Shown: positions 1-64,000 of the stretch, one piece after another | How the letters are laid out: the number at the start of each line of letters is the position of its first letter | How positions within the stretch are numbered: the first letter of the stretch is position 1 | NCBI RefSeq assembly: GCF_003991155.1 | Contig: NZ_CP031293.1 | DNA length: 64,000 nt | Strand: one strand, 5' to 3' | Origin: Escherichia coli | Lineage (GTDB): Bacteria; Pseudomonadota; Gammaproteobacteria; Enterobacterales; Enterobacteriaceae | Notes under the pieces: generated by a model | Seen by the model: only the letters and a program-made list of their open reading frames with translations | Told to the model about the DNA's origin: nothing | Databases searched by the model: none | Position numbers and translations under genes: made by a program

Positions 1-118
1 TCTCTACCCTGCTTAATGCTGTTAGAGAAGCATTTAGACCCCTTATTTTTAATTACCTAAAGTATCCTCTATACATCTCTGTTATGAAACACCTCTGAAT
101 CCTTCATAAAACACATTA

Positions 119-178
119 TGACGCAAAGAACACTTTTCTAAGGTGATTCCCTTCCTGAACTCTGTTTCTTGCGTCAGA
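119..178. repeat. Imperfect inverted repeat (TGACGCAA...TTGCGTCA arms, about 30-bp spacer)
   Basis: Read directly: tgacgcaaagaacac at 119-133 and ctgtttcttgcgtca at 164-178; the outer 8 bp are perfectly complementary. Confidence 0.5.
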
Positions 179-180
179 GA

Positions 181-300
181 GCTACACAGAGAGCTTATAA
201 AGCTATTATTAATAATAAAGTAGATAAAGTAAGTAAGATAAGTAAGAAGATTAACTAAGATAGATAAGATTAATAAGATCAGAATTCTCTTTCGGTGTCG
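181..300. repeat. Purine-rich low-complexity tract of degenerate AAGATA/AAGTA units
   Basis: Read directly: aagtagataaagtaagtaagataagtaagaagattaactaagatagataagattaataagatc. Confidence 0.5.
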
Positions 301-323
301 CCTCTGGCTTTTCCACCGAAAAC

Positions 324-474
324 AATTACACGACTACAGAATGTAGGAAGTGAAATTGTATTGAGGCTTAGTGAAATTACACGAGGAAAGCAGAGTGTAA
401 TTGAGCTTTAGCCGCTCTCTCTTCGAGTAATTACACAACTACAGAGAATAACAGAGTTATTAAATGTAGGAGGG
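324..474. repeat. Direct repeats AATTACAC(G/A)ACTACAGA ... ATGTAGGA(A/G)G, with extra AATTACAC / GTGTAATT copies forming a short palindrome
   Basis: Copies at 324-350 and 428-474; inverted arms aattacac / gtgtaatt within 371-406. Confidence 0.5.
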
Positions 475-883
475 TAATTAAGAGTTAGAGAGAGTTAACA
501 CGTAAGCAATCAGATGATTGGTTAGGTGATTACTCTTACTGCGCACAGCGCAATAGTATTCCTTCGTGGGCGTTACCGCCAACGATAGTTACACGAAGAA
601 AGTAACGCTTTGCTTTCGGTGTGAGCGGAACGGGCCAGCCACAAAGCCCGAAAGGTAGCGGAGTAAGGCTGCTTGCCAGAGAGTGGAGCTAACGCCGGAA
701 GGCAAAAGATCATATATATAGTATAAAGAATATTATTTAATTATAGTATTGGTGGAACTCATTACCTAAGGTAAACCGGAGACCACTTCCAACGGTTAGG
801 CAACCACTTCCAATTGTGTTATTTCCCCTTTTACCCTAAGTAAATTTTAGCCTTTCGTTACATCCATTTATCACATAGCACTT

Positions 884-1018
884 ACCCTGTGTAAATCATA
901 GAATAATGCTCTCTATTCCCTGTGTAATTCCATACTAAAAAATTCAATGAAAAGTAGTTTAAAAGTGCAATGTTAGCTTTCTTCACTTTTACATCACTTT
1001 CGCTGCGCCTTGTGTAAT
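884..1018. repeat. Three direct copies of a CCYTGTGTAAW motif (iteron or operator-like)
   Basis: ccctgtgtaaat (884-895), ccctgtgtaatt (918-929), ccttgtgtaatg (1007-1018). Confidence 0.45.
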
Positions 1019-1312
1019 GCGGCTTACAGAGCACTATCAGAAATTATTGATCAAAAATCAACCTATTATTTGTCGAACAAGTTTTCTTTAATGCAACAAA
1101 AATTATTTTTTCAAAATAAACACACAATTTAATAGCTTGCTAATTTTACCAAAATGTAACTACATGATTCTCATGCAAGAAGTGTAGTGATAAGGCAGGC
1201 TAAATCACCACACTAAAAAACTTCGAATTTCGTAGTGAAAAAAGTACTTTACACACCTAATCAACACGCCCAATAATCACTACACACAAATCAATACAGA
1301 AGAAAAAAGAAG

Positions 1313-1864
1313 ATGGCTAATATTGGATACATTAGGGTATCGACTGTGCAACAAAACACAGACCGTCAATTAGCAGGAGTAACTCTTGATAAAGTCTTTG
1401 AAGATAAAGCGTCAGGCAAGAACACTCAGCGCCCACAGTTTGAGGCAATGATGAACTATGTGCGGGAGGGTGACGTGTTACACGTCCATAGTATTGATCG
1501 CCTTTGTCGTAATACAGCCGACCTTCTGGCAACTGTAGAGCAATTAACAAAGCGCGGCGTGTCTGTGCATTTCCATAAAGAAGACTTTAAGACAGGAAAG
1601 AACTCTCCCGCAGGGAATATGATGCTCACAGTTCTTGCAGCAGTGGCACAAATGGAACGTGAAATGATGCTTGAGCGTCAACGTGAAGGGATCGCCGCAG
1701 CCAAGGCCGCTGGACGTATAGCAAAACGTGGTAATGGAAAAGCAATTGATCGAGCGGGAATTGCTGCCGCTCTCGCGAATGGTGGCTCAATTCGGAGCGT
1801 AGCAAAAGATTTCAGTGTCAGCACGCAGACGGTGCAACGTATCAAGAAAGAGCAGGTGGCGTAA
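1313..1864 (+). CDS. Small serine recombinase (resolvase/invertase family)
   Basis: 183 aa. N-terminal IGYIRVSTVQQ motif with the catalytic Ser typical of serine recombinases; C-terminal helix-turn-helix (SIRSVAKDFSVSTQTVQRI). Confidence 0.8.
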   Translation: MANIGYIRVSTVQQNTDRQLAGVTLDKVFEDKASGKNTQRPQFEAMMNYVREGDVLHVHSIDRLCRNTADLLATVEQLTKRGVSVHFHKEDFKTGKNSPAGNMMLTVLAAVAQMEREMMLERQREGIAAAKAAGRIAKRGNGKAIDRAGIAAALANGGSIRSVAKDFSVSTQTVQRIKKEQVA

Positions 1865-2030
1865 TGCCTCCTTGATATTTGACAGGGACGGTCGGCAAAA
1901 ATCGGGGCTTGCTGATCTCAGCGTTGAGCGGTTCTTGCAATGGTGCCTAGGTGCTCGCTTGTATTCCCCTTCGATAATCACCACTAAGCCACTTATTGCC
2001 TTGTGGAGTGGCCCGAAAATTACTGATATC

Positions 2031-2495
2031 TTATTGATTCAGTCGATCCCATTTAACCGCAGATACAATTCCCCAATTACCACTAGCATTAGGCCTACGC
2101 CACTTCGCGGTTTCCATTCCACGAAGGTATTCGAGAGCTTCATTGAACGAACTGAAACGTTTCTGGGCTGATTTTTCCCCTACTCTAAACGAACCATCGC
2201 GAGTACTTGCCAATCCTGGATGAAAACACGACCCATCTGCAGCATAAGGAACAAGTACCTCCTGATCATCAGGTTTCCTTGAATCAGAAGCCAGTAACTG
2301 CCAAGGCTCAATACGCAAAGCGTCAGCCAGAACCTCAATTGCATCAAGAGATGCATTAGAGCAACCACGCTCAATTCGACTCATATAACTACGTGCAAAA
2401 CCACACCGATCTGCAAAGGCCTCTTGGCTTAAGCCAATAGCTATACGGAACTCTTTTACTCGTTGTCCAAAAAGGTATCTCAGATTCTTTCGCAT
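2031..2495 (-). CDS. XRE-family helix-turn-helix regulator with an uncharacterised C-terminal domain
   Basis: Start trimmed to MRKNLRY. HTH segment IGLSQEAFADRCGFARSYMSRIERG is Cro/CI-like; divergent from the downstream secreted-protein gene. Confidence 0.7.
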   Translation of the reverse strand: MRKNLRYLFGQRVKEFRIAIGLSQEAFADRCGFARSYMSRIERGCSNASLDAIEVLADALRIEPWQLLASDSRKPDDQEVLVPYAADGSCFHPGLASTRDGSFRVGEKSAQKRFSSFNEALEYLRGMETAKWRRPNASGNWGIVSAVKWDRLNQ

Positions 2496-2605
2496 GGCAC
2501 AAAGATGCAATTTGACGCACCAATTAACCACGCACTAATCGTGACATTTTGAATCAATCATGTATTATTAGCATCACCATCCATTTGACACACCAAGGGA
2601 GACAA

Positions 2606-2953
2606 ATGAAAAAACTAGTATTTGCCGCTTTGTTAATTCCAGTGATGGGCCACGCCACAACCTTTTCCTGTAAAGCAATACAGGAAGGTCATATTGACTC
2701 GGGAAGTCAGAAAGTTTCTGTAGATTCAACTTTTGATATACAAGATAAAAAAATGACCATAAATCTTGGCGGTAAAACTTGGAGACTTGATTTGGTAGGT
2801 CAAAAAAGCATCGCAAAGATGTATGCTACACCTGACGGAGGGGTTGCAGCCACATACATTGACAATGGCAGTATACCGATATTTGTATTACGCCCTTCTA
2901 ATCCCGATGGGGAGATGGCTGTTTACACATTGAGTATGTGTTCTGAAGTATGA
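2606..2953 (+). CDS. Small exported protein of unknown function
   Basis: Start trimmed to MKKLVFAALLIPVMGHA, a signal-peptide-like N-terminus. No recognisable domain. Confidence 0.5.
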   Translation: MKKLVFAALLIPVMGHATTFSCKAIQEGHIDSGSQKVSVDSTFDIQDKKMTINLGGKTWRLDLVGQKSIAKMYATPDGGVAATYIDNGSIPIFVLRPSNPDGEMAVYTLSMCSEV

Positions 2954-3030
2954 TTGATCGGCGTGATATTCACGCCGTTTTTGGGGAAATTTGTATATTG
3001 AAAAATATAGAAATAGAACTTTTATCAAGC

Positions 3031-3756
3031 CTATTTATTAACAGGTAGTAATGTCAGATCGCCATAATGGGCTTGTCTATGGCAATTAGGACATAATGCA
3101 ATAGCATTTTCCACAGAGTCCTCCCCCCCCTTTGAAAGCCACTCAATATGATGAACTTCTAGAAATGGAGTACCATCTTCCTTTAGAAAAGGAGCATCTC
3201 GCTTACAATATTGACATTTTCCATTTGCACTCAAAAGAACTTCAGCAACTACATATGGGCTTCGTTTATAAACTCGTGTTGTTACTTCGATTAGTTCCGG
3301 GATTTTACTTTCTGTCGCTAAAATTTGCTTTCGTTCCACTGAAGATAATTTTGCAGCCGTCTCAACAGCTTCTTCGAAAACCGATTTTACTTGACGATAA
3401 CGCCACATCCCTTCTAAATCCTGGTATAATTCCCAAATACCGTGCACAGATGGTTGATAGATTTCAAAAATATTTCCACGCTTGAACAATCGGTCATACT
3501 TATGATGCCGATGAGTTACATCATCAGTTCGTCGGGCAGTTTTGTTGAAACTCCAGTAGCTCCGCTTACAATTAACTGTATTAGCAATTAAATTGAGCCA
3601 AGTATTATCTTTATAAGATGGAAATAGCTTTCTAAGATAATCATCTACCTGCTTAGCCGTTGCAGCCCCACCAAACTGATTAGCAATTATCTGTATGGTA
3701 ATAGCTCTTATCGGTTGATCGCCATACTTGTATTTTTTGCCTAAATTTTTAACCAT
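3031..3756 (-). CDS. McrA-like HNH endonuclease; candidate modification-dependent (type IV) restriction nuclease
   Basis: C-terminal CQYC...LEVHHIEWLSKGGEDSVENAIALCPNCHRQAH is an HNH motif with paired Cys zinc ligands. N-terminal roughly 150 aa unassigned. Confidence 0.6.
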   Translation of the reverse strand: MVKNLGKKYKYGDQPIRAITIQIIANQFGGAATAKQVDDYLRKLFPSYKDNTWLNLIANTVNCKRSYWSFNKTARRTDDVTHRHHKYDRLFKRGNIFEIYQPSVHGIWELYQDLEGMWRYRQVKSVFEEAVETAAKLSSVERKQILATESKIPELIEVTTRVYKRSPYVVAEVLLSANGKCQYCKRDAPFLKEDGTPFLEVHHIEWLSKGGEDSVENAIALCPNCHRQAHYGDLTLLPVNK

Positions 3757-3884
3757 AGAAGACTCACTAAGCCTAAATTCATCTTAAGTTATTATTGTAA
3801 ATTAGTTGTGAAAATTTTTGATCTCAGACAATAAAAATCTACAAATTATTAGCTGGTTATACACTAAGAAGGATACACGAATAA

Positions 3885-5192
3885 CTAAGTCTCCCAACAA
3901 AGACCATCGATCACATAACAAACGGTGGAAAGTGGGAATGTGTGCAGATAACGCTGGGTAATCCCTACTCCACTCTTTTCATGACCTACCACCTGTTGCA
4001 GATGCGCCAAATTACTCACCCAACCAGCTAAACAAGTAGAAATCATAGTATGCCGGAAACTATGCACCAAGCGCCGCTGCCCATAATCATCAAGATAAGG
4101 AATATCAAGCTGATCACGAACATCTGAAAGAACTTTACCTATCTTTGACATATTTCGACCTGAGACTTCCGAAAAGATTTTCTCTTTCCATTGGCGGTTA
4201 ACAAAATCCAGAAACCCCCACTCAATCAGTTTGGGATGAATCACTACCTGTCTTGTAGCATTCTCAGTTTTACCCAGCCTTCTTTCCGCGATCAGAAGAT
4301 AGTGCCGCTGGCTATCTTCATCAAATTTGATCTGCGACTTCTCCAGTTTAGCAATCTCACCTCTTCTGGCTCCTGTGTACGCCAACAACAAAGTGATCCA
4401 CTTCTGCCATCCATCAGGCTGCTTTAGTGCCCATCCTACAAATTTTTTCATTTCTGCTGCACTGTATGCACCAAACCTAGCTTTGGATGGTGCCGCTACT
4501 ATTCCATCAGTCGGAGACTTAGATAGAATATCTTTGTTTTCAGTCAGAAATGTTTTGAATAACGATTTGTAGATTTTAAGGTGCTTATGTACAGCCTCAG
4601 CACCAACTAAATCCTCTGGCAGCACATCATCACATTCGATTAGTTGCTGAATAGTCATTGACCTATACGGTTGCACTACACGCTTTGGTAAGTTTTCGAC
4701 AGTTTCCATTACTCGCTTAATATCTTGTTTGGTGATTGCCGTTACGTCTGTTTCTTTTCCCAAGACAACAAGCAATACCTCCATATAACGCTCATTTGCC
4801 ATTGAGATCGATTTTGTCCAATTTCGACCTCTTTCCTCCTTGTACATAGCCCACGCATCAGCAAGTGTTAGCACCTTTTCCGGTTTGGCTGGTGGTTGAA
4901 GCTGCAAAACTTCTTTAGAAATATTGTTCAATTGCTGAGGGAGTGGCAACGGAATCATTACGTTACGTGACGAAGCGATCAAGTTTGAAACAAACTTATT
5001 AAATTGTGGCAACGGAGTAGCGAGTGATTTAACGAAAGGAATGTGCGGAGTAAGGCCAATCATCAACGCCGATGCTTCGCGATAACTGTCAGTAAAAAGT
5101 GATTTTTTGTATATCCGACCATCCGAAAGCCGGATTTGTAGATAGTAATTACCGTTTCGCTGAAATGTGTATGGGAGAGTTCTTGACCTCAT
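3885..5192 (-). CDS. Tyrosine recombinase / integrase
   Basis: C-terminal catalytic signature (ARRGE, HSFRHT, VGHEK, TQRYLH). Start chosen at the internal Met (MRSRTLPY) because the first Met lacks an upstream ribosome-binding site. Confidence 0.8.
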   Translation of the reverse strand: MRSRTLPYTFQRNGNYYLQIRLSDGRIYKKSLFTDSYREASALMIGLTPHIPFVKSLATPLPQFNKFVSNLIASSRNVMIPLPLPQQLNNISKEVLQLQPPAKPEKVLTLADAWAMYKEERGRNWTKSISMANERYMEVLLVVLGKETDVTAITKQDIKRVMETVENLPKRVVQPYRSMTIQQLIECDDVLPEDLVGAEAVHKHLKIYKSLFKTFLTENKDILSKSPTDGIVAAPSKARFGAYSAAEMKKFVGWALKQPDGWQKWITLLLAYTGARRGEIAKLEKSQIKFDEDSQRHYLLIAERRLGKTENATRQVVIHPKLIEWGFLDFVNRQWKEKIFSEVSGRNMSKIGKVLSDVRDQLDIPYLDDYGQRRLVHSFRHTMISTCLAGWVSNLAHLQQVVGHEKSGVGITQRYLHTFPLSTVCYVIDGLCWET

Positions 5193-5385
5193 AAACGCCC
5201 CCTTTTTGTACCTTAACAGCATGATTTATGGTCAAAAAGAGATACAACCACATAATTTTCAAGACTATTTTGGCCCCCTACGCTGGCATTATCCAGATCA
5301 GGTGATACGGGTATTTCTCAGCCTTCACGCAGAAGGGCACCCCGAGTCGTTTGGTTGCGATGATAAATCGCAAAGGAGGATGGTA

Positions 5386-5460
5386 ATGTCCAGCGCACGC
5401 GTTGTAAACGAGGAAAAACGGCAGTTTTACAATCGCGTTAATAAATTATTTGATATATGA
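5386..5460 (+). CDS. Candidate 24-aa small ORF with a strong ribosome-binding site
   Basis: AAGGAGG at 5373-5379, then ATG at 5386 ([24 protein letters not shown]). Its 3' end overlaps the 3' end of rcnR convergently. Speculative. Confidence 0.2.
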
Positions 5461-5718
5461 ATCCAGCACCTTCAGAACGACATCCAGATCTTCTTCACGT
5501 TTTAGCTCATCCCCCTGGTGAACGATGTGTTCCGTCAGATGACCTTTAATCACTTCCCGCATCAGACCGTTTACCGCGCCACGGATAGCAGCAATCTGTT
5601 GTAAAACTGCAGCGCATTCGTGCGGCTCGTCGAGCATTTTCTTGAGCGCCACGACCTGGCCCTGAATCTTACTGGCACGCGCTTTCAGTTTCTGTTTATC
5701 ACGGATGGTATGAGACAT
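5446..5718 (-). CDS. rcnR: Ni/Co-responsive transcriptional repressor RcnR (CsoR/FrmR family)
   Basis: 90 aa, recognised as RcnR; divergent from rcnA with the operator in between. Confidence 0.95.
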
Positions 5719-5766
5719 GGCAACACCTGGTTAACAAGAATATGAAAAATCATAGCACTATTAATC

Positions 5767-5801
5767 TACTGGGGGGTAGTATCAGGTACTGGGGGGGAGT
5801 A
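5767..5801. promoter_or_regulatory. RcnR operator: two TACT-G6/7-N-AGTA sites in the rcnR-rcnA intergenic region
   Basis: tactggggggtagta (5767-5781) and tactgggggggagta (5787-5801), matching the known G-tract operator architecture. Confidence 0.75.
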
Positions 5802-5838
5802 GAATCAGATTGCCGAATTAATACTAAGAATTATTATC

Positions 5839-6648
<810 letters not shown>

Positions 6649-6866
6649 CTCAATCCTTTAGGCTTGCATGTTATCTTCAGCCCAGGATGATTCTTAAATC
6701 AGCTATTTCCGCTGACTCTCTGCTCGCTAAGGATGCTTTTAGGGCATCCTTTCATTTACACTTTTTACGAAATCATGGGATCACTAACAAAATATCGCTT
6801 GTCAGTTATATTGTATGGCAGGAAAGATATGCGACTGATATTACAGATCCCCAAAGTGGAGAGTTT

Positions 6867-7205
6867 ATGACCATTAAAAATAAGATGTTGCTGGGTGCGC
6901 TTTTGCTGGTTACCAGTGCCGCCTGGGCCGCACCAGCCACCGCGGGTTCGACCAATACCTCGGGAATTTCTAAGTATGAGTTAAGCAGTTTCATTGCTGA
7001 CTTTAAGCATTTCAAACCAGGTGACACCGTACCAGAAATGTACCGTACCGATGAGTACAACATTAAGCAGTGGCAGTTACGTAACCTGCCCGCGCCTGAT
7101 GCCGGGACGCACTGGACCTATATGGGTGGCGCGTACGTGTTGATCAGCGACACCGACGGTAAAATCATTAAAGCCTACGACGGTGAGATTTTTTATCATC
7201 GCTAA
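6867..7205 (+). CDS. rcnB: Periplasmic Ni/Co homeostasis protein RcnB
   Basis: Start trimmed to MTIKNKMLLGALLLVTSAAWA (signal peptide), 112 aa; the longer ORF-track start is an upstream extension. Confidence 0.9.
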   Translation: MTIKNKMLLGALLLVTSAAWAAPATAGSTNTSGISKYELSSFIADFKHFKPGDTVPEMYRTDEYNIKQWQLRNLPAPDAGTHWTYMGGAYVLISDTDGKIIKAYDGEIFYHR

Positions 7206-7210
7206 AAAAA

Positions 7211-7231
7211 GCCCCCTCGGAGAGAGGGGGA
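7211..7231. terminator. GC hairpin between convergent rcnB and yehA
   Basis: ccccctc / gaggggg stem with ggaga loop; the A-run at 7204-7210 is a U-run for the minus-strand yehA transcript. Confidence 0.6.
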
Positions 7232-7286
7232 AATGCAAACACCTTGTTATTTTTTATTATTAGCCACTTGCTCGTCTTGCTTATTA

Positions 7287-8321
7287 TTAGTCGTATTTCA
7301 CATTGATTAATGCGGTTGCCTCCAGTGCGCCAGATTTAACTTTGTTTGTATCGTAAACGTAGTAACTGGCCGTTATCGGAATTGAAACCGTTGTATCTGT
7401 AAGTTTTGACTTTGCCGCAATTTCTTTTAAATTTGTATATCCTTTACTGCTGTTAGTGATATTTAAAAGTGTGACTGGCGTACCATTACTTTCAAGAATA
7501 AATCCTACGCCATTATCTTCCGCACCTTTCAGGATCGTGTTGCTGTTGGTTAACAAGTCAGAACTTGATAAATACACCTGCATTTTCCGTGATGTTTGAT
7601 TTTGTTGACCTAATAAGTTTTTACAACGCAGAACAATATCCCCTTTGTTACTATTTATTGTTGCTTTGTTACCTGTAGCTGGTAATTGTGAAACGGGAAT
7701 ACTCTCTAACGTAATTAATAAATCGTCCGGTTTGCAGGTTGTGGTTATCGGGTTGTATGACAATGTCAGATTAAAGGAATAGACACCTGCATTTTGTGCC
7801 AATGCATTTCTGTAGCTATTTACACATGCATCCCATGACTTGCCACCGAATAAACACAGTAAAAATTGTACTGCAGCACTCCCGCGTGTCGATGATGAAG
7901 CACTGGATAATGTCGCAACACCATTAATCATCACTGAACCGCCGCCCCCCGCAGAAACATTCACTTTTGCATTACTGGCCGCAGGTGTCACCGTTACCGA
8001 ATAACCACTGGTGAAACTGGTCTGAGTATTTGACAACGTGATGTTGTTTTTATTGGTCCATTCAAAATGTAAATTTAATTTAATGGTATCGTTATAAAGT
8101 CCAACAATAATATCCGACGGGCTCATAGGGGTGATAGTATTTGTACTCACGCATGACGAATCATTAAAATTATGCTCATATGTCGCCATTTGTGTTTGAG
8201 TAAGTGCAAAATCCCCCTGAACAACCAAATTGTGCTGAACAGATAACTCACTATAACATGCTGCATAGCTCACAGGCATAACCATCATTATTAATATAAA
8301 TAGCATTATGCGAATTTCCAT
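7287..8321 (-). CDS. yehA: Fimbrial adhesin-like protein YehA
   Basis: 344 aa, signal peptide; last gene of the yehDCBA operon. Confidence 0.9.
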   Translation of the reverse strand: MEIRIMLFILIMMVMPVSYAACYSELSVQHNLVVQGDFALTQTQMATYEHNFNDSSCVSTNTITPMSPSDIIVGLYNDTIKLNLHFEWTNKNNITLSNTQTSFTSGYSVTVTPAASNAKVNVSAGGGGSVMINGVATLSSASSSTRGSAAVQFLLCLFGGKSWDACVNSYRNALAQNAGVYSFNLTLSYNPITTTCKPDDLLITLESIPVSQLPATGNKATINSNKGDIVLRCKNLLGQQNQTSRKMQVYLSSSDLLTNSNTILKGAEDNGVGFILESNGTPVTLLNITNSSKGYTNLKEIAAKSKLTDTTVSIPITASYYVYDTNKVKSGALEATALINVKYD

Positions 8322-8336
8322 AGAACCACCTGACTA

Positions 8337-10817
8337 TTACTGGCAAATATAATTTTTACTTTCATCAATCTCTTTACCGAAGGTGATTGTGCATGAAAGC
8401 CCTTGTTGCTTATCAATTGCCACATTAACCGATGGCGGTACTTCATTGGTGCGAATAAATAACTGGCTTCCCTGGCCGACAACACCAATATTATGACCAT
8501 GGATATCATTGACTTCATAACCAAACGTTAATGGTTGCCCATCCGCTCTTAATGCTTTTATAAACCATGGCTTGCGCTGATCGGTATCAAAATTAACCAG
8601 TACAACCGCGCCGCGATAAGGGGCGGCAATTTTCCGGTTGCCACGTAATTCTGCTTCGCTATCGCTTTGTGACACATCCAACATCAGGTAATTTTCCCGA
8701 TAAGGTGTCATTCCGTCGTATACCACCACTCCATTACGGTTTGTTGTGCGATATTTTTGCCCATTGACATAAGCATCTTTAATTCCTGGCGCATTCATCA
8801 CAGCAAACGTTTCAGAAAGACGGTTTGCCAGATTAACGCCACCCGACCAGGCGACAATGCCCCCTGAAACACTGGCTCCAGCCTGTCGATAAGCACTCGA
8901 CTGACTATAACTGCCATTCACTGTCGCAACCGGCGCGTTCCAGGTTAAATTCGCCCCAGCTGTCGTTTCATTTCCCTGATACTGATAACTCAGGTTGACC
9001 CCATAGTTAAACTGATCCCGGCTTCCAACGGTTCCTGATAATCCCGTATTATTTGAGGCAACCCCCTGATCATCAAACGTCGTTGAGTTAGACATATATA
9101 TTTGCCGACGAGGCGTCGTAACGTCATCACCCCAATCAAAGGGAATCGATATAAAAATATTAAAACGTTTCTCTTCATGATGATTCTCGTCATAAGCCTG
9201 GCTTGCCGCGAGGGTATAGCTTATCCGTCGCAGGTTGTTGGAATAACTCAACTGATAATCCTTACTACTGCCGCTACGCCCCCAGTAATCTCGCCATAAC
9301 GTACTTAATGACACAGAACCCCAGCCTTCTGGCAATGACTGGCTCATATTAGCAGAAAAGCTATTTTTACGGCCAAAATCGTTCTGGTAATAATCGGCAA
9401 TGTCATAGATATCGTTTTCATCACGGCGATAATTATCTTTATTGTTTGCCCAAACGTGATCGTTAAATGTCCGGTAATCACGCGACGAATAACGCCAGGC
9501 TGCCAGACCAAAACGCGTCGACGTTTGGCTCACAAATTTGTTGTAGGCAATTTGATAACTTTGCCCGTCAAACACATCGCCGTTGTCTTGTTTACTATGC
9601 GACTTCGTGGCATCGACGGAAATGGCACCAATGCGTGTATTCCAGCCAGTCCCCAAAGTGAACGCGTAATAATTATTCGCGACCATCGATCCGCCATACA
9701 GCGTCAATAAGTTATTAAAACCATACTGATAACCCGCCTGAACAAAATCACTTTGTTTGCTCGCCCCTTCAATATGGCTACGACCTGCCGCAAAATCATA
9801 TTTCGACACGCCGGGTTGCAGCATATTCGGCACTGCTGCATAAGGCACCAGATAGGTGGTTACCGAACCGTCCGCCTCTTTCACGCTGACATCAAGATCT
9901 GCTCCACCACCGGCCAACTGCAAATCTGTAATCGCAAACGGGCCAGGAGGAACCTCTTTCTGATAAACCACAAAACCGTTCTGTTCAATAGTTACCAGCG
10001 CGTTACTCTGAGCAATCCCCTGCACCCGTGGCGTAAAATTCTGTTTCGAGTTAGGCAACATCTGCATATCACGAAACAACCGCACACCGCTGAAGCGAAC
10101 AGAATCAAAAATATCGCTTGATGTGTACATATCACCCACGCGAAGCGTGCCGAGAAGTTGGGCAAATCCACGTTCCAGATACAGGGTATTGCTTTTCCAC
10201 ACCCCTGGATTGCTATTTGTTTTACTGAAACTGGCATCAGAATGCAGTTGCCACCCCAGTAAGTTTAACCCGCTGTTAAAACGTACATATGTACTCTTGC
10301 TATTACCCGACGCTTTATAGTCGCTGTAATACTGACTCACATAATAAGAGGTATAAAACGCATTAATACCCCGCTCCCAGTTTTCCGGTGGAACATAGCC
10401 ACTTTCCAGTTCTTCCACCCACGCCTGCGGGACACTGAAATCGAGACGAAAAACTCCGATATCCCAGGTATAGCTCCCACCCTGAACAAGTTGCTCAAAT
10501 GTTAAACATTGCTTACCGCTGGCAAAGTTATCGGTATTAATGCCTAACCGCTTGATAATTTCCCTTGATAAACATGTTTCTTGCGGGTTGTCTTTAACAA
10601 TAATCTCATATTTCCCGCGCCATTGCTTATTGACATAAATATCGATGTCATACTGCCCCGGCAAGGGTTGATTATCATCAAGACGAATATTTGCAACCTG
10701 CTGGTCTTTCATTCCACCTATCATAAAATGGGTATCAAAGGTTTCTTCAGCTGCATAAGCTTCAATGCCGAGCAATAACGCTACGATTGCTGATGCAAGT
10801 GGGGTCATTCTCAACAT
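8337..10817 (-). CDS. yehB: Outer-membrane fimbrial usher YehB
   Basis: Start trimmed to MLRMTPLASAIVALLLGIEAYA, 826 aa; usher-family size and composition. Confidence 0.9.
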   Translation of the reverse strand: MLRMTPLASAIVALLLGIEAYAAEETFDTHFMIGGMKDQQVANIRLDDNQPLPGQYDIDIYVNKQWRGKYEIIVKDNPQETCLSREIIKRLGINTDNFASGKQCLTFEQLVQGGSYTWDIGVFRLDFSVPQAWVEELESGYVPPENWERGINAFYTSYYVSQYYSDYKASGNSKSTYVRFNSGLNLLGWQLHSDASFSKTNSNPGVWKSNTLYLERGFAQLLGTLRVGDMYTSSDIFDSVRFSGVRLFRDMQMLPNSKQNFTPRVQGIAQSNALVTIEQNGFVVYQKEVPPGPFAITDLQLAGGGADLDVSVKEADGSVTTYLVPYAAVPNMLQPGVSKYDFAAGRSHIEGASKQSDFVQAGYQYGFNNLLTLYGGSMVANNYYAFTLGTGWNTRIGAISVDATKSHSKQDNGDVFDGQSYQIAYNKFVSQTSTRFGLAAWRYSSRDYRTFNDHVWANNKDNYRRDENDIYDIADYYQNDFGRKNSFSANMSQSLPEGWGSVSLSTLWRDYWGRSGSSKDYQLSYSNNLRRISYTLAASQAYDENHHEEKRFNIFISIPFDWGDDVTTPRRQIYMSNSTTFDDQGVASNNTGLSGTVGSRDQFNYGVNLSYQYQGNETTAGANLTWNAPVATVNGSYSQSSAYRQAGASVSGGIVAWSGGVNLANRLSETFAVMNAPGIKDAYVNGQKYRTTNRNGVVVYDGMTPYRENYLMLDVSQSDSEAELRGNRKIAAPYRGAVVLVNFDTDQRKPWFIKALRADGQPLTFGYEVNDIHGHNIGVVGQGSQLFIRTNEVPPSVNVAIDKQQGLSCTITFGKEIDESKNYICQ

Positions 10818-10832
10818 AGGCAGCTCCTGCAA

Positions 10833-11507
10833 TTAAATTTTGTCACTAATATAGTTGCCATGGTCATCGATAATGGTCAGATGCCAGTTATTCGCATTAT
10901 TACTTTTGACATTAATACTCTGACTTTCTAAGGGGGCAATCATAATAGTTTCATAATTGACTTTGACATTATTAGCTTTGACATCCGAAATCGTCACCCA
11001 ATTTGCTGAGTCATTTTTTATCACCAATCCATTGCCACTGCGATTTACCCGTAACTTTTTAAATGTCGCTTTATTTACCGGTGCAATACCCGCAGGCCGG
11101 TAAAACAATTTGATTCTGTTTTGCATTGCAAATTTCAGTGCATTCTTGCCCTCTTGCTCTGGACTATTTGGTGGAATATCCAGAACATTCAGATAAAAAA
11201 TGCTCTCTTTATTAGTGGGCAGTTTATTCGGCATAATTTTGATTTTTACTTGCTGCCCGGAATTTGCCCCTATTTTTGCCACTGGTGGCGTTAACATGAA
11301 AGGAACCTGAATTTTTTCTGGTGGTAACGACGTATCACCATCATCAATCCACGCCTGCAGCAGCGAAGAACGGTTTCCCTGATTCATCAACTGCACCATC
11401 ACTTCTTTATTTTCTGCCGGGTAAATAATACGCGTCCCGTAGATAACAATACCGGCATGTGCAGGAAGGACCATAGAAGAAATGAGTAAAGCAAATAATC
11501 CTTTCAT
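10833..11507 (-). CDS. yehC: Periplasmic fimbrial chaperone YehC
   Basis: 224 aa with signal peptide; PapD-like chaperone between major subunit and usher genes. Confidence 0.9.
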   Translation of the reverse strand: MKGLFALLISSMVLPAHAGIVIYGTRIIYPAENKEVMVQLMNQGNRSSLLQAWIDDGDTSLPPEKIQVPFMLTPPVAKIGANSGQQVKIKIMPNKLPTNKESIFYLNVLDIPPNSPEQEGKNALKFAMQNRIKLFYRPAGIAPVNKATFKKLRVNRSGNGLVIKNDSANWVTISDVKANNVKVNYETIMIAPLESQSINVKSNNANNWHLTIIDDHGNYISDKI

Positions 11508-11520
11508 CTTAATGCCTCTT

Positions 11521-11551
11521 AAATTAAAAGGCCGCCATGGGGATAGCGGCC
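11521..11551 (-). terminator. Intra-operon hairpin between yehD and yehC (attenuator)
   Basis: ggccgc / gcggcc stem at 11530-11551 followed on the minus strand by a T-rich run. Confidence 0.45.
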
Positions 11552-11587
11552 ATGTTTATTACCTGGAGAAACTTGAAATTTTATTTA

Positions 11588-12130
11588 TTAATCCTGCGCC
11601 ACACGCATAACCAGAGAAGATAACACATCACCTGATTGCACTGAATTATCTGTCAGCTTCAGGTATTTTGCTTTAAACGGAATAGCATATTGACCTTCCG
11701 CTGTTTTATAACTCTCAATGTTAAAAGGTGCAGAAACATCCAGGACATCGCTGTTATCACCTAAATAGAGATAGTACCCCACGGTATCGTTGCTACTGGC
11801 TATCGCCTTATCGTTTCCGGTTATTTTATCGTTGGTAATCAACGAGAGTTTTACACCAGCAACTTCTTTCGGACAGCTAATTTTTAACATGCTGCTGGTT
11901 ACACCGACTGCATCATCATAGGTCGAGTATTTAGCTTTACCTTCAAAGACAGTGGTTGGTACAGTTGGCATATTAATACTTACTGAATCGCCACCCGCTT
12001 CGAATTTACACGGAGATTCTGCAATATTCCCTTTAATGGTTAATGTTCCGGTATCAACGTCTGCGGCAAATACCCCAGCGCTCATAAAAAAAGAAGAAAA
12101 GACAGCGGCAGCAATAATTGAACGTTTCAT
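11588..12130 (-). CDS. yehD: Major fimbrial subunit YehD
   Basis: 180 aa, signal peptide; first gene of the operon, downstream of an AT-rich region. Confidence 0.9.
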   Translation of the reverse strand: MKRSIIAAAVFSSFFMSAGVFAADVDTGTLTIKGNIAESPCKFEAGGDSVSINMPTVPTTVFEGKAKYSTYDDAVGVTSSMLKISCPKEVAGVKLSLITNDKITGNDKAIASSNDTVGYYLYLGDNSDVLDVSAPFNIESYKTAEGQYAIPFKAKYLKLTDNSVQSGDVLSSLVMRVAQD

Positions 12131-12350
12131 AATATGTTCCTTAATAAAATTTATTTTTTGGTTGTTAAGAGTCTGTATCTCTTAGAAACAAATTTCTCAC
12201 ATCAAAAAAGTTGCCGCAATGTAAACATATTGTTTTATTGATTTAAAGCAAATTAACTATTGCAATATAAATACAACAAATACTTAAGCATATTAAATAT
12301 TTATCACATCTATTAATTAATGCAGATTTTTGTAAATGGTATTATTTATA

Positions 12351-12387
12351 TCAATAAAAAAGCTAAAATCATTCACACGAATGATTT
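12351..12387 (-). terminator. Rho-independent terminator downstream of yehE
   Basis: Perfect 9-bp stem aaatcattc / gaatgattt with a 4-nt loop, followed on the minus strand by a T-run. Confidence 0.55.
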
Positions 12388-12425
12388 CAGCTTTCTAAAT
12401 CCGATTAAAAAACCAGGGTGGCAAA

Positions 12426-12707
12426 TTAATCGTAGCGATTTAACACGATTCGACGTTTGCTATCGCTACCTGCAACAACCACTTCTGTCGTTACACCTTT
12501 GACTGGCGAAGAAACCTGATGACGGGTATCAACATCATACGTTAACTGACCACAATGCTGTTGAGGTTGTCCATTAACCATAGCCATACTGCATGTTGGG
12601 GGACTGATCCTGCCATTAATCGTTAATGTGGCAGTCTGTGAAGAGAACGCGGGAGAAGCCATTCCATAGGCAAGAAAAATAATTCCTGACAGCCAGTACT
12701 TATTCAT
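12426..12707 (-). CDS. yehE: Small exported protein YehE
   Basis: 93 aa with signal peptide. Confidence 0.85.
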   Translation of the reverse strand: MNKYWLSGIIFLAYGMASPAFSSQTATLTINGRISPPTCSMAMVNGQPQQHCGQLTYDVDTRHQVSSPVKGVTTEVVVAGSDSKRRIVLNRYD

Positions 12708-12969
12708 TGAACGTTATCCCTGTAGTAAAGGTTATGCCTGGATAGAATGAGTGCATAACAAACTATAGCTGTACATCCACTACACAGCCACGAAGGATGA
12801 TAATGAAGCATTGCCTGTACGATCAATCGACTTTATAGAGTTTCGGACGAAGGTCCGCAGAATATTTGCAGCATTAAATAAGTGTTCATTAATGCGGCAA
12901 AAACAAATACACCGCATCAATGTAACATCTCTGCGGTGTATGAAAAGCAACCAAAAAGGTTTATACGCG

Positions 12970-14079
12970 TTAGACCGCGCGGAAGGAAATCTCGCCAGGA
13001 ATGACTTCTCCCTGCCAATAAAGCTGGGCTGCAACGCGGTCAGCCAGCTGGCGGTAGATAGCGGTAAATTCGCTCTCCGGACGGCTGATAACCGTTGGCG
13101 TGCCTTTATCGAGATCTTCACGTAAGGAGATGTGTAACGGCATCTGCCCCAGCAACTGCGTGTGGTATTTCTCGGCCAGTTTCTCTGCACCACCGGTACC
13201 GAAAATCGGTTCATGGTGACCACAGTTACTGCAAATATGCACACTCATGTTCTCGACAATACCGAGCACCGGAACCTCGACTTTCTCGAACATCACAATG
13301 CCTTTTTTCGCATCGATCAACGCAATGTCCTGCGGGGTGGTGACCACTACCGCGCCAGTTACTGGAATGTTCTGTGCCAGTGTCAATTGAATGTCACCGG
13401 TGCCTGGCGGCATATCAAGCACCAGATAGTCGAGATCCGGCCACAAGGTTTCCTGCAACATTTGCATTAACGCCTTGCTCGCCATCGGACCACGCCACAC
13501 CATCGCATTGTCGTCAGTGACCAGATAACCAATTGAATTGGTTGCAAGGCCATGAGACATAATCGGTGCCATGTGGGTACCGTCCGGCGAAGTTGGACGC
13601 TGATTTTCTGCGCCCAGCATGGTGGGGATTGATGGGCCGTAGATATCGGCGTCCAGAATGCCGACTTTCGCCCCTTCCGCCGCCAGTGCCAGCGCCAGGT
13701 TTACCGCCGTGGAGGATTTACCCACGCCGCCTTTACCGGAGCTGACCGCAATGATGTTCTTCACGCCGTTAATTCCCGGCTGATTCTTCACGCGTTTTAA
13801 GGTGGCGATATTGTGCGACAGTTTCCAGTCGATAGCTTTCGCCCCGGTGATACGCAGCAGTTCGGCGCTACATTGCTCTTTTAACTCTTCGAACGCGCTA
13901 TGCCAGACGAATGGCATAACCAGTTCCACATGCAACGTGTCGTCCATCCAGGCGACATGGTGCAACGCTTTCAGCGTGGTGAGGTTATGCTTCAGGGTTG
14001 GGTGCTGAAAATTGGCCAGTGTCCCGGCGACCATTGCGCGCAAGGCTTCTGGTGATTTGGCCTGGGATTGTTCGTTCAT
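12970..14079 (-). CDS. mrp: Fe-S cluster carrier ATPase Mrp/ApbC
   Basis: Start trimmed to MNEQSQAKS, 369 aa; P-loop GKGGVGKS. Confidence 0.95.
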   Translation of the reverse strand: MNEQSQAKSPEALRAMVAGTLANFQHPTLKHNLTTLKALHHVAWMDDTLHVELVMPFVWHSAFEELKEQCSAELLRITGAKAIDWKLSHNIATLKRVKNQPGINGVKNIIAVSSGKGGVGKSSTAVNLALALAAEGAKVGILDADIYGPSIPTMLGAENQRPTSPDGTHMAPIMSHGLATNSIGYLVTDDNAMVWRGPMASKALMQMLQETLWPDLDYLVLDMPPGTGDIQLTLAQNIPVTGAVVVTTPQDIALIDAKKGIVMFEKVEVPVLGIVENMSVHICSNCGHHEPIFGTGGAEKLAEKYHTQLLGQMPLHISLREDLDKGTPTVISRPESEFTAIYRQLADRVAAQLYWQGEVIPGEISFRAV

Positions 14080-14210
14080 CCCGACTCCTTTTTTGTATAG
14101 ATAAACCATCAGCTGATAGTTTACCTGAAGAATATAGAGAAGTACTTACTTAACATTTTCCCATTTGGTACTATCTAACCCCTTTTCACTATTAAGAAGT
14201 AATGCCTACT

Positions 14211-16244
14211 ATGACTCAAGTCGCGAAGAAAATTCTGGTGACGTGCGCACTGCCGTACGCTAACGGCTCAATCCACCTCGGCCATATGCTGGAGCACATC
14301 CAGGCTGATGTCTGGGTCCGTTACCAGCGAATGCGCGGCCACGAGGTCAACTTCATCTGCGCCGACGATGCCCACGGCACACCGATCATGCTGAAAGCTC
14401 AGCAGCTCGGTATCACCCCGGAGCAGATGATTGGCGAAATGAGTCAGGAGCATCAGACTGATTTCGCAGGCTTTAACATCAGCTATGACAACTATCACTC
14501 GACGCACAGCGAAGAGAACCGCCAGTTGTCAGAACTTATCTACTCTCGCCTGAAAGAAAACGGTTTTATTAAAAACCGCACTATTTCTCAGCTGTACGAT
14601 CCGGAAAAAGGCATGTTCCTGCCGGACCGTTTTGTGAAAGGCACCTGCCCGAAATGTAAATCCCCGGATCAATACGGCGATAACTGCGAAGTCTGCGGCG
14701 CGACCTACAGCCCGACTGAATTGATCGAGCCGAAATCGGTGGTTTCTGGCGCTACGCCGGTAATGCGTGATTCTGAACACTTCTTCTTTGATCTGCCCTC
14801 TTTCAGCGAAATGTTGCAGGCATGGACCCGCAGCGGTGCGTTGCAGGAGCAGGTGGCAAATAAAATGCAGGAGTGGTTTGAATCCGGCCTGCAACAGTGG
14901 GATATCTCCCGCGACGCCCCTTATTTCGGTTTTGAAATTCCGAACGCGCCGGGCAAATATTTCTATGTCTGGCTGGACGCACCGATTGGCTATATGGGCT
15001 CTTTCAAGAATCTGTGTGATAAGCGCGGCGACAGCGTAAGCTTCGATGAATACTGGAAGAAAGATTCCACTGCCGAGCTGTATCACTTCATCGGTAAAGA
15101 TATCGTTTACTTCCACAGCCTGTTCTGGCCAGCAATGCTGGAAGGCAGCAACTTCCGCAAGCCGACCAACCTGTTTGTTCATGGCTATGTGACGGTGAAC
15201 GGCGCGAAGATGTCTAAGTCTCGCGGTACCTTTATTAAGGCCAGCACCTGGCTGAATCATTTTGACGCCGACAGCCTGCGTTACTACTACACTGCGAAAC
15301 TCTCTTCGCGCATTGATGATATCGATCTCAACCTGGAAGATTTCGTTCAGCGCGTGAATGCCGATATCGTTAACAAAGTGGTTAACCTGGCCTCCCGTAA
15401 TGCAGGCTTTATCAACAAACGTTTTGACGGCGTGCTGGCAAGCGAACTGGCTGACCCGCAGTTGTACAAAACCTTCACTGATGCCGCTGAAGTGATTGGT
15501 GAAGCGTGGGAAAGCCGCGAATTTGGTAAAGCAGTGCGCGAAATCATGGCGCTGGCTGATCTGGCTAACCGCTATGTCGATGAACAGGCTCCGTGGGTGG
15601 TGGCAAAACAGGAAGGCCGCGATGCCGACCTGCAGGCAATTTGCTCAATGGGCATAAACCTGTTCCGCGTGCTGATGACTTACCTGAAGCCGGTACTGCC
15701 GAAACTGACCGAGCGCGCAGAAGCATTCCTCAATACAGAACTGACCTGGGATGGTATCCAGCAACCGCTGCTGGGCCACAAAGTGAATCCGTTCAAAGCG
15801 CTGTATAACCGCATCGATATGAAGCAGGTTGAAGCACTGGTGGAAGCGTCTAAAGAAGAAGTGAAAGCAGCTGCCGCGCCAGTTACTGGCCCACTGGCAG
15901 ATGATCCGATTCAGGAAACCATCACCTTTGACGACTTCGCCAAAGTTGACCTGCGCGTGGCGCTGATCGAAAACGCAGAGTTTGTTGAAGGTTCTGACAA
16001 ACTGCTGCGCCTGACGCTGGATCTCGGCGGTGAAAAACGCAATGTCTTCTCCGGCATTCGTTCTGCTTACCCGGATCCGCAGGCACTGATTGGTCGTCAC
16101 ACCATTATGGTGGCTAACCTGGCACCACGTAAAATGCGCTTCGGTATCTCCGAAGGCATGGTGATGGCTGCCGGTCCTGGCGGGAAAGATATTTTCCTGC
16201 TAAGTCCGGATGCTGGTGCTAAACCGGGTCATCAGGTGAAATAA
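14211..16244 (+). CDS. metG: Methionyl-tRNA synthetase
   Basis: Start trimmed to [25 protein letters not shown], 677 aa; HLGH and KMSKS class I motifs. Confidence 0.97.
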
Positions 16245-16255
16245 TCTCCTTTCAA

Positions 16256-16283
16256 GGCGCTGTATCGACAGCGCCTTTTCTTT
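16256..16283 (+). terminator. Rho-independent terminator of metG
   Basis: ggcgctg / cagcgcc stem followed by ttttcttt. Confidence 0.7.
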
Positions 16284-16384
16284 ATAAATTCCTAAAGTTG
16301 TTTTCTTGCGATTTTGTCTCTCTCTAACCCGCATAAATACTGGTAGCATCTGCATTCAACTGGATAAAATTACAGGGATGCAGA

Positions 16385-19300
16385 ATGAGACACTTTATCT
16401 ATCAGGACAAAAAATCACATAAATTCTGGGCGGTGGAGCAGCAAGGCAACGAGTTACATATCAGTTGGGGCAAAGTCGGCACTAACGGGCAAAACCAGGT
16501 AAAAAGCTTTGCTGATGCTGCGGCAGCGGCAAAAGCGGAGCTTAAGCTGATCGCGGAGAAAACGAAAAAAGGCTATGTGGAAAATGCTTCAGCAAACGTG
16601 CATATCCCCCCCATCACCAAAGCCACTCCTGAAGTTAAAACTCCCCCTGTGAGTCAAAATAAACACCCATGGCTGGCTGATGATGCAGTCATTCCTGTCA
16701 CTGACGATATTAATCGATTTGCTTTTCCACATCGCTCTCGCCCCAGAGAGATCAATTATCTGCACAAAGATGGTCAAATATGGCAGCGCATTGCGAATAA
16801 CACCAGGGCATATGACCCCGACAATAATTACCGCTCTTATCCTGAAAACTGGCAGCAAGCGTTTGCCGAGTTACAAAGTCGAATTCTGGACAATCAACAA
16901 ACAGGGAGTGCGCAATCTGATGCGGCATTGCTCTGGAGTTTTTGGAACTCTTACTCTGCAGATGAACTGGTCGATGACTTAGTCATTCGCTGTGGTCTGG
17001 AAAGTGCCGTTGAAATCGCCCTTTTTGCTCTTCAACTCAAATATAAACCAGTAAAAGGCGCAGTCACCACCATCATTCCACCTGGTCACAAAGCAGAATC
17101 GCTACCGAGTTGGCATCAACGTCTATGTCATCATCTTTCACTCGCTTCAGAAGATGAGTGGCAACGCTGTGTGAATAAAGTGCTTACTGCTATTCCGACG
17201 CTATCCCCAGCACGGCAACCTTTTGCGGCGTTACTGCTCCCTGAACGCCCGGATATTGCCAATGCTATGGCTCTACGTTACGCAGACCAAAACGTTCCGG
17301 CGATGACCTGGTTAAGACTGGTAGTAACCGATGATGCCGCTCTGACTGCAGCAGAAAAATACGACTTCCCACCGTTATATCGTGATTTTCGCGCTTATCT
17401 GGCAATGTTGCTGGCAAATAATGGGGTGAGCGGTGTAAGCCGGATACTTACTGAGTTTGTGGAAGAGCATTCTGACAATCCCACTTATCTCTTCGAGCGC
17501 ATCAGCGAGACTGAAGATCTTGTCAAATGGTTATGGAAAACGAATCACCCGGATGCGATTCAAATTCTGATCCTCGGTGTAATTGGCAAGAAAAAGCACC
17601 TGGAATACTTAAGCAAAGCCTGTCAAAAACATCCCGCTGCGGCTATTGCCGCTTATGCAACTTTGCTGGCAATACATGAAGATGCACAGTGGCGCAACGC
17701 GCTTGTCAAACTGGTTACCGTCACGCCAGAGTTGGTATGTGACGTCATTCCCTGGGTTAATGCTAAAGCGGCAGGCATCTTATCTGAATGTCGTCCGCAG
17801 CCAGTAGCTGAAGAATGTGAATATGCCACTGTGGATATGTTGCCGGAGCTGTTTGTTTCGCCGCCCTGGATGACCAAAGAGAAAAAGAAAAATACGCCTG
17901 TGTTTGATCTTCCAGTGCTTCCAGTTCCTTCTGTTTCTGATGTCACTCCCGAGATTGCCAAAAGACTAACCCGTACTTACCTTGTCACCCGCTTCCAGCA
18001 AATAGCCCAACAGCAGGCGACAAAACAAACATTGTTTACCGACCTGCCGCCGATAAAAAAAGCAAGCTGGGAGAAACACTTAATACCGCTTACACCGGAG
18101 CAACAAATACTGTGGCATCTTGGTTTTGAAAAATGGCGGGAAAGCGGAGAAAAAATCTACGAAAAAATTCCGGCGCCACAAAGCGCCGTTGATGCCCTGC
18201 TACGCTTCGATTTTCCAGCACTCAATGCTGAATTTGTGCAATACCATAACAATGCATACAAAAGCTGGAATCTCATTGCCCTCTGTTACCTGCCTGGTCA
18301 ACAGGCCATTTCTTTTCTTAACCAGATAGTCAAAGAAGATAACTACTCTGATGAGGGAAATATTCTGGCAATTTTTGGTAGCGCCGCCATACCTGCATTT
18401 ATGACCTGCCTGCAACGTGATCCACGACGTCTGTGCTTCTTCCCCTTTTTCCTCGGTGTCAGTGACCTGGCCTTACCGATGGCGCAACAATTACAGAAAA
18501 AAATGTCTTATGACGATGCGCGAAACTGGCTGACTGATTACCCGCGCCATGCCGCCGCCGGACTGCTTCCTGTAGCACTGGGTAAACACTGCCAAAATCG
18601 GGAATATGCCCGCCAGGCGCTCCGCCTGCTGGTGAATTTAAACCAACGAGAAACGATTGAGGAAATCGCCCGGGGGTATAACCAACCAGATGTTTTAGCT
18701 GCGCTGGCAACATTGTTCGATAGCGACCCACTGGAAGAATATCCTGCAAAAATCGCCCCATTGCCCGGCTTTTATCAGTTCACCTTATGGCGCAGACCAC
18801 GGCTTAAAAGTAACAATCTGCCTCTGTCCGATGACGCTATGCGCCACCTGGGCACTATGTTGAGCTTCCCTCGCGACATTACCGCCTACGCTGGACTGGA
18901 TATCATTAGAGAAATCTTCACCCGGGAATCACTGGCTGACTTTGGCTGGGATCTCTACACGGCATGGATGGAATCTGGCGCGCCCGCAAAAGAAAACTGG
19001 GCATTTACCTCGCTGGGGATTTTAGGCAATAACGACACCGCGCGTAAACTAACCCCGCTTATCCGGGCCTGGCCGGGTGAATCCCAGCATAAACGCGCGG
19101 TTTCTGGGCTCGATGTGTTAGCCAGTATCGGTAGCGATATTGCGCTGATGCTGCTTAATGGCATTGCACAAAAAATTAAATTCAAAGCATTGCAGGAACA
19201 TGCCCGCGACAAAATCAATATGGTCGCCGAAAATCGCGGATTGACAATGGCCGAACTGGAAGACCGCCTGGCTCCAGATTTAGGGCTTGATATCAACGGC

Positions 19301-20185
19301 TCGCTGATACTTGATTTCGGCCCACGTCAATTCACCGTTGGTTTTGACGAAACCTTAAAACCTGTAGTGCGCGATGCAAACGGCAAGGTCCTGAAAGATT
19401 TACCCAAACCAAATCAGAGCGATGATAAAACACTGGCAACTGACGCCGTTAACCTCTTTAAACAATTGAAGAAAGATGTTCGTGCTATCGCCAGCCAGCA
19501 AATTACCCGTCTGGAACAGGCTATGTGCCAGCGCAGACGCTGGACGACAGAGCAGTTCCGCCTGTTCATGGTGGAGCACCCACTGGTACGTCACTTAACC
19601 CGACGACTGTTATGGGGGGTATATACTGAGGAAAACACGCTGATTGCCTGCTTCCGGGTCGCAGAAGACAGCACTTACAGCGATATGCAGGATGAGCTAT
19701 TCACGCTACCAGCAGGAAACATCGGTATTCCGCATATGCTGGAAATCCCCCCTGAATCTGCCGCTGCATTCAGGCAAATTTACGCTGATTACGAACTGCT
19801 CCCCCCCTTCCAACAGCTCGATCGTGGTAGTTATCGTCTTGCTGATAATGAACGGAATACCCACGAACTGACACGCTGGAGCGGACGCCTTTGCCAGGCA
19901 GGGCGCATTGTCGGGCTAGAGCGCCGAGGTTGGCAACGTCTGGAAGAAAGCGGCAGCGTCTATGCGATGCGCAAATCTACTCCTTATGGCGATCTCGAAC
20001 TTGAAACAGAACATTTTTCATTAATTTATGGCGAAACAGGTTATGGCGACCTGTTACCTGTTGAAAGCGTAAAAATCACCTCGCCAGATGATCGCTACGG
20101 TAAACAACCTTTACTTACTTTTTCCATGCTCGACGACATCACCGCCAGCGAGCTGATTAACGACATTGAATCATTGTTTGATTAA
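16385..20185 (+). CDS. molR: Large MolR-like protein, paralog 1 (N-terminal WGR-like domain, long C-terminal region)
   Basis: 1266 aa. N-terminus HKFWAVEQQGNELHISWGKVGTNGQ fits the WGR pattern; C-terminal half shares long near-identical segments with the next gene. Symbol assignment is tentative. Confidence 0.75.
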   Translation: MRHFIYQDKKSHKFWAVEQQGNELHISWGKVGTNGQNQVKSFADAAAAAKAELKLIAEKTKKGYVENASANVHIPPITKATPEVKTPPVSQNKHPWLADDAVIPVTDDINRFAFPHRSRPREINYLHKDGQIWQRIANNTRAYDPDNNYRSYPENWQQAFAELQSRILDNQQTGSAQSDAALLWSFWNSYSADELVDDLVIRCGLESAVEIALFALQLKYKPVKGAVTTIIPPGHKAESLPSWHQRLCHHLSLASEDEWQRCVNKVLTAIPTLSPARQPFAALLLPERPDIANAMALRYADQNVPAMTWLRLVVTDDAALTAAEKYDFPPLYRDFRAYLAMLLANNGVSGVSRILTEFVEEHSDNPTYLFERISETEDLVKWLWKTNHPDAIQILILGVIGKKKHLEYLSKACQKHPAAAIAAYATLLAIHEDAQWRNALVKLVTVTPELVCDVIPWVNAKAAGILSECRPQPVAEECEYATVDMLPELFVSPPWMTKEKKKNTPVFDLPVLPVPSVSDVTPEIAKRLTRTYLVTRFQQIAQQQATKQTLFTDLPPIKKASWEKHLIPLTPEQQILWHLGFEKWRESGEKIYEKIPAPQSAVDALLRFDFPALNAEFVQYHNNAYKSWNLIALCYLPGQQAISFLNQIVKEDNYSDEGNILAIFGSAAIPAFMTCLQRDPRRLCFFPFFLGVSDLALPMAQQLQKKMSYDDARNWLTDYPRHAAAGLLPVALGKHCQNREYARQALRLLVNLNQRETIEEIARGYNQPDVLAALATLFDSDPLEEYPAKIAPLPGFYQFTLWRRPRLKSNNLPLSDDAMRHLGTMLSFPRDITAYAGLDIIREIFTRESLADFGWDLYTAWMESGAPAKENWAFTSLGILGNNDTARKLTPLIRAWPGESQHKRAVSGLDVLASIGSDIALMLLNGIAQKIKFKALQEHARDKINMVAENRGLTMAELEDRLAPDLGLDINGSLILDFGPRQFTVGFDETLKPVVRDANGKVLKDLPKPNQSDDKTLATDAVNLFKQLKKDVRAIASQQITRLEQAMCQRRRWTTEQFRLFMVEHPLVRHLTRRLLWGVYTEENTLIACFRVAEDSTYSDMQDELFTLPAGNIGIPHMLEIPPESAAAFRQIYADYELLPPFQQLDRGSYRLADNERNTHELTRWSGRLCQAGRIVGLERRGWQRLEESGSVYAMRKSTPYGDLELETEHFSLIYGETGYGDLLPVESVKITSPDDRYGKQPLLTFSMLDDITASELINDIESLFD

Positions 20186-20197
20186 AAGGATTTAGCA

Positions 20198-23100
20198 ATG
20201 AAAACCTATATTTATCAGGACGAAAAATCACATAAATTCTGGGCAGTGGAGCAACAGGGAAACGAGCTGCATATTAGTTGGGGCAAAGTCAGTACCAACG
20301 GGCAAAGCCAGGTAAAAAGCTTTGCTGATGCTGCGGCGGCGGAAAAAGCGGAACTGAGGCTGATTGCGGAGAAGATGAAGAAGGGGTATGTGGAGCAAGC
20401 GAAGGATAATTCTTTGCAACCTTCCCAAACGGTAACGGATTCTCTCAAGGTAGCGGCCTTATCCACCATTATTCAGGAACAACCCTTTTGCGTAGCAGAA
20501 GCCCGTGTGGCTGACAAAAATACAGATGATGTTTTACCGTGGCTGGCGAAAGATATTGCTGTCGTTTTTCCGCCCGAAGTTGTACACACCACGTTAAGCC
20601 ATCGCCGCTTTCCCGGAGTTCCTGTTCAGCAAGCAGACAACTTGACCCAGTTACGTCGCTTAGCCTGTAGCGTGTCGCAACGGGATAATAAAACAGCCAC
20701 ATTTGACTTCAGCGCCTGTTCTTTAGTATGGCAAAACACCGTCGCCCAGGCGATCAGTCAGATCGACTGCCTGAAAACAACACAGTTACCATCACCAGTA
20801 ATGGCTGTACTCACGGCACTTGAAATGAAATGCACAAGATATAAAGTGCGTGAGGATGTTATGGATCAGATCATTCAGGAAGGCGGTCTGGAATATGCTA
20901 CTGATGTAATAATACACCTTCAACAGATTGATATTGAATGGAATTATGCGAATAATATCATTATTATTCTGCCGTCTGGCATTGCACCTGATAACTTGCA
21001 GCAATATTCCAGTTTTGAATTACGCCTACGGAAACATTTATCACTGGCGGAAGAGTCTCTCTGGCAAAAATGTGCACAAAAACTTATTGCCGCAATTCCA
21101 CATATTCCAGAATGGCGGCAACCATTAATTGCTTTGTTATTACCCGAAAAACCAGAAATTGCACATGAAATTGCCCAGCGTCTACTGGGGAAAAAAAAAT
21201 TACCCTCGCTTGAGTGGCTAAAAATAGTGGCGACTGATGAGCACATTCTTGCCTCATTAGAAAAATATCACGAGCCATATGCCATTTTTGATGATTACTA
21301 TTGTGGTGCGATATGGTCAGCCACCGTATTACAGGAGCAAGGTGTTGCAGCCCTGCCCCGATTTGCTCCCTATGCCGCAAGTGACTACTGCGCCGATGTG
21401 TTGCGTCATATCAATCATCCGTTCGCATTAACACTGCTTATACGTGTAGCCGGGCATACTAAACGCTGTCACGATCGAATGACGAAAGCCTGCGCTGCGT
21501 TCCCACACGCAGCACTGGCAGCACTGGCGGAACTTCTAGTGCAAAAAGAAGAGAATAGTTGGCGCATTATGCTAATGACGATGCTTATCTCGCAACCAGC
21601 ACTGGCAGAACAGGTCATTCCCTGGCTTTCGACACCCGCAGCTGCAGTGCTGAAATCATGCCAGCAACAACTGACACAGCCATCAAACCATGCCAGCACC
21701 GATCTACTGCCGGCCATAGTAGTCTCCCCACCATGGCTTTCGAAAAAGAAAAAATCGTCGATTCCGGTGCTTGATTTAGCACCATTAGGCATTGAGCCAA
21801 TCAGTTATCTGACAGAAGAAATCAGTAATCAACTTTTGGCGAAATATATCTGGTATTCAAAACACATCACGGTTAGTCATGAAGAAAGTACTGCCAATCT
21901 GTTGGCAAGGATGGGTTTTCAACGACGGATCGCTGGTACATATATTAAAGCTCCCGAAGCGGTAGTTGAGGCATGGCTAAATGAAGATTATTCAACCTTA
22001 ATAAGTGAATTTAAGGTGTTTCATTCACCTACCGGGCATTATTGGCATTTGGGGATTTTGACAACATTGCCGCTGGAGAAAGCAATAAGAGCATGGAATG
22101 CCCTTACTCTATCTCCGCATACCGATACCGAATACGCCATGTTACATTTTGGACTCAAAGGATTACCTGGGTTAGTAAACTCACTTGCACGTTATCCACA
22201 GGAAGCCTTGCCCATAACGAATTACTTCGCAGCGAGTGAGCTGGCTCCTGCCGTCGCCCGCGCCTTCAACAAACTCAAAACCCTACGACAAGACGCCCGC
22301 ACCTGGCTGCTGAAATACCCGGAACACGCCATTACCGGCCTGCTACCTTCGGCGCTCGGCAAAGCCGGTGAAGCACAGGATAACGCCCGCGCTGCCTTGC
22401 GTATGCTTATCGAAAACGATCATCAGCCATTACTGCAAGAAATCGCCCGGCGTTATAACCAGCCGGAAGTAACAGATGCGGTGAACGCTATGCTTGCGCT
22501 CGATCCCTTAGATAATCACCCGACAAAAATCCCCACTCTTCCGGCCTTTTATCAGCCATCGATCTGGACCCGCCCGGTATTAAAAGCAAATGCCCAATCA
22601 CTGCCAGATAACGCCCTCCTCCACCTCGGTGAAATGCTCCGCTTCCCTCAGGAAGAGGCTCTGTATCCGGGATTATTGCAGGTGAAAGATGCCTGTACCG
22701 CCGACTCACTGGCTGAATTTGCCTGGGATCTGTTTACCGCCTGGCAGACCGCTGGCGCACCGTCGAAAGAAAGTTGGGCGTTCACTGCGTTAGGCGTTCT
22801 CGGTAACGATGACACCGCCCGCAAACTGACGCCATTAATCCGCGCCTGGCCTGGCGAATCTCAGCATAAACGTGCCACCGTTGGGTTGGATATTCTCGCT
22901 GCTATCGGCAGCGATATCGCCCTGATGCAGCTTAACGGCATCGCCCAGAAACTGAAATTCAAAGCATTACAGGAGCGAGCAAAAGAAAAAATTGCCGACA
23001 TTGCCGAAAGCCGCGAACTCACAGTGGCAGAACTTGAAGATCGGTTAGCACCGGATCTCGGTCTGGATGATAACGGTTCGCTGCTGCTGGATTTCGGGCC

Positions 23101-23992
23101 ACGGCAGTTCACCGTCAGCTTTGATGAAACCTTAAAACCGTTTGTGCGTGATGCTTCCGGCAGCCGCCTGAAAGACTTGCCTAAACCGAACAAAAGCGAT
23201 GATGAAACCCAAGCGAACGATGCAGTTAACCGCTACAAACTGTTGAAAAAAGATGCGCGTACCGTTGCCGCCCAGCAGGTAGCAAGGCTGGAATCCGCCA
23301 TGTGCCTACGCCGCCGCTGGTCGCCGGAAAACTTCCAGCTATTCCTGGTTGAGCATCCGCTGGTTCGCCACTTAACCCGCCGTCTGATTTGGGGCGTTTA
23401 TAGCACCGAAAACGAGCTACTGGCCTGTTTCCGGGTGGCAGAAGATAACAGCTACAGCACCGCTGACGATGATCTTTTCACCCTGCCGGAAGGCGATATC
23501 TCTATTGGTATTCCTCACGTTCTGGAAATATCACCGACGGATGCCGCCGCCTTTGGTCAGCTTTTTGCCGACTACGAACTTTTACCGCCGTTCCGTCAGC
23601 TCGACCGCAACAGTTATGCCCTGACTGAAGTCGAACGCAACGCCAGCGAACTAACCCGCTGGGCAGGCAGAAAATGCCCGAGCGGTCGGGTTATGGGGCT
23701 GTCGAATAAAGGCTGGGTGCGTGGTGAACCGCAGGACGGTGGCTGGATCGGCTGGATGATCAAACCTCTGGGCCGCTGGTCATTAATCATGGAAATCGAT
23801 GAAGGATTTGCAGTTGGTATGTCGCCAGCCGAACTCAGTGCCGAGCAACTCTTAAGCAAGCTGTGGCTATGGGAAGGCAAAGCAGAAAGCTATGGCTGGG
23901 GGAGTCATTCAACACAGGAAGCGCAGTTCTCCGCACTCGATGACATCACCGCCAGCGAGTTGATTAACGATATTGAAGCCCTGTTTGAATAA
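20198..23992 (+). CDS. Large MolR-like protein, paralog 2 (N-terminal WGR-like domain)
   Basis: 1264 aa; same N-terminal and C-terminal sequence blocks as paralog 1, separated from it by only 12 bp. Confidence 0.75.
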   Translation: MKTYIYQDEKSHKFWAVEQQGNELHISWGKVSTNGQSQVKSFADAAAAEKAELRLIAEKMKKGYVEQAKDNSLQPSQTVTDSLKVAALSTIIQEQPFCVAEARVADKNTDDVLPWLAKDIAVVFPPEVVHTTLSHRRFPGVPVQQADNLTQLRRLACSVSQRDNKTATFDFSACSLVWQNTVAQAISQIDCLKTTQLPSPVMAVLTALEMKCTRYKVREDVMDQIIQEGGLEYATDVIIHLQQIDIEWNYANNIIIILPSGIAPDNLQQYSSFELRLRKHLSLAEESLWQKCAQKLIAAIPHIPEWRQPLIALLLPEKPEIAHEIAQRLLGKKKLPSLEWLKIVATDEHILASLEKYHEPYAIFDDYYCGAIWSATVLQEQGVAALPRFAPYAASDYCADVLRHINHPFALTLLIRVAGHTKRCHDRMTKACAAFPHAALAALAELLVQKEENSWRIMLMTMLISQPALAEQVIPWLSTPAAAVLKSCQQQLTQPSNHASTDLLPAIVVSPPWLSKKKKSSIPVLDLAPLGIEPISYLTEEISNQLLAKYIWYSKHITVSHEESTANLLARMGFQRRIAGTYIKAPEAVVEAWLNEDYSTLISEFKVFHSPTGHYWHLGILTTLPLEKAIRAWNALTLSPHTDTEYAMLHFGLKGLPGLVNSLARYPQEALPITNYFAASELAPAVARAFNKLKTLRQDARTWLLKYPEHAITGLLPSALGKAGEAQDNARAALRMLIENDHQPLLQEIARRYNQPEVTDAVNAMLALDPLDNHPTKIPTLPAFYQPSIWTRPVLKANAQSLPDNALLHLGEMLRFPQEEALYPGLLQVKDACTADSLAEFAWDLFTAWQTAGAPSKESWAFTALGVLGNDDTARKLTPLIRAWPGESQHKRATVGLDILAAIGSDIALMQLNGIAQKLKFKALQERAKEKIADIAESRELTVAELEDRLAPDLGLDDNGSLLLDFGPRQFTVSFDETLKPFVRDASGSRLKDLPKPNKSDDETQANDAVNRYKLLKKDARTVAAQQVARLESAMCLRRRWSPENFQLFLVEHPLVRHLTRRLIWGVYSTENELLACFRVAEDNSYSTADDDLFTLPEGDISIGIPHVLEISPTDAAAFGQLFADYELLPPFRQLDRNSYALTEVERNASELTRWAGRKCPSGRVMGLSNKGWVRGEPQDGGWIGWMIKPLGRWSLIMEIDEGFAVGMSPAELSAEQLLSKLWLWEGKAESYGWGSHSTQEAQFSALDDITASELINDIEALFE

Positions 23993-24001
23993 GGAAAGAA
24001 C

Positions 24002-27000
24002 ATGGACAAGGAATTACCGTGGCTGGCGGATAACGCCCAACTGGAACTGAAATATAAAAAAGGCAAAACACCACTCAGCCATCGCAATTGGCCGGGAGAA
24101 CCGGTGCCTGTTATCACTGAAAGCCTCATCCAGACACTGGGTGATAAATTGCTACACATTGCTGAGAAGAAAAAAAACATTGTCTGGCGTTATGAAAATT
24201 TTTCACTGGAATGGCAGTCCGCCATCACGCAGGCCATCAACTTGATCGGCGAGCACAAACCCTCAGTTCCGGCCCGGACAATGGCGGCGCTAGCCTGTAT
24301 CGCGCAAAATGACAGCCAACAGTTGCTCGACGAAATCGTCCAACAAGAGGGACTGGAATATGCGACTGAGGTGGTGATTGCACGCCAGTTTATTGCACAG
24401 TGTTATGAGAGTGATCCTCTGCTAGTGACATTGCAGTATCAGAACGAGGATTATGGCTATGGTTATCGCTCAGAAACCTATAACGAATTCGATCTCCGAC
24501 TGCGTAAGCATCTCTCTCTGGCAGAGGAAAGCTGCTGGCAGCGTTGCGCCGACAAACTCATTGCCGCACTGCCAGGACTACCCCAAGTTCGCCGTCCTTT
24601 TATTGCGCTGATCCTCCCGGAAAAACCAGAAATCGCCAATGAGTTGGTAGGCCTTGAATGCCCGTGGACTCATTTTCATTCTAAGGAGTGGTTAAAAGTT
24701 GTTGCTACTGACCACAGGGCAGTGGGAAAACTCGAACGCTACTGGAGCCAGGATATATTTAGCGATCGCGAAGCCAGCTACATGTCGCATGAAAACCACT
24801 TCGGCTACGCGGCCTGCGCCGCCCTTTTGCGCGAACAAGGAATTGCAGCCGTTCCACGCCTCGCGATGTATGCCCATAAAGAAGATTGCGGCAGTCTGCT
24901 GGTACAAATTAACCATCCGCAGGTCATCCGTACCCTGCTGTTAGTTGCTGATAAAAATAAACCCAGCCTGCAACGTGTGGCTAAATACAGTAAAAACTTC
25001 CCCCATGCGACGCTTGCCGCACTGGCAGAGCTTCTGGCGTTAAAAGAACCGCCTGCACGCCCTGGTTATCCAATCATCGAAGACAAAAAGCTGCCTGCAC
25101 AGCAAAAAGCTCGAGATGAATACTGGCGTACGCTGTTACAAACGCTGATGGCATCGCAGCCACAACTGGCAGAAGAGGTGATGCCGTGGTTAAGTACTCA
25201 AGCCCAGGCAGTGCTGAATAGTTATTTATCGGCACCGCCCAAAACGGTTATTGATAGCACCGATAACATCCAAATGCCTGAAATCCTCGTTTCACCACCG
25301 TGGCGTAGTAAGAAAAAAATGACAGTTCCACGTCTTGATTTGGCACCGTTCGAATTAACGCCGCAAGTTTACTGGCAACCAGGCGAACGAGAGAGGCTTG
25401 CCGCCACTGAGTCTGCCCGTTATTTCAGCACGGAATCTCTTGCGGAACGCATGGAACAAAAAAGTGGACGAGTTGTATTACAGGAGCTGGGTTTTGGAGA
25501 TGATGTATGGCTGTTTTTGAATTATATACTCCCCGGAAAACTGGATGCTGCACGCAATTCACTCATTGTTCAGTGGCATTACTACCCAGGGCGGGTTGAA
25601 GAGATCATGAATGGCTGGAGCTCCCCGGAAGCTCAATTAGCAGAACAGGCGCTTCGCAACGGTCACGTAGAAGTGTTAATTAACATATGGGAAAATGACA
25701 GCTACTCACGCTATCGTCGGGAAAAGAGTATCTGGAACCTGTATTTATTGGCGCAGTTGCCGCGTGAGATGGCTTTGACTTTCTGGCTACGTATCAATGA
25801 GAAAAAGCATCTGTCTGCGGGTGAGGACTATTTTCTCAGTATCTTCGGATTGGATGCTCTACCAGGTCTGCTGTTGGCTTTTTCACATCGTCCAAAAGAA
25901 ACATTTCCATTAATTTTAAATTTCGGCGCAACAGAACTGGCCCTGCCCGTTGCCCGCGTCTGGCGACGTTTCGCGGCGCAGCGTGATCTGGCTCGCCAGT
26001 GGATTTTACATTGGCCGGAACATACAGCTACTGCACTTATCCCTCTTGTCTTCACCAAATCCAGCGATAATAGCGAAGCTGCATTACTTGCCCTGCGTTT
26101 ACTTTACGAACAGGGACATGGCGAATTACTGCAAACCGTGGCAAACCGCTGGCAGCATACAGATGTATGGCCTGCCCTGGAGCAATTACTTAAACAGGGT
26201 CCAATGGACATTTACCCGGCACGCATTCCCAAAGCCCCTGATTTCTGGCATCCGACAATGTGGTCCAGACCGAGACTTATCACGAATAATCAGCCTGTTA
26301 CCGATGATGCTCTGGAAATTATCGGCGACATGCTGCGCTTTACCCAGGGCGGACGTTTTTATTGCGGGCTGGAACAACTGAAAACGTTCTGCCAGCCACA
26401 AACGCTGGCAGCTTTTGCCTGGGATCTCTTCACCGCGTGGCAACAAGTTGGCGCCCCCGCAAAAGACAACTGGGCATTTCTGGCGTTAAGTCTCTTCGGT
26501 GACGAAAGCACGGCTCGGGATCTGACAACACAGATCCTCGCCTGGCCACAGGAAGGCAAATCTGCCCGTGCCGTCAGTGGCCTGAACATACTTACTCAGA
26601 TGAATAATGATATGGCGCTGATACAGCTGCATCATATATCGCAACGGGCGAAATCCCGCCCCTTACGTGATAACGCGGCGGAATTTCTTCAGGTGGTCGC
26701 AGAAAATCGTAGGCTAAGCCAGGAACAGTTAGCGGACAGATTAGTCCCAACACTGGGTCTTGATGATCCGCAGGCGTTGAGTTTTGATTTTGGTCCACGG
26801 CAATTTACCGTTCGCTTTGATGAAAACCTTAACCCGGTTATCTTTGATCAGCAAAACGTTCGCCAGAAAAGCGTTCCCCGGTTGCGCGCCGATGACGATC
26901 AACTGAAAGCGCCCGAGGCACTGGCCCGACTAAAAGGGCTAAAAAAAGATGCGACTCAGGTGAGCAAAAACCTGCTCCCGCGTCTTGAAACGGCCCTACG

Positions 27001-27634
27001 CACCACCCGACGCTGGTCGCTGGCAGATTTTCATACTCTGTTTGTTAATCATCCCTTTACCCGCCTGGTTACTCAGCGATTAATATGGGGCGTGTATCCG
27101 GCAAATGAACCGCGTCGTTTACTCAACGCCTTTCGTGTGGCCGCAGAGGGGGAGTTCTGCAATGCACAAGATGAGCCCATTGACCTGCCTGCGGATGCTT
27201 TGATTGGCATTGCCCACCCGTTAGAAATGACAGCAGAAATGCGCAGTGAATTTGCACAGCTTTTTGCCGATTACGAAATTATGCCGCCTTTTCGCCAGTT
27301 GACGAGGCGCACAGTGCTGCTCACGCCTGACGAGTCAGCCAGTAACAGCCTGACTCGCTGGGAAGGTAAATCCGCTACCGTTGGGCAACTTATGGGAATG
27401 CGATACAAAGGCTGGGAGTCAGGCTATGAGGACGCATTTGTCTATGACCTGGGCGAGTACCGGCTGGTCCTTAAGTTTTCATCCGGTTTTAACCACTACA
27501 ATGTTGATAGCAAAGCGCTAATGAGCTTCCGTTCTCTTCATGTATACCGTGACAATAAATCTGTCACTTTTGCCGAACTTGATGTGTTTGATTTGAGTGA
27601 AGCGTTAAGCGCACCCGACGTCATTTTCCATTAA
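24002..27634 (+). CDS. yehI: Large YehI protein (shares the C-terminal region of the two upstream paralogs, lacks the WGR-like N-terminus)
   Basis: 1210 aa; shared blocks such as DLFTAWQ..GAPAKDNWAF and FGPRQFTV; 9 bp downstream of paralog 2. Confidence 0.85.
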   Translation: MDKELPWLADNAQLELKYKKGKTPLSHRNWPGEPVPVITESLIQTLGDKLLHIAEKKKNIVWRYENFSLEWQSAITQAINLIGEHKPSVPARTMAALACIAQNDSQQLLDEIVQQEGLEYATEVVIARQFIAQCYESDPLLVTLQYQNEDYGYGYRSETYNEFDLRLRKHLSLAEESCWQRCADKLIAALPGLPQVRRPFIALILPEKPEIANELVGLECPWTHFHSKEWLKVVATDHRAVGKLERYWSQDIFSDREASYMSHENHFGYAACAALLREQGIAAVPRLAMYAHKEDCGSLLVQINHPQVIRTLLLVADKNKPSLQRVAKYSKNFPHATLAALAELLALKEPPARPGYPIIEDKKLPAQQKARDEYWRTLLQTLMASQPQLAEEVMPWLSTQAQAVLNSYLSAPPKTVIDSTDNIQMPEILVSPPWRSKKKMTVPRLDLAPFELTPQVYWQPGERERLAATESARYFSTESLAERMEQKSGRVVLQELGFGDDVWLFLNYILPGKLDAARNSLIVQWHYYPGRVEEIMNGWSSPEAQLAEQALRNGHVEVLINIWENDSYSRYRREKSIWNLYLLAQLPREMALTFWLRINEKKHLSAGEDYFLSIFGLDALPGLLLAFSHRPKETFPLILNFGATELALPVARVWRRFAAQRDLARQWILHWPEHTATALIPLVFTKSSDNSEAALLALRLLYEQGHGELLQTVANRWQHTDVWPALEQLLKQGPMDIYPARIPKAPDFWHPTMWSRPRLITNNQPVTDDALEIIGDMLRFTQGGRFYCGLEQLKTFCQPQTLAAFAWDLFTAWQQVGAPAKDNWAFLALSLFGDESTARDLTTQILAWPQEGKSARAVSGLNILTQMNNDMALIQLHHISQRAKSRPLRDNAAEFLQVVAENRRLSQEQLADRLVPTLGLDDPQALSFDFGPRQFTVRFDENLNPVIFDQQNVRQKSVPRLRADDDQLKAPEALARLKGLKKDATQVSKNLLPRLETALRTTRRWSLADFHTLFVNHPFTRLVTQRLIWGVYPANEPRRLLNAFRVAAEGEFCNAQDEPIDLPADALIGIAHPLEMTAEMRSEFAQLFADYEIMPPFRQLTRRTVLLTPDESASNSLTRWEGKSATVGQLMGMRYKGWESGYEDAFVYDLGEYRLVLKFSSGFNHYNVDSKALMSFRSLHVYRDNKSVTFAELDVFDLSEALSAPDVIFH

Positions 27635-27694
27635 ACCACAGCGGGCAGTGATGCGACTGCCCGTTATTAACACGACCTGCCACCGGGAAAAGCG

Positions 27695-28015
27695 ATGATC
27701 GTGCAAAAAGAGCTGGTCGCTATTTATGATTATGAAGTCCCTGTACCTGAAGATCCGTTTTCCTTCAGACTTGAGATCCATAAATGCTCTGAATTATTTA
27801 CAGGTTCCATCTACCGGCTGGAGCGATTCCGGCTACATCCAACATTTCATCAACGTGATCGAGAGGATATCGACCCGCTAATAAATGATGCGTTGATTTA
27901 TATAAGAGATGAGTTTATTGATGAGCGAAAATTACGGGGCGAATCACCAGAAATGGTAATAGCCATTTTTAATCGTGAACTACAGAATATATTCAACCAA
28001 GAAATAGAAAAATAG
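27695..28015 (+). CDS. yehK: Small protein YehK
   Basis: 106 aa ORF directly after yehI. Confidence 0.8.
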   Translation: MIVQKELVAIYDYEVPVPEDPFSFRLEIHKCSELFTGSIYRLERFRLHPTFHQRDREDIDPLINDALIYIRDEFIDERKLRGESPEMVIAIFNRELQNIFNQEIEK

Positions 28016-28453
28016 CTTTATTAAAGAGGGAGACGGTATTCCCCCTTAGATGCGTTTCAATTTGCCCGTTACTTCAACAAATCAATCAACCGTAACAGAG
28101 CCACTAATAACTCCAGTACGGCAATGAGCACAGTTAACTTTTGTGTCAGCGTGTCCATCCGCTCTCCTTATTAAGGAGCGCAACACCAGCACCTTACCCT
28201 TACACTGCCTGTCGATACTGGTTTACGTATGTTGGACCACGATGTTGCACTCCGGATCAGGGCACTACCTGCGGCACCACCCGTCCGGTAGCCATGACTT
28301 GAAATGGGTTCGATCCGGCGCAACGTCCCAACAGTCAGGATTATAAATCTCATTATCTTAATTGCAACGGGGTCCACCGATGGTTATAATTCGTTCGTTG
28401 GAACACGATGTTGCACAGGCTGCGGCGTTGGGCCTGAAAATAGTAAATAAAAG

Positions 28454-28481
28454 AACCTGCCTCACCAGCAGGTTTTTTTAT
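28454..28481 (+). terminator. Rho-independent terminator in the yehK-yehL intergenic region
   Basis: aacctgc / gcaggtt stem, ctcacca loop, then tttttta. Confidence 0.55.
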
Positions 28482-28590
28482 TTACTGTGATCTGCTTTCC
28501 AGATATTTTCCGCTCAAACAACTAATGCGCCAAACATTTATTGCGCGTAAAATATCGTTTATTTCATTAATACATTTCAGGGATGAATAT

Positions 28591-29679
28591 ATGTCACCGC
28601 AGAATAATCATCTGCAGCGTCCGCCTGCCGCTGTGTTATACGCCGATGAACTGGCAAAATTAAAACAAAATGATCACGCACCTTGCCCGCCCGGTTGGCA
28701 GTTAAGTTTGCCTGCGGCCCGTGCTTTTATCCTTGGCGACGAAGCGCAAAATATTAGCCGTAAAGTCGTGATCAGTCCCTCCGCTGTCGAACGCATGTTA
28801 GTCACTCTCGCTACCGGGCGCGGTTTGATGTTGGTGGGGGAACCTGGCACCGCAAAATCGCTCCTGTCTGAATTACTGGCAACCGCTATTAGCGGCGATG
28901 CCGGGTTAACCATCCAGGGCGGCGCATCTACCACCGAAGATCAAATCAAGTACGGCTGGAACTACGCTCTGCTTATCAATCATGGTCCATCAACGGAAGC
29001 GCTGGTCCCTGCCCCGCTTTACCAGGGAATGCGCGACGGCAAAATCGTCCGTTTTGAAGAAATAACGCGTACACCGCTGGAAGTGCAGGACTGTCTGTTA
29101 GGTATGCTTTCTGACAGGGTGATGACGGTGCCGGAACTCACCGGTGAAGCCAGTCAGCTCTATGCGCGGGAAGGCTTTAATATTATTGCCACTGCCAATA
29201 CCCGCGATCGCGGCGTCAATGAAATGAGTGCTGCGCTAAAGCGTCGTTTCGATTTTGAAACTGTCTTTCCGATTATGGATTTCGCTCAGGAGCTGGAGCT
29301 TGTCGCCAGTGCTTCGGCGCGTTTGCTGGCCCATAGCGGTATTCCGCATAAAGTGCCTGACGCGGTACTGGAGTTACTGGTCCGCACCTTCCGCGATCTG
29401 CGTGCCAACGGCGAAAAGAAAACGTCAATGGATACACTAACAGCGATTATGTCCACCGCTGAAGCCGTGAACGTGGCCCACGCTGTGGGCGTCCGCGCCT
29501 GGTTTTTAGCGAATCGCGCAGGTGAGCCAGCCGATCTGGTGGACTGTATTGCCGGAACCATCGTCAAAGATAACGAAGAAGATCGCGCTCGTCTGCGCCG
29601 TTACTTCGAACAGCGAGTCGCCACACATAAAGAAGCTCACTGGCAGGCTTATTATCAAGCCCGCCACCGCCTGCCGTGA
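28591..29679 (+). CDS. yehL: MoxR-like AAA+ ATPase YehL
   Basis: Start trimmed to MSPQNNH, 362 aa; Walker A GEPGTAKS. Confidence 0.9.
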   Translation: MSPQNNHLQRPPAAVLYADELAKLKQNDHAPCPPGWQLSLPAARAFILGDEAQNISRKVVISPSAVERMLVTLATGRGLMLVGEPGTAKSLLSELLATAISGDAGLTIQGGASTTEDQIKYGWNYALLINHGPSTEALVPAPLYQGMRDGKIVRFEEITRTPLEVQDCLLGMLSDRVMTVPELTGEASQLYAREGFNIIATANTRDRGVNEMSAALKRRFDFETVFPIMDFAQELELVASASARLLAHSGIPHKVPDAVLELLVRTFRDLRANGEKKTSMDTLTAIMSTAEAVNVAHAVGVRAWFLANRAGEPADLVDCIAGTIVKDNEEDRARLRRYFEQRVATHKEAHWQAYYQARHRLP

Positions 29680-29689
29680 GGAAAGATGC

Positions 29690-31969
29690 ATGAGCGAGCC
29701 GTTAATTGTCGGCATCCGGCATCATAGCCCGGCCTGCGCCCGGCTGGTGAAATCGTTAATCGAAAGCCAGCGGCCACGATACGTGTTGATTGAAGGCCCG
29801 GCTGATTTTAATGACCGGGTAGACGAACTGTTTTTAGCCCACCAGCTTCCGGTAGCTATTTACAGTTATTGCCAGTATCAGGACGGTACGGCCCCCGGGC
29901 GCGGTGCCTGGACGCCATTTGCTGAATTTTCACCGGAGTGGCAGGCGCTACAAGCCGCACGTCGTATTCAGGCACAAACTTACTTCATCGATTTACCTTG
30001 CTGGGCGCAGAGTGAAGAAGATGACGATTCGCCTGATACGCAAGAGGAAAGCCAGACCTTGCTGCTGCGTGCCACCCGCATGGATAACAGCGACACCCTG
30101 TGGGATCACTTGTTCGAAGATGAAAGCCAGCAAACTGCATTACCCTCTGCGCTGGCGCACTATTTTGCACAACTGCGGGGCGATTCCCCCGGAGATGCTC
30201 TCAATCGTCAGCGCGAAGCCTTTATGGCCCGCTGGATTGCATGGGCGATGCAGCAAAACAATGGCGACGTGTTAGTCGTCTGCGGCGGCTGGCATGCTCC
30301 GGCACTGGCAAAGATGTGGCGCGAATACACGCAGGAAATTAACACGCCGGAATTGCCCTCGCTGGCAGATGTCGTTACAGGTTGTTATCTCACCCCCTAC
30401 AGTGAAAAGCGCCTTGATGTGCTGGCAGGATACCTTTCCGGTATGCCTGCCCCGGTCTGGCAAAACTGGTGCTGGCGGTGGGGCTTGCAGCAGGCAGGTG
30501 AACAACTGCTGAAAACGGTTCTTACCCGTTTGCGCCAGCACCACTTGCCTGCTTCAACAGCGGATATGGCTGCCGCTCATCTGCATGCGATGGCACTGGC
30601 ACAGTTGCGCGGTCATACACTACCGTTACGCACTGACTGGCTGGATGCCATAGCAGGCTCGCTGATTAAAGAAGCCCTGAATGCGCCGTTGCCGTGGAGC
30701 TATCGCGGCGTTATTCATCCCGATACCGATCCGATTCTGCTAACGTTGATAGACACATTAGCGGGTGACGGATTCGGTAAACTTGCCCCTTCTACGCCAC
30801 AACCGCCTCTGCCAAAAGATGTCACCTGCGAACTGGAACGTACCGCAATCTCTCTTCCGGCGGAGCTTACCTTAAATCGCTTTAACCCCAATGGACTAGC
30901 GCAAAGTCAGGTGTTACATCGGCTGGCAATACTGGAGATCCCAGGGATTGTACGCCAGCAGGGAAGCACACTGACACTTGCAGGCAACGGTGAAGAACGC
31001 TGGAAATTAACCCGCCCGCTTAGCCAGCATGCGGCATTGATTGAGGCCGCCTGCTTTGGTGCAACACTCCAGGAAGCCGCACGCCATAAATTAGAAGCCG
31101 ATATGCTGGACGCGGGTGGAATCGGCAGTATCACCACATGTCTTAGCCAGGCGGCGTTAGCGGGTCTGGCGTCCTTCAGTCAGCAATTACTGGAACAACT
31201 CACATTATTAATCGCCCAAGAAAATCAGTTTGCCGAAATGGGCCAGGCGCTGGAAGTGCTTTACGCCTTGTGGCAGCTCGATGAAATCAGCGGTATGCAA
31301 GGCGCGCAGATATTACAAACGACGTTATGCGCGGCTATCGATCGCACGCTGTGGCTGTGTGAATCTAACGGCAGACCGGATGAAAAGGAGTTTCACGCTC
31401 ACCTGCATAGCTGGCAAGCGCTTTGCCATATCCTGCGCGATCTACATAGCGGCGTTAATTTACCCGGCGTTTCTCTTTCTGCGGCGGTAGCCTTACTGGA
31501 GCGACGCAGTCAGGCGATTCATGCCCCGGCGCTGGATCGCGGCGCGGCTCTTGGCGCACTAATGCGTCTGGAACATCCCAACGCCAGTGCCGAAGCGGCG
31601 CTGACGATGCTGGCGCAGTTATCCCCGGCACAATCCGGCGAGGCGCTGCACGGTTTGCTGGCGCTGGCCCGCCATCAACTGGCCTGTCAGCTGGCATTTA
31701 TCGCCGGTTTCAGTAGTCATTTAAATCAACTGAGTGACGACGATTTTATTAACGCCCTGCCCGATTTACGCGCGGCGATGGCCTGGCTACCACCACGAGA
31801 ACGCGGGACGCTGGCGCATCAGGTGCTTGAGCATTACCAGCTCGCACAGCTTCCCATTTCAGCGCTGCAAATGCCGTTGCATTGTCCACCGCAAGCCATT
31901 GCACATCATCAACAACTCGAACAGCAGGCACTGGCATCGCTGCAACACTGGGGAGTTTTCCATGTCTGA
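29690..31969 (+). CDS. yehM: Large uncharacterised protein YehM
   Basis: Start trimmed to MSEPLIVGIRHHSPA, 759 aa; begins 11 bp after the yehL stop. Confidence 0.85.
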   Translation: MSEPLIVGIRHHSPACARLVKSLIESQRPRYVLIEGPADFNDRVDELFLAHQLPVAIYSYCQYQDGTAPGRGAWTPFAEFSPEWQALQAARRIQAQTYFIDLPCWAQSEEDDDSPDTQEESQTLLLRATRMDNSDTLWDHLFEDESQQTALPSALAHYFAQLRGDSPGDALNRQREAFMARWIAWAMQQNNGDVLVVCGGWHAPALAKMWREYTQEINTPELPSLADVVTGCYLTPYSEKRLDVLAGYLSGMPAPVWQNWCWRWGLQQAGEQLLKTVLTRLRQHHLPASTADMAAAHLHAMALAQLRGHTLPLRTDWLDAIAGSLIKEALNAPLPWSYRGVIHPDTDPILLTLIDTLAGDGFGKLAPSTPQPPLPKDVTCELERTAISLPAELTLNRFNPNGLAQSQVLHRLAILEIPGIVRQQGSTLTLAGNGEERWKLTRPLSQHAALIEAACFGATLQEAARHKLEADMLDAGGIGSITTCLSQAALAGLASFSQQLLEQLTLLIAQENQFAEMGQALEVLYALWQLDEISGMQGAQILQTTLCAAIDRTLWLCESNGRPDEKEFHAHLHSWQALCHILRDLHSGVNLPGVSLSAAVALLERRSQAIHAPALDRGAALGALMRLEHPNASAEAALTMLAQLSPAQSGEALHGLLALARHQLACQLAFIAGFSSHLNQLSDDDFINALPDLRAAMAWLPPRERGTLAHQVLEHYQLAQLPISALQMPLHCPPQAIAHHQQLEQQALASLQHWGVFHV

Positions 31970-33098
31970 ACTGAACGATCTTCTGACCACCTGTGAGCTA
32001 CAACGCTGGCGATTAATTCTTGGCGAAGCGGCAGAAACGACCCTTTGTGGGCTGGATGACAATGCCCGGCAGATAGACCACGCGCTGGAGTGGCTGTATG
32101 GGCGCGATCCTGAACGGCTCCAGCGTGGTGAACGCTCTGGTGGATTAGGTGGCTCAAATCTCACCACCCCTGAGTGGATCAACAGTATTCACACACTGTT
32201 TCCGCAACAGGTGATTGAGCGACTGGAAAGCGATGCCGTACTGCGCTACGGCATTGAAGATGTGGTGACGAATCTCGACGTACTGGAACGTATGCAGCCT
32301 TCTGAAAGCCTGCTACGCGCCGTTTTGCACACCAAACATCTGATGAATCCCGAAGTACTGGCTGCCGCCCGCCAGATAGTGCGCCAGGTTGTTGAAGAAA
32401 TTATGGCTCGACTGGCAAAGGAAGTTCGTCAGGCTTTTTCTGGTGTCCGCGATCGCCGTCGCCGCTCATTTATTCCACTGGCGCGAAACTTTGATTTCAA
32501 AAGTACTCTGCGCGCCAACCTGCAACACTGGCACCCGCAACACGGCAAGTTGTATATCGAATCCCCCCGCTTTAACAGCCGCATTAAACGCCAAAGCGAA
32601 CAATGGCAACTGGTCTTACTGGTTGATCAAAGCGGATCAATGGTGGACTCGGTGATCCACTCCGCAGTGATGGCGGCCTGTTTATGGCAGTTACCCGGTA
32701 TTCGTACCCATCTGGTGGCGTTTGACACCAGCGTCGTCGATCTCACGGCAGACGTTGCTGATCCGGTAGAATTATTAATGAAAGTGCAATTAGGCGGCGG
32801 GACCAATATCGCCAGTGCTGTGGAATATGGTCGGCAACTTATTGAACAACCAGCGAAAAGCGTCATCATCCTCGTGAGCGATTTTTATGAAGGGGGTTCA
32901 TCATCATTGCTGACGCATCAGGTGAAAAAGTGTGTCCAGAGCGGCATCAAAGTGCTGGGGCTGGCAGCGCTCGACAGCACCGCAACGCCTTGCTATGACC
33001 GCGATATGGCCCAGGCGCTGGTTAATGTTGGCGCACAAATAGCCGCAATGACACCGGGTGAACTGGCTACCTGGCTTGCGGAGAATTTGCAGTCATGA
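31962..33098 (+). CDS. yehP: von Willebrand factor A domain protein YehP
   Basis: Start trimmed to MSELNDLL, 378 aa; MIDAS motif DQSGS; start overlaps the yehM stop by 8 nt. Confidence 0.9.
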   Translation: MSELNDLLTTCELQRWRLILGEAAETTLCGLDDNARQIDHALEWLYGRDPERLQRGERSGGLGGSNLTTPEWINSIHTLFPQQVIERLESDAVLRYGIEDVVTNLDVLERMQPSESLLRAVLHTKHLMNPEVLAAARQIVRQVVEEIMARLAKEVRQAFSGVRDRRRRSFIPLARNFDFKSTLRANLQHWHPQHGKLYIESPRFNSRIKRQSEQWQLVLLVDQSGSMVDSVIHSAVMAACLWQLPGIRTHLVAFDTSVVDLTADVADPVELLMKVQLGGGTNIASAVEYGRQLIEQPAKSVIILVSDFYEGGSSSLLTHQVKKCVQSGIKVLGLAALDSTATPCYDRDMAQALVNVGAQIAAMTPGELATWLAENLQS

Positions 33099-35095
33099 AT
33101 TCACTACGTCCGGAATTATTAGAACTCACGCCGCAGGCCCTGACGGCGTTAAGCAATGCCGGTTTTGTTAAGCGCAGTCTTAAGGAACTGGAAAATGGCA
33201 ACGTCCCGGAAATCAGCCATGAGAACGGCGCTTTAATCGCCACCTTCAGTGACGGTGTCCGTACCCAACTGGCGAGCGGTCAGGCACTGAAAGAGGCTCA
33301 GTGCAGCTGCGGGGCCAACGGCATGTGCCGCCATCGCGTGATGCTGGTTTTAAGTTATCAGCGACTTTGCGCCACCACCCAGCCTACGGAAAAAGAAGAA
33401 GAGTGGGATCCGGCAATCTGGCTGGAAGAACTGGCTACCCTGCCCGATGCCACCCGCAAACGCGCACAGACACTGGTCGCTAAAGGCATCACCATTGAGT
33501 TGTTCTGTACGCCGGGCGAAATTCCCTCTGCCCGCTTACCGATGAGCGATGTACGTTTTTATTCCCGCAGCAGCATTCGTTTCGCACGCTGTGATTGTAT
33601 TGAAGGCACGCTGTGTGAACACGTAGCACTGGCTGTGCAGGCCTTCGTCGAGGCCAAAACTCAGCAAGCGGAATTTACTCATTTAATCTGGCAGATGCGC
33701 AGCGAACACGTCACATCATCTGACGATCCGTTTGCCAACGATGAGGGCGACGCGTGTCGTCAATATGTTCAGCAATTAAGCCAGGCGTTATGGCTTGGCG
33801 GCATCAGCCAGCCGCTTATTCATTACGAGGCTGCTTTCAGCCGCGCGCAGCAAGCGGCGGAACGCTGCAACTGGCGCTGGGTAAGTGAATCACTACGACA
33901 GCTACGGGCAAGCGTTGATGCCTTCCACGCCCGCGCCAGTCACTATCATGCCGGAGAATGCTTACGTCAGCTTGCGGCATTAAACAGTCGATTAAATTGC
34001 GCACAAGAGATGGCGCGGCGCGACAGTGTTGGTGAAGTTCCTCCTGTGCCGTGGCGCACGGTCGTTGGCGCTGGCATTGCCGGAGAAGCAAAGCTTGATC
34101 ATCTGCGGCTGGTGTCTTTAGGTATGCGTTGCTGGCAGGATATTGAACAGTATGGTTTACGCATCTGGTTCACCGATCCCGACACCGGCAGTATTTTGCA
34201 CCTTTCGCGTAGTTGGCCGAGAAGCGAACAAGAAAACGCTCCCGCGGCAAAACGTCGGCTGTTTAGTTTTCAGGCTGGCGCACTGGCAGGTGGGCAAATT
34301 GTTTCACAAGCAGCGCGTCGCAGTGCCGAAGGCGAACTGCTGTTCGCGACCCGTAACCGCTTGAGTAGTGTTGTGCCGCTGTCGCCAGATGCCTGGCAAA
34401 TGTTGAGCGCGCCGTTGCGCCAGCCGGGCATTGTGGCTTTGCGGGAATATTTACGCCAGCGTCCCCCCGCCTGCATACGGCCTCTTAATCAGGTGGATAA
34501 CTTATTTATTCTGCCGGTCGCTGAGTGTATTTCACTCGGTTGGGATAGCAGCCGCCAGACGCTGGATGCGGAGGTAATCAGCGGCGAAGGTGAAGATAAC
34601 GTGCTGACATTATCCCTACCAGCCTCTGCCTGTTCGCCCTTTGCTGTTGAACGCATGGCAGCTCTGTTACAACAAACAGAGGACCCCGTGAGTCTGGTTT
34701 CTGGCTTTGTCAGCTTTGTAGAGGGGCAATTGACACTGGAACCACGGGTGATGATGACAAAAACCCGCGCCTGGGCGCTGGACGCAGAAACTGCGCCTGT
34801 GGCACCGCTACCTTCTGCCAGCGTTCTGCCTGTGCCGTCTACCGCTCATCAGTTGCTGATGCGCTGCCAGGCGTTACTTATTCAACTGCTCCATAACGGC
34901 TGGCGCTATCAGGAACAGAGTGCTATTGGTCAGGCAGAGTTGCTGGCGAATGACCTCACCGCGGTGGGTTTTTATCGGCTGGCACATGTGTTGGCACAAT
35001 TTCGTAATACAGAAAGCGAGGCACGGGTAGAAGCAATGAATAACGGTGTTTTGATTTGCGAACAATTATTCCCCATGCTTCAGCAACAAGGATGA
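33095..35095 (+). CDS. yehQ: YehQ, protein with two SWIM-type zinc-finger motifs
   Basis: Two CxCx5CxH motifs (CSCGANGMCRH and CDCIEGTLCEH); ATGA start/stop overlap with yehP. Start position is uncertain. Confidence 0.8.
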   Translation: MNSLRPELLELTPQALTALSNAGFVKRSLKELENGNVPEISHENGALIATFSDGVRTQLASGQALKEAQCSCGANGMCRHRVMLVLSYQRLCATTQPTEKEEEWDPAIWLEELATLPDATRKRAQTLVAKGITIELFCTPGEIPSARLPMSDVRFYSRSSIRFARCDCIEGTLCEHVALAVQAFVEAKTQQAEFTHLIWQMRSEHVTSSDDPFANDEGDACRQYVQQLSQALWLGGISQPLIHYEAAFSRAQQAAERCNWRWVSESLRQLRASVDAFHARASHYHAGECLRQLAALNSRLNCAQEMARRDSVGEVPPVPWRTVVGAGIAGEAKLDHLRLVSLGMRCWQDIEQYGLRIWFTDPDTGSILHLSRSWPRSEQENAPAAKRRLFSFQAGALAGGQIVSQAARRSAEGELLFATRNRLSSVVPLSPDAWQMLSAPLRQPGIVALREYLRQRPPACIRPLNQVDNLFILPVAECISLGWDSSRQTLDAEVISGEGEDNVLTLSLPASACSPFAVERMAALLQQTEDPVSLVSGFVSFVEGQLTLEPRVMMTKTRAWALDAETAPVAPLPSASVLPVPSTAHQLLMRCQALLIQLLHNGWRYQEQSAIGQAELLANDLTAVGFYRLAHVLAQFRNTESEARVEAMNNGVLICEQLFPMLQQQG

Positions 35096-35219
35096 AATAG
35101 TGCTTTTTACTAAGAGTTCTACTCCAGTTCCGGACTGCTCACGCCACAGTATTAGGCATATCCTATATAGCCCCTGGTGAGAGTCACCAGTTCCTTGATT
35201 AAATAAAATGGAGTTTTAC

Positions 35220-35681
35220 ATGAAGGCTTTCAATAAGCTGTTTTCCCTTGTGGTAGCATCTGTTCTGGTTTTCTCTCTTGCTGGCTGCGGTGACAAAGAA
35301 GAATCGAAGAAATTCAGCGCCAATCTGAACGGCACTGAAATTGCCATTACCTATGTCTACAAAGGTGACAAGGTGCTTAAGCAATCTTCTGAAACCAAAA
35401 TTCAATTTGCCTCCATTGGTGCAACCACCAAAGAAGATGCCGCCAGGACACTTGAGCCGTTAAGCGCCAAATACAAAAACATCGCGGGTGTTGAAGAAAA
35501 ATTAACCTATACCGATACCTACGCGCAGGAAAACGTGACTATTGATATGGAAAAAGTGGATTTTAAAGCCCTGCAGGGTATTTCAGGAATCAACGTTTCT
35601 GCTGAAGATGCCAAAAAAGGTATCACTATGGCGCAAATGGAACTGGTGATGAAAGCCGCTGGTTTTAAAGAAGTGAAATAA
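35220..35681 (+). CDS. yehR: Lipoprotein YehR
   Basis: Start trimmed to MKAFNKLFSLVVASVLVFSLAGC (lipobox), 153 aa. Confidence 0.9.
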   Translation: MKAFNKLFSLVVASVLVFSLAGCGDKEESKKFSANLNGTEIAITYVYKGDKVLKQSSETKIQFASIGATTKEDAARTLEPLSAKYKNIAGVEEKLTYTDTYAQENVTIDMEKVDFKALQGISGINVSAEDAKKGITMAQMELVMKAAGFKEVK

Positions 35682-35687
35682 TCTGTC

Positions 35688-35712
35688 GGCGGCCATGTTT
35701 CGCATGGCCGCC
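35688..35712. terminator. Strong GC hairpin between convergent yehR and yehS
   Basis: ggcggccatg / catggccgcc 10-bp stem with tttcg loop. Confidence 0.65.
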
Positions 35713-35721
35713 ATACCCGTC

Positions 35722-36192
35722 TTAGCTTTTCTTCACATGCTGGCGCGCTGCCAGTCCACGCAGAAAATAACGTAAAAATTGATCGCCGCATTCGCGGAAG
35801 TTTTTATGATCCGGTGCACGCATCATCGCCGTAATTTCCGGCATCGAAACGCGGAACTGCTGTTCGGTGAGGATTGCCAGAATGTCATCGGTTTTAAGCG
35901 AAAACGCGATGCGTAATTTTTTCAGCACGATGTTGTTATTAATGCGACGTTCCGGCTCCAGTGCCGGAGCAGACTCATCCTTGCCGCGTTTTTCATAAAT
36001 CAGGCAATTGAGGAATGAAGACAAAACAATGTCCGGACAACGCTGAAAACCCTCTTCGTCTTCTTTACGTAGCCAGACGGCGATCTGTTCCGCGGTGGCT
36101 TCGACATTACCCAGCGCCAGAATACGCACCAGGTCATTATTATTGGCTTTCAAAATGTAGCGCACGCTGCGCAGAATATCGTTACTTAGCAT
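35722..36192 (-). CDS. yehS: Uncharacterised protein YehS
   Basis: Start trimmed to MLSNDILRSV, 156 aa. Confidence 0.85.
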   Translation of the reverse strand: MLSNDILRSVRYILKANNNDLVRILALGNVEATAEQIAVWLRKEDEEGFQRCPDIVLSSFLNCLIYEKRGKDESAPALEPERRINNNIVLKKLRIAFSLKTDDILAILTEQQFRVSMPEITAMMRAPDHKNFRECGDQFLRYFLRGLAARQHVKKS

Positions 36193-36238
36193 GAGGCCTT
36201 CAGGTGTTGATGAGGCAAAAAGCCATTTTAGCAGTCTT

Positions 36239-36958
36239 TTACAGGCCAATCGCCTCTTTTAAGCTTTTCAGATAACGGCGGCTGACCGGCACGGTTAAGC
36301 CATTACGCAAAATCAACTCGGCCTGACCGTTATCTTCCAGACGAATCTCCTGTAAATGCGCGAGGTTAACCAGATACTGACGATGGCAGCGCAGTAGTGG
36401 TGTACGACTCTCCAGGGTACGTAATGTCAGTTCGGTAAAGCCCTCTTTCCCTTCGTGACTGGTAACGTAGACACCGCTCATCCGACTGCTGACAAATGCC
36501 ACATCTTTCATTTGCAGCAAATAAATCCGACTATGCCCCGTACAAGGGATAAATTTCAGCGCCTGTTGATTTTCCGGTAACAACGAAACATCCTGCTTGC
36601 TGCGCTCCAGACGCAATCGCGCCAGCGTTTTCTCCAGTCGCGCTTCATCAATTGGCTTCAGCAGATAATCAAAGGCATGTTCTTCAAAGGCTTTAATGGC
36701 GTATTCGTCAAACGCGGTGAGAAAAACAATATACGGGCGATGTTCCGGGTCGAGCATCCCCACCATTTCCAGACCACTGATGCGCGGCATCTGGATATCG
36801 AGAAACAGCACATCCGGGCGCAGTTTATGCACCGCGCCGATCCCTTCTACGGCGTTTGAACACTCTCCAACGATTTCAATATCGCTCTGCTCCTGCAAAA
36901 ATACGCGCAGGTTCTCCCGTGCTAACGGTTCATCATCGACAATTAAGACTTTAATCAT
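36239..36958 (-). CDS. btsR: LytTR-type response regulator BtsR (YehT)
   Basis: Start trimmed to [16 protein letters not shown], 239 aa; receiver domain plus LytTR DNA-binding domain. Confidence 0.93.
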
Positions 36959-38640
36959 GCCTCGTCCCTCCATGGTAGTCGTAACGTTATTCGGGTGTAA
37001 CTATCAGGCTCACAGGCGACGCTTATCCCATAGTCATCGCCAAACCGTTCACGTAAACGCTTATCCACCAGATTCATCCCCAGCCCACTGGCATTGGTTA
37101 CCGGTTGATACAAACCTGCATTGTCTTCGATCTCCAGCATCAAATGTTGCCCCTCACGTCGGGCGCTGATTGCCACTCGCCCTGTATCCAGCAGTTGTGA
37201 TGTCCCATGTTTAATGGCGTTTTCCACTATCGGTTGCAGGGTAAACGCGGGCAATTGCTGCTGGGATAATTCTTGCGGAATAGCAATGTTGACCTGCAAC
37301 CGCGACTGGAAGCGCGCCTTTTCAATTTGCAGATAAGCGTTCACATGTTCAATTTCGTCGGCGAGAGTAACAAACTCCGAAGGCCGCTTTAAGTTTTTGC
37401 GGAAAAAAGTGGAAAGATACTGCACCAGCTGGCTGGCCTGTTCGCTGTCGCGGCGGATCACCGCTTTAATGGTGTTAAGCGCATTAAACAAAAAATGGGG
37501 ATTCACCTGGGCGTGAAGCAGTTTGATCTCTGACTGGGTGAGCATCGCTTTTTGCCGCTCATATTGCCCGGCGAGGATCTGTGCCGAAAGCAGTTGCGCA
37601 ATCCCCTCACCCAGCGTGCGATTGATTGAACTGAATAAACGGTTTTTGGCTTCATACAATTTGATGGTACCCATCACTCGCTGATTTTCACCACGCAACG
37701 GAATGACCAGCGTCGACCCCAGTTTGCATTGCGGATGCAAAGAGCAACGGTAAGGCACTTCGTTGCCATCAGCGTAGACCACTTCACCGGTTTCAATCGC
37801 TTTTAAGGTATAAGTTGAAGAAATCGGTTTGCCGGGTAAATGGTGGTCGTCACCAATTCCGGTAAAGGCCAGCAATTTCTCTCGATCGGTAATCGCGACT
37901 GCACCAATATCCAGCTCCTGATACAGCACCTGTGCCACTTTCATGCTGTTCTCTTCGTTAAACCCCTGGCGCAAAATGCCTTCCGTCGAGGCCGCCACTT
38001 TCAGCGCAGTGGCAGAAAAAGCCGAAGTGTATTTTTCAAACATCGCGCGTTTATCGAGCAATATACGCATAAACAGTGCCGCGCCGACGGTATTGGTGAC
38101 CATCATTGGCGCAGCAATATTACTCACCAGACGCACCGCATCTTCATAAGGTCGGGCGATCGCCAGGATGATCAACATTTGCACCATTTCAGCGACGAAC
38201 GTAACGGCACCGGCGGTAATGGGGTTAAAGACTTTATCAGTGCGCCCGCGACGGATCAGGATGCTGTGTACCAGGCCGCCGAGCAATCCTTCAACGATGG
38301 TCGAGATCATGCAACTTAGCGCGGTCATGCCCCCCATCGAATATCGATGTAACCCGCCGGTCAGACCAACCAGCCCACCGACGACCGGACCGCCGAGTAA
38401 GCCGCCCATTACCGCGCCTATCGCACGGGTATTGGCAATAGAATCGTCAATGTGCAACCCAAACCAGGTGCCCATGATGCAGAAGATGGAAAAGACGATG
38501 TAGCAGAGAAATTTATGCGGCAGACGAACCGTGACCTGCATTAGCGGTATGAATAATGGCGTTTTACTCATTAACCACGCAATGACTAAAAAAACGCACA
38601 TCTGCTGAAGCAGCAGCAACACCAGATTAAAATCGTACAT
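36955..38640 (-). CDS. btsS: Sensor histidine kinase BtsS (YehU)
   Basis: Start trimmed to [13 protein letters not shown], 561 aa; multi-pass membrane N-terminus; stop overlaps the btsR start. Confidence 0.93.
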
Positions 38641-38861
38641 ACCCGCAAACCACACTTCCCTTTAAAACGCGTAACATACATTGCCTGCGTTTAACTTTCT
38701 TTGAACTCTTGCAGAAAAATGAGAATTCGTGAGTACGATCACTCAAAATCGCCTGGCAAAAATAAAATCACCCTATAGATGCACAAAAAACGGGCAAAAC
38801 TACCTGGTTCGCAAAACTGCGTCTAAAGTTAAACCGGGACCTCGCGAGCAAGGGTGAGACG

Positions 38862-39593
38862 ATGGCGCTTTACACAATTGGTGAAGTGGCGTTGCTTTGT
38901 GATATTAACCCTGTCACGTTACGCGCGTGGCAGAGGCGTTACGGATTGCTGAAACCGCAACGGACAGACGGCGGTCATCGGCTGTTCAACGATGCCGATA
39001 TTGACCGGATCCGCGAGATCAAACGCTGGATCGACAACGGCGTGCAGGTCAGCAAAGTAAAAATGCTGCTCAGTAATGAAAATGTTGATGTGCAGAACGG
39101 CTGGCGCGATCAGCAAGAAACATTACTGACTTACCTGCAAAGCGGCAATCTGCATAGCCTGCGAACGTGGATCAAAGAGCGCGGTCAGGATTACCCCGCC
39201 CAGACACTCACCACACATCTGTTTATTCCTCTGCGCCGACGACTTCAGTGTCAACAACCGACTCTCCAGGCGCTGCTAGCGATCCTCGACGGCGTACTGA
39301 TCAACTACATCGCCATCTGTCTGGCTTCGGCACGTAAAAAACAGGGTAAAGATGCGCTGGTGGTTGGCTGGAATATTCACGATACCACCCGTCTGTGGCT
39401 GGAGGGCTGGATTGCCAGTCAACAAGGATGGCGCATTGATGTCCTCGCCCACTCGCTCAATCAACTACGCCCTGAACTGTTCGAAGGCCGTACATTGCTG
39501 GTGTGGTGCGGTGAAAATCGAACCTCCGCCCAACAGCAGCAACTCACCAGTTGGCAGGAACAAGGCCATGATATTTTCCCACTCGGCATTTAA
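38862..39593 (+). CDS. mlrA: MerR-family regulator MlrA
   Basis: 243 aa; N-terminal MerR HTH (YTIGEVALLCDINPVTLRAWQRRYGLL). Confidence 0.95.
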   Translation: MALYTIGEVALLCDINPVTLRAWQRRYGLLKPQRTDGGHRLFNDADIDRIREIKRWIDNGVQVSKVKMLLSNENVDVQNGWRDQQETLLTYLQSGNLHSLRTWIKERGQDYPAQTLTTHLFIPLRRRLQCQQPTLQALLAILDGVLINYIAICLASARKKQGKDALVVGWNIHDTTRLWLEGWIASQQGWRIDVLAHSLNQLRPELFEGRTLLVWCGENRTSAQQQQLTSWQEQGHDIFPLGI

Positions 39594-39652
39594 TGATTCG
39601 TTAACAAATGCGCTTTACTGTACAATCCTTTCGTTAACATAAGGAGTGCATT

Positions 39653-39760
39653 ATGCGCATAGCTAAAATTGGGGTCATCGCCCTGTTCCTGTTTATGGCG
39701 TTAGGCGGAATTGGTGGCGTCATGCTCGCAGGTTATACCTTTATTTTGCGTGCTGGCTGA
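39653..39760 (+). CDS. yohO: Small membrane protein YohO (35 aa)
   Basis: Found by eye, below the ORF-track cutoff: [35 protein letters not shown], with AAGGAG upstream. Confidence 0.8.
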
Positions 39761-40472
39761 ACGCCTGCACCAGCCTTTCAAACAGGCGGTCTGCGATGAT
39801 CGCCGCCAGTGCCACCAGTAACGCCCCCTGGATCACATACGCGGTATTAAATCCGCTAAGCCCGATGATGATCGGCATACCCAGCGTGCTGGCCCCTACC
39901 GTTGAGGCGATCGTCGCCGTACCAATGTTGATAATCACCGAAGTTCGCACGCCCGCCAGAATCACCGGAGCCGCCAGCGGTAGCTCGACCTTACGCAGTC
40001 GCTGACCACGACTCATTCCCATACCTTTCGCAACTTCTGTCACGCTGGCATCAATCGCTCCCAGCCCGGCAAGTGTCGCCTGCAGGACGGGCAGCACGCC
40101 GTAAAGGATCAAGGCGATAATCGCGGGTTGCAGACCAAAGCCGATCACCGGAACGGCAATCGCCAGCACCGCGACGGGCGGAAAAGTCTGCCCAACGGCG
40201 GCAATAGTTTCCACCAGTGGGCGAAATTCCGCGCCCCACGGGCGAGTAACAATAATTCCTGCACCAGTGCCAATGATCACCGCAAACAAACTCGAAATTC
40301 CCACCAGCCAGAAATGAGCCAGTGCCAGAGCTGCAAAACTTTCTTGCTGATAAACGGGGCGTGGCAGTTGTGGGAACAAGGCAGCAAACAGCGGCTGGCT
40401 GTAAGGCAGCCAGAAAATCAGTGCCACAAACAAAGCAATGAGCCAGAACAGCGGATCGCGCAACATCTTCAT
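39741..40472 (-). CDS. yehW: ABC transporter permease YehW (osmoprotectant uptake)
   Basis: 243 aa, hydrophobic permease. Confidence 0.92.
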
Positions 40473-40476
40473 ACGT

Positions 40477-41403
40477 TTATGCCTCCACCAGCAGATCCTG
40501 AAAATGCAGCGTGCCGCAAGGCTGGCCCTGCGTGTTCATCACCGGCAGCACCTCGCATCCCCGCGCGACAAACAGGGAGAGCGCATCGCGTAGCGTCATC
40601 TCTTCTGCCAGTGCCTCACCTTCTGCACGTTCTTCGCGACGCACGTAATCCGCCACACTACGTAACGAAAGCAGGCGCACACCCAGTTCACTACGTCCAA
40701 AAAACTGGCGAACAAAATCATTCGCCGGACGAGTCAGCATCGTCAGCGGATTGCCCTGCTGCACCACTTCACCGTGATCCATCAATACCAAATGTTCTGC
40801 CAGCCGTAGCGCCTCATCAATATCATGAGTGACCAGCACAATAGTGCGCCCCTGCAAACGGTGAATGCGCGTCATCTCTTGTTGCAACGCGCCGCGCGTT
40901 ACCGGGTCCAGTGCGCCAAAAGGTTCATCCATCAGCAAGACTTGCGGATCGGCAGCCAGTGCGCGCGCCACTCCCACACGTTGCTGCTGACCACCGGAAA
41001 GCTGATGCGGATAACGCTCACGCAGATTTGACTCCAGCCCCAGTAGCGCCATTAATTCGTCGATACGATCGTCAATCCGTGCCCGCGACCATTTTTGTAA
41101 TTGCGGCACGGTAGCGATGTTTTGCGCCACGCTCCAGTGGGGGAACAGGCCAATAGATTGAATGGCATAGCCCATCCGGCGGCGCAACTCCAGTACTGGC
41201 AGCGAGCGAATTTCTTCTCCGGCAAAGCGGATCACGCCGCTGTCATGCTCCACCAGGCGGTTGATCATTTTCAGGGTGGTGGATTTGCCGGAGCCAGATG
41301 TGCCAATCAGCACCGAAAAACTCCCCTCCTGAAAATTGAGATTGAGATCGTTAACGGCTTTTTGTGCGCCGAACAGTTTGCTGACATGGCTAAATTCAAT
41401 CAT
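40477..41403 (-). CDS. yehX: ABC transporter ATP-binding protein YehX
   Basis: 308 aa; Walker [10 protein letters not shown] and ABC signature LSGGQQQR. Confidence 0.93.
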
Positions 41404-42553
41404 TACGTTTCACCTTCAGCAGTGCGATAAGCAAATCGAACAGCGCGTCGGTAAGCACCGCCAGAACAATTACCGGGATCACCCCCAGCAACACTAAATC
41501 AATGGCGCTGCTTAGCAGCCCCTGGAAAACCAGCGCACCAAAACCGCCTGCGCCGATTAACGCCGCAATCACCGCCATGCCGACGGTTTGCACCATCACC
41601 ACCCGCAGGCTACGCAGAAATACCGGTAACGCCAGCGGTAACTGAACATGCAGGAATCGCTGCGCCTCGCTCATGCCCATCGCTCTGGCGCTCTCCAGCA
41701 TATCGCGCGGGATCTGGTTCAAGCCGACTACCACGCCGCGCACCAGCGGCAGCAAGGCATAGAGCACCAGCGCAATCAGTGCGGGTGTCATTCCGGTTCC
41801 TGCTATGCCGAGCTTACCCAGCCACGGAAAGGCCGTAACCAGCGCGGCAAGCGGCGCAATCAACAGGCCAAAGAGCGCCACCGAAGGCACGGTCTGAATG
41901 ACATTCAACAGAGAAAAAATCGCCCCCTGCCGCGCAGTGGAAAAGTAGCACCAGACGCCCAGCGGCACACCAATCACTAACGCAGGCAGCACCGCACCAA
42001 ACAGCAACGTCAGATGTTGTGCCAGCGCGTCGTCAAACACATCCTGACGGTTGGCGTATTCTTTCATTAGCGAGAGATCGTTAAGCGTGCCGGAGTACAG
42101 CAACCACAGCGGAATAATGGCAATCTGCATATGCAACAACCAGCGCCACAGCGGATGCGTGGAGATTCGGCGGATGGCATCGCTACAGGCCAGCAATGCC
42201 AGCGCCGCAGCCAGCCAGAAACCACTGCCGAGGCTGGTACGCGCCAGCGCACTGCCATTTTGCGCCAGTTGGGTCGCCGCTTTTCCCGCTCCCCACACCA
42301 GCAATACGAAGACGAGTTGCGCCAGGATGAGTGCAAAAATGCTGCCTTTTCTACCGGGAATAAAACAGGCTGTCAGCCAGGCGCAACATACGCCCACCAG
42401 CATCCAGATCGTTTGCGGCCACAACTGCCAGAGATGACGCCCCTCACCAGAGACTAAACGATTAGGCGCGTAACTGATAAACGGCAGCGCCGCTGCGATT
42501 GCCGTCAGCAACAGCAGCAGCGCCAGAACAGGATTAATACGTAAATAAGTCAC
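41396..42553 (-). CDS. yehY: ABC transporter permease YehY
   Basis: 385 aa, hydrophobic permease. Confidence 0.92.
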
Positions 42554-42559
42554 GGGAAA

Positions 42560-43477
42560 TTACTTCGTCCACCCTTTTTGTTTCAGGTAGTCGGCAGCCA
42601 CTTTTTTGGCATCCAGTCCTTCAACGGCAATGCTGGCATTCAGTTGCTGTAATGTTTTTTCATCGAGGCTGGCGAAGACTGGCTGTAGCCACTGTGCCAT
42701 TTGCGGATACTCTTTCAACACCGACTCTCGCACCACTGGTGCAGGCGCGTAGATAGGCTGAACGCCTTGCGGATCGCTTAAGGTTTGCAGCCCCAGCGCC
42801 GCGACCGGACCGTCAGTGCCGTAAGCCATTGCGGCATTAACGCCGGATGTTTGCTGGGCAGCGGCCTTGATCGTCACCGCCGTGTCGCCACCAGCCAGTG
42901 ACAGCAACTGATCCTGACCGAGCTTAAAGCCATAGGCTTTTTCAAAGGCGGGTAACGCATCGGCGCGTTCGATAAACTCTGCTGAGGCAGCCAGTTTGAA
43001 GGTGCCACCCTCTTTCAGATAACGACTCAGGTCAGCAAGCGAAGTGAGTTTGTTTTTCTCTGCCACATCCTGACGCACGGCGATGGTCCAGGTGTTATTT
43101 GCAGGCGCGGGCGTCAGCCAGATTAACTTGTTTTGCTCTGCATCGAGTTTTTTGACTTTCTCATAGCCTTGCTGCGCGTTTTTCCATGCCGTATCGTTTT
43201 CATCTTTAAAGAAAAACGCGCCATTGCCAGTATATTCCGGATAGATATCCAGCTCACCAGAAGTGATCGCCCCGCGCACTACGGGAGTCGTTCCCAATTG
43301 CACTTTATTTACCGTAGGAACGCCGTGACTTTCCAGCACCTGCAAAATGATATTGCCGAGCAGCGCGCCTTCGGTATCGATTTTTGAACCGACTTTAACG
43401 GGGGAAGCCGCGTGCAGCGGCAGGCTCACGGCTGCCAACAAAACCAGTGAACCTGCCCAGACCTTTGAGAGTGGCAT
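42560..43477 (-). CDS. osmF: Periplasmic glycine-betaine-binding protein OsmF (YehZ)
   Basis: 305 aa with signal peptide; first gene of the osmF-yehYXW operon. Confidence 0.92.
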   Translation of the reverse strand: MPLSKVWAGSLVLLAAVSLPLHAASPVKVGSKIDTEGALLGNIILQVLESHGVPTVNKVQLGTTPVVRGAITSGELDIYPEYTGNGAFFFKDENDTAWKNAQQGYEKVKKLDAEQNKLIWLTPAPANNTWTIAVRQDVAEKNKLTSLADLSRYLKEGGTFKLAASAEFIERADALPAFEKAYGFKLGQDQLLSLAGGDTAVTIKAAAQQTSGVNAAMAYGTDGPVAALGLQTLSDPQGVQPIYAPAPVVRESVLKEYPQMAQWLQPVFASLDEKTLQQLNASIAVEGLDAKKVAADYLKQKGWTK

Positions 43478-43620
43478 GATGCTTTCCTCATTCTTTTACT
43501 GTTGTTTTCAGCGAATTAAGAGAAAAGCATAGTTGATAATGACAGGGTTAGCCTGAGCGGACGGATTCAGTTGCAGAATCAGATAAATACTTAAGAGGCA
43601 TATTCGGTCCGGCGTTTCCT

Positions 43621-43654
43621 GCCGGATGCGGCGCGAGCGCCTTATCCGGCCTAC
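43621..43654. repeat. REP (repetitive extragenic palindrome) element
   Basis: gccggatgcggcgcgagcgccttatccggcctac matches the enterobacterial REP consensus. Confidence 0.8.
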
Positions 43655-43696
43655 AAAGGGCGAAAATTCAGCAAGTTAAGATATGAACATCAGGCA

Positions 43697-43719
43697 AAGG
43701 GCGCAAACGTCGCGCCCTT
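43697..43719 (-). terminator. Hairpin downstream of bglX
   Basis: aagggcgc / gcgccctt stem with a 7-nt loop; weak U-run. Confidence 0.4.
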
Positions 43720-43728
43720 GCTAAAGCA

Positions 43729-46026
43729 TTACAGCAACTCAAACTCGCCTTTCTTAACGCGTGCGGAATCAGTGCCGATAAAGACATTGAACTTGCCAGG
43801 CTCGGCGTCATATTTCATCTGTTGATTCCAGAACTTCAGCGCCTCGATATCAATCGGGAAGCTGACGGTCTGGGTTTCGCCCGGTTTCAGGGTGATTTTC
43901 TCAAAGCCTTTCAGCTGTTTTACCGGGCGACTCATGGAAGCCGTCACATCCTGCAGGTACATCTGAACTACCGTCGCCCCTTCGCGCTTACCGGTGTTCG
44001 TCACCTGCACGCTGGCGGTCACTTTGCCGTCACGCTTCATGGTCGGCGCAGAAAGTTTCACATCAGAGACGGTGAAAGTGGTATAGCTCAGACCATAGCC
44101 GAACGGATAAAGCGCCCCGTTAGCTTCATCAAAATAACGCGAAGTGTATTTGTTCGGCTTGTCGGCATTATACGGGCGACCGGTATTCAGATGACTGTAG
44201 TACACCGGGATCTGCCCGACAGAACGCGGGAAGGACATCGGCAGCTTGCCGGACGGGTTGTAATCGCCAAACAATACATCGGCAATTGCATTACCGCCTT
44301 CAGTCCCCGCAAACCAGGTTTCCAGAATCGCATCCGCCTGCTGATCTTCTTTCACCAGCGCCAGCGGACGCCCGTTCATCAGCACCAGCACCAGCGGTTT
44401 ACCGGTGGCTTTCAGCGCCGCAATCAAGTCACGTTGGCTTTGCGGAATAGTGATATCGGTACGGCTGGAGGCCTCGTGCGCCATCCCCTGAGCTTCACCG
44501 ACCACAGCCACCACCACATCAGATTGCTTCGCGGTTTGCACCGCTTCATCAATCATCTCTTGCGGCGAGCGCGGGTCGACTTTGACCGCCTCTTCATACT
44601 GATTCAGGAAATCGATAATGCCTTTGTCACTGGTGACGTTCGCCCCTTTGGCGTACAGCACTTTACCGTTTTCACCGACGGCGTTTTTAATCCCTGTTAG
44701 CACAGTAACAGATTGATCGGCGACACCTGCTGCCGACCAGCTTCCCATCACGTCACGCTTGCTGTCTGCCAGCGGGCCAACCACCGCAATGGTGGCTGAT
44801 TTTTTCAGCGGTAACGTTTCGAGACGGTTTTTCAGCAACACCAGGCTTTCGCGTGCCACTTCACGCGCTTCTTTGCGGTGCAGGCGGTTTTCGGCATTGG
44901 TATCCACCGGGTCAGACTCTTTCGGACCGAGATGGCTGTACGGGTCGTTAAACAACCCCATATCATATTTAACGTTCAGTACATGACGGGCAGCGTCATC
45001 CAGCTCTTCCATCGTCACTTTGCCGGATTTGATCAACCCAGGCAGATACTTCGAGTAATACTCGTCGCTCATACTCATGTTGATGCCGGATTTCAGCGCC
45101 ACGCGCACCGCATCTTCCGGGTCTGCCGCCGTGCCATGTTTAATCAGCTCTTTGATTGCGCCGTGATCGGAAACGGTGATGCCTTTAAAGCCCCACTGGT
45201 CGCGCAGAACATCTTTCAGCAGCCAGGAGTCGGAGGTGGCTGGCGTGCCGTTCAGCGAGTTCAGCGCCACCATCACCGCACCGCTGCCTGCATCCAGCCC
45301 CGCTTTGTACGGCGGCATATAGTCGTTAAACAGGCGCTGCGGACTCATATCGACGGTGTTGTACTCTTTACCGCCTTCTACCGCGCCGTATGCGGCAAAG
45401 TGTTTGACGCTGGTCATCACCGAGTAGCGATCTGCCGGGCTTTTACCCTGCATCGCTTCCACCATGGTTTTGCCCATTATTGAGGTGAGATACGTATCTT
45501 CGCCAAAACCTTCGGAAGCACGTCCCCAGCGCGGATCGCGCGAGACATCGACCATCGGTGCCCAGGTCATGTTCAGGCCATCATCTGCCGCTTCATAAGC
45601 AGAGACACGCCCGACTGTTTTCACTGCATCGAGGTTAAAAGACGAGGCCAGACCGAGGCTAATCGGGAACACCGTGCGCTGACCGTGCAGCACGTCGTAA
45701 GCAAAGAAAAGAGGAATTTTCAGGCGGCTTAATTCCATCACCTGATCCTGCATGGCGCGGATATCCTGACGGGTTACGGTGTTGAAAATCGCCCCAACCT
45801 GCCCGTCTTTGATCATCTCGCGGATCGCCTCTTTCGGATTATCCGGGCCGACGCTGATTAAACGCAGCTGACCAATTTTCTCATCAACTGTCATTTTCTT
45901 AAGCAGTTCGGTGACGAACGCATCCCGCGCTTCGGGCGTTAATGGATGGTTGCCGAATAAATCATCCGCCAGTGCTGGCTGCAGGGCCAGACTCACCGCG
46001 ATTCCTACTGAACATAGCCATTTCAT
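43729..46026 (-). CDS. bglX: Periplasmic beta-glucosidase BglX
   Basis: Start trimmed to MKWLCSVGIAVSLALQPALA (signal peptide), 765 aa. Confidence 0.95.
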   Translation of the reverse strand: MKWLCSVGIAVSLALQPALADDLFGNHPLTPEARDAFVTELLKKMTVDEKIGQLRLISVGPDNPKEAIREMIKDGQVGAIFNTVTRQDIRAMQDQVMELSRLKIPLFFAYDVLHGQRTVFPISLGLASSFNLDAVKTVGRVSAYEAADDGLNMTWAPMVDVSRDPRWGRASEGFGEDTYLTSIMGKTMVEAMQGKSPADRYSVMTSVKHFAAYGAVEGGKEYNTVDMSPQRLFNDYMPPYKAGLDAGSGAVMVALNSLNGTPATSDSWLLKDVLRDQWGFKGITVSDHGAIKELIKHGTAADPEDAVRVALKSGINMSMSDEYYSKYLPGLIKSGKVTMEELDDAARHVLNVKYDMGLFNDPYSHLGPKESDPVDTNAENRLHRKEAREVARESLVLLKNRLETLPLKKSATIAVVGPLADSKRDVMGSWSAAGVADQSVTVLTGIKNAVGENGKVLYAKGANVTSDKGIIDFLNQYEEAVKVDPRSPQEMIDEAVQTAKQSDVVVAVVGEAQGMAHEASSRTDITIPQSQRDLIAALKATGKPLVLVLMNGRPLALVKEDQQADAILETWFAGTEGGNAIADVLFGDYNPSGKLPMSFPRSVGQIPVYYSHLNTGRPYNADKPNKYTSRYFDEANGALYPFGYGLSYTTFTVSDVKLSAPTMKRDGKVTASVQVTNTGKREGATVVQMYLQDVTASMSRPVKQLKGFEKITLKPGETQTVSFPIDIEALKFWNQQMKYDAEPGKFNVFIGTDSARVKKGEFELL

Positions 46027-46221
46027 ATGGATTTTTCTTCCTCTGTTGCCCGACGAGGCAGCGAAAATGGTGCAAAAACCGTAGTTTGCCATAAGCATGA
46101 TAGAGAGAGAAAAAGAATGCTCAGTTTATTGTCTGAATTTTCAAAATATTCACTCGCTGAATTGTCATACAAGGCGCTATTCTAGTTTGTGATATTTTTT
46201 CGCCACCACAAGGAGTGGAAA

Positions 46222-47937
46222 ATGTCTTCCATGACAACAACTGATAATAAAGCCTTTTTGAATGAACTTGCCCGTCTGGTCGGTCATTCACACCTGCTCA
46301 CCGATCCCGCAAAAACGGCCCGCTATCGCAAGGGCTTCCGTTCTGGTCAGGGCGACGCGCTGGCTGTCGTTTTCCCTGGCTCACTACTGGAATTGTGGCG
46401 GGTGCTGAAAGCCTGCGTCACCGCCGACAAAATTATTCTCATGCAGGCCGCCAATACAGGTCTGACCGAAGGATCGACGCCAAACGGTAACGACTATGAT
46501 CGCGATATCGTGATCATCAGCACCCTGCGTCTCGATAAGTTGCACGTTCTCGGCAAGGGCGAACAAGTGCTGGCCTATCCGGGCACCACGCTTTATTCGC
46601 TGGAAAAAGCCCTCAAACCGCTGGGACGCGAACCGCACTCGGTGATTGGATCATCGTGTATAGGCGCATCGGTCATCGGCGGTATTTGTAACAACTCCGG
46701 CGGCTCGCTGGTGCAGCGTGGCCCGGCGTATACCGAAATGTCGTTATTCGCGCGTATAAATGAAGACGGCAAACTGACGCTGGTGAACCATCTGGGGATT
46801 GATCTGGGCGAAACGCCGGAGCAGATCCTTAGCAAGCTGGATGACGATCGCATCAAAGATGACGATGTGCGTCACGATGGCCGTCACGCCCACGATTATG
46901 ACTATGTCCACCGCGTTCGTGATATTGAAGCCGACACCCCCGCACGTTATAACGCCGATCCGGATCGGTTATTTGAATCTTCTGGTTGCGCCGGGAAGCT
47001 GGCCGTCTTTTCGGTACGTCTTGATACCTTCGAAGCGGAAAAAAATCAGCAGGTGTTTTATATCGGCACCAACCAGCCGGAAGTGCTGACCGAAATCCGC
47101 CGTCATATTCTGGCTAATTTCGAAAATTTGCCGGTTGCCGGGGAATATATGCACCGGGATATCTACGATATTGCGGAAAAATACGGCAAAGACACCTTCC
47201 TGATGATTGATAAGTTAGGCACCGACAAGATGCCGTTCTTCTTTAATCTCAAGGGACGCACCGATGCGATGCTGGAGAAAGTGAAATTCTTCCGTCCGCA
47301 TTTTACCGACCGTGCAATGCAAAAATTCGGTCACCTGTTCCCCAGCCATTTACCGCCACGCATGAAAAACTGGCGCGATAAATACGAGCATCATCTGCTG
47401 TTAAAAATGGCGGGCGATGGCGTCGGTGAAGCCAAATCGTGGCTGGTGGATTATTTCAAACAGGCCGAGGGCGATTTCTTTGTCTGTACGCCGGAGGAAG
47501 GCAGCAAAGCGTTTTTACACCGTTTCGCCGCTGCGGGCGCAGCAATTCGTTATCAGGCTGTGCATTCCGATGAAGTCGAAGACATTCTGGCGCTGGATAT
47601 CGCTCTGCGGCGTAACGACACCGAATGGTATGAGCATTTACCGCCGGAGATCGACAGCCAGCTGGTGCACAAGCTCTATTACGGCCATTTTATGTGCTAT
47701 GTCTTCCATCAGGATTACATCGTGAAAAAAGGCGTGGATGTGCACGCGCTGAAAGAACAGATGCTGGAACTGCTGCAGCAGCGTGGCGCGCAATACCCTG
47801 CCGAACATAACGTCGGTCATTTGTATAAAGCACCGGAGACGTTGCAGAAGTTTTATCGCGAGAACGATCCGACCAACAGTATGAATCCGGGGATCGGTAA
47901 AACCAGTAAGCGGAAAAACTGGCAGGAAGTGGAGTAA
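46222..47937 (+). CDS. dld: FAD-dependent D-lactate dehydrogenase Dld
   Basis: Start trimmed to MSSMTTTDNKAF with AGGAGTGG upstream, 571 aa. Confidence 0.95.
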   Translation: MSSMTTTDNKAFLNELARLVGHSHLLTDPAKTARYRKGFRSGQGDALAVVFPGSLLELWRVLKACVTADKIILMQAANTGLTEGSTPNGNDYDRDIVIISTLRLDKLHVLGKGEQVLAYPGTTLYSLEKALKPLGREPHSVIGSSCIGASVIGGICNNSGGSLVQRGPAYTEMSLFARINEDGKLTLVNHLGIDLGETPEQILSKLDDDRIKDDDVRHDGRHAHDYDYVHRVRDIEADTPARYNADPDRLFESSGCAGKLAVFSVRLDTFEAEKNQQVFYIGTNQPEVLTEIRRHILANFENLPVAGEYMHRDIYDIAEKYGKDTFLMIDKLGTDKMPFFFNLKGRTDAMLEKVKFFRPHFTDRAMQKFGHLFPSHLPPRMKNWRDKYEHHLLLKMAGDGVGEAKSWLVDYFKQAEGDFFVCTPEEGSKAFLHRFAAAGAAIRYQAVHSDEVEDILALDIALRRNDTEWYEHLPPEIDSQLVHKLYYGHFMCYVFHQDYIVKKGVDVHALKEQMLELLQQRGAQYPAEHNVGHLYKAPETLQKFYRENDPTNSMNPGIGKTSKRKNWQEVE

Positions 47938-47975
47938 TAATTACGGATGGCAGAGTATCGCCATCCGTCATTCAT

Positions 47976-48908
47976 TTAATCGTTCTGTGCCGTCTGCCCC
48001 GCCGCCGCCATCTGGGCGGCTTTTTGTTTTTTATAGCTCAACGCTGCTGCCGGAACAGGCATCACTTTACCGGTCTCAATCCAGGTACGCAGGCGGCTGG
48101 CATCGGCAAAATGGGTATATTTGCCAAACGCGTCCATTACTACCAGCGCCACCGGTTTATTATTGATAACCGTACGCATCACCAGACAATGGCCCGCCGC
48201 ATTGGTAAAGCCGGTTTTGGTTAACTGAATATTCCAGTTATCGCGATACACCAGATGGTTAGTATTGCGGAACGGCAGCGTATACGTCGGGTTAGAGAAG
48301 GTTGCCATATCTTCCCGGGTGGTACTTAACTGCCCGATCAACGGATATTGTTTGCTGGCAATGAGCAGTTTGGTTAAGTCACGGGCGGTTGAAACGTTAT
48401 GCACCGACAATCCGGTCGGTTCAACAAAGCGCGTGTTGTTCATTCCGAGCGATTTCGCTTTCGCATTCATCGCCTTAATAAAGGCTTTGTAACCACCGGG
48501 ATAATGGTGCGCAAGGCTTGCCGCCGCGCGGTTTTCTGAAGACATCAGCGCCAGCAACAGCATATCTTTACGGCTGATTTCGCTGTTCAGTCGTACGCGC
48601 GAATAGACCCCTTTCATCTCCGGCGTCTGGCTGATATCCACTTTTAGTTTTTCATCCAGCGGCAGTCGTGCATCCAGCACAACCATCGCGGTCATTAATT
48701 TGCTGATAGACGCAATCGGACGCACCAGATCCGGGTGGTTCGAATAGATCACTTTGTTGGTATTCAGATCAACAATCATCGCGCTACCGGAGGCAATTTC
48801 CGGTTGTGACGCGGTGGTAGCGGCTGCCGTTTTCGCAACGGCCTGCGGTGCAAAAGGCACAGCCAGCATCAGGGCCAGGCTAAATAAAGAAACTCGAAAT
48901 TTCGGCAT
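47976..48908 (-). CDS. pbpG: D-alanyl-D-alanine endopeptidase PbpG (PBP7)
   Basis: Start trimmed to [20 protein letters not shown], 310 aa; SxxK active-site motif (SISK). Confidence 0.93.
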
Positions 48909-49081
48909 GATGAGCATTCAGATAGTGGTTCACGCGCACGGGTTGCGCACCGCCGGAGTAAGGATTTACTGAGGCTAGCGACGCCATCATAACGAGCAAA
49001 AAGTGCGATCGTCAAAGAAGAATCGTGAGGAAATGCTGCATTGCTGACATTTACGCCAGCAATGCAGCGCAAAAGAACTTT

Positions 49082-49669
49082 CTAGAACAAACGATAACCG
49101 TAGCCCCATAGTATAACGGTAAGGGCGAGCAGCACTTCCAGCACCAGCACGCCTATCGCCAGTGTCGAACTGGAGAAGCTAAGTCCTTCCTCTTTGTTGA
49201 TATTCAGGAAGCTCGGAATACCGAGATACAGCAGGTAGCCGGTGTAAAACAGCGCCACCGTGCCGACCAGCGCACACAACCAGACCAGCGGGTAAAGCGC
49301 CACCAGACCGCTTAAAAACAGCGGAGTTGCAACGTAGCCCGCGAAGACCATGCAGTGCGCAAGTGACGGACGCTGCGGATAATTACGCGCCATCCACCAG
49401 ATGACCCGCCCCATCACCGCAACCCCAGCCAGCATAACGCCGTAAAACAAGACAGCCAGCGCCAGTCCGGTAAACCAGGATAACTTCAGGATAGTGCCAT
49501 CGCCAAAATTCCAGCCAATCTGTGTAGTGCCAATGAAGGCGCAAATCACCGGAATCGCCGCCATCAGCAAAACGTGGTGGGTGTAATGGTGAGAAATCGT
49601 TTCGTTTTCGCGATTAATCACCTGCATTTCACGATCGGGATGGGAAAACAGTCCCCAGACATGGCTCAT
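49082..49669 (-). CDS. yohC: Inner-membrane protein YohC
   Basis: Start trimmed to MSHVWGLFSHPDREMQ, 195 aa. Confidence 0.88.
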   Translation of the reverse strand: MSHVWGLFSHPDREMQVINRENETISHHYTHHVLLMAAIPVICAFIGTTQIGWNFGDGTILKLSWFTGLALAVLFYGVMLAGVAVMGRVIWWMARNYPQRPSLAHCMVFAGYVATPLFLSGLVALYPLVWLCALVGTVALFYTGYLLYLGIPSFLNINKEEGLSFSSSTLAIGVLVLEVLLALTVILWGYGYRLF

Positions 49670-49838
49670 ACCGCCCCCTTGTTGTGAGTTCATGAACCTG
49701 ACAGTTCAAGTATAAGTCAGCTTGTGATTATTTTTTGTTCGCTCATATAATTTGCACCGTCTGATGTACGTCCTTTTTCAGCGTGAATGATTCACAGGGT
49801 GTATGCTTACAGGCAAGCAAAGGGAGACAGACTGTCCT

Positions 49839-50417
49839 ATGGATCTCAATACACTCATCTCACAATATGGTTATGCCGCGCTGGTGATCGGTAGCCTGGC
49901 GGAAGGTGAAACCGTGACTTTGCTGGGAGGCGTTGCGGCACATCAGGGGCTATTAAAGTTCCCGCTGGTGGTACTTTCTGTGGCGCTTGGCGGCATGATT
50001 GGCGACCAGGTGCTTTATCTGTGCGGGCGGCGCTTTGGCGGCAAGCTGTTACGCCGTTTCTCGAAACATCAGGATAAAATTGAGCGGGCGCAGAAACTTA
50101 TCCAACGCCATCCGTATCTGTTTGTCATTGGTACGCGTTTTATGTATGGCTTTCGGGTGATTGGCCCGACGCTGATTGGTGCCAGCCAGCTGTCGCCGAA
50201 AATCTTTCTGCCGCTGAATATTCTCGGCGCATTTGCCTGGGCGCTGATTTTTACCACTATCGGTTACGCTGGTGGGCAGGTGATTGCGCCGTGGTTGCAC
50301 AATCTCGACCAGCATTTGAAGCACTGGGTCTGGTTGATTCTGGTCGTGGTTCTGGTGGTAGGCGTGCGCTGGTGGCTGAAACGGCGCGGGAAGAAAAAGC
50401 CGGATCATCAGGCGTAA
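49839..50417 (+). CDS. yohD: DedA-family inner-membrane protein YohD
   Basis: Start trimmed to MDLNTLISQYGYAAL, 192 aa. Confidence 0.88.
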   Translation: MDLNTLISQYGYAALVIGSLAEGETVTLLGGVAAHQGLLKFPLVVLSVALGGMIGDQVLYLCGRRFGGKLLRRFSKHQDKIERAQKLIQRHPYLFVIGTRFMYGFRVIGPTLIGASQLSPKIFLPLNILGAFAWALIFTTIGYAGGQVIAPWLHNLDQHLKHWVWLILVVVLVVGVRWWLKRRGKKKPDHQA

Positions 50418-50425
50418 AACCATTG

Positions 50426-50506
50426 CCCTGGATAAGGTGTTCGCGCCGCATCCGACATCCGGTGCACCATGCCTGATGCGACGCTGGCGTGTCTTATCTG
50501 GCCTAA
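50426..50506. repeat. Pair of REP elements in opposite orientation (BIME-like)
   Basis: ggataaggtgttcgcgccgcatccgacatccggtgc and gcctgatgcgacgctggcgtgtcttatctggcctaa. Confidence 0.75.
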
Positions 50507-50536
50507 CCCAATGAAATAACCACGCACCTCACTGCG

Positions 50537-51298
50537 CTATTCTGGGTTGAACTGCGGATTCGCCAACATAAAGCCGCCATCCACTATCAACGACCGCCCG
50601 GTGGTGTAATTTGCGCCCTCCGAACAAAGCCATACCACCAGACTGGCAATCTCATGCGTTGTGCCAAAACGTCGCAAGGGAATCGAAGGCTCCGCGTCGG
50701 GCTTCACATCGCCGTCATCCATGCCGTTCATTGGCGTGGCGATCGCCCCAGGTGCGACTGCGTTCACCAAAATTTTATGCCTGACCAGCTCCAGCGCCAT
50801 TGCTTTGGTTAACCCGCCGAGCGCATGTTTAGCGGCTGTGTAGGCGCTGGCATCCGGCAGCGGCGTATGTTCATGTACCGATGTAATGTTGATGATGCGA
50901 CCGCCCTGCCCTTGCTTCACCATCTGGCGGGCAGCAATTTGCGAGCATAAAAATGCACCATCGACATCAACGGTAAAAATCTTGCGCCACTCATCGAAAG
51001 CCATATCAAGAAACGGCGCTTTGGTCATTGCGCCCGCATTATTCACCAGCACATCAATACGCCCCAGCCGATGAATAAGTTTCTCCAGCGCCAGTGCCCC
51101 TTCTGGTAGATTGCCGAGATCCAGTTGCACGATCTCCGCACGTACGCCGTGGCTAACTACCTCACGCGCGGTATCTTTTGCCCCTTCTTCATCTGAGTGC
51201 CAGGTAATGCCAATATCAAACCCCTGCTGCGCCAGTAATAACGCGCACTCTTTGCCGATCCCCGAATCGGAGGCGGTAATTATCGCGACCTGTGCCAT
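50537..51298 (-). CDS. yohF: Short-chain dehydrogenase/reductase YohF
   Basis: Start trimmed to MAQVAIITASDSGIGK (Rossmann TGxxxGxG-like), 253 aa. Confidence 0.9.
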   Translation of the reverse strand: MAQVAIITASDSGIGKECALLLAQQGFDIGITWHSDEEGAKDTAREVVSHGVRAEIVQLDLGNLPEGALALEKLIHRLGRIDVLVNNAGAMTKAPFLDMAFDEWRKIFTVDVDGAFLCSQIAARQMVKQGQGGRIINITSVHEHTPLPDASAYTAAKHALGGLTKAMALELVRHKILVNAVAPGAIATPMNGMDDGDVKPDAEPSIPLRRFGTTHEIASLVVWLCSEGANYTTGRSLIVDGGFMLANPQFNPE

Positions 51299-51350
51299 CG
51301 AGTTCTCCACTTAACGCTGAATAAATGTTAAGTATAGAAGGCGCATATCA

Positions 51351-52787
51351 TCAGCGTTTGTAACCTCCGCCCAGCGCACCGGTGAGTTGAATGGAGGCAT
51401 CCAGCCACTGCCCTTGCAATAACAGGCCATTGGCCCGCTCACGCAGCGCGGGGATTCTGGCTTCGCTGACGCGGGAACCAGCAATGATGCCCGCGTTAAA
51501 GCGCGCCTGCGCAAGACCTACCACACGCAAGGCATCGTGCTCAATTTGCGCCTGATGCTGGTTTTTCTCCGCCAGTGTCTGAACCTGGCTGGCCGCCCGC
51601 GCCACGTCATTTACCGCTTCAACCACCGCTTTGTTGTAGCTGGCGATAGACAAGTTGCTTTCGGCTTTTGCGATATCGAGATTGGCGTTAAGACGACCAC
51701 TATCGAAAATGGGTAGCGTCAGGCCTGCCGTAACGCCCATTTGCTGCGCGGAATGACGGAACAGATCGCTTAAGTGCAACGCATCCTGTTGCAGAAAGGC
51801 CATCAGGTTGATGTCAGGATAAAATGCCGCTTTTGCCGCATCAATAGTGCTTAACGATGACTCAACGTACCAGTGCGCCGCCTGCAAATCTGCCCGCCGG
51901 GCCAGTAAGGAGTACCCGAGTTCATCAGGAAGCTGACTTGCCACTTTCGGCAACGCGACCGGTTTAAGCTTCAATGACTTTGTCTGGTGGTTGGTGAGCG
52001 CACTTAACCGTGCCTCAATAATTTTCATTTTCCCCGCGACATCGTTGAGCTGCTGCCGGGTTTTGCTGGCATTAATATCGGTTTCCACACCTTCAACTGA
52101 AGAAGTAATCCCGTTCTGATATAGCTGGCGATCGGTCGCGATAATGGTGTTCTGCTCTTTTTCGATTTGCTGCAAGACCGTGTTTAACGCCGCCTGGGTT
52201 TGCCACTCCCAGTACAGGCGGGCTACGCTGCCAGCCAGCAATTGGCAGGTTTGCTCGCGTTCCGCCGCCCGTGCTTTAACCGTACCGAGGCGAGCAGTAA
52301 CCTCCGCCCGATTCTTTCCCCAGATATCGAGATGCCAGCCCGCCGTTAAGCCAAAAGTACCGTTGGTGTACCACGGACCGGTCGTACCTGCGGCAGGATC
52401 GTTCAGAGCAAACGGCCCCATTAACCCTTCTGCAGACATTTTTTGCCGCTCCATATCCGCAGAAAAGTCGATCTGCGGACCATCCTGAGTGGCAACTGCC
52501 TTCGCCTGGGCTTCAGCCAGCTGAATGCGCTGTTCAGCCACCTGCATATCCGGTGCGTTCTGTAGTGCATTGTTAATTAATGAAGTGAGTTGATTATCGT
52601 GATACTCCAGCCACCATTGGCTGTCTGGCCAACCATTTTTCAGCGCCGTGGGTAATGCGGTGTCAACTTGTGCCGCGGGTGTTTGCTGGCTTAACGCCTG
52701 GCGGGTTTCATGCATAGGCGCACACCCGGCCAGCATCAGTAACAGCGGAAAACAGGCGATGGCTGGATAAAAAGAATCACGATTCAT
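51351..52787 (-). CDS. mdtQ: Outer-membrane efflux lipoprotein MdtQ (YohG), apparently intact
   Basis: Start trimmed to MNRDSFYPAIACFPLLLMLAGC (lipobox), 478 aa with no internal stop. Confidence 0.85.
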   Translation of the reverse strand: MNRDSFYPAIACFPLLLMLAGCAPMHETRQALSQQTPAAQVDTALPTALKNGWPDSQWWLEYHDNQLTSLINNALQNAPDMQVAEQRIQLAEAQAKAVATQDGPQIDFSADMERQKMSAEGLMGPFALNDPAAGTTGPWYTNGTFGLTAGWHLDIWGKNRAEVTARLGTVKARAAEREQTCQLLAGSVARLYWEWQTQAALNTVLQQIEKEQNTIIATDRQLYQNGITSSVEGVETDINASKTRQQLNDVAGKMKIIEARLSALTNHQTKSLKLKPVALPKVASQLPDELGYSLLARRADLQAAHWYVESSLSTIDAAKAAFYPDINLMAFLQQDALHLSDLFRHSAQQMGVTAGLTLPIFDSGRLNANLDIAKAESNLSIASYNKAVVEAVNDVARAASQVQTLAEKNQHQAQIEHDALRVVGLAQARFNAGIIAGSRVSEARIPALRERANGLLLQGQWLDASIQLTGALGGGYKR

Positions 52788-53010
52788 GGGGGAATAATCA
52801 GGTAAGAAAAGGTGCGCGGAGATTACCGTGTGTTGCGATATATTTTTTAGTTTCGCGTGGCAATACATCAGTAGCAATAAAACGACATATCCAGAAAAAT
52901 ATACACTAAGTGAATGATATCTTCCGATTTATCTTAATCGTTTATGGATAACGGCAAAGGGCTTCGTTTTTTCCTATACTTATTCAGCACTCACAAATAA
53001 AGGAACGCCA

Positions 53011-53094
53011 ATGAAAATTATACTCTGGGCTGTATTGATTATTTTCCTGATTGGGCTACTGGTGGTGACTGGCGTATTTAAGATGATATTTTAA
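53011..53094 (+). CDS. yohP: Small membrane protein YohP (27 aa)
   Basis: Found by eye: MKIILWAVLIIFLIGLLVVTGVFKMIF with AAGGAA upstream. Confidence 0.8.
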   Translation: MKIILWAVLIIFLIGLLVVTGVFKMIF

Positions 53095-54560
53095 AATTAA
53101 TTAATGTCATCAGGTCCGAAAATAACGAGAATAGTTCAGTCTCTCATCCTGTTGCGCTCCTGTCATGTGCATTGCTTCATATCATCACTGGCGCAAGGAG
53201 CGCGCAGGGGGCGGCCAGTCGCCGTCGCCCCCTGCACCCCCGGGCTCTGGCGAACAAAATCGCCGCTGCGCGGTACCCTCGGCTTATCCCTTGCTGCTAC
53301 CGGGTCGGGCGCGAGGTAACATATATGGACGCTCCCGGAATGCAATGCTTTCTTCAGTTATGTAATAAAACGGGTAGGTGCAGCCATATATCCGGTTTCT
53401 GATGGGATTTTTATCCCGAACCATGATGAAATCCGCCAGGCAGGTACCAATCATCCTCTACGGGCTAACTTGCCCTTGTTACCTCTCGGTGTATCCTGCC
53501 TGCGGTCTTACCTGTTTTGCCATCTTCTGAAGTCACCTGCACCTCCCAGGACGTTAACTTTTTTTCAGCACCTCGTCAGATTGACTGACCTTGTGTCAGG
53601 CGAGCTGCCGAGGTTGATATTCAGTATTGTGTGACAACATTGACCACATGATCCTCGCTGTTTTTGCCGCCATGGCGACAACAGCTACATTGTAGTGCTT
53701 CCGCTCAAGGAGTCCCTGAAGCCAGGAATTCTCCTCAACCGCGCCGTTTCGGTTGACCCAGGCGGTAAGTGCGCGTGCGCCGTGAACCAGCAGGTATCGG
53801 AAATATCCATCTCCACGTTTGCTGATCCCTCCCAGTTGCTGTTTCCCGCCGCTGGAATGTTCCTTTGGTGTCAGCCCCAGCCATGAAGCGAACTGCTTTG
53901 CGGTACTGAATTGTCGGGCATTACCCACTGCTGCTACCACATAAGTGGCCGTTAGCATGCCAACCCCCGGGATCTTGGCCATTCTCTGGCAGGCTTCCTG
54001 CGTTCTATACCAGGAGGCCAGAGCTTCTTCTACCTGTTTAACTTGTTCTTCAAGTTCCCGGATATGTTTAGACTGTCTGTAGATGCTGGTTCTGACAAAG
54101 GGAGATAAACCATTTTCGCCATCCTCCAGAATGGCTGGCAGCTCACGTGTTAAATGGCTTTGTCCGGCCGCAATCGTAATACCAAACTCAGCAAGTGTGG
54201 CTCTTAAACTATTGGCACAGGCAATCCGCTCACGGATAAGTATTCCCCGTTCAGTGTGTAACGCTAAAACGGCCTGCTGCTCTTCGGTTTTTATCTGAAC
54301 AAAACGCATATTCGGACGGGTTACCGCTTCGCAGATTGCTTCAGCATCTGCTGCATCCGTCTTGTTCGTTTTCACATAAGGCTTCACATACTGCGGAGGT
54401 ATGAGTTTTACCTCATGACCATAGCGGGTGAATAATCGCGCAAAATAATGACTGGATGAGCAGGCTTCCATGCCAATCAGACAAGGTTCCAGTTGAATCA
54501 CAAACTGAACAAACTTAGCCCGGGTGAGCTTTTTACGCAAAATAGTATGGCCTTCATGAT

Positions 54561-55810
<1,250 letters not shown>

Positions 55811-56221
55811 CCACTACAGATCGACACCATGAAGCTGAAAAACGTTCTTTGCCAGGTCGATACCAAGAGTTGATACTTTCATGTGGACGCTCCTAATTTT
55901 TCAGGACGTATTGCAACGATCCAGTCTGGTACTTTGATACCGTAAAATCTGGAGCGTCCATCTCATTATCCCTGTAAAACGCGCCCTCAGCCCACATCCA
56001 TGTGGGCTGCCCCGCCCTTCAGGGAACGCCTCGGCGATTTTGACGCCACCAACACCGGTGCGGTTTGTAATTAAAGCGCAAGAACATCTTTAAATGAAAA
56101 CGAATACTCTACTGCTCCTTATGCATAACATTTCCTTTTAATTGCAACTTTACTCGTCCTTCCGCTTTCAGTAGTGTGTCATCGCGCATTTCGACTTCAT
56201 CTTTGCAAGGACTGGGTTTTC

Positions 56222-57121
56222 ATGTTTTCTGGGCTGTTAATCATTCTGGTTCCCCTGATTGTGGGTTACCTCATTCCGCTTCGCCAAAAAGCTGCATTAA
56301 GAGTTATTAATCAGCTATTAAGCTGGATGGTTTACCTTATTCTCTTTTTTATGGGTATCAGTCTGGCGTTTCTCGATAACCTCGCCAGTAACCTGTTGGC
56401 GATTCTGCATTATTCTGCTGTCAGTATTACCGTTATTTTACTGTGTAATATTGCCGCCCTGATGTGGCTGGAGCGCGGCCTGCCATGGCGCAACCACCAT
56501 CATCAAGAAAAACTCCCGTCGCGTATTGCGATGGCGCTGGAGTCGCTAAAACTGTGCGGCGTAGTAGTGATTGGTTTTGCCATTGGCCTGAGTGGACTGG
56601 CTTTCTTACAACATGCGACCGAAGCCAGTGAATACACCTTAATTCTGCTACTTTTCCTCGTCGGTATTCAGTTGCGCAATAATGGCATGACCTTAAAGCA
56701 GATTGTCCTTAATCGCCGGGGAATGATTGTCGCCGTGGTGGTGGTTGCCAGTTCATTAATTGGTGGTTTAATTAACGCCTTTATTCTTGATCTTCCCATC
56801 AATACCGCGCTGGCAATGGCCTCCGGTTTCGGCTGGTATTCTCTTTCCGGTATTTTATTGACCGAATCTTTTGGTCCGGTAATCGGGAGCGCGGCGTTTT
56901 TTAATGATCTGGCCCGTGAGCTGATTGCTATTATGTTGATCCCTGGGCTGATTCGCCGTAGCCGCTCGACTGCACTGGGCTTATGTGGTGCGACGTCGAT
57001 GGATTTCACCCTGCCCGTTCTTCAACGTACTGGCGGGCTGGATATGGTCCCGGCGGCGATTGTTCACGGTTTTATTCTTAGCCTGTTAGTGCCGATCCTC
57101 ATCGCCTTTTTCTCTGCATAA
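56222..57121 (+). CDS. lysO: Lysine exporter LysO (YbjE)
   Basis: Start trimmed to MFSGLLIILVPLIVGYLIPL, 299 aa, multi-pass membrane protein. Confidence 0.9.
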   Translation: MFSGLLIILVPLIVGYLIPLRQKAALRVINQLLSWMVYLILFFMGISLAFLDNLASNLLAILHYSAVSITVILLCNIAALMWLERGLPWRNHHHQEKLPSRIAMALESLKLCGVVVIGFAIGLSGLAFLQHATEASEYTLILLLFLVGIQLRNNGMTLKQIVLNRRGMIVAVVVVASSLIGGLINAFILDLPINTALAMASGFGWYSLSGILLTESFGPVIGSAAFFNDLARELIAIMLIPGLIRRSRSTALGLCGATSMDFTLPVLQRTGGLDMVPAAIVHGFILSLLVPILIAFFSA

Positions 57122-57154
57122 TACCTCTCTGGCGGTAGATCCCTGCCGCCAAAA

Positions 57155-57168
57155 TTGCGCTAAATCAA
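57155..57168. promoter_or_regulatory. Candidate FNR-like site upstream of hcp
   Basis: TTGCGctaaATCAA resembles TTGAT-N4-ATCAA with two mismatches in the left half. Low confidence. Confidence 0.25.
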
Positions 57169-57264
57169 TCTCCCCTAAAGTTGCATTAAAAATCTCTTTT
57201 ATCCCCGCGTTAAGCGTCTTAACCTTAAACATGTATATTAAATATAACTTTAAAAGGTGTGATC

Positions 57265-58917
57265 ATGTTTTGTGTGCAATGTGAACAAACTATCCGTACT
57301 CCGGCAGGAAACGGCTGCTCATACGCGCAGGGGATGTGTGGTAAAACGGCGGAAACCTCTGACCTTCAGGATTTACTCATCGCGACGCTGCAAGGGCTTT
57401 CGGCCTGGGCAGTGAAAGCACGTGAATACGGCATCATCAACCACGATGTAGACAGCTTTGCGCCACGTGCCTTTTTCTCAACCCTGACCAACGTTAACTT
57501 CGATTCTCCGCGTATTGTCGGCTACGCTCGTGAAGCGATTGCCCTGCGCGAGGCGCTGAAAGCACAGTGCCTGGCTGTAGATGCCAACGCCCGCGTCGAT
57601 AACCCGATGGCTGACCTGCAACTGGTGAGTGACGATCTCGGCGAGCTGCAACGTCAGGCGGCGGAATTTACTCCCAATAAAGATAAAGCTGCGATTGGCG
57701 AAAACATTCTCGGCCTGCGTCTGCTGTGCCTGTATGGCCTGAAAGGTGCGGCGGCCTATATGGAACACGCACACGTTCTCGGTCAATACGACAACGATAT
57801 TTATGCCCAGTACCATAAAATCATGGCGTGGCTGGGGACCTGGCCTGCCGATATGAACGCGCTTCTTGAGTGTTCAATGGAAATCGGCCAGATGAACTTC
57901 AAAGTGATGAGCATTCTGGATGCAGGCGAAACCAGTAAATACGGTCACCCGACGCCAACCCAGGTCAACGTCAAAGCGACGGCAGGTAAATGCATTCTGA
58001 TTTCCGGTCACGATCTCAAAGATCTCTACAACCTGCTGGAACAGACCGAAGGCACGGGCGTTAATGTCTACACCCACGGTGAAATGCTGCCTGCGCATGG
58101 CTACCCGGAGCTGCGTAAATTCAAGCATCTGGTCGGTAACTACGGCAGCGGCTGGCAGAATCAGCAAGTGGAGTTCGCTCGTTTCCCTGGCCCCATCGTG
58201 ATGACCTCGAACTGCATCATCGACCCAACCGTAGGCGCTTATGACGATCGTATCTGGACCCGCAGCATCGTTGGCTGGCCGGGTGTGCGTCATCTGGATG
58301 GCGAAGATTTCTCTGCGGTCATCGCCCAGGCGCAACAGATGGCGGGCTTCCCGTACAGCGAAATTCCGCACCTGATCACCGTGGGCTTTGGTCGCCAGAC
58401 ACTGCTTGGCGCAGCCGATATGCTGATTGATCTGGTGAGCCGTGAAAAACTGCGTCATATCTTCCTGCTTGGCGGCTGTGACGGCGCACGCGGCGAGCGT
58501 CACTACTTCACCGATTTCGCCACCAGCGTGCCGGATGACTGCCTGATCCTGACCCTCGCTTGCGGTAAATATCGCTTTAATAAACTTGAGTTTGGCGATA
58601 TCGAAGGTCTGCCGCGTCTGGTAGATGCTGGTCAGTGTAACGATGCTTACTCAGCAATTATTCTGGCGGTAACGCTGGCAGAGAAACTGGGCTGCGGAGT
58701 CAACGATCTGCCGCTGTCGCTGGTGCTCTCCTGGTTTGAACAGAAAGCGATTGTCATTCTGCTGACGCTGCTTTCTCTGGGTGTGAAAAATATCGTCACC
58801 GGCCCGACTGCACCTGGTTTCCTGACACCAGACCTGCTGGCGGTGCTGAACGAGAAATTCGGCCTGCGTTCTATCACCACTGTTGAAGAAGACATGAAGC
58901 AACTGTTGAGCGCGTAA
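57265..58917 (+). CDS. hcp: Hybrid-cluster protein (hydroxylamine reductase) Hcp
   Basis: Start trimmed to MFCVQCEQT, 550 aa; N-terminal Cys cluster. Confidence 0.95.
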
Positions 58918-58928
58918 GGAGTTTGTCG

Positions 58929-59897
58929 ATGACGATGCCAACGAATCAATGCCCGTGGCGGATGCAGGTTCATCACATTACGCAAGAAACGCCGGATGTG
59001 TGGACGATTTCCCTGATTTGCCACGATTACTACCCATATCGCGCCGGGCAATATGCACTGGTCAGCGTGCGTAACTCAGCGGAAACGCTGCGTGCTTACA
59101 CCATTTCCTCCACGCCAGGCGTGAGTGAATACATTACCCTGACTGTGCGGCGGATTGATGACGGTGTCGGCTCCCAGTGGCTGACGCGCGATGTAAAACG
59201 CGGTGATTATCTCTGGCTTTCGGACGCGATGGGGGAATTTACCTGCGACGATAAAGCAGAAGATAAATTCCTGTTGCTGGCGGCAGGCTGCGGCGTTACG
59301 CCGATTATGTCGATGCGTCGCTGGCTGGCGAAGAACCGTCCACAGGCCGATGTGCAGGTGATCTACAACGTGCGTACGCCGCAGGATGTGATTTTCGCCG
59401 ATGAGTGGCGTAACTATCCGGTAACGCTGGTGGCGGAAAATAACGTTACCGAAGGCTTTATCGCTGGTCGTCTCACTCGCGAACTGCTGGCAGGTGTCCC
59501 TGATTTAGCCTCACGTACCGTGATGACCTGTGGCCCTGCTCCATATATGGATTGGGTAGAGCAGGAAGTGAAAGCGCTCGGCGTGACGCGTTTCTTTAAA
59601 GAGAAATTCTTCACCCCAGTAGCGGAAGCGGCGACCAGCGGTCTGAAATTCACCAAACTGCAACCGGCACGAGAATTTTACGCCCCGGTTGGCACCACGC
59701 TACTGGAGGCGCTGGAAAGCAATAACGTTCCGGTTGTCGCCGCCTGCCGTGCAGGTGTTTGCGGCTGCTGTAAGACAAAAGTGGTTTCCGGTGAATATAC
59801 GGTGAGCAGCACAATGACGCTGACCGACGCCGAAATCGCTGAAGGTTACGTGCTGGCCTGCTCCTGCCATCCGCAGGGAGATTTGGTTCTCGCATAA
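58929..59897 (+). CDS. hcr: NADH oxidoreductase Hcr (FAD and 2Fe-2S)
   Basis: Start trimmed to MTMPTNQCPW, 322 aa; C-terminal ferredoxin-type CRAGVCGCC motif. Confidence 0.93.
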   Translation: MTMPTNQCPWRMQVHHITQETPDVWTISLICHDYYPYRAGQYALVSVRNSAETLRAYTISSTPGVSEYITLTVRRIDDGVGSQWLTRDVKRGDYLWLSDAMGEFTCDDKAEDKFLLLAAGCGVTPIMSMRRWLAKNRPQADVQVIYNVRTPQDVIFADEWRNYPVTLVAENNVTEGFIAGRLTRELLAGVPDLASRTVMTCGPAPYMDWVEQEVKALGVTRFFKEKFFTPVAEAATSGLKFTKLQPAREFYAPVGTTLLEALESNNVPVVAACRAGVCGCCKTKVVSGEYTVSSTMTLTDAEIAEGYVLACSCHPQGDLVLA

Positions 59898-60029
59898 TCG
59901 CCTGATGCCCGATGATATTCCTTTCATCGGGCTATTTAACCGTTAGTGCCTCCTTTTTCTCCCATCCCTTCCCCCTCCGTCAGATGAACTAAACTTGTTA
60001 CCGTTATCACATTCAGGAGATGGAGAACC

Positions 60030-61748
60030 ATGAAACAAACGGTTGCAGCTTATATCGCCAAAACACTCGAATCGGCAGGCGTGAAACGCATCTGGGGAGT
60101 CACGGGCGACTCTCTGAACGGTCTTAGTGACAGTCTTAATCGCATGGGCACCATCGAGTGGATGTCCACCCGCCATGAAGAAGTAGCGGCGTTTGCCGCT
60201 GGCGCTGAAGCACAACTTTCAGGAGAACTGGCGGTCTGTGCCGGATCGTGCGGCCCCGGCAACCTGCACTTAATCAACGGCCTGTTCGATTGCCACCGCA
60301 ATCACGTTCCGGTACTGGCGATTGCCGCTCATATTCCCTCCAGCGAAATTGGCAGCGGCTATTTCCAGGAAACCCACCCACAAGAGCTATTCCGCGAATG
60401 TAGTCACTATTGCGAGCTGGTTTCCAGCCCGGAGCAAATCCCACAAGTGCTGGCGATTGCCATGCGCAAAGCAGTGCTAAACCGTGGCGTTTCCGTTGTC
60501 GTGTTACCGGGCGACGTGGCGTTAAAACCTGCACCAGAAGGGGCAACTACCCACTGGTATCATGCGCCACAGCCAGTCGTGACGCCGGAAGAAGAAGAGT
60601 TACGCAAACTGGCGCAACTGCTGCGTTACTCCAGCAATATCGCCCTGATGTGCGGCAGTGGCTGCGCGGGGGCGCATAAAGAGTTAGTTGAGTTTGCCGG
60701 GAAAATTAAAGCGCCTATTGTTCATGCCCTGCGCGGTAAAGAGCATGTCGAATACGATAACCCGTATGATGTCGGAATGACGGGATTAATCGGCTTCTCG
60801 TCAGGTTTCCATACCATGATGAATGCCGATACGTTAGTGCTGCTCGGCACGCAATTTCCCTACCGCGCGTTCTACCCGACCGATGCCAAAATTATTCAGA
60901 TTGATATCAACCCAGCCAGCATCGGCGCGCATAGCAAGGTAGATATGGCGCTGGTCGGCGATATCAAATCAACCCTGCGGGCATTGCTGCCACTGGTGGA
61001 AGAAAAAACCGATCGCAAGTTTCTGGATAAAGCGCTGGAAGATTACCGCGACGCCCGCAAAGGGCTGGATGATTTAGCTAAACCGAGCGAGAAAGCCATT
61101 CACCCGCAATATCTGGCGCAGCAAATTAGTCATTTTGCCGCCGATGACGCCATCTTTACCTGTGACGTTGGTACGCCAACGGTGTGGGCGGCACGTTATC
61201 TGAAAATGAACGGCAAGCGTCGTCTGTTAGGTTCGTTTAACCACGGTTCGATGGCTAACGCCATGCCGCAGGCGCTGGGTGCGCAGGCAACCGAGCCGGA
61301 ACGTCAGGTGGTCGCCATGTGCGGCGATGGCGGTTTCAGTATGTTGATGGGCGATTTCCTCTCAGTAATGCAGATGAAATTGCCAGTGAAAATTATCGTC
61401 TTTAATAACAGCGTGCTGGGCTTTGTGGCGATGGAGATGAAAGCCGGAGGCTACCTGACAGACGGTACTGAGCTGCACGACACCAACTTTGCCCGCATTG
61501 CCGAAGCGTGCGGAATTACGGGTATTCGCGTGGAAAAAGCCTCTGAAGTCGATGAAGCCCTGCAACGCGCCTTTTCCATCGACGGTCCGGTGTTGGTGGA
61601 TGTGGTAGTAGCCAAAGAAGAGTTAGCCATTCCACCGCAGATCAAACTTGAACAGGCCAAAGGATTTAGCTTGTATATGTTGCGCGCAATCATCAGCGGA
61701 CGCGGTGATGAAGTGATCGAACTGGCGAAAACGAACTGGCTAAGGTAA
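60030..61748 (+). CDS. poxB: Pyruvate oxidase PoxB (ubiquinone-dependent, TPP/FAD)
   Basis: 572 aa; thiamine-diphosphate enzyme signature (GDGGF). Confidence 0.96.
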
Positions 61749-61784
61749 AAAGGGTGGCATTTCCCGTCATAATAAGGACATGCC

Positions 61785-62786
61785 ATGATTGATTTACGCA
61801 GTGATACCGTTACCCGACCGAGCCGCGCCATGCTCGAAGCGATGATGGCCGCCCCGGTTGGGGACGACGTTTACGGAGACGACCCTACCGTTAATGCTCT
61901 GCAGGACTATGCAGCAGAGCTTTCCGGTAAAGAAGCCGCCATTTTTCTGCCGACCGGCACCCAGGCTAACCTGGTCGCTCTGCTCAGTCACTGCGAACGC
62001 GGCGAAGAGTATATTGTCGGTCAGGCCGCACACAACTATCTGTTTGAAGCCGGTGGCGCAGCGGTGCTGGGCAGTATTCAACCGCAACCCATCGACGCGG
62101 CTGCCGACGGCACGCTACCGCTGGATAAAGTGGCGATGAAAATCAAACCCGACGATATCCATTTCGCCCGCACCAAATTACTCAGTCTGGAAAACACTCA
62201 CAACGGCAAAGTGCTGCCGCGTGAATACCTCAAAGAAGCATGGGAATTTACCCGCGAGCGCAATCTGGCGCTGCATGTGGACGGTGCGCGCATCTTTAAT
62301 GCTGTGGTGGCTTACGGCTGCGAACTGAAAGAGATCACACAATATTGTGATTCGTTCACCATTTGCCTGTCGAAAGGTCTTGGGACGCCAGTCGGTTCAT
62401 TACTCGTCGGTAATCGTGATTACATTAAACGTGCCATTCGCTGGCGGAAAATGACAGGTGGCGGGATGCGCCAGTCCGGCATTCTGGCTGCCGCCGGAAT
62501 ATATGCCCTGAAAAATAACGTTGCGCGCTTGCAGGAAGACCACGACAACGCTGCCTGGATGGCGGAGCAGCTGCGTGAAGCAGGCGCGGATGTGATGCGT
62601 CAGGACACCAATATGCTGTTTGTTCGCGTCGGGGAAGAAAATGCTGCCGCGTTAGGCGAATACATGAAAGCGAGAAACGTGCTGATTAACGCCTCGCCGA
62701 TTGTCCGCCTGGTGACGCATCTTGACGTCTCGCGCGCTCAGCTGGCGGAAGTCGCCGCCCACTGGCGCGCATTCCTGGCGCGTTAA
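61785..62786 (+). CDS. ltaE: Low-specificity L-threonine aldolase LtaE
   Basis: 333 aa, PLP-dependent aldolase. Confidence 0.95.
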
Positions 62787-62796
62787 GGAGGGAGAC

Positions 62797-64000
62797 GTGC
62801 CGCAACGCATTTTAGTTCTCGGTGCCAGTGGCTACATTGGTCAGCATCTGGTGCGAACACTCAGCCAGCAGGGGCATCAGATCCTGGCGGCGGCACGTCA
62901 TGTCGACAGGCTTGCAAAGCTGCAACTGGCAAATGTCAGTTGCCATAAAGTCGATCTCAGCTGGCCGGATAACCTTCCGGCCCTGTTGCAGGATATCGAT
63001 ACGGTCTATTTTCTGGTGCACAGCATGGGCGAAGGCGGCGATTTTATCGCTCAGGAGCGCCAGGTGGCTCTCAACGTCCGCGATGCGCTACGTGAAGTCC
63101 CAGTTAAGCAATTAATCTTTCTCAGTTCGTTGCAGGCCCCGCCACATGAGCAGTCGGACCATCTGCGCGCCCGTCAGGCTACGGCGGATATTCTTCGTGA
63201 AGCGGGTGTCCCGGTGACCGAATTGCGTGCCGGAATAATCGTTGGTGCAGGTTCAGCGGCGTTCGAAGTCATGCGCGATATGGTCTACAACCTGCCAGTG
63301 TTAACGCCGCCACGCTGGGTTCGTTCACGCACCACGCCCATCGCGCTGGAAAACTTGCTGCACTATCTGGTGGCGCTGTTAGATCATCCGGCCAGCGAAC
63401 ATCGCATCTTCGAAGCCGCCGGACCAGAAGTGCTCAGTTATCAGCAACAGTTTGAACATTTTATGGCGGTGAGCGGTAAGCGCCGCTGGTTGATCCCCAT
63501 CCCCTTTCCGACCCGCTGGATTTCGGTGTGGTTTCTCAATGTGATTACTTCCGTACCGCCCACCACCGCCAAAGCGTTGATTCAGGGGCTGAAACACGAT
63601 CTGCTGGCAGATGACACCGCGTTACGTGCACTCATCCCACAACGGCTGATTGCTTTCGATGACGCGGTACGTCGCACCCTGAAAGAGGAAGAAAAGCTGG
63701 TCAACTCCAGCGACTGGGGATACGACGCTCAGGCCTTTGCCCGCTGGCGACCGGAGTACGGTTATTTCGCCAAACAGGCGGGGTTTACCGTTAAAACGTC
63801 CGCCAGCCTTGCGGCTTTATGGCAGGTGGTGAATCAAATCGGCGGTAGAGAGCGTTATTTCTTTGGTAATATTTTGTGGCAGACCCGGGCGCTGATGGAC
63901 CGCGCGATCGGTCATAAGCTGGCAAAAGGCCGCCCGGAGCGTGAATATTTGCAGACCGGAGATGCGGTGGATAGCTGGAAAGTGATTGTCGTTGAACCGC
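62797..64000 (+). CDS. ybjT: NAD(P)-binding Rossmann-fold protein YbjT, 5' part only (runs off the window end)
   Basis: GTG start after GGAGGGAG; N-terminus [16 protein letters not shown] (GxxGxxG). Frame continuity to the window end not verified codon by codon. Confidence 0.7.

Follow-up and report, generated by a model that had tools for sequence, protein, structure and literature searches.

Three ancient DUF4132 paralogs of Escherichia coli, two with a WGR domain, beside the MoxR/vWA genes yehLMPQ

Pairs of a MoxR AAA+ ATPase and a vWA protein are known from RavA-ViaA, CoxD-CoxE, NorQ-NorD, and CbbQ-CbbO, and YehL (AAA_5, MoxR-type) and YehP (CoxE-type vWA with a MIDAS) of E. coli are co-encoded in a like manner. 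Among the MoxR subfamilies recognised, one has YehL as its type member (PMC3893208); it is the YehL subfamily of Snider and Houry. Unlike these pairs, the yeh module always adds a DUF5682 protein, a double-SWIM protein, and at least one WGR-DUF4132 protein. A MoxR and vWA core with variable partners, as in the yeh module, is also found in the vWA-MoxR ternary conflict systems, from which the Pfam family bpMoxR derives. But the yeh module has no beta-propeller or recognised effector, and the bpMoxR Pfam match is weak in YehL (E 0.0024, below significance) and faint or weak in its homologs.

The other domains of the module have relatives elsewhere. The WGR Pfam domain is common to poly(ADP-ribose) polymerases (PARPs), a bacterial WGR protein (PDB entry 2ra8), and the first gene described here (g1). 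In PARPs it binds nucleic acid, DNA ends or breaks (PMC7824862). In contrast to PARPs, g1 and its neighbour g2 carry no PARP catalytic domain, and their WGR is fused to helical repeats and DUF4132 that together make up about 1200 residues. The same domain families are found in Deinococcus radiodurans, in DRA0165-DRA0166 (DUF4132) and DR2173 (WGR) of the DdrO/IrrE radiation-desiccation regulon (PMC8533742), although there WGR and DUF4132 are on separate proteins.

The three genes and their neighbours

In the window, which is the whole 64,000-nucleotide stretch of E. coli DNA analysed, three intact ORFs, g1, g2, and g3 (yehI), lie on the plus strand with spacers of 12 bp (g1/g2) and 9 bp (g2/g3) (Table 1). 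E. coli 2016C-3878 (NZ_CP029747) has a stretch 100% identical to the window, in which RefSeq annotates the same three CDSs. These genes and their families are already annotated, the RefSeq names being 'DUF4132 domain-containing protein' or 'WGR and DUF4132 domain-containing protein'.

Table 1. Positions of the genes, domains, and putative signals in the window.
Feature	Position	Strand	Description
metG intrinsic terminator	16254..16277	+	10-bp stem, T-tract; terminator scan
LexA-type SOS box	16360..16375	.	CTGGATAAAATTACAG; ends 10 nt 5′ of g1 ATG; pattern search
g1	16385..20185	+	1266 aa, WP_001215675; WGR - variable helical region - DUF4132
g1, WGR	16397-16591	+
g1, DUF4132	19382-19933	+	Pfam
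g2	20198..23992	+	1264 aa, WP_061092861; WGR - helical - DUF4132; ortholog of K-12 molR/yehH
g2, DUF4132	23159-23716	+	Pfam
g3 (yehI)	24002..27634	+	1210 aa, WP_000356813; DUF4132, without WGR
g3, DUF4132	26861-27415	+	Pfam
yehK	27695..28015	+	106 aa, no known domain
ZorO-type type I toxin ORF	28069..28158	-	29 aa, MDTLTQKLTVLIAVLELLVALLRLIDLLK; ORF list
OrzO-P antitoxin sRNA	28404..28479	+	Rfam RF02083, 102.8 bits (gathering score 60)
yehL	28591..29679	+	MoxR-type AAA+ ATPase (AAA_5); Pfam E 2.6e-34
yehM	29690..31969	+	DUF5682; N-terminal TraB/ChaN/erythromycin-esterase-like fold; C-terminal helical repeat
yehP	31962..33098	+	CoxE-type vWA; Pfam VWA_CoxE E 5.5e-72; MIDAS DQSGS at residue 222
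yehQ	33095..35095	+	two SWIM zinc-finger motifs in the window protein; RefSeq annotation

The initial annotation had proposed WGR-like N-termini for two of the proteins, and our searches agreed with it. Pfam placed WGR (PF05406) at residues 5–69 of g1 (E 1.8e-18), and residues 2–68 matched PDB 2ra8_A (E 5.6e-17), WGR being the only match of g1 in the PDB sequence search. The first 66 residues of g2 are about 88% identical to those of g1 (BLASTP), HKFWAVEQQGNELHISWGKV is present in both, and residues 1–78 of g2 matched an NCBIfam N-terminal segment that g1 matches as well, and also our own WGR profile. Neither Pfam nor this profile found WGR in yehI, whose start aligns with about residue 95–110 of g1 and g2. 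DUF4132 (PF13569) was found by Pfam in g1 (E 5.5e-51), g2 (E 2.3e-50), and yehI (E 4.5e-47), each match spanning model positions 1–179 or 3–179 of 179. As to family, the NCBIfam searches were uninformative for every component of the cluster.

BLASTP identities were 44% (g1/g2), 38% (g2/g3), and 33% (g1/g3) over nearly the full length (E = 0 to 1e-170), and the proposed paralogy holds. The WGR N-terminus is absent from yehI as had been noted, but its homology to the other two covers the whole length and not the C-terminal region alone.

The gene yehK was found in Escherichia only among the loci examined, and HMM and tblastn searches of 68+ loci gave no homolog of it outside Escherichia. YehL has a Walker A (GEPGTAKS) and a Walker B-like (IVRFEE) motif. 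H11, E35, and H202 of the N-terminal domain are invariant in YehM, which has no sequence-level match to the TraB/ChaN/erythromycin-esterase (Ere)/HopBA1 fold and bears long C-terminal helical repeats as an extra part. The SWIM motifs of YehQ (C70-x-C72-x5-C78-x-H80 and C166-x-C168-x5-C174-x-H176) are invariant or nearly so in an alignment of 22 homologs. PDB sequence searches with the YehM and YehQ profiles gave no match. Literature searches found nothing on DUF5682, and unrelated papers only on WGR, SWIM, and MoxR.

For the ZorO/OrzO locus there is an earlier account (Fozo et al. 2010, PMC2887945), and the ZorO toxin is an independent module breaking up the gap between yehK and yehL. The yehL promoter region has been reported to be silenced by H-NS, with yehLM affected. 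Because yehK, the ZorO/OrzO toxin-antitoxin locus, and this silenced promoter region intervene, it is unlikely that the triplet and yehLMPQ are co-transcribed as a simple unit.

Ancestry, divergence, and loss of the paralogs

Each of the three genes grouped with its own Klebsiella ortholog (g1 with copy 1, g2 with copy 2, and g3 with the WGR-less copy 3; bootstrap 100 each), and the locus is linked to metG in both genera. As a separate ortholog of each gene is present at the metG-linked Klebsiella locus, the three-gene state is ancestral, and the paralogs are ancient and vertically inherited.

The copies have diverged strongly except at the ends of g1 and g2. Overall DNA identity among g1, g2, and g3 is about 55%, and synonymous sites are saturated between the copies (pS 0.65–0.8) except in codons 1–50 of g1/g2 (pS 0.40). 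Between g1 and g2 identity is 86% over the first 197 nt and 89% over the last 53 nt, and exact matches of 22 nt or more occur only at nt 26–47 (22 nt) and 111–140 (30 nt). With about 55% DNA identity and saturated synonymous sites, recombination and conversion are limited to some 200 nt at the 5′ end, with the last 53 nt as a possible second tract. The initial annotation had described near-identical C-terminal blocks in g1 and g2; this is correct for the last ~18 residues (the same 53 nt), but across the blocks protein identity is 66–84% and DNA identity about 70%. Its expectation that about 11 kb of paralogous DNA would invite conversion and copy-number change was right about copy number, which is polymorphic, but the stretches open to conversion are small, and the divergence speaks against conversion across the whole 11 kb. 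Recent duplication or conversion across the 11 kb was excluded by the saturated dS and the separate Klebsiella orthologs.

Among 5426 complete E. coli genomes, g1 was found in 1643 and g2 in 5390, and g1 is missing from about 70% of them. What changed the copy number was that an old paralog was lost, rather than that one was gained by duplication. Five two-gene strains, K-12 among them, were examined, and in each of them molR proved to be a chimera of g1 and g2 whose breakpoint falls inside the ~200-nt WGR-coding repeat, with junctions within nt 70–168; this repeat is the sole site of 22–30 nt exact matches. The two-gene state common in E. coli arose by homologous recombination between the two copies of this 5′ repeat, which left a chimera with the promoter and start of g1 and the body of g2.

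K-12 molR/yehH and yehI are the orthologs of g2 and g3 and have the same domains, with nucleotide identities of 94.4% (g2 and the K-12 molR pseudogene, full length) and 94.6% (g3 and K-12 yehI); g1 has no K-12 counterpart. Unlike K-12, whose molR is chimeric and frameshifted, the window strain retains the ancestral g1 and has all three genes intact. The DH5a annotation records a frameshift and an internal stop in K-12 molR, so that gene is a pseudogene, as the initial annotation had stated. But intact copies are not notable, contrary to what had been supposed, since the chimeric gene is intact in 4 of the 5 two-gene strains examined, and all three genes are intact in 3 of the 4 other three-gene strains fetched.

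The three genes form deep allelic lineages in E. coli, with dN/dS of 0.15–0.22. An origin of the ST131-like divergent g2 N-terminus from g1 or g3 was excluded, as it is 59% identical to the window g2 and 32–35% to the paralogs. Pseudogenes are frequent in g1, g2, yehK, yehL, and yehM, depending on the strain, and IS and transposon insertions occur as well (our genome survey; PMC9334617). With pseudogenes so frequent in every part of the cluster, many strains can do without the system.

Synteny of the module and its upstream region

DUF4132 genes adjoin the block of MoxR ATPase, DUF5682, CoxE-type vWA, and double-SWIM genes in 33 of 40 evaluable loci, that is, loci flanked on either side by at least 3 kb. 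This synteny covers Proteobacteria, Myxococcota, Acidobacteriota, and Actinobacteria, and it was seen in all four distant loci labelled by Pfam. At six Massilia loci and one Archangium locus, the core block was absent from the surroundings of the DUF4132 genes. The number of DUF4132 copies per locus varies from 1 to at least 8, the arrays being lineage-specific, and about 50 residues of the family are invariant across phyla. The functional link to the MoxR-vWA cluster that had been suggested from position is strongly supported by this synteny. Across the loci the DUF4132 proteins make up the multi-copy, fast-diverging part of a widespread module, in which YehL, YehM, YehP, and YehQ are invariant.

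On its upstream side the DUF4132 transcription unit is bounded by the metG terminator. Behind it, CTGGATAAAATTACAG matches CTGTATATATATACAG at 12 of 16 positions, has an AT-rich core, and fits CTG-N10-CAG; the layout of the locus shows g1, g2, and g3 packed as a single, translationally coupled unit behind this LexA-type box. In Klebsiella oxytoca the first WGR gene is preceded at −24 by a homologous box, CTGGATAAAAACACAG, the sole box with at least 12 of 16 matches across 1.24 Mb of fetched loci. A review lists molR with a known SOS box (PMC6590174), and DNA damage induces the DUF4132 and WGR proteins of Deinococcus (PMC8533742), which parallels the box before g1, although the repressor system is different. 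DNA damage seems to turn the module on. However, in Erwinia, Serratia, Burkholderia, Comamonadaceae, and Xanthomonadales no E. coli-type LexA box was found to precede the cluster, the scan having used the E. coli-type motif while Alphaproteobacteria, Actinobacteria, Myxococcota, and Xanthomonadales have different LexA motifs. The absence of the box in these other lineages suggests that damage control is not universal. The molR promoter has been reported to respond also to BglJ-RcsB.

Possible functions of the module

The reading that we favour as a whole, and hold to be somewhat probable, is that the triplet consists of ancient paralogs belonging to an ATPase module and works by a damage-induced adaptor mechanism. 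The DUF4132 proteins would be non-enzymatic scaffolds or adaptors, produced when LexA repression is lifted upon DNA damage. WGR, and probably also the SWIM fingers of YehQ, would contact DNA or a nucleoprotein target, and the conserved C-terminal ~450 residues of DUF4132 proteins would dock on the vWA-MoxR machine. This machine may use ATP either in remodelling the target so bound or in activating YehM as a hydrolase-like subunit. We infer the docking, the DNA binding by WGR and SWIM, and the hydrolase activity of YehM. Target specificity would be set by the variable N-terminal and middle regions, which would account for the multiplication of paralogs and the deep allelic lineages.

A wider proposal, which we put forward tentatively and regard as rather doubtful, is that the yeh cluster is a DNA-damage-induced machine of a new class, SOS-linked and serving genome maintenance or genome defence. 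In it, interchangeable WGR-DUF4132 adaptors, multiplied and diversified from strain to strain and species to species, and the double-SWIM protein would bring a MoxR/vWA remodeller, along with a hydrolase of TraB/esterase-like type, to sites such as DNA lesions, nucleoprotein complexes that have stalled, or invading DNA.

The module could instead be an anti-phage or anti-mobile-element conflict system, with diversifying DUF4132 sensors, a MoxR-vWA switch, and YehM as effector. We judge this unlikely, although several observations speak for it: the deep allelic lineages and elevated dN/dS of the three genes, presence/absence polymorphism with scattered pseudogenes, the large lineage-specific paralog arrays, the patchy distribution across phyla, H-NS silencing of yehLM, the weak bpMoxR match, and toxin-type neighbours at some loci (e.g. 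CDI/DUF596 and RHS). But a search of PADLOC-DB 2.0 with the eight proteins (g1, g2, yehI, and yehK/L/M/P/Q) gave zero matches at E ≤ 0.01, and homologs were found in 0 of 50,697 phage records and in just 33 of 72,556 plasmid records. The chromosomal site has been fixed since the ancestor of Escherichia and Klebsiella, dN/dS is well under 1, and no nuclease, TIR, or pore effector was recognised. Damage induction is compatible with a conflict system as well.

That the genes are functionless, decaying relics kept by chance is very unlikely. The strain-dependent pseudogenes, the insertions, and the H-NS silencing would be expected of relics, but the window strain and many others have kept ORFs longer than 1200 codons intact, the dN/dS values point to purifying selection, and both the residues invariant across phyla and the synteny have been kept.

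In our estimate highly improbable, too, is a role in regulating molybdate or metal-cofactor metabolism, for which the model would be CoxD (MoxR) and CoxE (vWA) maturing the Mo-Cu centre of CO dehydrogenase. It draws on the historical name MolR (Lee et al. 1990, as cited in later papers), on the VWA_CoxE family of YehP, and on MoxR-vWA pairs often maturing metalloenzymes (PMC3893208). Yet the K-12 gene so named is the frameshifted chimera, molybdenum genes were not seen beside the cluster at the four Pfam-labelled loci, those of Deinococcus are not co-regulated with its DUF4132/WGR genes (PMC8533742), and the WGR and SWIM domains suggest nucleic acids, not metals.

That the triplet arose by recent tandem duplication and was then homogenised by gene conversion, or is the assembly duplication artefact that the initial annotation had named as a possible refutation, has practically no chance and is already refuted: the head-to-tail layout and the similar ends of g1 and g2 would suit it, but the low overall identity, the saturated synonymous sites, the separate Klebsiella orthologs, and the presence of g1 in so many independent complete genomes do not.

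As the genes were catalogued, the finding of three large paralogs adds little by itself. The reading as ancient paralogs of an ATPase module gives these E. coli genes of unknown function a frame, a cross-phylum module with a single expandable component, and it recasts the history of the molR pseudogene as that of a recombinant chimera remaining once an ancestral paralog was lost. DNA-damage control is a testable lead, supported by the conserved LexA-type box and by independent Deinococcus data. K-12, with g1 absent and the chimeric g2 broken, is ill-suited for work on this system, and strains of the window type, in which all components are intact, would be the proper experimental background.

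The DUF4132 triplet and its age

Analysis of the window, which matches the E. coli 2016C-3878 chromosome with 100% identity, confirmed three head-to-tail ORFs on the plus strand with 12-bp and 9-bp spacers, here called g1, g2 (the molR/yehH ortholog) and g3 (yehI). A Shine-Dalgarno-like sequence, AAGGA or GGAAAG, is present in each spacer, and a terminator scan found no terminator between the three genes. They are paralogous over essentially their full length, with identities of 44% (g1/g2), 38% (g2/g3) and 33% (g1/g3), and Pfam places DUF4132 (PF13569) near each C-terminus (E 1e-47 to 1e-51). The WGR-like N-terminus proposed in the initial annotation was recovered in g1 (PF05406, residues 5–69, E 1.8e-18) and in g2, whose first 66 residues share ~88% identity with those of g1 and match the same profiles. 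As also proposed, yehI lacks WGR; it starts at the equivalent of residue ~95–110. However, the g1/g2 C-terminal blocks, called near-identical, show 66–84% protein and ~70% DNA identity, and that description was overstated.

Features of the window
Feature	Position	Strand	Remark
yehABCD	~8300-12100		fimbrial genes
LexA-type box	16360-16375		predicted; ends 10 nt upstream of g1 ATG
g1	16385-20185	+	ORF, 1266 aa
g2	20198-23992	+	ORF, 1264 aa
g3 (yehI)	24002-27634	+	ORF, 1210 aa
Hairpin	27642-27663		8 bp, GC-rich; between yehI and yehK
ZorO-type ORF	28158-28069	-	type I toxin, 29 aa; in yehK-yehL gap
OrzO-P	28404-28479	+	antitoxin sRNA; Rfam RF02083, 102.8 bits
YehM	29690-31969		DUF5682

The three genes are ancient paralogs. 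pS is 0.65–0.8 (saturated) along all three gene pairs, the conserved g1/g2 C-terminal block included, and falls to 0.40 only at g1/g2 codons 1–50. Saturation in the C-terminal block rules out recent conversion as the source of the similarity there and indicates purifying selection. In a neighbour-joining tree of ~750 conserved columns, each E. coli copy pairs with the positionally equivalent Klebsiella oxytoca copy (bootstrap 100 per pair), and apbC-metG likewise stands immediately upstream of the triplet in Klebsiella. The triplication is therefore older than the Escherichia-Klebsiella split.

A conserved module with YehLMPQ

g1, g2 and g3 belong to a conserved five-component module. According to precomputed Pfam labels, DUF4132 genes adjoin AAA_5, DUF5682, VWA_CoxE and a 620–745-aa protein in four distant genomes (Hydrogenophaga, Cystobacter, Burkholderia and an acidobacterium). 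We scanned species-representative genomes and annotated the 68 resulting loci with our own profiles. Forty of these loci had sufficient flanking sequence on either side; in 33 of them the core block of YehL, YehM, YehP and YehQ was adjacent, and the exceptions were six Massilia loci and an Archangium contig. The usual order is [WGR-DUF4132]n-YehL-YehM-YehP-YehQ, with two permuted variants. Copy number varies for the DUF4132 gene only (one copy in 47 loci, 2–4 in 16, 6–8 in five Massilia loci), and WGR-less copies recur in several lineages. The DUF4132 family is large: clustering at 50% leaves 8055 representatives. Massilia spp. have tandem arrays of at least 6–8 WGR-DUF4132 genes (L039, L040, L043, L044, L052, L058); some terminate in the YehLMPQ block, and further solo copies occur elsewhere in the same genomes.

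YehL, a MoxR ATPase of the AAA_5 type, has Walker motifs and belongs to a subfamily already recorded in databases and literature, and YehP is a CoxE-type vWA protein with the MIDAS motif DQSGS. YehQ has two CxCx5CxH SWIM motifs, invariant or nearly so over 22 homologs. The N-terminal domain of YehM is TraB/ChaN/HopBA1/erythromycin-esterase-like, H11, E35 and H202 being invariant, and the protein is a candidate hydrolase; Pfam lists DUF5682 as a family of unknown function.

In E. coli, yehK lies between the triplet and yehLMPQ; among the examined loci, it turned up only in those of Escherichia. The gap also contains a ZorO/OrzO locus, which matches that of Fozo et al. 2010 and is lacking in K-12, and an intergenic H-NS site; yehL and yehM are derepressed in hns/stpA mutants. 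The functional link suggested in the initial annotation is well supported, but, with these elements between the halves, co-transcription as a single transcript over both is not. The yehI-yehK hairpin (GCGGGCAGT...ACTGCCCG) is terminator-like on the minus strand by scan, lacks a plus-strand T-tract, and might be an attenuator or RNA-stability element.

Loss of g1 and diversity among strains

g2 was found in 5390 of 5426 complete E. coli genomes and g1 in 1643 only; at megablast sensitivity, the g2 query gave no more than partial matches in roughly a quarter of genomes. g1 was lost through formation of a chimera, in which the g1 5′ part is joined to the g2 body. K-12 molR, borne out as a pseudogene (frameshift and stop), is 94.4% identical to g2 over the full length, yet retains the g1 upstream region (100% identical) and start codons (MRHF...), the switch to g2-type bases falling within nt ~70–168. 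The same kind of chimera, with its ORF intact, occurs in four more two-gene strains of differing origin (A21, AHS8C65RI, 19AR1724 and SL112). Two exact g1/g2 matches, of 22 nt (26–47) and 30 nt (111–140), are the only ones of sufficient length for RecA-type recombination, and both fall within the WGR-coding segment; the longest elsewhere is 18 nt. Copy-number change is thus real, as anticipated, but by loss of an ancient paralog through recombination in a ~200-nt repeat. Gene conversion across 11 kb did not hold up; the mosaic of g1-type and g2-type states suggests conversion restricted to this ~200-nt WGR-coding segment. In addition to its frameshift and stop, the K-12 chimera (L002, DH5a) has R in place of W in the WGR domain's conserved HKFW motif (HKFRAVEQQ, locus nt ~3425).

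DNA identity to other E. coli strains is 88–96% for g1, g2 and g3, 95–97% for yehLMPQ (yehQ down to 93–95%), 96–98% for metG and 98.6–99.8% for yehR, yehS and btsR; dN/dS is 0.15–0.22 for the triplet versus ≤0.1 for metG, yehL and btsR. g2 occurs in deeply different forms: against an ST131-like strain, the first ~700 codons show saturated dS and dN of 0.24–0.47, the last ~560 dN of 0.004–0.04. Comparison rejected derivation of the alternative N-terminus from g1 or g3.

Pseudogenes are dispersed over the cluster and differ by strain: g1, g2 and yehM in O157:H7, yehL and yehM in strain 163, and yehK in ST131-like strains and A21. The DUF4132 region is a recurrent disruption site. Of two O157:H7 strains (TX 265-1 and G5295), one has IS1203 inserted in g1 and the other carries stops and frameshifts in g1, g2 and yehM, and the blaCTX-M-15 transposon TnMB1860 is integrated in this region in ST131 sublineage L1a (PMC9334617). 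Separately, yehABCD is 80–88% identical to O157:H7 (TX 265-1) and 96–100% to three other strains, a pattern suggesting that the O157 lineage has had its fimbrial operon replaced by another allele.

Predicted SOS-type control and possible role

A SOS-type box before g1 is conserved: the predicted LexA-type box CTGGATAAAATTACAG has a counterpart, CTGGATAAAAACACAG, in the same place in K. oxytoca, the only one of such quality in 1.24 Mb of fetched loci. None was found upstream of the cluster in the more distant Gamma- and Betaproteobacteria examined. molR has been listed in a review as a LexA-regulated gene with a known SOS box (PMC6590174), and BglJ-RcsB also activates the K-12 molR promoter (PMC3950696). 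Since the two-gene chimera retains the g1 promoter region, the predicted SOS-type control would be preserved there. In Deinococcus radiodurans, DRA0166 (DUF4132) and DR2173 (WGR) are DdrO targets induced by mitomycin C in an IrrE-dependent manner (PMC8533742). CTG-N10-CAG occurs 38 times in the whole window against 13.6 expected (dinucleotide-preserving shuffles; 0/100 reach 38), an excess probably due to codon usage (CTG/CAG) and not to LexA sites.

We infer that DUF4132 proteins may be non-enzymatic adaptors. In this view, a target associated with nucleic acid would be chosen by WGR and the variable N-terminal and middle parts, and the conserved C-terminal region would link that target to the vWA-MoxR ATPase and perhaps also to the hydrolase-like YehM. 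A conflict (anti-MGE) role is possible and compatible with damage induction, although the usual mobility signatures are missing, phage records contain no homologs and plasmids few, and defence databases hold no match to the system (PADLOC: none for any component). The historical label of MolR, 'molybdate regulator', finds no support in this analysis.

Databases and literature already cover the genes, the domains they encode and the YehL subfamily of MoxR, so the feature is known, and only partly so as interpreted. Every gene of the cluster is intact in the window, and this strain would be a suitable background for testing the function of the module.

Follow-up and report, generated by a model that had tools for sequence, protein, structure and literature searches.

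Type I toxin–antitoxin pairs of the zor–orz family have been described together with their mechanism (Fozo et al. 2010, as cited; Wen et al. 2014, PMC3919570, and 2017; and a 2024 mSystems survey, PMC11264685). Escherichia coli O157:H7 Sakai carries two of them in a yehK–yehL gap of 1240 bp, zorO–orzO beside yehK and zorP–orzP beside yehL, and nearly all published experiments concern zorO–orzO, not zorP–orzP. Overproduction of ZorO arrests growth, and OrzO rescues the cells (PMC3919570); depolarization of the membrane by overproduced ZorO has likewise been shown for this homologue. Rescue operates through the first 18 nt of OrzO and needs RNase III but not Hfq, as established for zorO–orzO of EDL933 only (PMC3919570). 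Seed swaps and compensatory mutations in the same pair show RNA pairing directly (PMC3919570). The published zorO mRNA has a 174-nt 5′ UTR with its ribosome-binding site (RBS) at +164..+169 and an EAP region at +73..+102, at whose 3′ end OrzO pairs (PMC5397157). A second effect of OrzO is on translation, which it blocks by sitting on the EAP region, probably a standby site for the ribosome. Processing that removes the first 28 nt of zorO (Δ28) opens this region, the Δ28 mRNA being the better translated form (PMC5397157).

The architecture of zor–orz also matches that of shoB–ohsC and dinQ–agrB, and it is closely comparable to that of tisB–istR1, in which the genes are likewise divergent and non-overlapping and a short sRNA seed (18–21 nt) pairs far upstream of the RBS. 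The long 5′ UTR that needs 5′ processing for translation and the standby-site logic are common to both systems. The toxin and sRNA sequences of tisB–istR1 are unrelated to those of zor–orz, however, and tisB is SOS-induced, whereas we know of no inducing signal for zor.

We analysed a 64,000-nt stretch of E. coli DNA from contig NZ_CP031293.1 (hereafter the window), focusing on its yehK–yehL gap (28016–28590; yehL starts at 28591). The sequences of the window and of E. coli 2016C-3878 are 100% identical. A preliminary description of this gap had reported a 20-bp direct repeat followed by a terminator and had suggested a small transcript or a duplicated regulatory site. The repeat exists and its first copy lies where it had been placed (GTTGGACCACGATGTTGCAC, 28231–28250, C at position 7), but the second copy (GTTGGAACACGATGTTGCAC, A at position 7) occupies 28397–28416 rather than 28398–28417, so that the copies are 166 bp apart and not 167. 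The 64-kb window contains two copies of the 20-mer GTTGGAMCACGATGTTGCAC and no more, even with up to three mismatches allowed (chance expectation 0.02); none of 100 shuffles gave two matches. Ungapped extension at the 166-bp spacing lengthens the repeat to 25 nt at 88% identity. A weaker second direct repeat lies just past the main one (28262–28275 and 28413–28426; 14 nt, 79%; GCACTACCTGCGGC and GCACAGGCTGCGGC). It would carry sRNA–mRNA complementarity on into the first hairpin of the sRNA, but chance or a shared ancestry might explain it equally well.

The gap almost certainly holds one zor–orz type I toxin–antitoxin module of the zorP/orzP RNA-specificity type. All the defining features of zor–orz that can be read from sequence are present, with the single exception of the T3S protein variant of ZorP. 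Judged by these features, the locus is real, functional and already known. The repeat is explained by its layout: with a toxin gene and an antitoxin gene that diverge without overlapping, the seed of the sRNA and its target appear in the DNA as two copies in the same orientation. The 5′ end of the sRNA corresponds to copy 2, and copy 1, on the plus strand, is antisense to the transcribed zor 5′ UTR.

The antitoxin was identified with a covariance-model scan. Rfam family RF02083 (OrzO-P) matches the plus strand at 28404–28479 with 102.8 bits (E 1.5e-17), against a gathering score of 60; the match is full length (model positions 1–76 of 76) and was obtained again on the whole window. We set the 5′ end of OrzP at G 28397 so that the published V1 signature ACG falls at +9..+11, which gives an 83-nt sRNA (28397..28479, plus strand). 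Its start reads GUUGGAAC-ACG-A, and the V1 triplet is thus that of the P specificity. The predicted orzP promoter (28362..28390, plus strand) consists of a −35 hexamer TTGCAA (28362–28367), a 17-nt spacer and a −10 hexamer TATAAT (28385–28390). Transcription would end at a rho-independent terminator (28454..28479, plus strand) with the stem AACCTGC (28454–28460), the 7-nt loop CTCACCA, the complementary stem GCAGGTT (28468–28474) and a T7 run to 28479. This terminator, which had been called earlier, is borne out by the sequence and is the 12-bp terminal hairpin of the Rfam OrzO-P model, although a simple terminator scan gave the hairpin on the minus strand only. The suggestion of a small transcript was therefore right, copy 2 forming the 5′ end of the RF02083 match as extended to OrzP and the terminator its 3′ end. 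A minus-strand OrzO-P match at 28449–28559 (25 bits) and matches to Thr and Trp leaders were rejected; all are sub-threshold and driven by the terminator hairpin.

On the opposite strand, a minus-strand frame at 28069..28158 encodes the zor toxin, a 29-aa hydrophobic peptide (MDTLTQKLTVLIAVLELLVALLRLIDLLK) followed by a stop codon. This frame lies within the coordinates that the preliminary description had covered but had gone unnoticed there. The peptide is identical, letter for letter, to the synthetic full-length ZorO peptide of PMC6669753 (section 4.3) and the same as that of the yehK-proximal (zorO) copy of O157:H7 Sakai. Pfam and NCBIfam scans gave no matches for the peptide, for which no model exists, nor for YehK. 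With Thr3 and Ala20 it has the ZorO protein sequence and not the T3S variant, unlike ZorP of O157:H7, which has Ser3. Thr3 is, however, also encoded by the P-type loci of O55:H7 and Escherichia sp. MOD1-EC7003. The protein variant is therefore separable from the RNA specificity type, and the P-type assignment of the window locus refers to its RNAs.

Both promoters share a single palindromic −35 element: the TTGCAA at 28362–28367 serves two divergent sigma-70-like promoters. In the zor direction (28340..28367, minus strand) it is read as 28367..28362 and is followed by a 16-nt spacer and TATAAT at 28345..28340. These TTGCAA and TATAAT hexamers are conserved in at least 99% of zor/orz loci (PMC11264685, Table 3). 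Transcription of zor probably starts at G 28332, 7 nt past this −10 hexamer, which with the published length and the ATG at 28158 gives a 174-nt 5′ UTR (28159..28332, minus strand). With the starts at 28332 and 28397, all the published zorO–orzO landmarks come to lie exactly where they should. The RBS, AAGGAG, is at +164..+169 (28164..28169, minus strand) and is predicted to lie in a stem that is invariant across 10 distinct UTRs, its predicted probability of being unpaired, P(unpaired), being 0.07. The EAP region, +73..+102 by the coordinates of PMC5397157, corresponds to 28231..28260 (minus strand). This proposed ribosome standby site contains the GGAGUG motif, present in the DNA as GGAGTG on the minus strand (28254..28249) and described as conserved in PMC11264685. 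Downstream of the toxin frame, a terminator-like hairpin (28029..28045, minus strand) would give a zor mRNA of ~311 nt from 28332, or ~283 nt after Δ28 processing; these predicted lengths match northern bands of ~310 and ~280 nt reported in PMC3919570.

The yehK end of the gap differs from that of other strains. At 28010–28030, ~55 bp between the yehK stop and the zor terminator are missing relative to O55:H7, C8 and Sakai. The deletion takes the usual yehK stop codon, such that YehK has 106 aa (ending EIEK) and not 105. The yehK stop now abuts the zor terminator hairpin directly, and the hairpin is weaker than in other strains.

Among the relatives, the closest is the zorP–orzP pair of O157:H7 Sakai and EDL933. 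The window unit is identical to the Sakai P unit at 440 of 460 positions (95.7%) and to the O unit at 405 of 458 (88.4%). It shares with zorP–orzP the site between yehK and yehL, the promoters, the RBS, the 174-nt UTR, the 83-nt length of the sRNA, and a 20-nt seed and target that are identical, including an A·G mismatch at position 7. It differs in that the P unit stands alone, without the zorO–orzO partner of the tandem O157:H7 locus, as well as in Thr3, in three positions of OrzP (+27, +30 and +34) and in the ~55 bp missing beside yehK. With zorO–orzO it shares the identical toxin peptide and the same architecture, and we infer that it shares the mechanism too, but zorO–orzO has GAA and not ACG as its V1 triplet, and its seed differs at positions 6 and 9–11.

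A third relative is the published orphan antitoxin OrzPmg of MG1655 (PMC11264685), which is the same sRNA gene with the same promoter, the same site by yehL and an identical seed. What remains in the 306-bp gap of MG1655 is both promoters, the first ~30 nt of the zor leader and an entire orzP with the same sequence as in Sakai. Unlike the window, which keeps a complete toxin gene, K-12 lacks the toxin frame and the pairing site. Orphan loci of K-12 and laboratory strains lie at 2987–3292 of L003 and 9291–9596 of L008 (MG1655) in our set of loci. Another form of loss is seen in S1-INA-02-A (L007, 2086–2940), in which IS1A is inserted after the first ~85 bp of orz-side sequence; yehL through yehQ are missing and yehR comes next, orz and the MoxR operon both having been destroyed by an IS-mediated deletion.

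The module is widespread in E. coli. Among 5426 complete E. coli genomes, 5232 match the orz half or more and 3392 match 80% or more of the region; these counts are consistent with a published estimate that ~30% of genomes are 'orz-only' (PMC11264685). O and P pairs recur unchanged in the representatives of three other Escherichia species. A scan of species representatives with an exact 27-mer of the orz terminator found three Escherichia lineages only, all of O or P type; within the reach of that scan, neither a further specificity type nor a locus beyond Escherichia turned up. Moreover, OrzP has been detected by northern blot in MG1655 (PMC11264685), where its seed is identical to that of the window and 3 of 83 positions differ. 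The preliminary description would have given up its reading had there been neither a transcript nor conservation, and both are on record: the northern for OrzP in MG1655, and wide conservation in E. coli.

The predicted pairing between the two RNAs is as follows. Copy 2 (28397..28416, plus strand) is the OrzP seed, and these first 20 nt are complementary to +83..+102 of the zor UTR (28231..28250, minus strand), that is, to the antisense of copy 1. The layout is 6(1)13, with 6 bp, the A·G mismatch at seed position 7 and then 13 bp, so that 19 of the 20 nt are paired; zorO–orzO, by comparison, pairs over 18 contiguous bp including a G·U at position 13. In the homologue, function requires pairing over 15 or more contiguous nt, or over 17 or more if they are interrupted by a single internal mismatch (Wen et al. 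2014, PMC3919570), and the 6(1)13 pairing of the window falls within the discontinuous rule. The 25-nt seed duplex of the window has a computed energy of −34.8 kcal/mol, against −19.5±2.6 kcal/mol (minimum −28.3) for 500 shuffled seeds. Among the loci compared, cognate duplexes range from −31 to −34 kcal/mol and pairs with different targets from −16 to −27.5 kcal/mol. The P seed on the O target gives −18.9 kcal/mol, in agreement with the published inability of OrzP to repress zorO (PMC3919570). We used only the energy of the 25-nt seed duplex. An RNAduplex value for the whole sRNA against the whole mRNA (−64.9 kcal/mol) was dropped, as the calculation takes no account of folding within each RNA and adds up weak additional helices.

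Outside the seed duplex, OrzP of the window has its own features. It is identical to Sakai and MG1655 OrzP at 80 of 83 positions, its first 26 nt being the same as those of Sakai OrzP, and the substitutions are C for T at 28423 (+27), C for T at 28426 (+30) and G for A at 28430 (+34). All three strengthen a predicted 10-bp hairpin, in which nt 10–19 pair with 25–34 and the 3′ half of the seed is buried; the predicted P(unpaired) of seed nt 10–19 is 0.14 in the window allele and 0.40–0.42 in other P alleles. Minimum free-energy (MFE) folds of the sRNA 5′ region were inconsistent between alleles and types, and we claim no conserved seed-presenting structure beyond the 5-bp hairpin of the Rfam model. 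On these predictions, the position-7 mismatch and the three substitutions might tune repression. The mismatch is unchanged in O157:H7, O55:H7, C8, the source strain and Escherichia sp. MOD1-EC7003, and OrzP survives as an expressed orphan in about one-third of E. coli genomes. Together these facts could mean, though we consider it unlikely, that selection on OrzP does not favour the strongest possible repression of zor but acts on another property, for example a repression kept weak so that it can be tuned, or the control of a second target in trans. Were this so, the three hairpin-stabilizing substitutions of the source strain would be a further adjustment of seed accessibility.

The same features invite a less favourable reading, in which the locus would be a relic, in decay or under poor control, whose mismatch and OrzP substitutions block repression or whose toxin goes unexpressed. 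Some single mismatches do abolish OrzO function, as in the 8(1)9 mutant (PMC3919570); the window OrzP is predicted to sequester seed nt 10–19; the zor terminator hairpin is the weaker one noted above; and the toxin has already been lost from about a third of E. coli genomes. We nevertheless consider such decay very unlikely. The position-7 mismatch is also found in Sakai, C8, O55:H7 and Escherichia sp. MOD1-EC7003, which marks it as an old and stable P-type feature, and the pairing still has the at least 17 discontinuous nt of the published rule. The toxin frame, RBS, both promoters and both terminators are intact, and selection would act against an unrepressed toxin. An intact zorP/orzP-type module remains the preferred account.

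Variation between loci bears on whether the repeat acts as RNA or as DNA. We examined 12 loci (C8, E2348/69, GPEC1210, O55:H7, Sakai, MG1655 with its laboratory-strain twin KMS2001, and three further Escherichia species among them). Toxin-bearing loci, including the window, fall into four seed/target types, in which seed and target co-vary at positions 6 (T/A/G), 9 (G/A), 10 (A/C) and 11 (A/G/C). E2348/69 has a distinct type, GTTGGGGCGCCATG and GTTGAGTCGCCATG, in which position 5 is a wobble and position 7 a mismatch; its yehK is annotated as a frameshifted pseudogene (L004, 1056–1372).

Two near-identical 20-mers 166 bp apart in an intergenic region could also be taken for a duplicated DNA operator, through which a transcription factor would act on yehK or on the yehL operon. 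Such a role is barely credible here. Both copies lie within transcribed RNA, one at the 5′ end of the sRNA and the other deep in the toxin UTR, and not at promoters, and they are direct repeats without internal dyad symmetry. The copies diverge between specificity types yet stay matched, as RNA–RNA pairing predicts, and the seed swaps and compensatory mutations made in the homologue show that pairing directly. K-12, moreover, lacks copy 1 yet retains yehL and its upstream region. The earlier idea of a duplicated regulatory site thus fails at the level of DNA, the copies being a regulator and its RNA target rather than two protein-binding sites. We also discarded a link to regulation of the yehL (MoxR) operon, for which adjacency is the only evidence.

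Each copy had further been described as starting a very short frame. This holds for copy 1, where an ATG at 28229, 2 nt upstream of the repeat, opens a 20-aa frame, but not for copy 2, which lacks its own start and falls within a 42-aa frame that begins with TTG at 28362; neither observation carries significance. That these plus-strand frames encode small proteins is next to impossible even though one frame of each copy gives L(D/E)HDVA, because this likeness is that of a nucleotide repeat translated, the ATG at 28229 has neither a Shine–Dalgarno sequence nor an upstream plus-strand promoter, copy 2 lacks a start codon, and the residues change wholly between specificity types (for example, MLDHDVA and MLVRNVA).

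The zor–orz module also contains a likely inhibitor in cis. The first 28 nt of the zor mRNA (GUUGGGACGUUGCGCCGGAUC…; 28305..28332, minus strand), which by our folds and PMC5397157 would act as in-cis inhibitor, are absent from the translatable Δ28 form. In MFE and alignment folds the 5′ end of the mRNA, +1..+22 (GUUGGGACGUUGCGCCGGAUCG, 28332..28311), pairs with +74..+102. The leader opens with the GUUGG…GUUGC motif of the seed and covers the same UTR site as the sRNA. This pairing would explain in terms of sequence why, as published, the EAP region is hidden in the full-length UTR and becomes exposed once 28 nt are removed (PMC5397157). Indeed, the start of the zor mRNA (28312–28332, minus strand; GUUGGGACGUUGC) can be aligned as a gapped copy of the sRNA seed GUUGGAACACGAUGUUGC. 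In these models the locus holds three related segments: a cis inhibitor, a trans inhibitor and their target. The predicted effect of processing is small, the P(unpaired) of the EAP region rising from 0.28 to 0.38 after loss of the 28 nt. Across 10 distinct UTRs, the alignment of the cis helix showed only invariant pairs or one-sided G–C/G–U changes, with no double compensatory changes and with two non-pairs at one position. Covariation and folds are hence compatible with a helix between the 5′ leader and the EAP region, and agree with it without proving or independently supporting it.

By analogy, the P-type pair of the window probably works like zorO–orzO; for the source strain, we infer the transcripts, their ends and the toxicity from homology. 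Leftward transcription from around 28332 would yield an mRNA of ~310 nt, with a 174-nt 5′ UTR followed by the frame of the 29-aa membrane toxin, and rightward transcription from 28397 would yield the 83-nt OrzP, ending at the 28454–28479 terminator. The full-length UTR would be poorly translated, its first ~28 nt being paired with the EAP region at +73..+102 and its RBS held in a stem. Loss of these 28 nt would expose the EAP region, the probable ribosome standby site, and so raise translation. OrzP would pair through its 5′ seed with the EAP region, which would block translation and bring about RNase III-dependent decay of the mRNA. Once made, the toxin would insert into the inner membrane and depolarize it.

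For the biology of zor–orz this changes little, as the locus and its mechanism have already been published. Its value is for annotation: a seemingly 'empty' 575-bp intergenic region really contains a toxin gene and an RNA antitoxin. None of the RefSeq records examined, including those of MG1655 and O157:H7 Sakai, carries zor or orz features, though the genes are published and an Rfam family exists for orz; the yehK–yehL gaps without them are those of loci L001, L002, L004–L006, L008 and L012. The repeat itself suggests a rule for reading such regions. A short intergenic direct repeat with one copy just past a promoter and then a terminator marks a candidate sRNA side, and the other copy is expected antisense to the leader of a tiny hydrophobic frame. 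This layout is the DNA signature of a divergent type I toxin–antitoxin pair, as in tisB–istR, shoB–ohsC, dinQ–agrB and zor–orz.

Finally, other features of the window were noted. Between the orzP terminator and the yehL start lies a 16-nt inverted repeat (28502–28517 and 28541–28556; 88% complementary, 23 nt apart), which is kept in all aligned strains and may be a leader structure or an operator of yehL. Elsewhere in the window, three Rfam matches exceed their gathering scores: the isrC sRNA at 54629–54751 (plus strand, 145 bits), the Peptidase-S11 cis-regulatory RNA at 48913–48993 (minus strand, 72.8 bits) and a TPP riboswitch at 5259–5354 (minus strand, 61.3 bits).

Follow-up and report, generated by a model that had tools for sequence, protein, structure and literature searches.

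In our analysis of a 64,000-nucleotide stretch of Escherichia coli DNA (contig NZ_CP031293.1; hereafter, the window), genes of five families, namely those of the DUF4132 proteins, YehL, YehM, YehP, and YehQ, were found to travel as a cassette across at least five bacterial phyla. We favor, with a probability of roughly 45%, the reading that yehLMPQ and the DUF4132 genes encode a five-component ATP-driven remodelling or processing machine, which would be expressed in the damage response and would act on DNA-associated substrates. The preliminary description of this DNA had proposed a system of four genes, yehLMPQ; the DUF4132 genes (16385-27634) lie outside the part of the window that it covered. 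Its statement that no biochemical function is known stands, as none is on record for yehLMPQ in the literature searched, where we also found no description of the DUF5682, SWIM, and DUF4132 partners of YehL.

Gene Organization in the Window

All the features described here lie on the plus strand. The yehL gene (28591..29679) encodes a 362-aa MoxR-family AAA+ ATPase (AAA_5), yehM (29690..31969) a 759-aa DUF5682 protein, yehP (31962..33098) a 378-aa VWA protein of the CoxE type whose MIDAS is complete, and yehQ (33095..35095) a 666-aa protein with two SWIM-like zinc fingers and predicted OB-like domains. These assignments come from Pfam matches and conserved residues (YehL and YehP), Pfam and the predicted fold (YehM), and motifs and the predicted fold (YehQ), and RefSeq annotates the same four ORFs in 100%-identical E. 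coli genomes. The junctions had been given as 11, -8, and -4; the two overlaps hold (8 nt for yehM/yehP; 4 nt, ATGA, for yehP/yehQ), while yehL and yehM are separated by 10 nt from stop to start, 11 being the start minus the end. The suggestion of one translationally coupled operon is supported.

A 575-nt gap ahead of yehLMPQ separates these genes from the DUF4132 genes in E. coli. The first of the latter, the molR-type paralogue 1 (16385..20185; 1266 aa), is made up of a WGR domain, a long helical region, and a DUF4132 domain; it is followed after 12 nt by paralogue 2 (20198..23992; 1264 aa) and, after a further 9 nt, by paralogue 3, yehI (24002..27634; 1210 aa), which is without WGR. The small annotated ORF yehK (27695..28015; 106 aa) starts 60 nt past yehI and is probably co-transcribed. 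No yehK homologue was found in 80 loci from other taxa, and yehK does not belong to the conserved cassette.

Paralogue 1, which is annotated as a DUF4132 domain-containing protein, matches Pfam WGR (1.8e-18, residues 5-69) and DUF4132 (5.5e-51, residues 1000-1183), and paralogue 2 is 44% identical to it over the full length. Because of this alignment and a PHROG match shared by the two at residues 2-76, the N-terminus of paralogue 2 is probably also WGR-type. YehI, which is 33-38% identical to both, matches DUF4132 (4.5e-47) and gave no Pfam match to WGR. Among 100 long DUF4132 ORFs, 61 carry a WGR domain; WGR domains of PARPs bind DNA breaks. Within E. coli, the number of copies in the DUF4132 array varies, and chimeric forms occur. 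The apparent PHROG matches are to host DNA that lies at the end of a prophage record.

Conservation of the Cassette across Bacteria

We compared 82 loci of other taxa, drawn from Pseudomonadota, Actinomycetota, Myxococcota, and Acidobacteriota and joined by a Bacillota plasmid, in which the common order is one to three DUF4132 proteins followed by YehL, YehM, YehP, and YehQ. The co-occurrence check that had been suggested for the four genes is strongly positive: 78 of the 82 loci keep the L-M-P-Q order on one strand, and neighboring genes mostly overlap or nearly so (approximate median junctions of -4, -37, and -13 nt), an arrangement far beyond chance. The DUF4132 genes, which are large and usually of the WGR-DUF4132 type, directly precede yehL in 69/82 loci and are found downstream or opposite in 4 more. 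The five genes are kept in a deep Proteus branch (YehM identity 28%), and a Bacillus mycoides plasmid carries the same five. The neighborhood of the cassette differs from genus to genus.

The Probable Motor and Its Adaptor

YehL bears every hallmark of an active MoxR-type AAA+ ATPase, which would make it the motor. Its Pfam match is to AAA_5 (2.6e-34), with a marginal one to bpMoxR (0.0024), and YehL also gives weak hits to GvpN and cobaltochelatase/porphyrin families. Among solved sequences, midasin AAA modules (E 6.6e-10) and a MoxR come closest. The Walker A motif noted earlier (GEPGTAKS, residues 83-90), the acidic stretch of Walker B (153-157), and the sensor and arginine residues (N203, R205/R207, and R268/R271) are at least 95% conserved in 81 sequences, and the dN/dS of yehL against K-12 is 0.023. 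YehP matches VWA_CoxE over the whole model (1-222/222; 5.5e-72) and has the reported MIDAS motif (DQSGS, residues 222-226), of which D222, S224, and S226, along with T256 and D307, are at least 95% conserved in the other-taxon loci; its N-terminal R15-W16-R17-L18 is conserved too. By these features YehP belongs with the CoxE-type VWA proteins, having the VWA fold with its MIDAS intact and the helical CoxE domain at the N-terminus, and it is the likely adaptor of the motor. The two Pfam matches agree with the proposed MoxR-type AAA+/VWA pair, whose genes share an operon in 80/82 loci. In 79 of 80 loci, the YehP homologue is 371-402 aa long and carries no added domain; that of the remaining locus is a partial sequence of 226 aa. 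Full-length YehM-YehP fusions elsewhere (P0175, P0230, P0263, P0267) are the sole fusions of YehP seen.

YehL is the name-giving member of the MoxR YehL subfamily in the Snider and Houry 2006 classification (as cited in PMC3893208), a subfamily defined by sequence and a neighboring VWA gene only. Most MoxR subfamilies likewise have an AAA_5 ATPase beside a VWA gene, and no function of the YehL subfamily is on record in the literature searched. An AAA_5-type motor, a MIDAS VWA adaptor, and a large partner are also combined in CoxD-CoxE, NorQ-NorD, CbbQ-CbbO, BchI-BchD-BchH, and CobS-CobT-CobN. Conceivably, the cassette could be an assembly or cofactor-insertion chaperone in the style of CoxD-CoxE, NorQ-NorD, CbbQ-CbbO, or the Mg/Co chelatases, in which case the clients that the MoxR-VWA motor matures or activates would be the large DUF4132 proteins or else an enzyme encoded elsewhere; we consider this quite unlikely. 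It would fit the historical label of MolR found in the literature ('molybdate metabolism regulator'), the general description of MoxR proteins as maturation chaperones (PMC3893208), the full-model VWA_CoxE match of YehP, the AAA_5 domain that YehL has in common with CoxD, NorQ, CbbQ, and CobS, its weak GvpN and cobaltochelatase/porphyrin matches, and the set of AAA+, VWA, and ~1200-aa subunits, which recalls BchI-BchD-BchH. However, CoxD-CoxE-like systems are linked to client genes (e.g., coxMSL, nor, cbb), whereas no client-enzyme or cofactor-biosynthesis gene is conserved beside the cassette in the 82 loci. The DUF5682, SWIM-OB, and WGR-DUF4132 partners are unrelated to CoxF, the NorD-client, Rubisco, and CobN/BchH; the DUF4132 proteins have no Pfam similarity to CobN/BchH, and molybdenum-cofactor genes were unchanged in a Deinococcus study (PMC8533742). 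A chaperone would, moreover, leave the WGR, SWIM, and OB content and the damage regulons unexplained.

YehM and YehQ

The profile and structure searches that had been proposed for YehM and YehQ returned DUF5682 with a hydrolase-like fold for the former and weak SWIM with OB folds for the latter. YehM, previously called a large unknown protein, is more than this label says: it matches DUF5682 at 5.5e-98, and structure prediction gives its N-terminus (about residues 1-245) a TraB/TIKI/ChaN/erythromycin-esterase (EreA)-like hydrolase fold, followed by a helical/beta-hairpin segment in the middle and an alpha-solenoid at the C-terminus. The predicted alpha/beta fold is that of the TIKI/TraB/PrgY/ChaN/erythromycin-esterase/RRSP/HopBA1 superfamily, although sequence identity is just 9-14%, YehM has no Pfam match to families of the TIKI/TraB/ChaN/EreA superfamily, and it carries about 500 extra residues of helical scaffold. 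This superfamily includes non-enzymes, and ChaN binds haem. R10, H11, E35, H51, E83, D101, and H202 are invariant in the alignment of YehM homologues; this set may fit the TIKI/TraB/ChaN/EreA pattern of catalytic His/Glu residues, the equivalence of positions being putative.

In YehQ, the two SWIM-like motifs described earlier are present at residues 70-80 (CSCGANGMCRH) and 166-176 (CDCIEGTLCEH), with weak Pfam SWIM support (0.0049 and 0.24). Of 73 homologues, 72 keep the first signature (CxCxnCxH), whereas Actinobacteria lack the second. Structure prediction gives helical bundles and RPA/HIN-like tandem OB-like beta domains (about residues 331-560), for which the OB-fold matches have high probabilities and weak E-values (2e-3 to 3e-2). 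Tandem OB folds of RPA, POT1, CST, and HIN bind ssDNA or dsDNA, and SWIM is found in recombination factors (Shu2/SWS1) and SNF2 ATPases; OB, SWIM, and WGR domains are also able to mediate protein-protein contacts.

Comparison with MoxR-VWA Conflict Systems

The preliminary description had likened the cluster to NTP-dependent conflict systems. In an anti-phage or anti-plasmid system of this MoxR-VWA kind, the WGR-DUF4132 proteins and YehQ would sense invader nucleic acid or proteins, and the MoxR-VWA switch would free the YehM hydrolase effector, which may lead to growth arrest; on balance, we regard this as somewhat unlikely. In its architecture the cassette parallels the MoxR-vWA ternary systems, whose switch restrains a peptidase (PMC7159879; PMC12839542). 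The systems of Kaur et al. 2020 (PMC7159879) likewise have a MoxR and CoxE-derived vWA core with obligatory partners, link a peptidase-like domain to the vWA, a place taken here by YehM, which is sometimes fused to YehP, and abound in the same kinds of taxa, Actinobacteria and Myxococcota, in which our loci are enriched. Two structural relatives of the YehM domain, HopBA1 and RRSP, act as toxin effectors. The patchy distribution of the cassette and its horizontal mobility, with differing neighborhoods and occurrence on plasmids and chromids, also fit, as do the variable, chimera-forming DUF4132 array and an Iodobacter plasmid on which the cassette adjoins a type I R-M system and IS elements. 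Nevertheless, the third components differ: the published systems have VMAP, inactive STAND, FtsH, or a beta-propeller fused to vWA, all of which are absent here, and the cassette has DUF5682, SWIM-OB, and DUF4132; SWIM, YehL, and DUF4132 are not mentioned in PMC7159879. Their vWA proteins carry highly variable effector domains, whereas YehP has no variable C-terminal effector. Searches of eight proteins against 5027 PADLOC models (PADLOC-DB 2.0) gave 0 families at E <= 0.01, the neighborhoods inspected are mostly housekeeping, and the apparent PHROG matches are to host DNA.

Distribution and Selection in E. coli

The cluster occupies a fixed chromosomal site between metG and yehR in 5200/5426 (96%) complete E. 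coli genomes, which is core-like, unlike the MoxR-vWA ternary conflict systems. Between two E. coli lineages, dN/dS is 0.02-0.20 for all genes, indicative of purifying selection; like the fixed site, this counts against a conflict role. The values for YehQ, DUF4132, and YehM (0.10-0.20, vs 0.02-0.04 for the motor) make the putative sensor parts the fastest-evolving, which such a role would lead one to expect, as it would the frequent decay of the cassette. In K-12, molR is disrupted (yehF and the yehH pseudogene) and yehQ has an amber codon, and shortened YehQ and YehM clusters are common in databases. The DNA upstream of yehL is bound by H-NS, and an increase of yehL/yehM is seen only when hns/stpA are mutated (PMC3686432). 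Decay and silencing are both what a largely non-functional, horizontally acquired island would show if it were H-NS-silenced and slowly being lost by E. coli. That the cassette is such a remnant is highly improbable in view of the low dN/dS, the retention of the four genes in 96% of the complete genomes, and the gene order and many invariant residues kept over at least five phyla.

Link to DNA-Damage Regulons

The DUF4132 genes, on regulatory-site and published expression evidence, are tied to three DNA-damage regulons: LexA in E. coli, DdrO in Deinococcus, and PafBC in Actinobacteria. In the window, a LexA (SOS) box-like site, AACTGGATAAAATTACAGGG (16358..16377), lies 7 nt 5' of the first DUF4132 gene; it has the form CTG-N10-CAG and 13/20 matches to the LexA consensus, and 3 such sites occur in the 64 kb vs 0.43 expected in shuffles. 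A published list of LexA-regulated genes that have a known SOS box includes molR (PMC6590174). yehLMPQ have no LexA-like box of their own in the E. coli window, and a search ahead of the cassette in Serratia, Burkholderiales, and Xanthomonadales loci turned up no LexA-type box. Depletion of DdrO in Deinococcus radiodurans strongly induces DR2173 (WGR) and drA0165-drA0166 (DUF4132) (PMC8533742). We searched both strands of 36 actinobacterial loci for exact matches to the published PafBC consensus, tGTCgg(N10)tA(N3)T (PMC8635444). An exact site stands ahead of the cassette in just 14 of the 36, and 16 of 17 exact matches are on the strand of the system, where a DUF4132 or yehL gene begins; 10 fall inside a strictly defined upstream interval (binomial P 2.7e-13), and six have an ATG 7-8 nt past the -10 element, i.e., they are leaderless. 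It is on the DUF4132 genes that the damage-regulon link bears.

With respect to the conflict role proposed earlier, the regulatory evidence points instead to a DNA-damage response. DNA-damage induction is, however, also typical of prophage-related and toxin functions and therefore cannot, by itself, part repair from conflict.

A Possible Damage-Response Machine

In the five-component machine that we favor, WGR-DUF4132 proteins and YehQ would, upon damage, recognize an abnormal DNA structure or a DNA-stuck protein (breaks, ssDNA). At its MIDAS site, YehP would grip a partner or client by an acidic residue, and the YehL ring would pull on or remodel the client with ATP, like other MoxR-VWA pairs. 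The YehM solenoid may scaffold the complex, and its hydrolase domain may cleave a peptide or ester bond in the target. The tandem, divergent, recombining DUF4132 paralogues could provide alternative recognition or client modules.

Of the solved sequences, that of midasin/Rea1 is most closely related to the YehL AAA module. Midasin strips factors from a nucleoprotein particle by means of an AAA_5 ring coupled to a MIDAS domain; unlike YehL, it is a single giant eukaryotic polypeptide with six AAA modules, and its substrates are pre-60S assembly factors. A functional analogy may also be drawn with p97/Cdc48 and SPRTN/Wss1 in DNA-protein crosslink repair, where a damage-linked AAA+ unfoldase/segregase works with adaptors, DNA-binding modules, and a (metallo)hydrolase, although the components are not homologous to those of the cassette. 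K-12 is a poor test strain because its copy of the cassette has decayed. In essence, the damage wiring found in distant bacteria makes a cassette of no known function testable.

Architecture of the yehLMPQ locus

The four yeh genes are part of a larger cassette in the window that spans 16385-35095 and includes DUF4132 as a fifth gene family. The gene order is metG, three DUF4132 genes, yehK, yehL, yehM, yehP, yehQ, and yehR. The three tandem DUF4132 paralogues share 33-44% mutual identity; a WGR domain is carried by paralogues 1 and 2 and is missing from yehI, the third. The preliminary description, which had treated yehLMPQ (28591-35095) as the whole unit, gave exact coordinates for the four ORFs and was right in keeping them together, but its membership of four has to be widened. 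All the motifs it quoted (GEPGTAKS, DQSGS, and two copies of CxCx5CxH) are present, and its -8 and -4 nt junctions stand, the remaining one being +10 nt rather than 11 bp. In Pfam searches, YehL matched AAA_5 (2.6e-34), YehM matched DUF5682 (5.5e-98), YehP matched VWA_CoxE over the full model (5.5e-72), and YehQ matched SWIM weakly. yehK was found to be Escherichia-specific when compared with the loci of other taxa.

The 575-nt yehK-yehL spacer contains a type I toxin-antitoxin pair that is without annotation in the identical RefSeq genome. An OrzO-P antitoxin RNA (28404-28479, + strand; Rfam RF02083, 102.8 bits, E 7.9e-17) ends in a hairpin and T-run (28454-28480), and a 29-aa hydrophobic ORF, MDTLTQKLTVLIAVLELLVALLRLIDLLK, which we take to be ZorO-like, lies on the opposite strand (28069-28158, - strand). 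The K-12 spacer is 306 nt and the pair is probably absent from that strain.

Distribution and mobility of the cassette

We scanned for YehM by alignment using one genome per species, which yielded at least 570 species loci. From these, 80 loci were kept (Gamma- and Betaproteobacteria, Myxococcota, many Actinobacteria, and one Thermoanaerobaculia MAG) and their six-frame ORFs were searched with the E. coli proteins. The co-occurrence check suggested in the preliminary description indicated that the four genes are not routinely separated: YehL-YehM-YehP-YehQ occur in that order on a single strand in 78 of 82 loci, the genes mostly overlapping or nearly so. Two of the four exceptions are truncated by a contig end and two have no detectable YehQ. 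One to three large DUF4132 genes lie directly upstream on the same strand in 69 of the 82 loci; they are downstream or opposite in four (three Burkholderia, one Labilithrix), and no DUF4132 gene was seen in five, two of which end at yehL. The flanking genes are not alike in Serratia, Variovorax, and Luteimonas. All five genes have been kept in a deep Proteus branch whose YehM is 28% identical, and they are also found on a Bacillus mycoides plasmid and on a mobilizable Iodobacter plasmid. The cassette is, therefore, a mobile unit of five gene families. A homologue search with YehQ returned matches nearly all from Escherichia and Klebsiella.

A variant was noticed in Bacteroidota, on a plasmid of Hymenobacter sp. 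HDW8 (4183-12422), in the order DUF5691 protein (1009 aa), AAA ATPase, 203-aa ORF, DUF5682, and VWA. The DUF5691 protein stands in place of the SWIM and DUF4132 partners, neither of which is recognisable there, and a PDDEXK nuclease gene adjoins the cassette. Profile alignment (hhalign) of YehQ with this DUF5691 protein gave no relationship. On a Rhodococcus sp. USK13 plasmid, a lone short DUF4132 gene (9127-10224) occurs without MoxR, VWA, DUF5682, or SWIM genes; a Wadjet (JetABCD) locus is about 2 kb away. This lone gene and a two-gene DUF4132 operon of Deinococcus are indicative that DUF4132 proteins may also work outside the cassette.

Predicted anatomy of the component proteins

In YehL, the Walker A, the acidic Walker B region, and the sensor and arginine residues are at least 95% conserved among 81 sequences, and the nearest solved relatives are midasin AAA modules. 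YehP has retained an intact MIDAS and, at its N-terminus, the helical domain of the CoxE type. Its place in the CoxE family, along with the MolR label, would suit a cofactor or assembly chaperone; no client is linked, and we regard this role as quite improbable.

The N-terminal part of YehM is recognisable, by structure prediction, as a TIKI/TraB-like hydrolase fold, the rest being helical and solenoid-like. Nine residues (R10, H11, E35, H51, E83, D101, E143, R175, and H202) are invariant across 86 sequences, which favours a putative active site over an inert scaffold. Several 50%-identity clusters are represented by full-length YehM-YehP fusions, which points to a physical association of the two proteins. 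YehQ was modelled with a pLDDT of 92.6, and RPA/HIN-like OB folds are recognisable in the predicted structure; its SWIM finger 1 was found in 72/73 homologues and SWIM finger 2 is missing from Actinobacteria. Conservation in DUF4132 is highest in the final ~400 residues, where many charged residues are invariant. In sequence searches of the PDB, DUF4132 matched through its WGR domain only and YehL matched only midasin/MoxR; YehM, YehQ, and YehP had no match. An NCBIfam scan gave sub-threshold matches only (GvpN, MadB, McrB, and cobaltochelatase).

Association with DNA-damage regulons

Three independent lines of evidence point to a link of the cassette with three unrelated damage regulons, LexA, DdrO, and PafBC. 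In E. coli, a review table (PMC6590174) places molR with the genes under LexA control for which an SOS box is known, and in the window a LexA-box-like site, AACTGGATAAAATTACAGGG, lies 7 nt ahead of the first DUF4132 gene. In Deinococcus radiodurans, the WGR gene DR2173 and the DUF4132 operon drA0165-drA0166 belong with the genes that respond most strongly, by induction, to depletion of DdrO, the damage repressor of Deinococcus (PMC8533742). In Actinobacteria, the exact PafBC consensus tGTCgg(N10)tA(N3)T (PMC8635444) gave 17 matches on both strands of 36 loci, 16 of them on the cassette's own strand where a DUF4132 or yehL gene begins. Ten matches satisfy a strict definition of the upstream window (binomial P 2.7e-13); in six, an ATG follows the -10 element by 7-8 nt, which makes them leaderless, and one or more sites occur in 14 of the 36 loci. 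A paper on PafBC in M. smegmatis names other MoxR/VWA proteins and not this cassette.

The yehLMPQ genes of E. coli, set apart from the DUF4132 operon, have no LexA box of their own in the window. BglJ-RcsB is a further activator of the molR promoter, and H-NS is bound upstream of yehLMPQ (PMC3686432). No LexA-type site was found at other proteobacterial cassettes, and the regions upstream of cassettes outside E. coli showed no enrichment for LexA-type (CTG-N10-CAG), Cheo-box, or Xanthomonas-type LexA motifs.

Possible function of the cassette

The WGR domain of PARPs binds DNA breaks. Since the regulon links fit the WGR, SWIM, and RPA/HIN-like OB content, we rank first, at a probability of roughly 45%, a damage-inducible remodelling or processing machine. 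In such a machine, WGR-DUF4132 and YehQ would recognise a DNA structure or a trapped protein, the MIDAS of YehP would capture the target, YehL would pull on it at the expense of ATP, and the YehM hydrolase would cleave it. A more specific and rather doubtful proposal is an unrecognised bacterial pathway of DNA repair or damage tolerance, in which a damage-induced AAA+/VWA 'segregase', guided by the WGR, SWIM, and OB DNA-binding modules, would free proteins trapped on damaged DNA and the TIKI/TraB-like domain of YehM would cleave them. Recombining DUF4132 paralogues would then offer a choice of receptors for lesions or clients, and the cassette would be a functional analogue of p97-SPRTN/Wss1 in eukaryotic DNA-protein crosslink repair.

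Damage induction is also compatible with a role in biological conflict, a possibility that we consider unlikely though worth retaining: the cassette is mobile, its putative sensor parts evolve fast, the DUF4132 array is plastic, and the YehM fold has toxin relatives. The NTP-dependent conflict reading raised in the preliminary description, however, was not supported by membership tests, which did not place the cassette among the described MoxR-vWA ternary systems (PMC7159879), and no PADLOC model matches any of the eight proteins. A classical defence island is further at odds with the single site that yehLMPQ occupies in 5200/5426 complete E. coli genomes and with purifying selection on all genes between the window strain and K-12. 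A phage origin, suggested by near-identical matches to tiny PHROG families, was rejected because the VT1-Sakai prophage record starts within host yehP/yehQ; PHROGs 29006, 31592, 30700, 33984, and 20839 (AP000400.1, 1-2920) are E. coli yehM/yehP/yehQ/DUF4132 host sequence from the flank.

Variation within E. coli and decay in K-12

Between the window strain and K-12, dN/dS was 0.023 for yehL and 0.041 for yehP, compared with 0.012 for metG, which puts the constraint on the motor on a par with that on housekeeping genes; yehQ, yehM, and yehI evolve faster (0.10-0.20). Conservation of this strength contradicts a decaying island, which we hold to be very improbable. In the same comparison, dS was 0.12-0.26 in the yeh cluster (window 28000-35700), whereas it was 0.05-0.07 in the flanking yehR, yehS, btsR, and btsS and 0.11 in metG, which suggests older alleles or recombination in the yeh segment. 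Of 5426 E. coli genomes, only 824 contain the window-like DUF4132 pair (16385-23992, at least 80% covered). In most genomes there is one chimeric gene of ~3.8 kb instead, which aligns in two pieces, at 90-95% identity, with the two ends of the pair; this looks like unequal recombination between tandem paralogues 1 and 2. Insertion of a resistance transposon in the 'DUF4132 region' was described in an ST131 study (PMC9334617). Within yehP, a synonymous G-to-A change was noticed at 32820-32835 (codons 287-292, GTG GAA TAT GGT CGG C); it weakens a Shine-Dalgarno-like GGAG stimulator and, therefore, frameshifting may be lower in the window strain.

K-12 carries a decayed cassette and is a poor model strain, because yehQ of MG1655 (16101-17945 of its locus; 33095-35095 in the window) has a GAG-to-TAG change at codon 615, leaving 614 of 666 aa with the final 52 residues lost, and because molR is broken into yehF (a WGR remnant) and the yehH pseudogene. 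Null phenotypes in K-12 collections thus say little on the intact system. The cassette is intact in the lineage of the window, to which 2016C-3878 and WP2-W18-ESBL-08 are 100% identical.

Novelty and implications

To our knowledge, E. coli has only two MoxR systems, yehLMPQ being one. The pairing of AAA+ and VWA proteins is already known, since one of the seven MoxR subfamilies has YehL as its type member (PMC3893208). Our literature searches on DUF5682, yehLMPQ, and DUF4132 with MoxR/SWIM turned up no functional study, nor any description of the five-component architecture, the multi-regulon damage link, the TIKI/TraB-like fold of DUF5682, or the OB folds of YehQ. We file the cassette among MoxR-VWA-centred multi-component systems, as a member of no described one. 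With five components, recognisable folds for two proteins, three damage regulons, and a crippled K-12 copy, an anonymous y-gene cluster is now a concrete hypothesis, and these findings may account for the little that screens in K-12 have revealed. A role in immunity would make the cassette a new class of MoxR-VWA system; a role in repair or damage tolerance would mean a new pathway, shared by E. coli, Klebsiella, Serratia, Burkholderia, Streptomyces-like actinomycetes, and myxobacteria.

Follow-up and report, generated by a model that had tools for sequence, protein, structure and literature searches.

The short open reading frame between mlrA and yehW in the window (the whole stretch of Escherichia coli DNA that was analysed, 64,000 nt in length) is yohO, a genuine gene for a translated membrane protein that has long had its entry in the databases, and the probability of this reading is put at roughly 97%. 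The gene is already known, with entries in UniProt, RefSeq and NCBIfam, and experiments have detected its protein. As the preliminary description had pointed out, yohO is missing from the track of open reading frames supplied with the sequence, and the sole cause is the default minimum length of that track, since a product of 35 aa falls below the 60 aa required. The locus is accordingly of value here as a calibration point for the scan, not as a discovery, in that a reader working without tools had named a true gene below the cutoff of the track; the same 60-aa cutoff also conceals yohP and zorO in the window. The features of the locus, as far as they are needed in the following, are:

38862–39593, + strand: mlrA, 243 aa, the upstream neighbour, ending 59 nt before yohO
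39590–39606, + strand: palindromic element TTAATGATTCGTTAACA, lying over the putative −35 region and including the mlrA stop codon; a candidate operator
39621–39626, + strand: −10-like hexamer TACAAT, with invariant T, A, A and T columns in an upstream alignment of 18 genera
39633–39639, + strand: second GTTAACA, directly before the Shine-Dalgarno sequence and 33 nt downstream of the first TTAACA
39641–39646, + strand: Shine-Dalgarno sequence AAGGAG, 6 nt before the yohO ATG
39653–39760, + strand: yohO coding sequence, with ATG start, 35 codons and TGA stop, for a single-helix small membrane protein
39741–39760: tail-to-tail coding overlap of yohO and yehW, 20 nt, with the yehW stop on YohO codons F30/I31
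39741–40472, − strand: yehW, 243 aa, convergent with yohO and the final gene of osmF-yehYXW, the operon for a glycine betaine ABC transporter

The identity of the gene was established from database matches. The translated frame passed the NCBIfam equivalog model NF010225 ('protein YohO') with 80.1 bits against a cutoff of 57 (E = 8.8e-23), and residues 1–35 of the protein aligned to positions 1–35 of the profile (35/35). An exact-sequence look-up returned YOHO_ECOLI, described as 'UPF0387 membrane protein YohO' and found on at least 1000 contigs, as well as 'protein YohO [Escherichia coli]'. The RefSeq record of strain 2016C-3878 (NZ_CP029747.1), from which the window differs by one base in 32,957, is 100% identical across an 801-nt stretch around yohO; it carries yohO (WP_001216963.1, 'protein YohO') at exactly matching coordinates, within the gene run btsR-btsS-mlrA-yohO-yehW-yehX-yehY-osmF. 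The 801-nt stretch was found in 5423 of the 5426 complete E. coli genomes, at 95–100% identity. In comparison with YOHO_ECOLI (UPF0387; NCBIfam NF010225/PRK13681) no difference was observed, as both the sequence and the position between mlrA and yehW are identical, and the name that the preliminary description had given to the gene is therefore correct. Pfam holds no family for YohO, its only match being B12D, far below threshold. Likewise, no chain related to YohO was retrieved in a PDB profile search, PADLOC returned no match for YohO, and a search of 38500–40600 against Rfam, antitoxins and sRNAs included, gave no match.

The remaining particulars of the preliminary description were also upheld by the sequence. 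The frame is open from ATG to TGA over the 35 codons claimed for it, and it lies between mlrA on the same strand and yehW on the opposite strand. The product is indeed hydrophobic, with a GRAVY of 1.58 and a best 19-residue Kyte-Doolittle window (residues 8–26) that averages 2.41. The ribosome-binding site described as good is the AAGGAG motif listed above, and the 3′ end of yohO overlaps the yehW stop on the opposite strand through the shared 20 nt. When the 332 ATG-initiated frames of 20–50 aa in the 64-kb window were screened for a Shine-Dalgarno sequence together with a GRAVY above 1, only 3 passed; these were yohO, yohP and zorO, each of which is a known small-protein gene, and the combination seen in yohO thus goes beyond chance.

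The family to which YohO belongs is narrow, as a HMMER search of 1.84 billion cluster representatives gave 17 YohO-family representatives at E ≤ 0.001. When one genome was scanned for each species, relatives were found in 159 genomes, and 80 loci were analysed, including those of Escherichia, Salmonella, Citrobacter, Klebsiella, Raoultella, Kosakonia, Leclercia, Pluralibacter, Shimwellia and Erwinia. An intact ATG-initiated yohO frame of 34, 35 or 37 codons was present in all 80. Across the 79 distinct nucleotide sequences, the mean entropy at codon positions 1, 2 and 3 was 0.50, 0.18 and 1.21, respectively, and the pooled Nei-Gojobori dN/dS of the yohO frame was ~0.12 for codons 1–33. The value was likewise 0.12 for codons 1–29, which lie outside the overlap with yehW. 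The other five frames at yohO gave a dN/dS of 0.31–3.6, and the annotated frame was the only one free of stops in all 79 distinct sequences. In combination, the frame-specific dN/dS and the open frame argue that the peptide is translated and selected and, as judged from these alignments, purifying selection has maintained yohO throughout the Enterobacteriaceae and in Erwinia. Residues M1, G19, I20, G22, V23, M24, L25, G27, Y28 and I31 are invariant, and K5, I9, F12, M15, A16, G21, A26 and F30 are conserved at a level of at least 90%.

One assembly in this set is probably contaminated or mislabelled. The assembly named 'Chryseobacterium sp. 18061' (L080 2501–2614; also L078) carries a typical enterobacterial mlrA-yohO-yehW locus, and the YohO encoded there has the same sequence as the one in 'Citrobacter sp. 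18056', an assembly of the same project.

The region upstream of yohO is conserved together with the frame. Of 81 sequences, 76 had a Shine-Dalgarno sequence containing GGAG, which ended 6 nt before the ATG in 73. The −10-like hexamer is TATAAT in most genera and TACAAT in E. coli, and a hexamer of the form TAnAnT started 31–33 nt before the ATG in 70 of the 81 sequences (32 nt in E. coli). From this spacing, transcription would be expected to start near 39633 and to produce a leader of ~20 nt. The palindromic element has the family consensus TTAATGnTTCATTAACA, a pattern present in 56 of the 81 sequences, and it is the sole match in the 64-kb window when up to 1 mismatch is allowed. Two or more TTAAC copies were present in 54 sequences, and in 52 of these the spacing of two copies was exactly 33 nt. 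The −10-like hexamer, the palindrome and the Shine-Dalgarno sequence were also kept in four aligned genera that lack mlrA upstream and, since the palindromic block is equally conserved there, it can be assigned to yohO and not to mlrA. These elements suggest that yohO may have a sigma-70-type promoter of its own, with the −10 hexamer at 39621–39626 and overlapped by an operator-like palindrome. Read-through from mlrA could also supply yohO with transcripts, and no terminator was detected in the mlrA-yohO interval.

A generic promoter scan found no promoter on the + strand upstream of yohO, and it probably missed the candidate because the −35 element is poor. A sigma-70-like match on the minus strand (ATGACC-17-CATAAT, 39650–39678) lies within yohO and faces mlrA; it is probably meaningless, as 1 such match was found and 1.2 were expected. 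The upstream elements are different in Erwinia, where the YohO homologues (34 aa; L031 2501–2605, L044, L048 and L083) lack both the AGGAG and the GTTAACA elements. A GTG directly precedes the ATG in these loci, and in L031 a GC-rich hairpin follows the gene; in this genus, translation may therefore begin at another codon and regulation may differ as well.

The ribosome profiling that had been proposed as a check for yohO is already published for E. coli, with K-12 data on an identical protein sequence. Ribo-seq coverage of YohO in E. coli is documented in bioRxiv 10.1101/2020.05.05.079178, a preprint that also refers to Hemm et al. 2008 for the membrane association of YohO. In addition, a proteomics study from 2025 detected the 35-aa YohO of E. 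coli by top-down mass spectrometry, with a coverage of <50% (PMC12529367). With respect to regulation, yohO showed a log2 fold change of −2.96 in Shigella flexneri in the absence of oxygen, and no significant effect of fnr (Δfnr) on the gene is listed in that study (PMC4229854).

As the anaerobic repression in Shigella is apparently independent of fnr, ArcA was considered as the factor that would bind the palindrome. This candidate is unsupported, as the ArcA-box consensus had no match in the yohO upstream region at ≤ 3 mismatches. A search of the literature found no paper tying yohO to regulation by ArcA.

The structure of the protein was predicted with AlphaFold2 from an alignment of 35 sequences, which gave one helix spanning residues 3–33 at a mean pLDDT of 92.2. 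A hydrophobic helix of at least ~19 residues is long enough to cross a bilayer, and the predicted helix exceeds this length and includes the hydrophobic window with the mean of 2.41. YohO would enter the inner membrane as a single-pass helix, and its orientation is likely N-in/C-out from the distribution of charge, as R2 and K5 outnumber R33. The predicted helix carries a GGIGGVML core, here called invariant with G21 conserved at a level of at least 90%. The small-residue face that it provides (G18/G19-I-G21/G22-V-M-L) could pack helix-to-helix, either with a second copy of YohO or with a larger membrane protein.

Several small membrane proteins of E. coli, namely AcrZ, KdpF, CydX and MgtS, work by helix-helix packing with larger membrane proteins. 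The pairs AcrZ/AcrB, KdpF/KdpABC, CydX/CydAB and MgtS/MgtA have in common with YohO a small partner of <50 aa with a single transmembrane helix and a small-residue face, although YohO has no sequence homology to AcrZ, KdpF, CydX or MgtS. By analogy with these systems, the odds that YohO is a modulator acting by helix packing are about even. The genes for KdpF and CydX belong to the same operons as those of their partners; yohO, in contrast, is convergent with the operon of its candidate partner. However, AcrZ and MgtS are encoded apart from theirs, so that location in a separate operon lowers the case for an accessory protein without excluding a similar mode of action. YohO is one of many validated E. 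coli microproteins, and the comparative data presented here leave existing knowledge of yohO unchanged. They do provide handles for a functional study, namely the GGIGGVML core, the conserved and presumably private promoter with its palindrome, and the universal coding overlap with yehW.

Both neighbours, mlrA upstream and yehW convergent downstream, were present in 65 of the 80 species loci; yehW was the only one of the two in 10 loci, mlrA in one, and neither was found in four, all from Erwinia. In total, mlrA was thus upstream in 66/80 loci and yehW convergent downstream in 75/80. When each yehW frame was extended to its real stop, the coding regions of yohO and yehW overlapped in every one of the 75 loci that have yehW. 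The overlap measured 20 nt with a 35-aa YohO (33 loci), 26 nt with a 37-aa YohO (41 loci) and 17 nt with a 34-aa YohO (1 locus), and the yehW stop always fell on YohO codons F30/I31. In Erwinia, the yohO homologues are flanked by genes for a DUF3833 protein and an MFS transporter, and both mlrA and yehW are absent from the vicinity. As these four loci lack the Yeh neighbours, the function of YohO is not strictly dependent on them.

Since it has the tightest genomic association with yohO, OsmF-YehYXW is the obvious candidate partner or target. YohO could be an accessory or regulatory subunit of this transporter, binding the YehW/YehY permeases in a manner comparable to KdpF in KdpFABC or AcrZ with AcrB. 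The linkage to yehW is tighter than that to mlrA and persists in the 10 loci without mlrA, the coding overlap accompanies it in 75/75 loci, and YohO carries a conserved glycine-rich face suited to packing. Against these observations stands the arrangement of the genes, which are convergent and not co-transcribed, so that the co-expression expected within one operon is missing. [quoted passage not shown] The Erwinia homologues are located elsewhere, the PDB profile search gave no solved complex with a relative of YohO, and overlapping gene ends resist rearrangement, so the linkage could last without any functional tie. On balance, an accessory subunit of OsmF-YehYXW is considered unlikely, even though it fares better than the other specific proposals discussed below.

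The excludon listing stems from a 2025 survey of MG1655, in which yohO-yehW is among 165 convergent excludons, a class defined by transcripts that overlap in no fewer than 50% of the 58 RNA-seq samples (PMC12288877). The same overlap follows from the gene arrangement, as the coding regions share 20 nt and the yohO and yehW mRNAs must overlap as a result. The pair resembles other convergent excludons in its overlapping 3′ transcript ends; in this case the coding regions themselves overlap as well, by 17–26 nt across genera. Reciprocal expression is the defining functional consequence of excludons, and yohO-yehW is placed among them by its overlap and by the RNA-seq listing. No intrinsic terminator was evident on either strand near the ends of yohO and yehW, where terminator-like matches occurred at chance level, and folding around the gene ends revealed no significant structure on either strand (z = −1.5 and −0.8). 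The yohO transcript runs into the 3′ end of yehW, and expression of yohO may be coupled antagonistically to the osmF-yehYXW operon. This coupling is proposed because the yohO transcript enters the yehW 3′ end and the coding regions overlap wherever the two genes are neighbours.

A more elaborate version of the coupling holds that the overlap is functional, with YohO or the converging transcript acting as a switch on OsmF-YehYXW under an oxygen-responsive factor bound to the putative operator TTAATGnnnCATTAACA; this is considered slightly less likely still than the accessory subunit. Alternatively, the main role of the locus could be at the RNA level, where antisense transcription of yohO and yehW would tune osmF-yehYXW through interference or RNase III cleavage and the peptide would be secondary. 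The overlapping transcripts in the MG1655 convergent excludome (PMC12288877), the universal coding overlap and the lack of a detected intrinsic terminator on either strand are all in line with such a role. Conversely, the peptide itself is selected, as seen from the dN/dS of 0.12, the invariant core and the conserved Shine-Dalgarno sequence, and Erwinia retains yohO without yehW nearby. A primarily RNA-level role is accordingly rated as improbable, marginally below the switch, and the strong selection on the peptide speaks against interference as the sole role of the locus.

Small size, hydrophobicity and an antisense transcript overlapping the 3′ end are also features of yohO that could be expected from a type I toxin-like gene, i.e. 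a gene for a membrane-damaging peptide silenced by an antisense RNA in the manner of zorO, and a true type I toxin gene, zorO itself, is found in the same window. However, a type I toxin gene is recognized by a long regulatory 5′ UTR or an antisense sRNA antitoxin, and neither is seen at yohO: its predicted leader of ~20 nt with a strong Shine-Dalgarno sequence stands against the 174-nt 5′ UTR of zorO that is targeted by OrzO according to PMC5397157, and no antitoxin or sRNA in Rfam matches 38500–40600. The native protein is furthermore detectable by mass spectrometry and Ribo-seq, and an IPTG-induced ASKA yohO clone came through a growth-based screen, being recovered under that selection (PMC10299036). 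Finally, yohO is a single-copy core gene in stable synteny and not a variable, duplicated locus. The toxin reading is therefore very improbable.

The two other small-protein genes below the 60-aa cutoff are zorO and yohP. The product of zorO is encoded by a 29-aa frame, MDTLTQKLTVLIAVLELLVALLRLIDLLK, at 28069–28158 on the minus strand, with an AAGGAG Shine-Dalgarno sequence; it lies in the gap between yehL and yehK and is single copy in the window. The peptide is 100% identical to the ZorO type I toxin of E. coli O157:H7 (PMC6669753), although the gene is unannotated in the matching RefSeq record and in the other RefSeq records compared. The segment is variable and missing from K-12/B-type strains, which match only ~53% of the 601 nt around zorO. 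The second gene, yohP, is a 27-aa frame, MKIILWAVLIIFLIGLLVVTGVFKMIF, at 53011–53094 on the plus strand, which is annotated in RefSeq and matched NCBIfam NF011345 with 67.3 bits against a cutoff of 58. YohP and ZorO are similar to YohO in being small, hydrophobic, single-helix products preceded by a Shine-Dalgarno sequence, and unrelated to it in sequence. ZorO differs further in that it is a type I toxin repressed by the OrzO sRNA via its 5′ UTR, and in its location in a variable segment, whereas yohO is a core gene with a leader that is predicted to be short.

That yohO is an untranslated frame which happens to be open between mlrA and yehW might be argued from its 35 codons and from the 332 ATG-initiated frames of 20–50 aa that arise by chance in the window, but this reading has next to no probability left and is refuted by the match to the curated model NF010225, the purifying selection specific to the yohO frame, the conserved Shine-Dalgarno sequence and the published detection by mass spectrometry and Ribo-seq.

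Some further observations were made elsewhere in the window. Directly after yohP, at ~53596–55810 and 56222–64000, there are transposase genes of the IS110 and IS3 families and, beyond them, lysO, hcp, hcr, poxB, ltaE and ybjT. In K-12 the lysO-hcp-hcr-poxB-ltaE-ybjT genes are located at a great distance from the yeh/yoh region, and an IS-associated rearrangement junction is therefore suggested for the present strain. The coordinates of both stretches were converted from the annotation of NZ_CP029747.1. Near the other end of the window, at ~3885–5354, a RefSeq TPP riboswitch (about 5259–5354) lies beside rcnR and is directly followed by a gene for a tyrosine recombinase/integrase, after which come genes for an HNH endonuclease, an HTH protein and a recombinase. 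The arrangement resembles a mobile island at a place where riboswitch-controlled thiamine genes would be expected. Between metG and yehK, at ~16385–27634, three large DUF4132-domain genes are arranged in tandem, comprising yehI and two further, unnamed paralogues that each encode about 1,200 aa.

Follow-up and report, generated by a model that had tools for sequence, protein, structure and literature searches.

The mdtQ gene in the window, as the whole stretch of 64,000 nucleotides of Escherichia coli DNA analysed here is called, is with a probability of about 0.9 an ordinary, wild-type and intact allele that is kept under purifying selection and codes for a TolC-type outer-membrane factor. 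An intact copy is normal for E. coli, and it is the laboratory strains of the K-12 type that deviate. RefSeq annotation and a recent review (PMC11762307) already cover the family assignment, the pseudogene of K-12, the intact state and the conservation across the species. The gene and its signal peptide are located as follows:

51351-52787, minus strand: mdtQ coding sequence (ORF list, raw sequence, family models and identity with NZ_CP029747.1)
52722-52787, minus strand: lipoprotein signal peptide, codons 1-21 together with the codon of Cys22 (read from the translation)

According to the ORF list and the translation, the minus-strand frame opens with the ATG at 52787, closes with a stop codon at 51351-51353 and comprises 1437 bases, i.e., 478 codons plus the stop, without any internal stop. 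The first-pass annotation had described the gene as intact with this number of codons, and both its coordinates and its length proved to be accurate. As the open frame of 478 codons is accompanied by a full-length family match, chance is excluded as its origin. The mechanically delimited ORF begins earlier, at a TTG (52877; 508 aa), and this form is also present in some database entries. The TTG start was rejected, as the signal peptide would then be an internal segment preceded by 30 residues; it is likewise disfavoured by the NCBIfam model of MdtQ, which begins at the ATG at 52787 and aligns over positions 1-478 of 478. Only with this ATG as the start does the signal peptide lie N-terminally. 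The N-terminus then reads MNRDSFYPAIACFPLLLMLAG followed by CAP and features a hydrophobic core and, behind it, the lipobox L19-A20-G21-C22 (LAG directly before the C), so that the lipoprotein signal peptide noted at the first reading is recovered in the translation. The lipobox cysteine is encoded at 52722-52724 and is followed by Ala in position +2. An Ala in this position implies sorting to the outer membrane according to the +2 rule of the Lol system.

E. coli has four TolC-type outer-membrane factors, MdtQ among them. Judged by its sequence, the window gene is MdtQ itself (formerly yohG) and not a relative, and it belongs to the NodT lipoprotein subfamily. The NCBIfam equivalog model of MdtQ (NF008524) gave 1022.1 bits at a cutoff of 650, with residues 1-478 of the protein on positions 1-478 of 478 of the profile. 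TIGR01845, which describes NodT outer-membrane-factor lipoproteins, gave 271.9 bits at a cutoff of 210.05 (residues 16-475 on profile positions 4-460 of 460), and the lipobox of this family with its invariant Cys is present in the window protein, as read from the translation. Pfam OEP (PF02321) matched with 104.9 bits in two stretches, which correspond to a tandem OEP repeat. On the DNA level, the gene matches mdtQ as annotated in E. coli 2016C-3878 (NZ_CP029747.1) with 100% identity, and a stretch of 17,437 bp around it differs from this genome by one base. The translated product and WP_001078122.1 have the same sequence. Likewise, MdtQ of O157:H7 (Q8X659 / WP_001078122.1) is the same gene with 478 aa at the same yohP/yohF locus, without any substantial difference.

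The closest E. coli paralogue is MdtP (YjcP), the NodT-family outer-membrane factor of the mdtNOP operon, which shares the subfamily and the architecture with MdtQ. The MdtP family model scored the window protein with 355.9 bits over residues 17-477, and as this is below the model cutoff of 597, the protein is not MdtP. Moreover, the MdtP gene is accompanied by those of its adaptor and pump, and mdtQ has no such companions (PMC11762307). Among the channels of solved structure, window MdtQ is homologous to VceC of Vibrio cholerae (1YC9; E = 1.6e-38, residues 51-477) as well as to OprM (1WP1; E = 9e-23) and CusC (3PIK; E = 2.5e-21), each over nearly the full length, and further crystallised homologues include SilC, CmeC, OprN, MtrE, and OprJ. 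The sequence identity between MdtQ and TolC amounts to 12% (PMC11762307). In general, VceC, OprM, CusC, and TolC exhibit low identity to MdtQ and differ from it in having defined partners (VceAB, MexAB, CusBA, and AcrAB, respectively). TolC is, in addition, not a lipoprotein, whereas MdtQ is predicted to be one.

That mdtQ is a pseudogene in K-12 had been stated in the first-pass annotation and is confirmed by the available annotation and by alignment. The annotation of MG1655 (NC_000913.3) lists mdtQ (b2139) as a 1436-bp pseudogene, and in a K-12-serotype strain the gene is annotated as 'frameshifted'. The alignment with the K-12 locus, which had been proposed as a check for an intact K-12 copy, revealed a frameshifted one. 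Window and MG1655 mdtQ differ by 33 substitutions in 1437 bp, 3 of which are non-synonymous, and by one gap, which lies in a homopolymer run:

52636-52640, minus strand: run of five A (five T on the plus strand) in codons K50/N51 (pairwise alignment with MG1655)

At gene positions 148-152, the window holds A5 and K-12 holds A4, which equals a 1-bp deletion. Behind K50, the K-12 frame is shifted and meets a stop 19 codons further on, resulting in a truncated product of 69 aa, and the remaining 428 codons are open in another frame which lacks the signal peptide. Restoring one A in silico led back to the full frame of 478 codons. The K-12 gene is found at the same locus with the same neighbours on the yohF side as in the window and is distinguished by the missing A. 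This single 1-bp deletion is the sole lesion of the K-12 gene and thus points to a recent inactivation.

With regard to the distribution of the intact gene, 5420 out of the 5426 complete genomes of E. coli contain mdtQ, which is covered to at least 80% in 5390 of them, with a DNA identity of 96.9-100% across the latter. A 66-bp probe containing the intact A5 run matched exactly in 4584 of the 5426 complete genomes and the 65-bp K-12 probe with A4 in 355, with roughly 470 genomes differing somewhere within the probe and being outside both counts. Among the matches listed for the K-12 probe, all carriers (30 of 30) were K-12-type laboratory strains such as MG1655, C600, J53, ER1709, ME8067, and evolved derivatives. 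The first-pass annotation had singled out this strain as one that may retain the gene; the gene is indeed intact, and its retention is not unusual, since the A5 form is carried by the 4584 genomes mentioned. When 40 rows were sampled evenly down the ranking, 37 had an aligned length of exactly 1437 bp and two, of the K-12 type, of 1436 bp; the remaining one was truncated. All seven non-K-12 alleles that were retrieved, among them those of O157:H7, O25b:H4, and O111:H8, were annotated as intact and had no internal stops. In addition, the exact window protein is found on at least 1000 contigs, and its 90% cluster has 11,156 members, including MdtQ of E. albertii. A review from 2025 places mdtQ among the conserved genes of the E. 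coli core genome, its annotation as a pseudogene notwithstanding (PMC11762307).

Losses of the gene occur in nature as well. The one truncated row of the sample is strain STEC379, where an IS1-associated deletion removed the 5' part of mdtQ; here (NZ_CP091024.1, 2248-3573) IS1A abuts a 5'-truncated remnant, which is annotated as 'TolC family protein, incomplete'. Independent truncations were described for some isolates of Salmonella Typhi and Paratyphi A (PMC9241588). Accordingly, mdtQ is dispensable in some niches.

By the method of Nei and Gojobori, the window allele differs from each of eight further alleles by 23-38 synonymous and 3-6 non-synonymous changes, with a dN/dS of 0.029-0.051. 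Such values indicate strong purifying selection on mdtQ, which in turn argues for a functional MdtQ protein in so far as this can be concluded from allele comparison.

From the knowledge of the family, a route to a working channel can be proposed. The MdtQ precursor would be exported by the Sec system and then lipidated and cleaved at Cys22 by Lgt, LspA, and Lnt. The Lol system would deliver the lipoprotein to the outer membrane, as residue +2 is Ala and not Asp. There, MdtQ is expected to form a trimer with a pore of the beta-barrel type and a long tunnel of alpha-helices in the periplasm, and this tunnel would be opened by the periplasmic adaptor of an inner-membrane pump, thereby allowing substrates to leave the cell. 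The neighbours of mdtQ are yohP, yohF, yohD, and yohC, and no gene for an adaptor or for an efflux transporter of the RND, MFS or ABC type was found near it. Lacking an adjacent adaptor or pump, MdtQ is considered an orphan like TolC. As TolC is likewise unlinked to its pumps, the missing neighbour is compatible with a tripartite mechanism and bears on the identity of the partner and not on the membership in the family.

The sequence upstream of mdtQ and the gene downstream of it have to be considered for its expression. The following features are involved:

52788-53010, no strand assigned: divergent mdtQ-yohP intergenic region, presumed to hold the mdtQ promoter (comparison with K-12)
53011-53094, plus strand: yohP, a small membrane protein of 27 aa, divergent from mdtQ (PF25659, E = 1.8e-13; RefSeq)
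50537-51298, minus strand: yohF, an oxidoreductase of the SDR family (RefSeq; Pfam adh_short and adh_short_C2)

Directly before the ATG of mdtQ, 230 bases (52788-53017, including the first seven of yohP) exhibit 1 difference to K-12, compared with the 33 differences in the 1437 bases of the coding sequence. This conservation suggests that the region may be a constrained regulatory sequence. No sequence resembling a Shine-Dalgarno motif was found directly before the ATG (...CCTGATTATTCCCCCATG), and a scan of 51200-53600 for promoters and terminators returned no more matches than shuffled sequence. Within the intergenic region 52788-53010, no match to the sigma-70 consensus was detected; the sole minus-strand match lies at 53110-53083 and thus beyond the region. 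An experimental definition of the mdtQ promoter does not exist according to the literature (PMC11762307). With neither a Shine-Dalgarno sequence nor a convincing promoter, the expression of mdtQ may be low or conditional. On the other side of the gene, yohF follows 52 bp downstream on the same strand, and a terminator-like site was not detected in between. A co-transcription of mdtQ and yohF is therefore possible as far as can be told from this arrangement, and if it occurs, the K-12 frameshift could be polar on yohF.

These features lend some credit to an alternative reading, according to which the gene is intact and effectively cryptic, i.e., poorly expressed or devoid of a pump partner, and provides no measurable gain in efflux over K-12. 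Besides the missing Shine-Dalgarno sequence, the promoter matches at chance level and the orphan position without an adjacent adaptor or pump, it is favoured by the normal growth of K-12 without mdtQ, by the truncations in the Salmonella Typhi and Paratyphi A isolates (PMC9241588), and by the IS1-truncated copy of STEC379. The same applies to the statement in the review that the function of MdtQ is not elucidated (PMC11762307). Nevertheless, a cryptic gene is difficult to reconcile with a dN/dS of 0.03-0.05 and the near-universal intactness across 5426 genomes, which together indicate that E. coli makes use of MdtQ at some stage of its life in nature. Likewise, the region between mdtQ and yohP would hardly be expected to be more conserved (1/230) than the coding sequence (33/1437). 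The cryptic state is thus regarded as a possible yet rather unlikely explanation, and the ordinary, functional allele is preferred.

Even for a functional allele, the share of MdtQ in drug resistance is probably small next to that of TolC. According to the review, the published deletion phenotypes of mdtQ are small (PMC11762307). If the parent strain behind the 2001 phenotypes was K-12, a phenotype from deleting an already frameshifted yohG would be puzzling. Those yohG deletion phenotypes reportedly originate from Sulavik et al. (2001). More speculatively, and with some doubt, MdtQ might fulfil a specific physiological role in export which was systematically missed by genetics based on K-12, as the gene is under strong purifying selection in nearly all natural E. 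coli and yet dead in K-12. Such a role is possibly tied to the co-oriented yohF or to stresses specific to the gut. If it exists, a natural isolate such as the present one would be the right background to find it. In any case, K-12 is atypical for mdtQ, and negative results on MdtQ obtained in K-12 are uninformative on natural isolates. Functional work on MdtQ would be better conducted in such natural strains or in K-12 repaired by one A.

The window lineage carries two amino acid substitutions, R181C and R417H, by which its allele differs from other MdtQ sequences:

52245-52247, minus strand: codon 181, TGC (Cys), with Arg in 8 of 8 other alleles (allele comparison)
51537-51539, minus strand: codon 417, CAC (His), with Arg in 8 of 8 other alleles (allele comparison)

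It could accordingly be argued that the two substitutions damaged the channel and that the gene of this strain is in frame and functionally impaired. Apart from the Arg shared by the eight other alleles at both positions, R181C would place an unpaired cysteine into a periplasmic helical region. However, the variants persist in many independent isolates, as the exact 65-bp context of R181C is found in 42 complete genomes and that of R417H in 144, including IAI39, CE10, and ST648, and their carriers originate from humans, livestock (cattle, poultry), pets (dogs), wildlife, and wastewater. Furthermore, the family tolerates changes at these sites, since in HMMER alignments residues 181 and 417 both align to Ala in VceC, and residue 417 aligns to K391 in OprM. 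Residue 417 is located 12 residues before R429-F430 of MdtQ, which correspond to R403-Y404, a gating pair of OprM. The idea that R181C or R417H hits a gating residue was also considered and was found to be unsupported, as the alignment with OprM and VceC puts both at non-conserved positions. Further decay is not visible in the allele. Taken together, an impaired channel is improbable, and both substitutions would rather represent established natural variants which give no reason to think that the protein is disabled.

Finally, homopolymer runs are error-prone in sequencing, and an artefact of sequencing or annotation in a truly intact K-12 gene is effectively refuted and deserves next to no credence, because the identical A4 recurs in 355 complete genomes, each sequenced independently (MG1655, C600, J53, ER1709, and others), and the annotation gives a pseudogene for MG1655 and a frameshifted gene for a sister strain.

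The surroundings of the gene deviate from K-12 on the far side of yohP. In the window, the gene order is poxB-hcr-hcp-lysO-IS-IS-yohP-mdtQ-yohF-yohD-yohC-pbpG-dld-bglX-osmF, with mdtQ lying between yohP and yohF as in K-12 and seven other strains. Positions 52700-53322 are collinear with mdtQ-yohP-TRIP1c of K-12 (98.6% identity) and are followed by an insertion of 2645 bp (53323-55967) within the TRIP1 repeat upstream of yohP. From 55968 onward, the sequence matches the TRIP1a-lysO side of K-12 (97.5%) and not dusC. The insertion is an element of the IS110 family, the transposase gene of which is split by a nested element of the IS3 family. The ORF at 53596-54609 (minus strand, 337 aa, 'IS110 family transposase') does not cover positions 1-18 of the DEDD_Tnp_IS110 profile. 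The N-terminus that it lacks, MKVSTLGIDLAKNVFQLHGVD, is found across the IS3 element, where it is encoded around 55820-55883. With the N-terminus of its transposase split off, the IS110-family element is probably defective; RefSeq annotates the split transposase as an intact gene.

As seen in positions 52700-57200 of the window, yohP-mdtQ is joined to lysO-hcp-hcr-poxB rather than to dusC. The junction with lysO indicates a large inversion covering K-12 coordinates of about 0.915 to 2.229 Mb, a span which, given the position of dif, is roughly symmetric about the replication terminus. The inversion breakpoint and the two ends of the IS110-family insertion fall at exactly the same positions. 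The identical junction is carried by the sister strains STLIN_13 and MRY15-117, the sources of which are wastewater from Hong Kong and Japanese cattle; accordingly, the rearrangement is fixed in the lineage. It corresponds to the yohG-ybjE junction, one of the TRIP1a/1c rearrangement classes catalogued previously (PMC10888264). The intergenic region between mdtQ and yohP is left untouched by the rearrangement.

Two further observations concern other parts of the window and are based on RefSeq annotation. At approximately 20200-31600 (NZ_CP029747.1, 1383410-1394659), three consecutive large genes with DUF4132 domains are located between yehK and metG, namely yehI and two paralogues of about 1265 aa each. 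Near the start of the window, a tyrosine recombinase/integrase, an HNH endonuclease, and a recombinase are annotated in NZ_CP029747.1 directly after the TPP riboswitch by rcnR, and this cluster may represent an integrated element at the thiM-side locus.

Follow-up and report, generated by a model that had tools for sequence, protein, structure and literature searches.

At positions 53011-53094 of the window, as we call the whole 64,000-nucleotide stretch of Escherichia coli DNA that was analysed, lies a reading frame of 27 codons encoding a small hydrophobic peptide. It has the outer-membrane efflux channel gene mdtQ on one side and two nested insertion sequences on the other, beyond which the first gene is lysO, followed by hcp, hcr and poxB (Table 1).

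Table 1. Positions in the window of the genes, signals, insertion sequences and repeat parts around yohP, with the basis of each reading.
Feature	Position	Strand	Basis and remarks
mdtQ, outer-membrane efflux channel gene, 478 codons, intact	51351-52787	-	ORF, NF008524, RefSeq annotation in 2016C-3878
CTATACT, candidate -10 element of sigma-S type (TATACT preceded by C at -13)	52974-52980	+	by-eye reading
Shine-Dalgarno sequence AAGGA of yohP	53000-53004	+	read from sequence; 6-nt spacer to the ATG
yohP CDS, ATG, 27 codons, TAA	53011-53094	+	ORF list, K-12 alignment, NF011345
Native 3' flank of yohP, 228 bp, 8 substitutions relative to K-12	53095-53322	+	alignments; left part of the repeat from ~53160
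IS110-family (IS1111-type) element, 3' portion	53323-54560	-	NF033542; compared with the intact copy in 2016C-3878
IS110-family 3' non-coding region, 273 bp	53323-53595		subterminal inverted repeat ATGGACGCTCC at 53325-53335
IS110-family transposase, C-terminal 320 codons and stop	53596-54558	-	NF033542
IS3-family element, 1258 bp, nested in the IS110-family transposase gene	54561-55818	+	NF033516, inverted repeats, target site duplication, RefSeq
IS110-family element, 5' portion	55819-55969	-	start of the transposase gene (~20 codons; ATG at 55882)
~280-bp repeat, right-hand part, from the copy native to the aqpZ-lysO spacer	55970-56075	+	begins CCCTGTAAAACGCGCCC; lysO-specific sequence follows
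lysO, first gene past the junction	56222-57121	+	followed by hcp, hcr, poxB

The yohP gene and its upstream block

Translation of 53011-53094 on the plus strand gives MKIILWAVLIIFLIGLLVVTGVFKMIF, a peptide with a 21-residue hydrophobic core between Lys2 and Lys24 and with glycine residues within the helix. The 84-bp coding sequence is 100% identical at the nucleotide level to yohP of K-12 (DH5alpha), the product of which is WP_000691708.1, and RefSeq lists this ORF under that accession, as 'small membrane protein YohP', both in K-12 and in strain 2016C-3878, which is 99.9-100% identical to the window around yohP. Against the NCBIfam equivalog NF011345, likewise named 'small membrane protein YohP', the peptide scores 67.3 bits (E 7.7e-19; curated cutoff 58 bits), with residues 1-27 aligned on positions 1-27 of the 27-position model. 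The frame is yohP, a known and much-studied core gene of E. coli; the earlier note on this DNA, made from the letters and a list of open reading frames, had named it so, and the translation, the K-12 identity, the model score and the RefSeq annotation all bear this out. Of 5426 complete E. coli genomes, 5421 have a single copy of a 141-bp stretch comprising the proximal 5' region, the ribosome-binding site and the CDS, and in 5354 of these it is at least 99% identical.

The earlier note had also pointed out that yohP was missing from the list of open reading frames, and with the default cutoff of 60 aa no ORF is listed over 52880-53100; the gene was omitted because its size is below this cutoff. 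A short ORF taken alone is uninformative, because such frames are abundant by chance, with 99 ORFs of 20 aa or more overlapping the 5.5 kb from 50500 to 56000. This abundance, together with the lack of a plus-strand consensus promoter 5' of yohP in a generic sigma-70 scan, is what might be expected if the 27 codons encoded nothing and stood open between genes by chance, but the likelihood of this is practically nil. The peptide is identical over its full length to an experimentally validated protein and scores above the cutoff of an equivalog model, the ORF is nearly invariant in 5421 genomes, and the absence of a translation signal, which the earlier note had named as the observation that would speak against the gene, is not what is seen, as the Shine-Dalgarno sequence AAGGA stands correctly spaced 6 nt before the ATG. 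The idea of a non-coding frame had in fact already been refuted by the detection of chromosomally tagged YohP, with SPA in E. coli and FLAG in Salmonella.

YohP is described in the literature as a 27-residue, single-helix inner-membrane protein that dimerises. It has been shown that it is an integral protein of the inner membrane which is recognised post-translationally by SRP and inserted via SecYEG or YidC (PMC7549839), and that, when SRP is inhibited, the yohP mRNA is targeted to the membrane through its U-rich coding sequence, for which the UTRs are dispensable (PMC10066597). In MG1655, YohP that was SPA-tagged on the chromosome and made from the native promoter accumulates in stationary phase, when oxygen is limiting and in minimal medium (PMC12719787). 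Production of YohP lowers the membrane potential, increases cardiolipin, sets off the stringent response and leads to a condensed nucleoid (PMC12719787, PMC12542507); Phe23, Lys24 and the glycine positions of the peptide encoded here agree with those studied in PMC12542507.

A known counterpart is the Salmonella orthologue, which sits in a short, sRNA-sized transcript formerly called the sRNA STnc1330, and whose 3xFLAG-tagged protein is abundant and nearly absent in an rpoS mutant; the Salmonella gene depends on sigma-S, for which it has a canonical -10 region (PMC5437024). The window shares with STnc1330/YohP the orthologous small ORF and a good ribosome-binding site, and a sigma-S-type -10-like motif appears to be visible here too. 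This is the CTATACT of Table 1, which lies ~30 nt 5' of the ATG in a stretch identical to K-12, and which resembles a sigma-S -10 element, with the characteristic C at -13, and may be regarded as a candidate element. Whereas the sigma-S dependence and the transcript are known from Salmonella, the gene in the window is read from its sequence, and a search of the window against Rfam matched no family at the yohP region.

Upstream of yohP the order of genes is as in K-12 (dld, pbpG, yohC, yohD, yohF, mdtQ). MdtQ scores 1022 bits against NCBIfam NF008524 over residues 1-478 of 478, and the gene is intact in the window, whereas in K-12 DH5alpha a frameshift has made it a pseudogene. It was proposed earlier that yohP follows mdtQ, which holds for the order of coordinates and not for a same-strand order, as mdtQ lies on the minus strand and is divergent from yohP, with a spacer of 223 bp between them. 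Two observations concern more distant parts of the window. At 16385-27634 the plus strand has three long ORFs in a row, of 1266, 1264 and 1210 aa, and these may be paralogues of the K-12 yehH/yehI (molR) region; the G+C content of positions 1-12000 is 0.425-0.44, as compared with 0.49-0.54 elsewhere in the window, and this part may be horizontally acquired DNA.

The junction and its nested insertion sequences

The downstream comparison with a reference strain, which had been suggested as a check, was made with K-12 (DH5alpha), and the alignment of the yohP locus is gapless, with 1 substitution in 231 bp upstream of the gene and 8 in 228 bp downstream. Collinearity ends at 53322 (...GAGGTAACAT), 228 bp past the yohP stop, and the sequence from 53323 onwards is unrelated, so yohP is the last gene of the K-12-collinear block, and the insertion sequences stand adjacent to it, as had been described. 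K-12 YohP (WP_000691708.1; NF011345/PRK14762) and its window counterpart share the 27-aa sequence, the coding nucleotides, the ribosome-binding site, the divergent partner mdtQ, the 5' region and the first 228 bp of the 3' flank, whereas the K-12 locus continues with the convergent gene dusC and the window with the nested elements and then lysO. The view that the downstream context of yohP has been replaced is thus right for the next gene, dusC, but the first 228 bp 3' of the stop are native. On the whole the interpretation given in the earlier note is supported, with minor corrections. The synteny mdtQ-yohP-dusC is a conserved one (PMC12719787); the loss of dusC adjacency is a rearrangement of context and is not evidence against the orthology of yohP.

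The outer of the two insertion sequences is an IS110-family element (53323-55969), which is split by an IS3-family element. The C-terminal 320 residues of its transposase score 330.9 bits against NF033542 (cutoff 140), while the 5' portion, on the far side of the nested element, includes an 87-bp 5' non-coding region with the subterminal inverted repeat GGAGCGTCCAT at 55951-55961; this repeat and its partner at 53325-53335 are perfect over 11 nt. An intact copy is present at the reciprocal junction of strain 2016C-3878, described below (positions 2800-4185 of the comparison locus sequence L004), where the element is 1386 bp long and encodes a transposase of 341 aa. Its transposase gene is followed by a long non-coding region, and its inverted repeats are subterminal, both of which are characters of IS1111 elements as set out in PMC11187229, and it also shows the site- and orientation-specific insertion of that group. 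It is always inserted between GGTAACAT and CCCTGTAAAAC, and the same position (ACAT/CCCTG) is used in the repeats of both the yohP-dusC and the aqpZ-lysO spacers, and in uninverted genomes as well.

Within the 3' non-coding region of the IS110-family element, a segment at 53477-53488 could pair with the left target flank (53310-53321) at 11 of 12 positions and appears seekRNA-like, while the best match to the right flank in this region is a 7-mer, at chance level. The left-flank match is as expected of a seekRNA, and the segment may be put forward as a putative one. A known system with which the element may be compared is ISEc11 of the IS1111 group (PMC11187229), with which it shares a DEDD-type transposase, the long downstream non-coding region, the subterminal inverted repeats and a specific site and orientation of insertion. 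However, ISEc11 is 1443 bp long and its target is GTGAAAATACTG, as opposed to the 1386 bp and the GGTAACAT/CCCTGTAAAAC target here, and an identification of the element with ISEc11 was rejected because length and target differ.

The inner element has the characters of the IS3 family, with an orfA/orfB pair joined by a frameshift (54633-55810; 264 bits against NF033516), 26-nt inverted repeats TGTAGTGG...CCACTACA with TG...CA ends, and, on comparison with the intact IS110-family copy, a 3-bp target duplication, GAT, at 54558-54560 and 55819-55821. RefSeq labels its orfs 'IS3 family transposase, programmed frameshift'. The IS110-family copy of the window is dead, because its transposase gene is split by this element at 54560/54561.

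Two annotation matters arise within these elements. In 2016C-3878, RefSeq gives a CDS of 337 aa as 'IS110 family transposase' (window 53596-54609, minus strand; 6817-7830 of locus sequence L001), which is an artefactual ORF, as it begins, with a GTG and its first 16-17 codons, within the inverted repeat of the IS3-family element; the authentic N-terminus of the transposase (MKVSTLGIDLAKNVFQLHGVD) is left behind at 55822-55882. In addition, the only strong Rfam match in the window is to isrC, 'Hfq binding RNA', at 54629-54751 on the plus strand (145 bits; gathering score 39). It falls wholly inside orfA of the IS3-family element, and in this context reflects the insertion sequence and not an independent sRNA gene.

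A reciprocal inversion of 1.32 Mb

Past the junction, the genes lysO-hcp-hcr-poxB correspond to the ~0.91-Mb region of K-12 in reverse orientation. The flank to the left of the insertion sequences is specific to yohP and that to the right is specific to lysO, while one and the same repeat continues across both. The ~280-bp, GC-rich repeat begins 65 nt past the yohP stop and is split by the insertion sequences into 53160-53322 and 55970-56075; in K-12, two intact and nearly identical copies, mutually inverted, are found in the yohP-dusC and aqpZ-lysO spacers (in the comparison locus sequences, intact copies lie at ~4165-4440 of L002 and ~2335-2610 of L003).

Among the 5426 complete E. coli genomes, the left junction between yohP and the IS110-family element is present in 95, from humans, animals and water, and the reciprocal aqpZ-dusC junction is present in 85. 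In 2016C-3878 the yohP junction lies at 1.36 Mb and the reciprocal junction at 2.68 Mb. The arrangement yohP-IS-lysO is therefore one junction of a reciprocal 1.32-Mb inversion, because the aqpZ-IS-dusC junction is found 1.32 Mb away in a near-identical genome, and with about 85-95 complete genomes carrying it, SMS-3-5 among them, it is neither private to this strain nor destructive. On the K-12 map, the endpoints of the inversion (~0.91 and ~2.23 Mb) look roughly symmetric about dif (~1.59 Mb) and the terminus. At 8-kb resolution, GC skew along the window was too noisy to show whether strand bias is preserved by the inversion.

A mechanism may be proposed in three steps, the first and third of which are read from the sequence. 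The IS110-family element first inserted site-specifically into both copies of the repeat. Homologous exchange between the two inverted copies of the element would then have inverted the 1.32 Mb between them, giving yohP-IS-lysO, as in the window, and aqpZ-IS-dusC as the products. Finally, the IS3-family element entered the transposase gene of the window's copy, thereby inactivating it. Ten further genomes, e.g., CE10 (99.5% identical), have the element between yohP and dusC without the inversion, and these are the expected precursor state.

As the K-12 repeats are inverted at exactly the two endpoints, and are nearly identical over ~270 bp, they might themselves have recombined, with the insertion sequences as mere bystanders that had entered before or after the inversion, and the aqpZ-dusC junction of one genome, KFu014, which has no insertion sequence, could be seen as such a product. 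We regard this course of events as unlikely. Adjacency of yohP and lysO without an insertion sequence was found in 0 of the 5426 complete genomes, while 84 of the 85 reciprocal junctions contain the IS110-family element, KFu014 being the remaining one, whose lone junction may be explained by later loss of the element. Moreover, the 1386-bp element offers a five-fold longer homology than the repeat, and the uninverted genomes with the element at yohP-dusC exist. Recombination between copies of the IS110-family element is thus the preferred reading of the inversion.

The repeat and the expression of yohP

The position at which the IS110-family element enters the repeat falls exactly in the loop of a hairpin (GUUUUACAGGG/AUGUUACC), the second of two adjacent hairpins that the repeat can form on the strand opposite yohP. 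The first has the loop AUGGAU, which fits the pattern AYGGAY, whereas the loop of the second, AGGGAU, has G in place of Y; this second hairpin (UACAGGGAUGU) appears to resemble the CsrA-type GGA hairpin, and the pair has the look of CsrA-binding sites. On this strand the intact K-12 repeat gives a full-length match to the Rfam family TwoAYGGAY (RF01731), the RNAs of which have been proposed to bind CsrA (PMC4333381), but the score of 30.9 bits falls below the gathering score of 43. In small searches the match has an E of 0.004-0.009, and it was not reported when 20 kb were searched. The repeat and the family have in common the two adjacent hairpins, with the second hairpin of the repeat matching the CsrA-type ACAGGGAUGU hairpin. 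They differ in that the repeat falls short of the gathering score, its second loop breaks the AYGGAY rule and its outer stems are poorly paired, and the copy in the window is split besides. Membership of the repeat in TwoAYGGAY was rejected, and by the criteria of Rfam there is a resemblance only.

Beyond K-12, E. coli genomes contain up to 7-10 places that match the repeat, a few of them on plasmids. When the stretch from yohP into the insertion sequence was used as a query, about a third of the E. coli genomes gave a partial match of 80-90% only, which suggests that the yohP-dusC copy of the repeat may be absent or diverged in about a third of E. coli. When 100,044 species genomes were scanned for the pattern of paired hairpin loops, most matches were unrelated CsrA-type pairs, in Shewanella, Acinetobacter, Salinicola and others; no more than seven stretches at six loci were homologous to the repeat, and these came from E. 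coli, E. albertii, Pseudocitrobacter and a single MAG. Covariation is uninformative for the fold, because the hairpin core is invariant in eight copies from these same sources (E. coli, E. albertii, Pseudocitrobacter and the MAG). That the repeat is a new structured RNA of Escherichia and its relatives, made of two CsrA-type GGA hairpins, and at the same time the target of an RNA-guided IS1111-type element that drives the inversion, seems to us distinctly doubtful. If it were true, this lineage, with both K-12-equivalent copies split, would be a knock-out made by nature, and yohP might have a changed 3' or antisense context.

In the regulation of yohP itself, the junction is expected to make no difference, because all known determinants lie upstream of it, and the 5' region, the ribosome-binding site, the CDS and 228 bp of 3' flank are native; the expression of yohP would thus probably be unaffected. 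There are, however, several ways in which the nested elements and the inversion might alter it, through loss of the 3' end or terminator, through changed convergent or antisense transcription, or through the splitting of a structured repeat. In keeping with these, the promoter/terminator scan detected no intrinsic terminator between the yohP stop and the junction, the convergent gene is a transposase gene of the insertion sequence instead of dusC, and the repeat 65-330 nt downstream of yohP is interrupted. Folding of the transcript region of yohP gave a z score of -2.5, which is due to the GC-rich hairpins of the repeat; a reading of this fold as a terminator was rejected.

Altered expression is nevertheless very improbable in our judgement. 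The junction lies 228 bp beyond the stop and leaves the promoter region, the ribosome-binding site and the CDS unchanged, the Salmonella orthologue is a short, sRNA-sized transcript (STnc1330), and targeting of the mRNA to the membrane requires the coding sequence alone. As for convergent transcription, K-12 too has a convergent gene downstream, dusC, and the convergent transposase gene of the window is itself broken by the IS3-family element. The arrangement also persists in ~95 genomes, and 10 more have the insertion sequence at the same site with dusC retained. Taken as a whole, a known yohP gene with native signals, next to an inversion that arose by recombination between two copies of the IS110-family element and that leaves the expression of yohP unaffected, is in all probability the right account of the locus.

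The rearrangement is an ordinary inversion associated with insertion sequences and is common to many sequenced strains, and only the repeat and its site-specific insertion sequence provide a mildly novel thread. The absence of yohP from the list of reading frames is an instance of how size-thresholded ORF tracks overlook validated small-protein genes, a limitation that is already known. For E. coli, the conserved synteny of mdtQ, yohP and dusC has been broken in one lineage, in which yohP itself shows no sign of damage. While no new principle is involved, the inversion is useful for the comparative genomics of the lineages that carry it, and would be a clear case of a site-specific element of the IS110/IS1111 type that seeds a megabase inversion by way of paired insertions in an inverted repeat.
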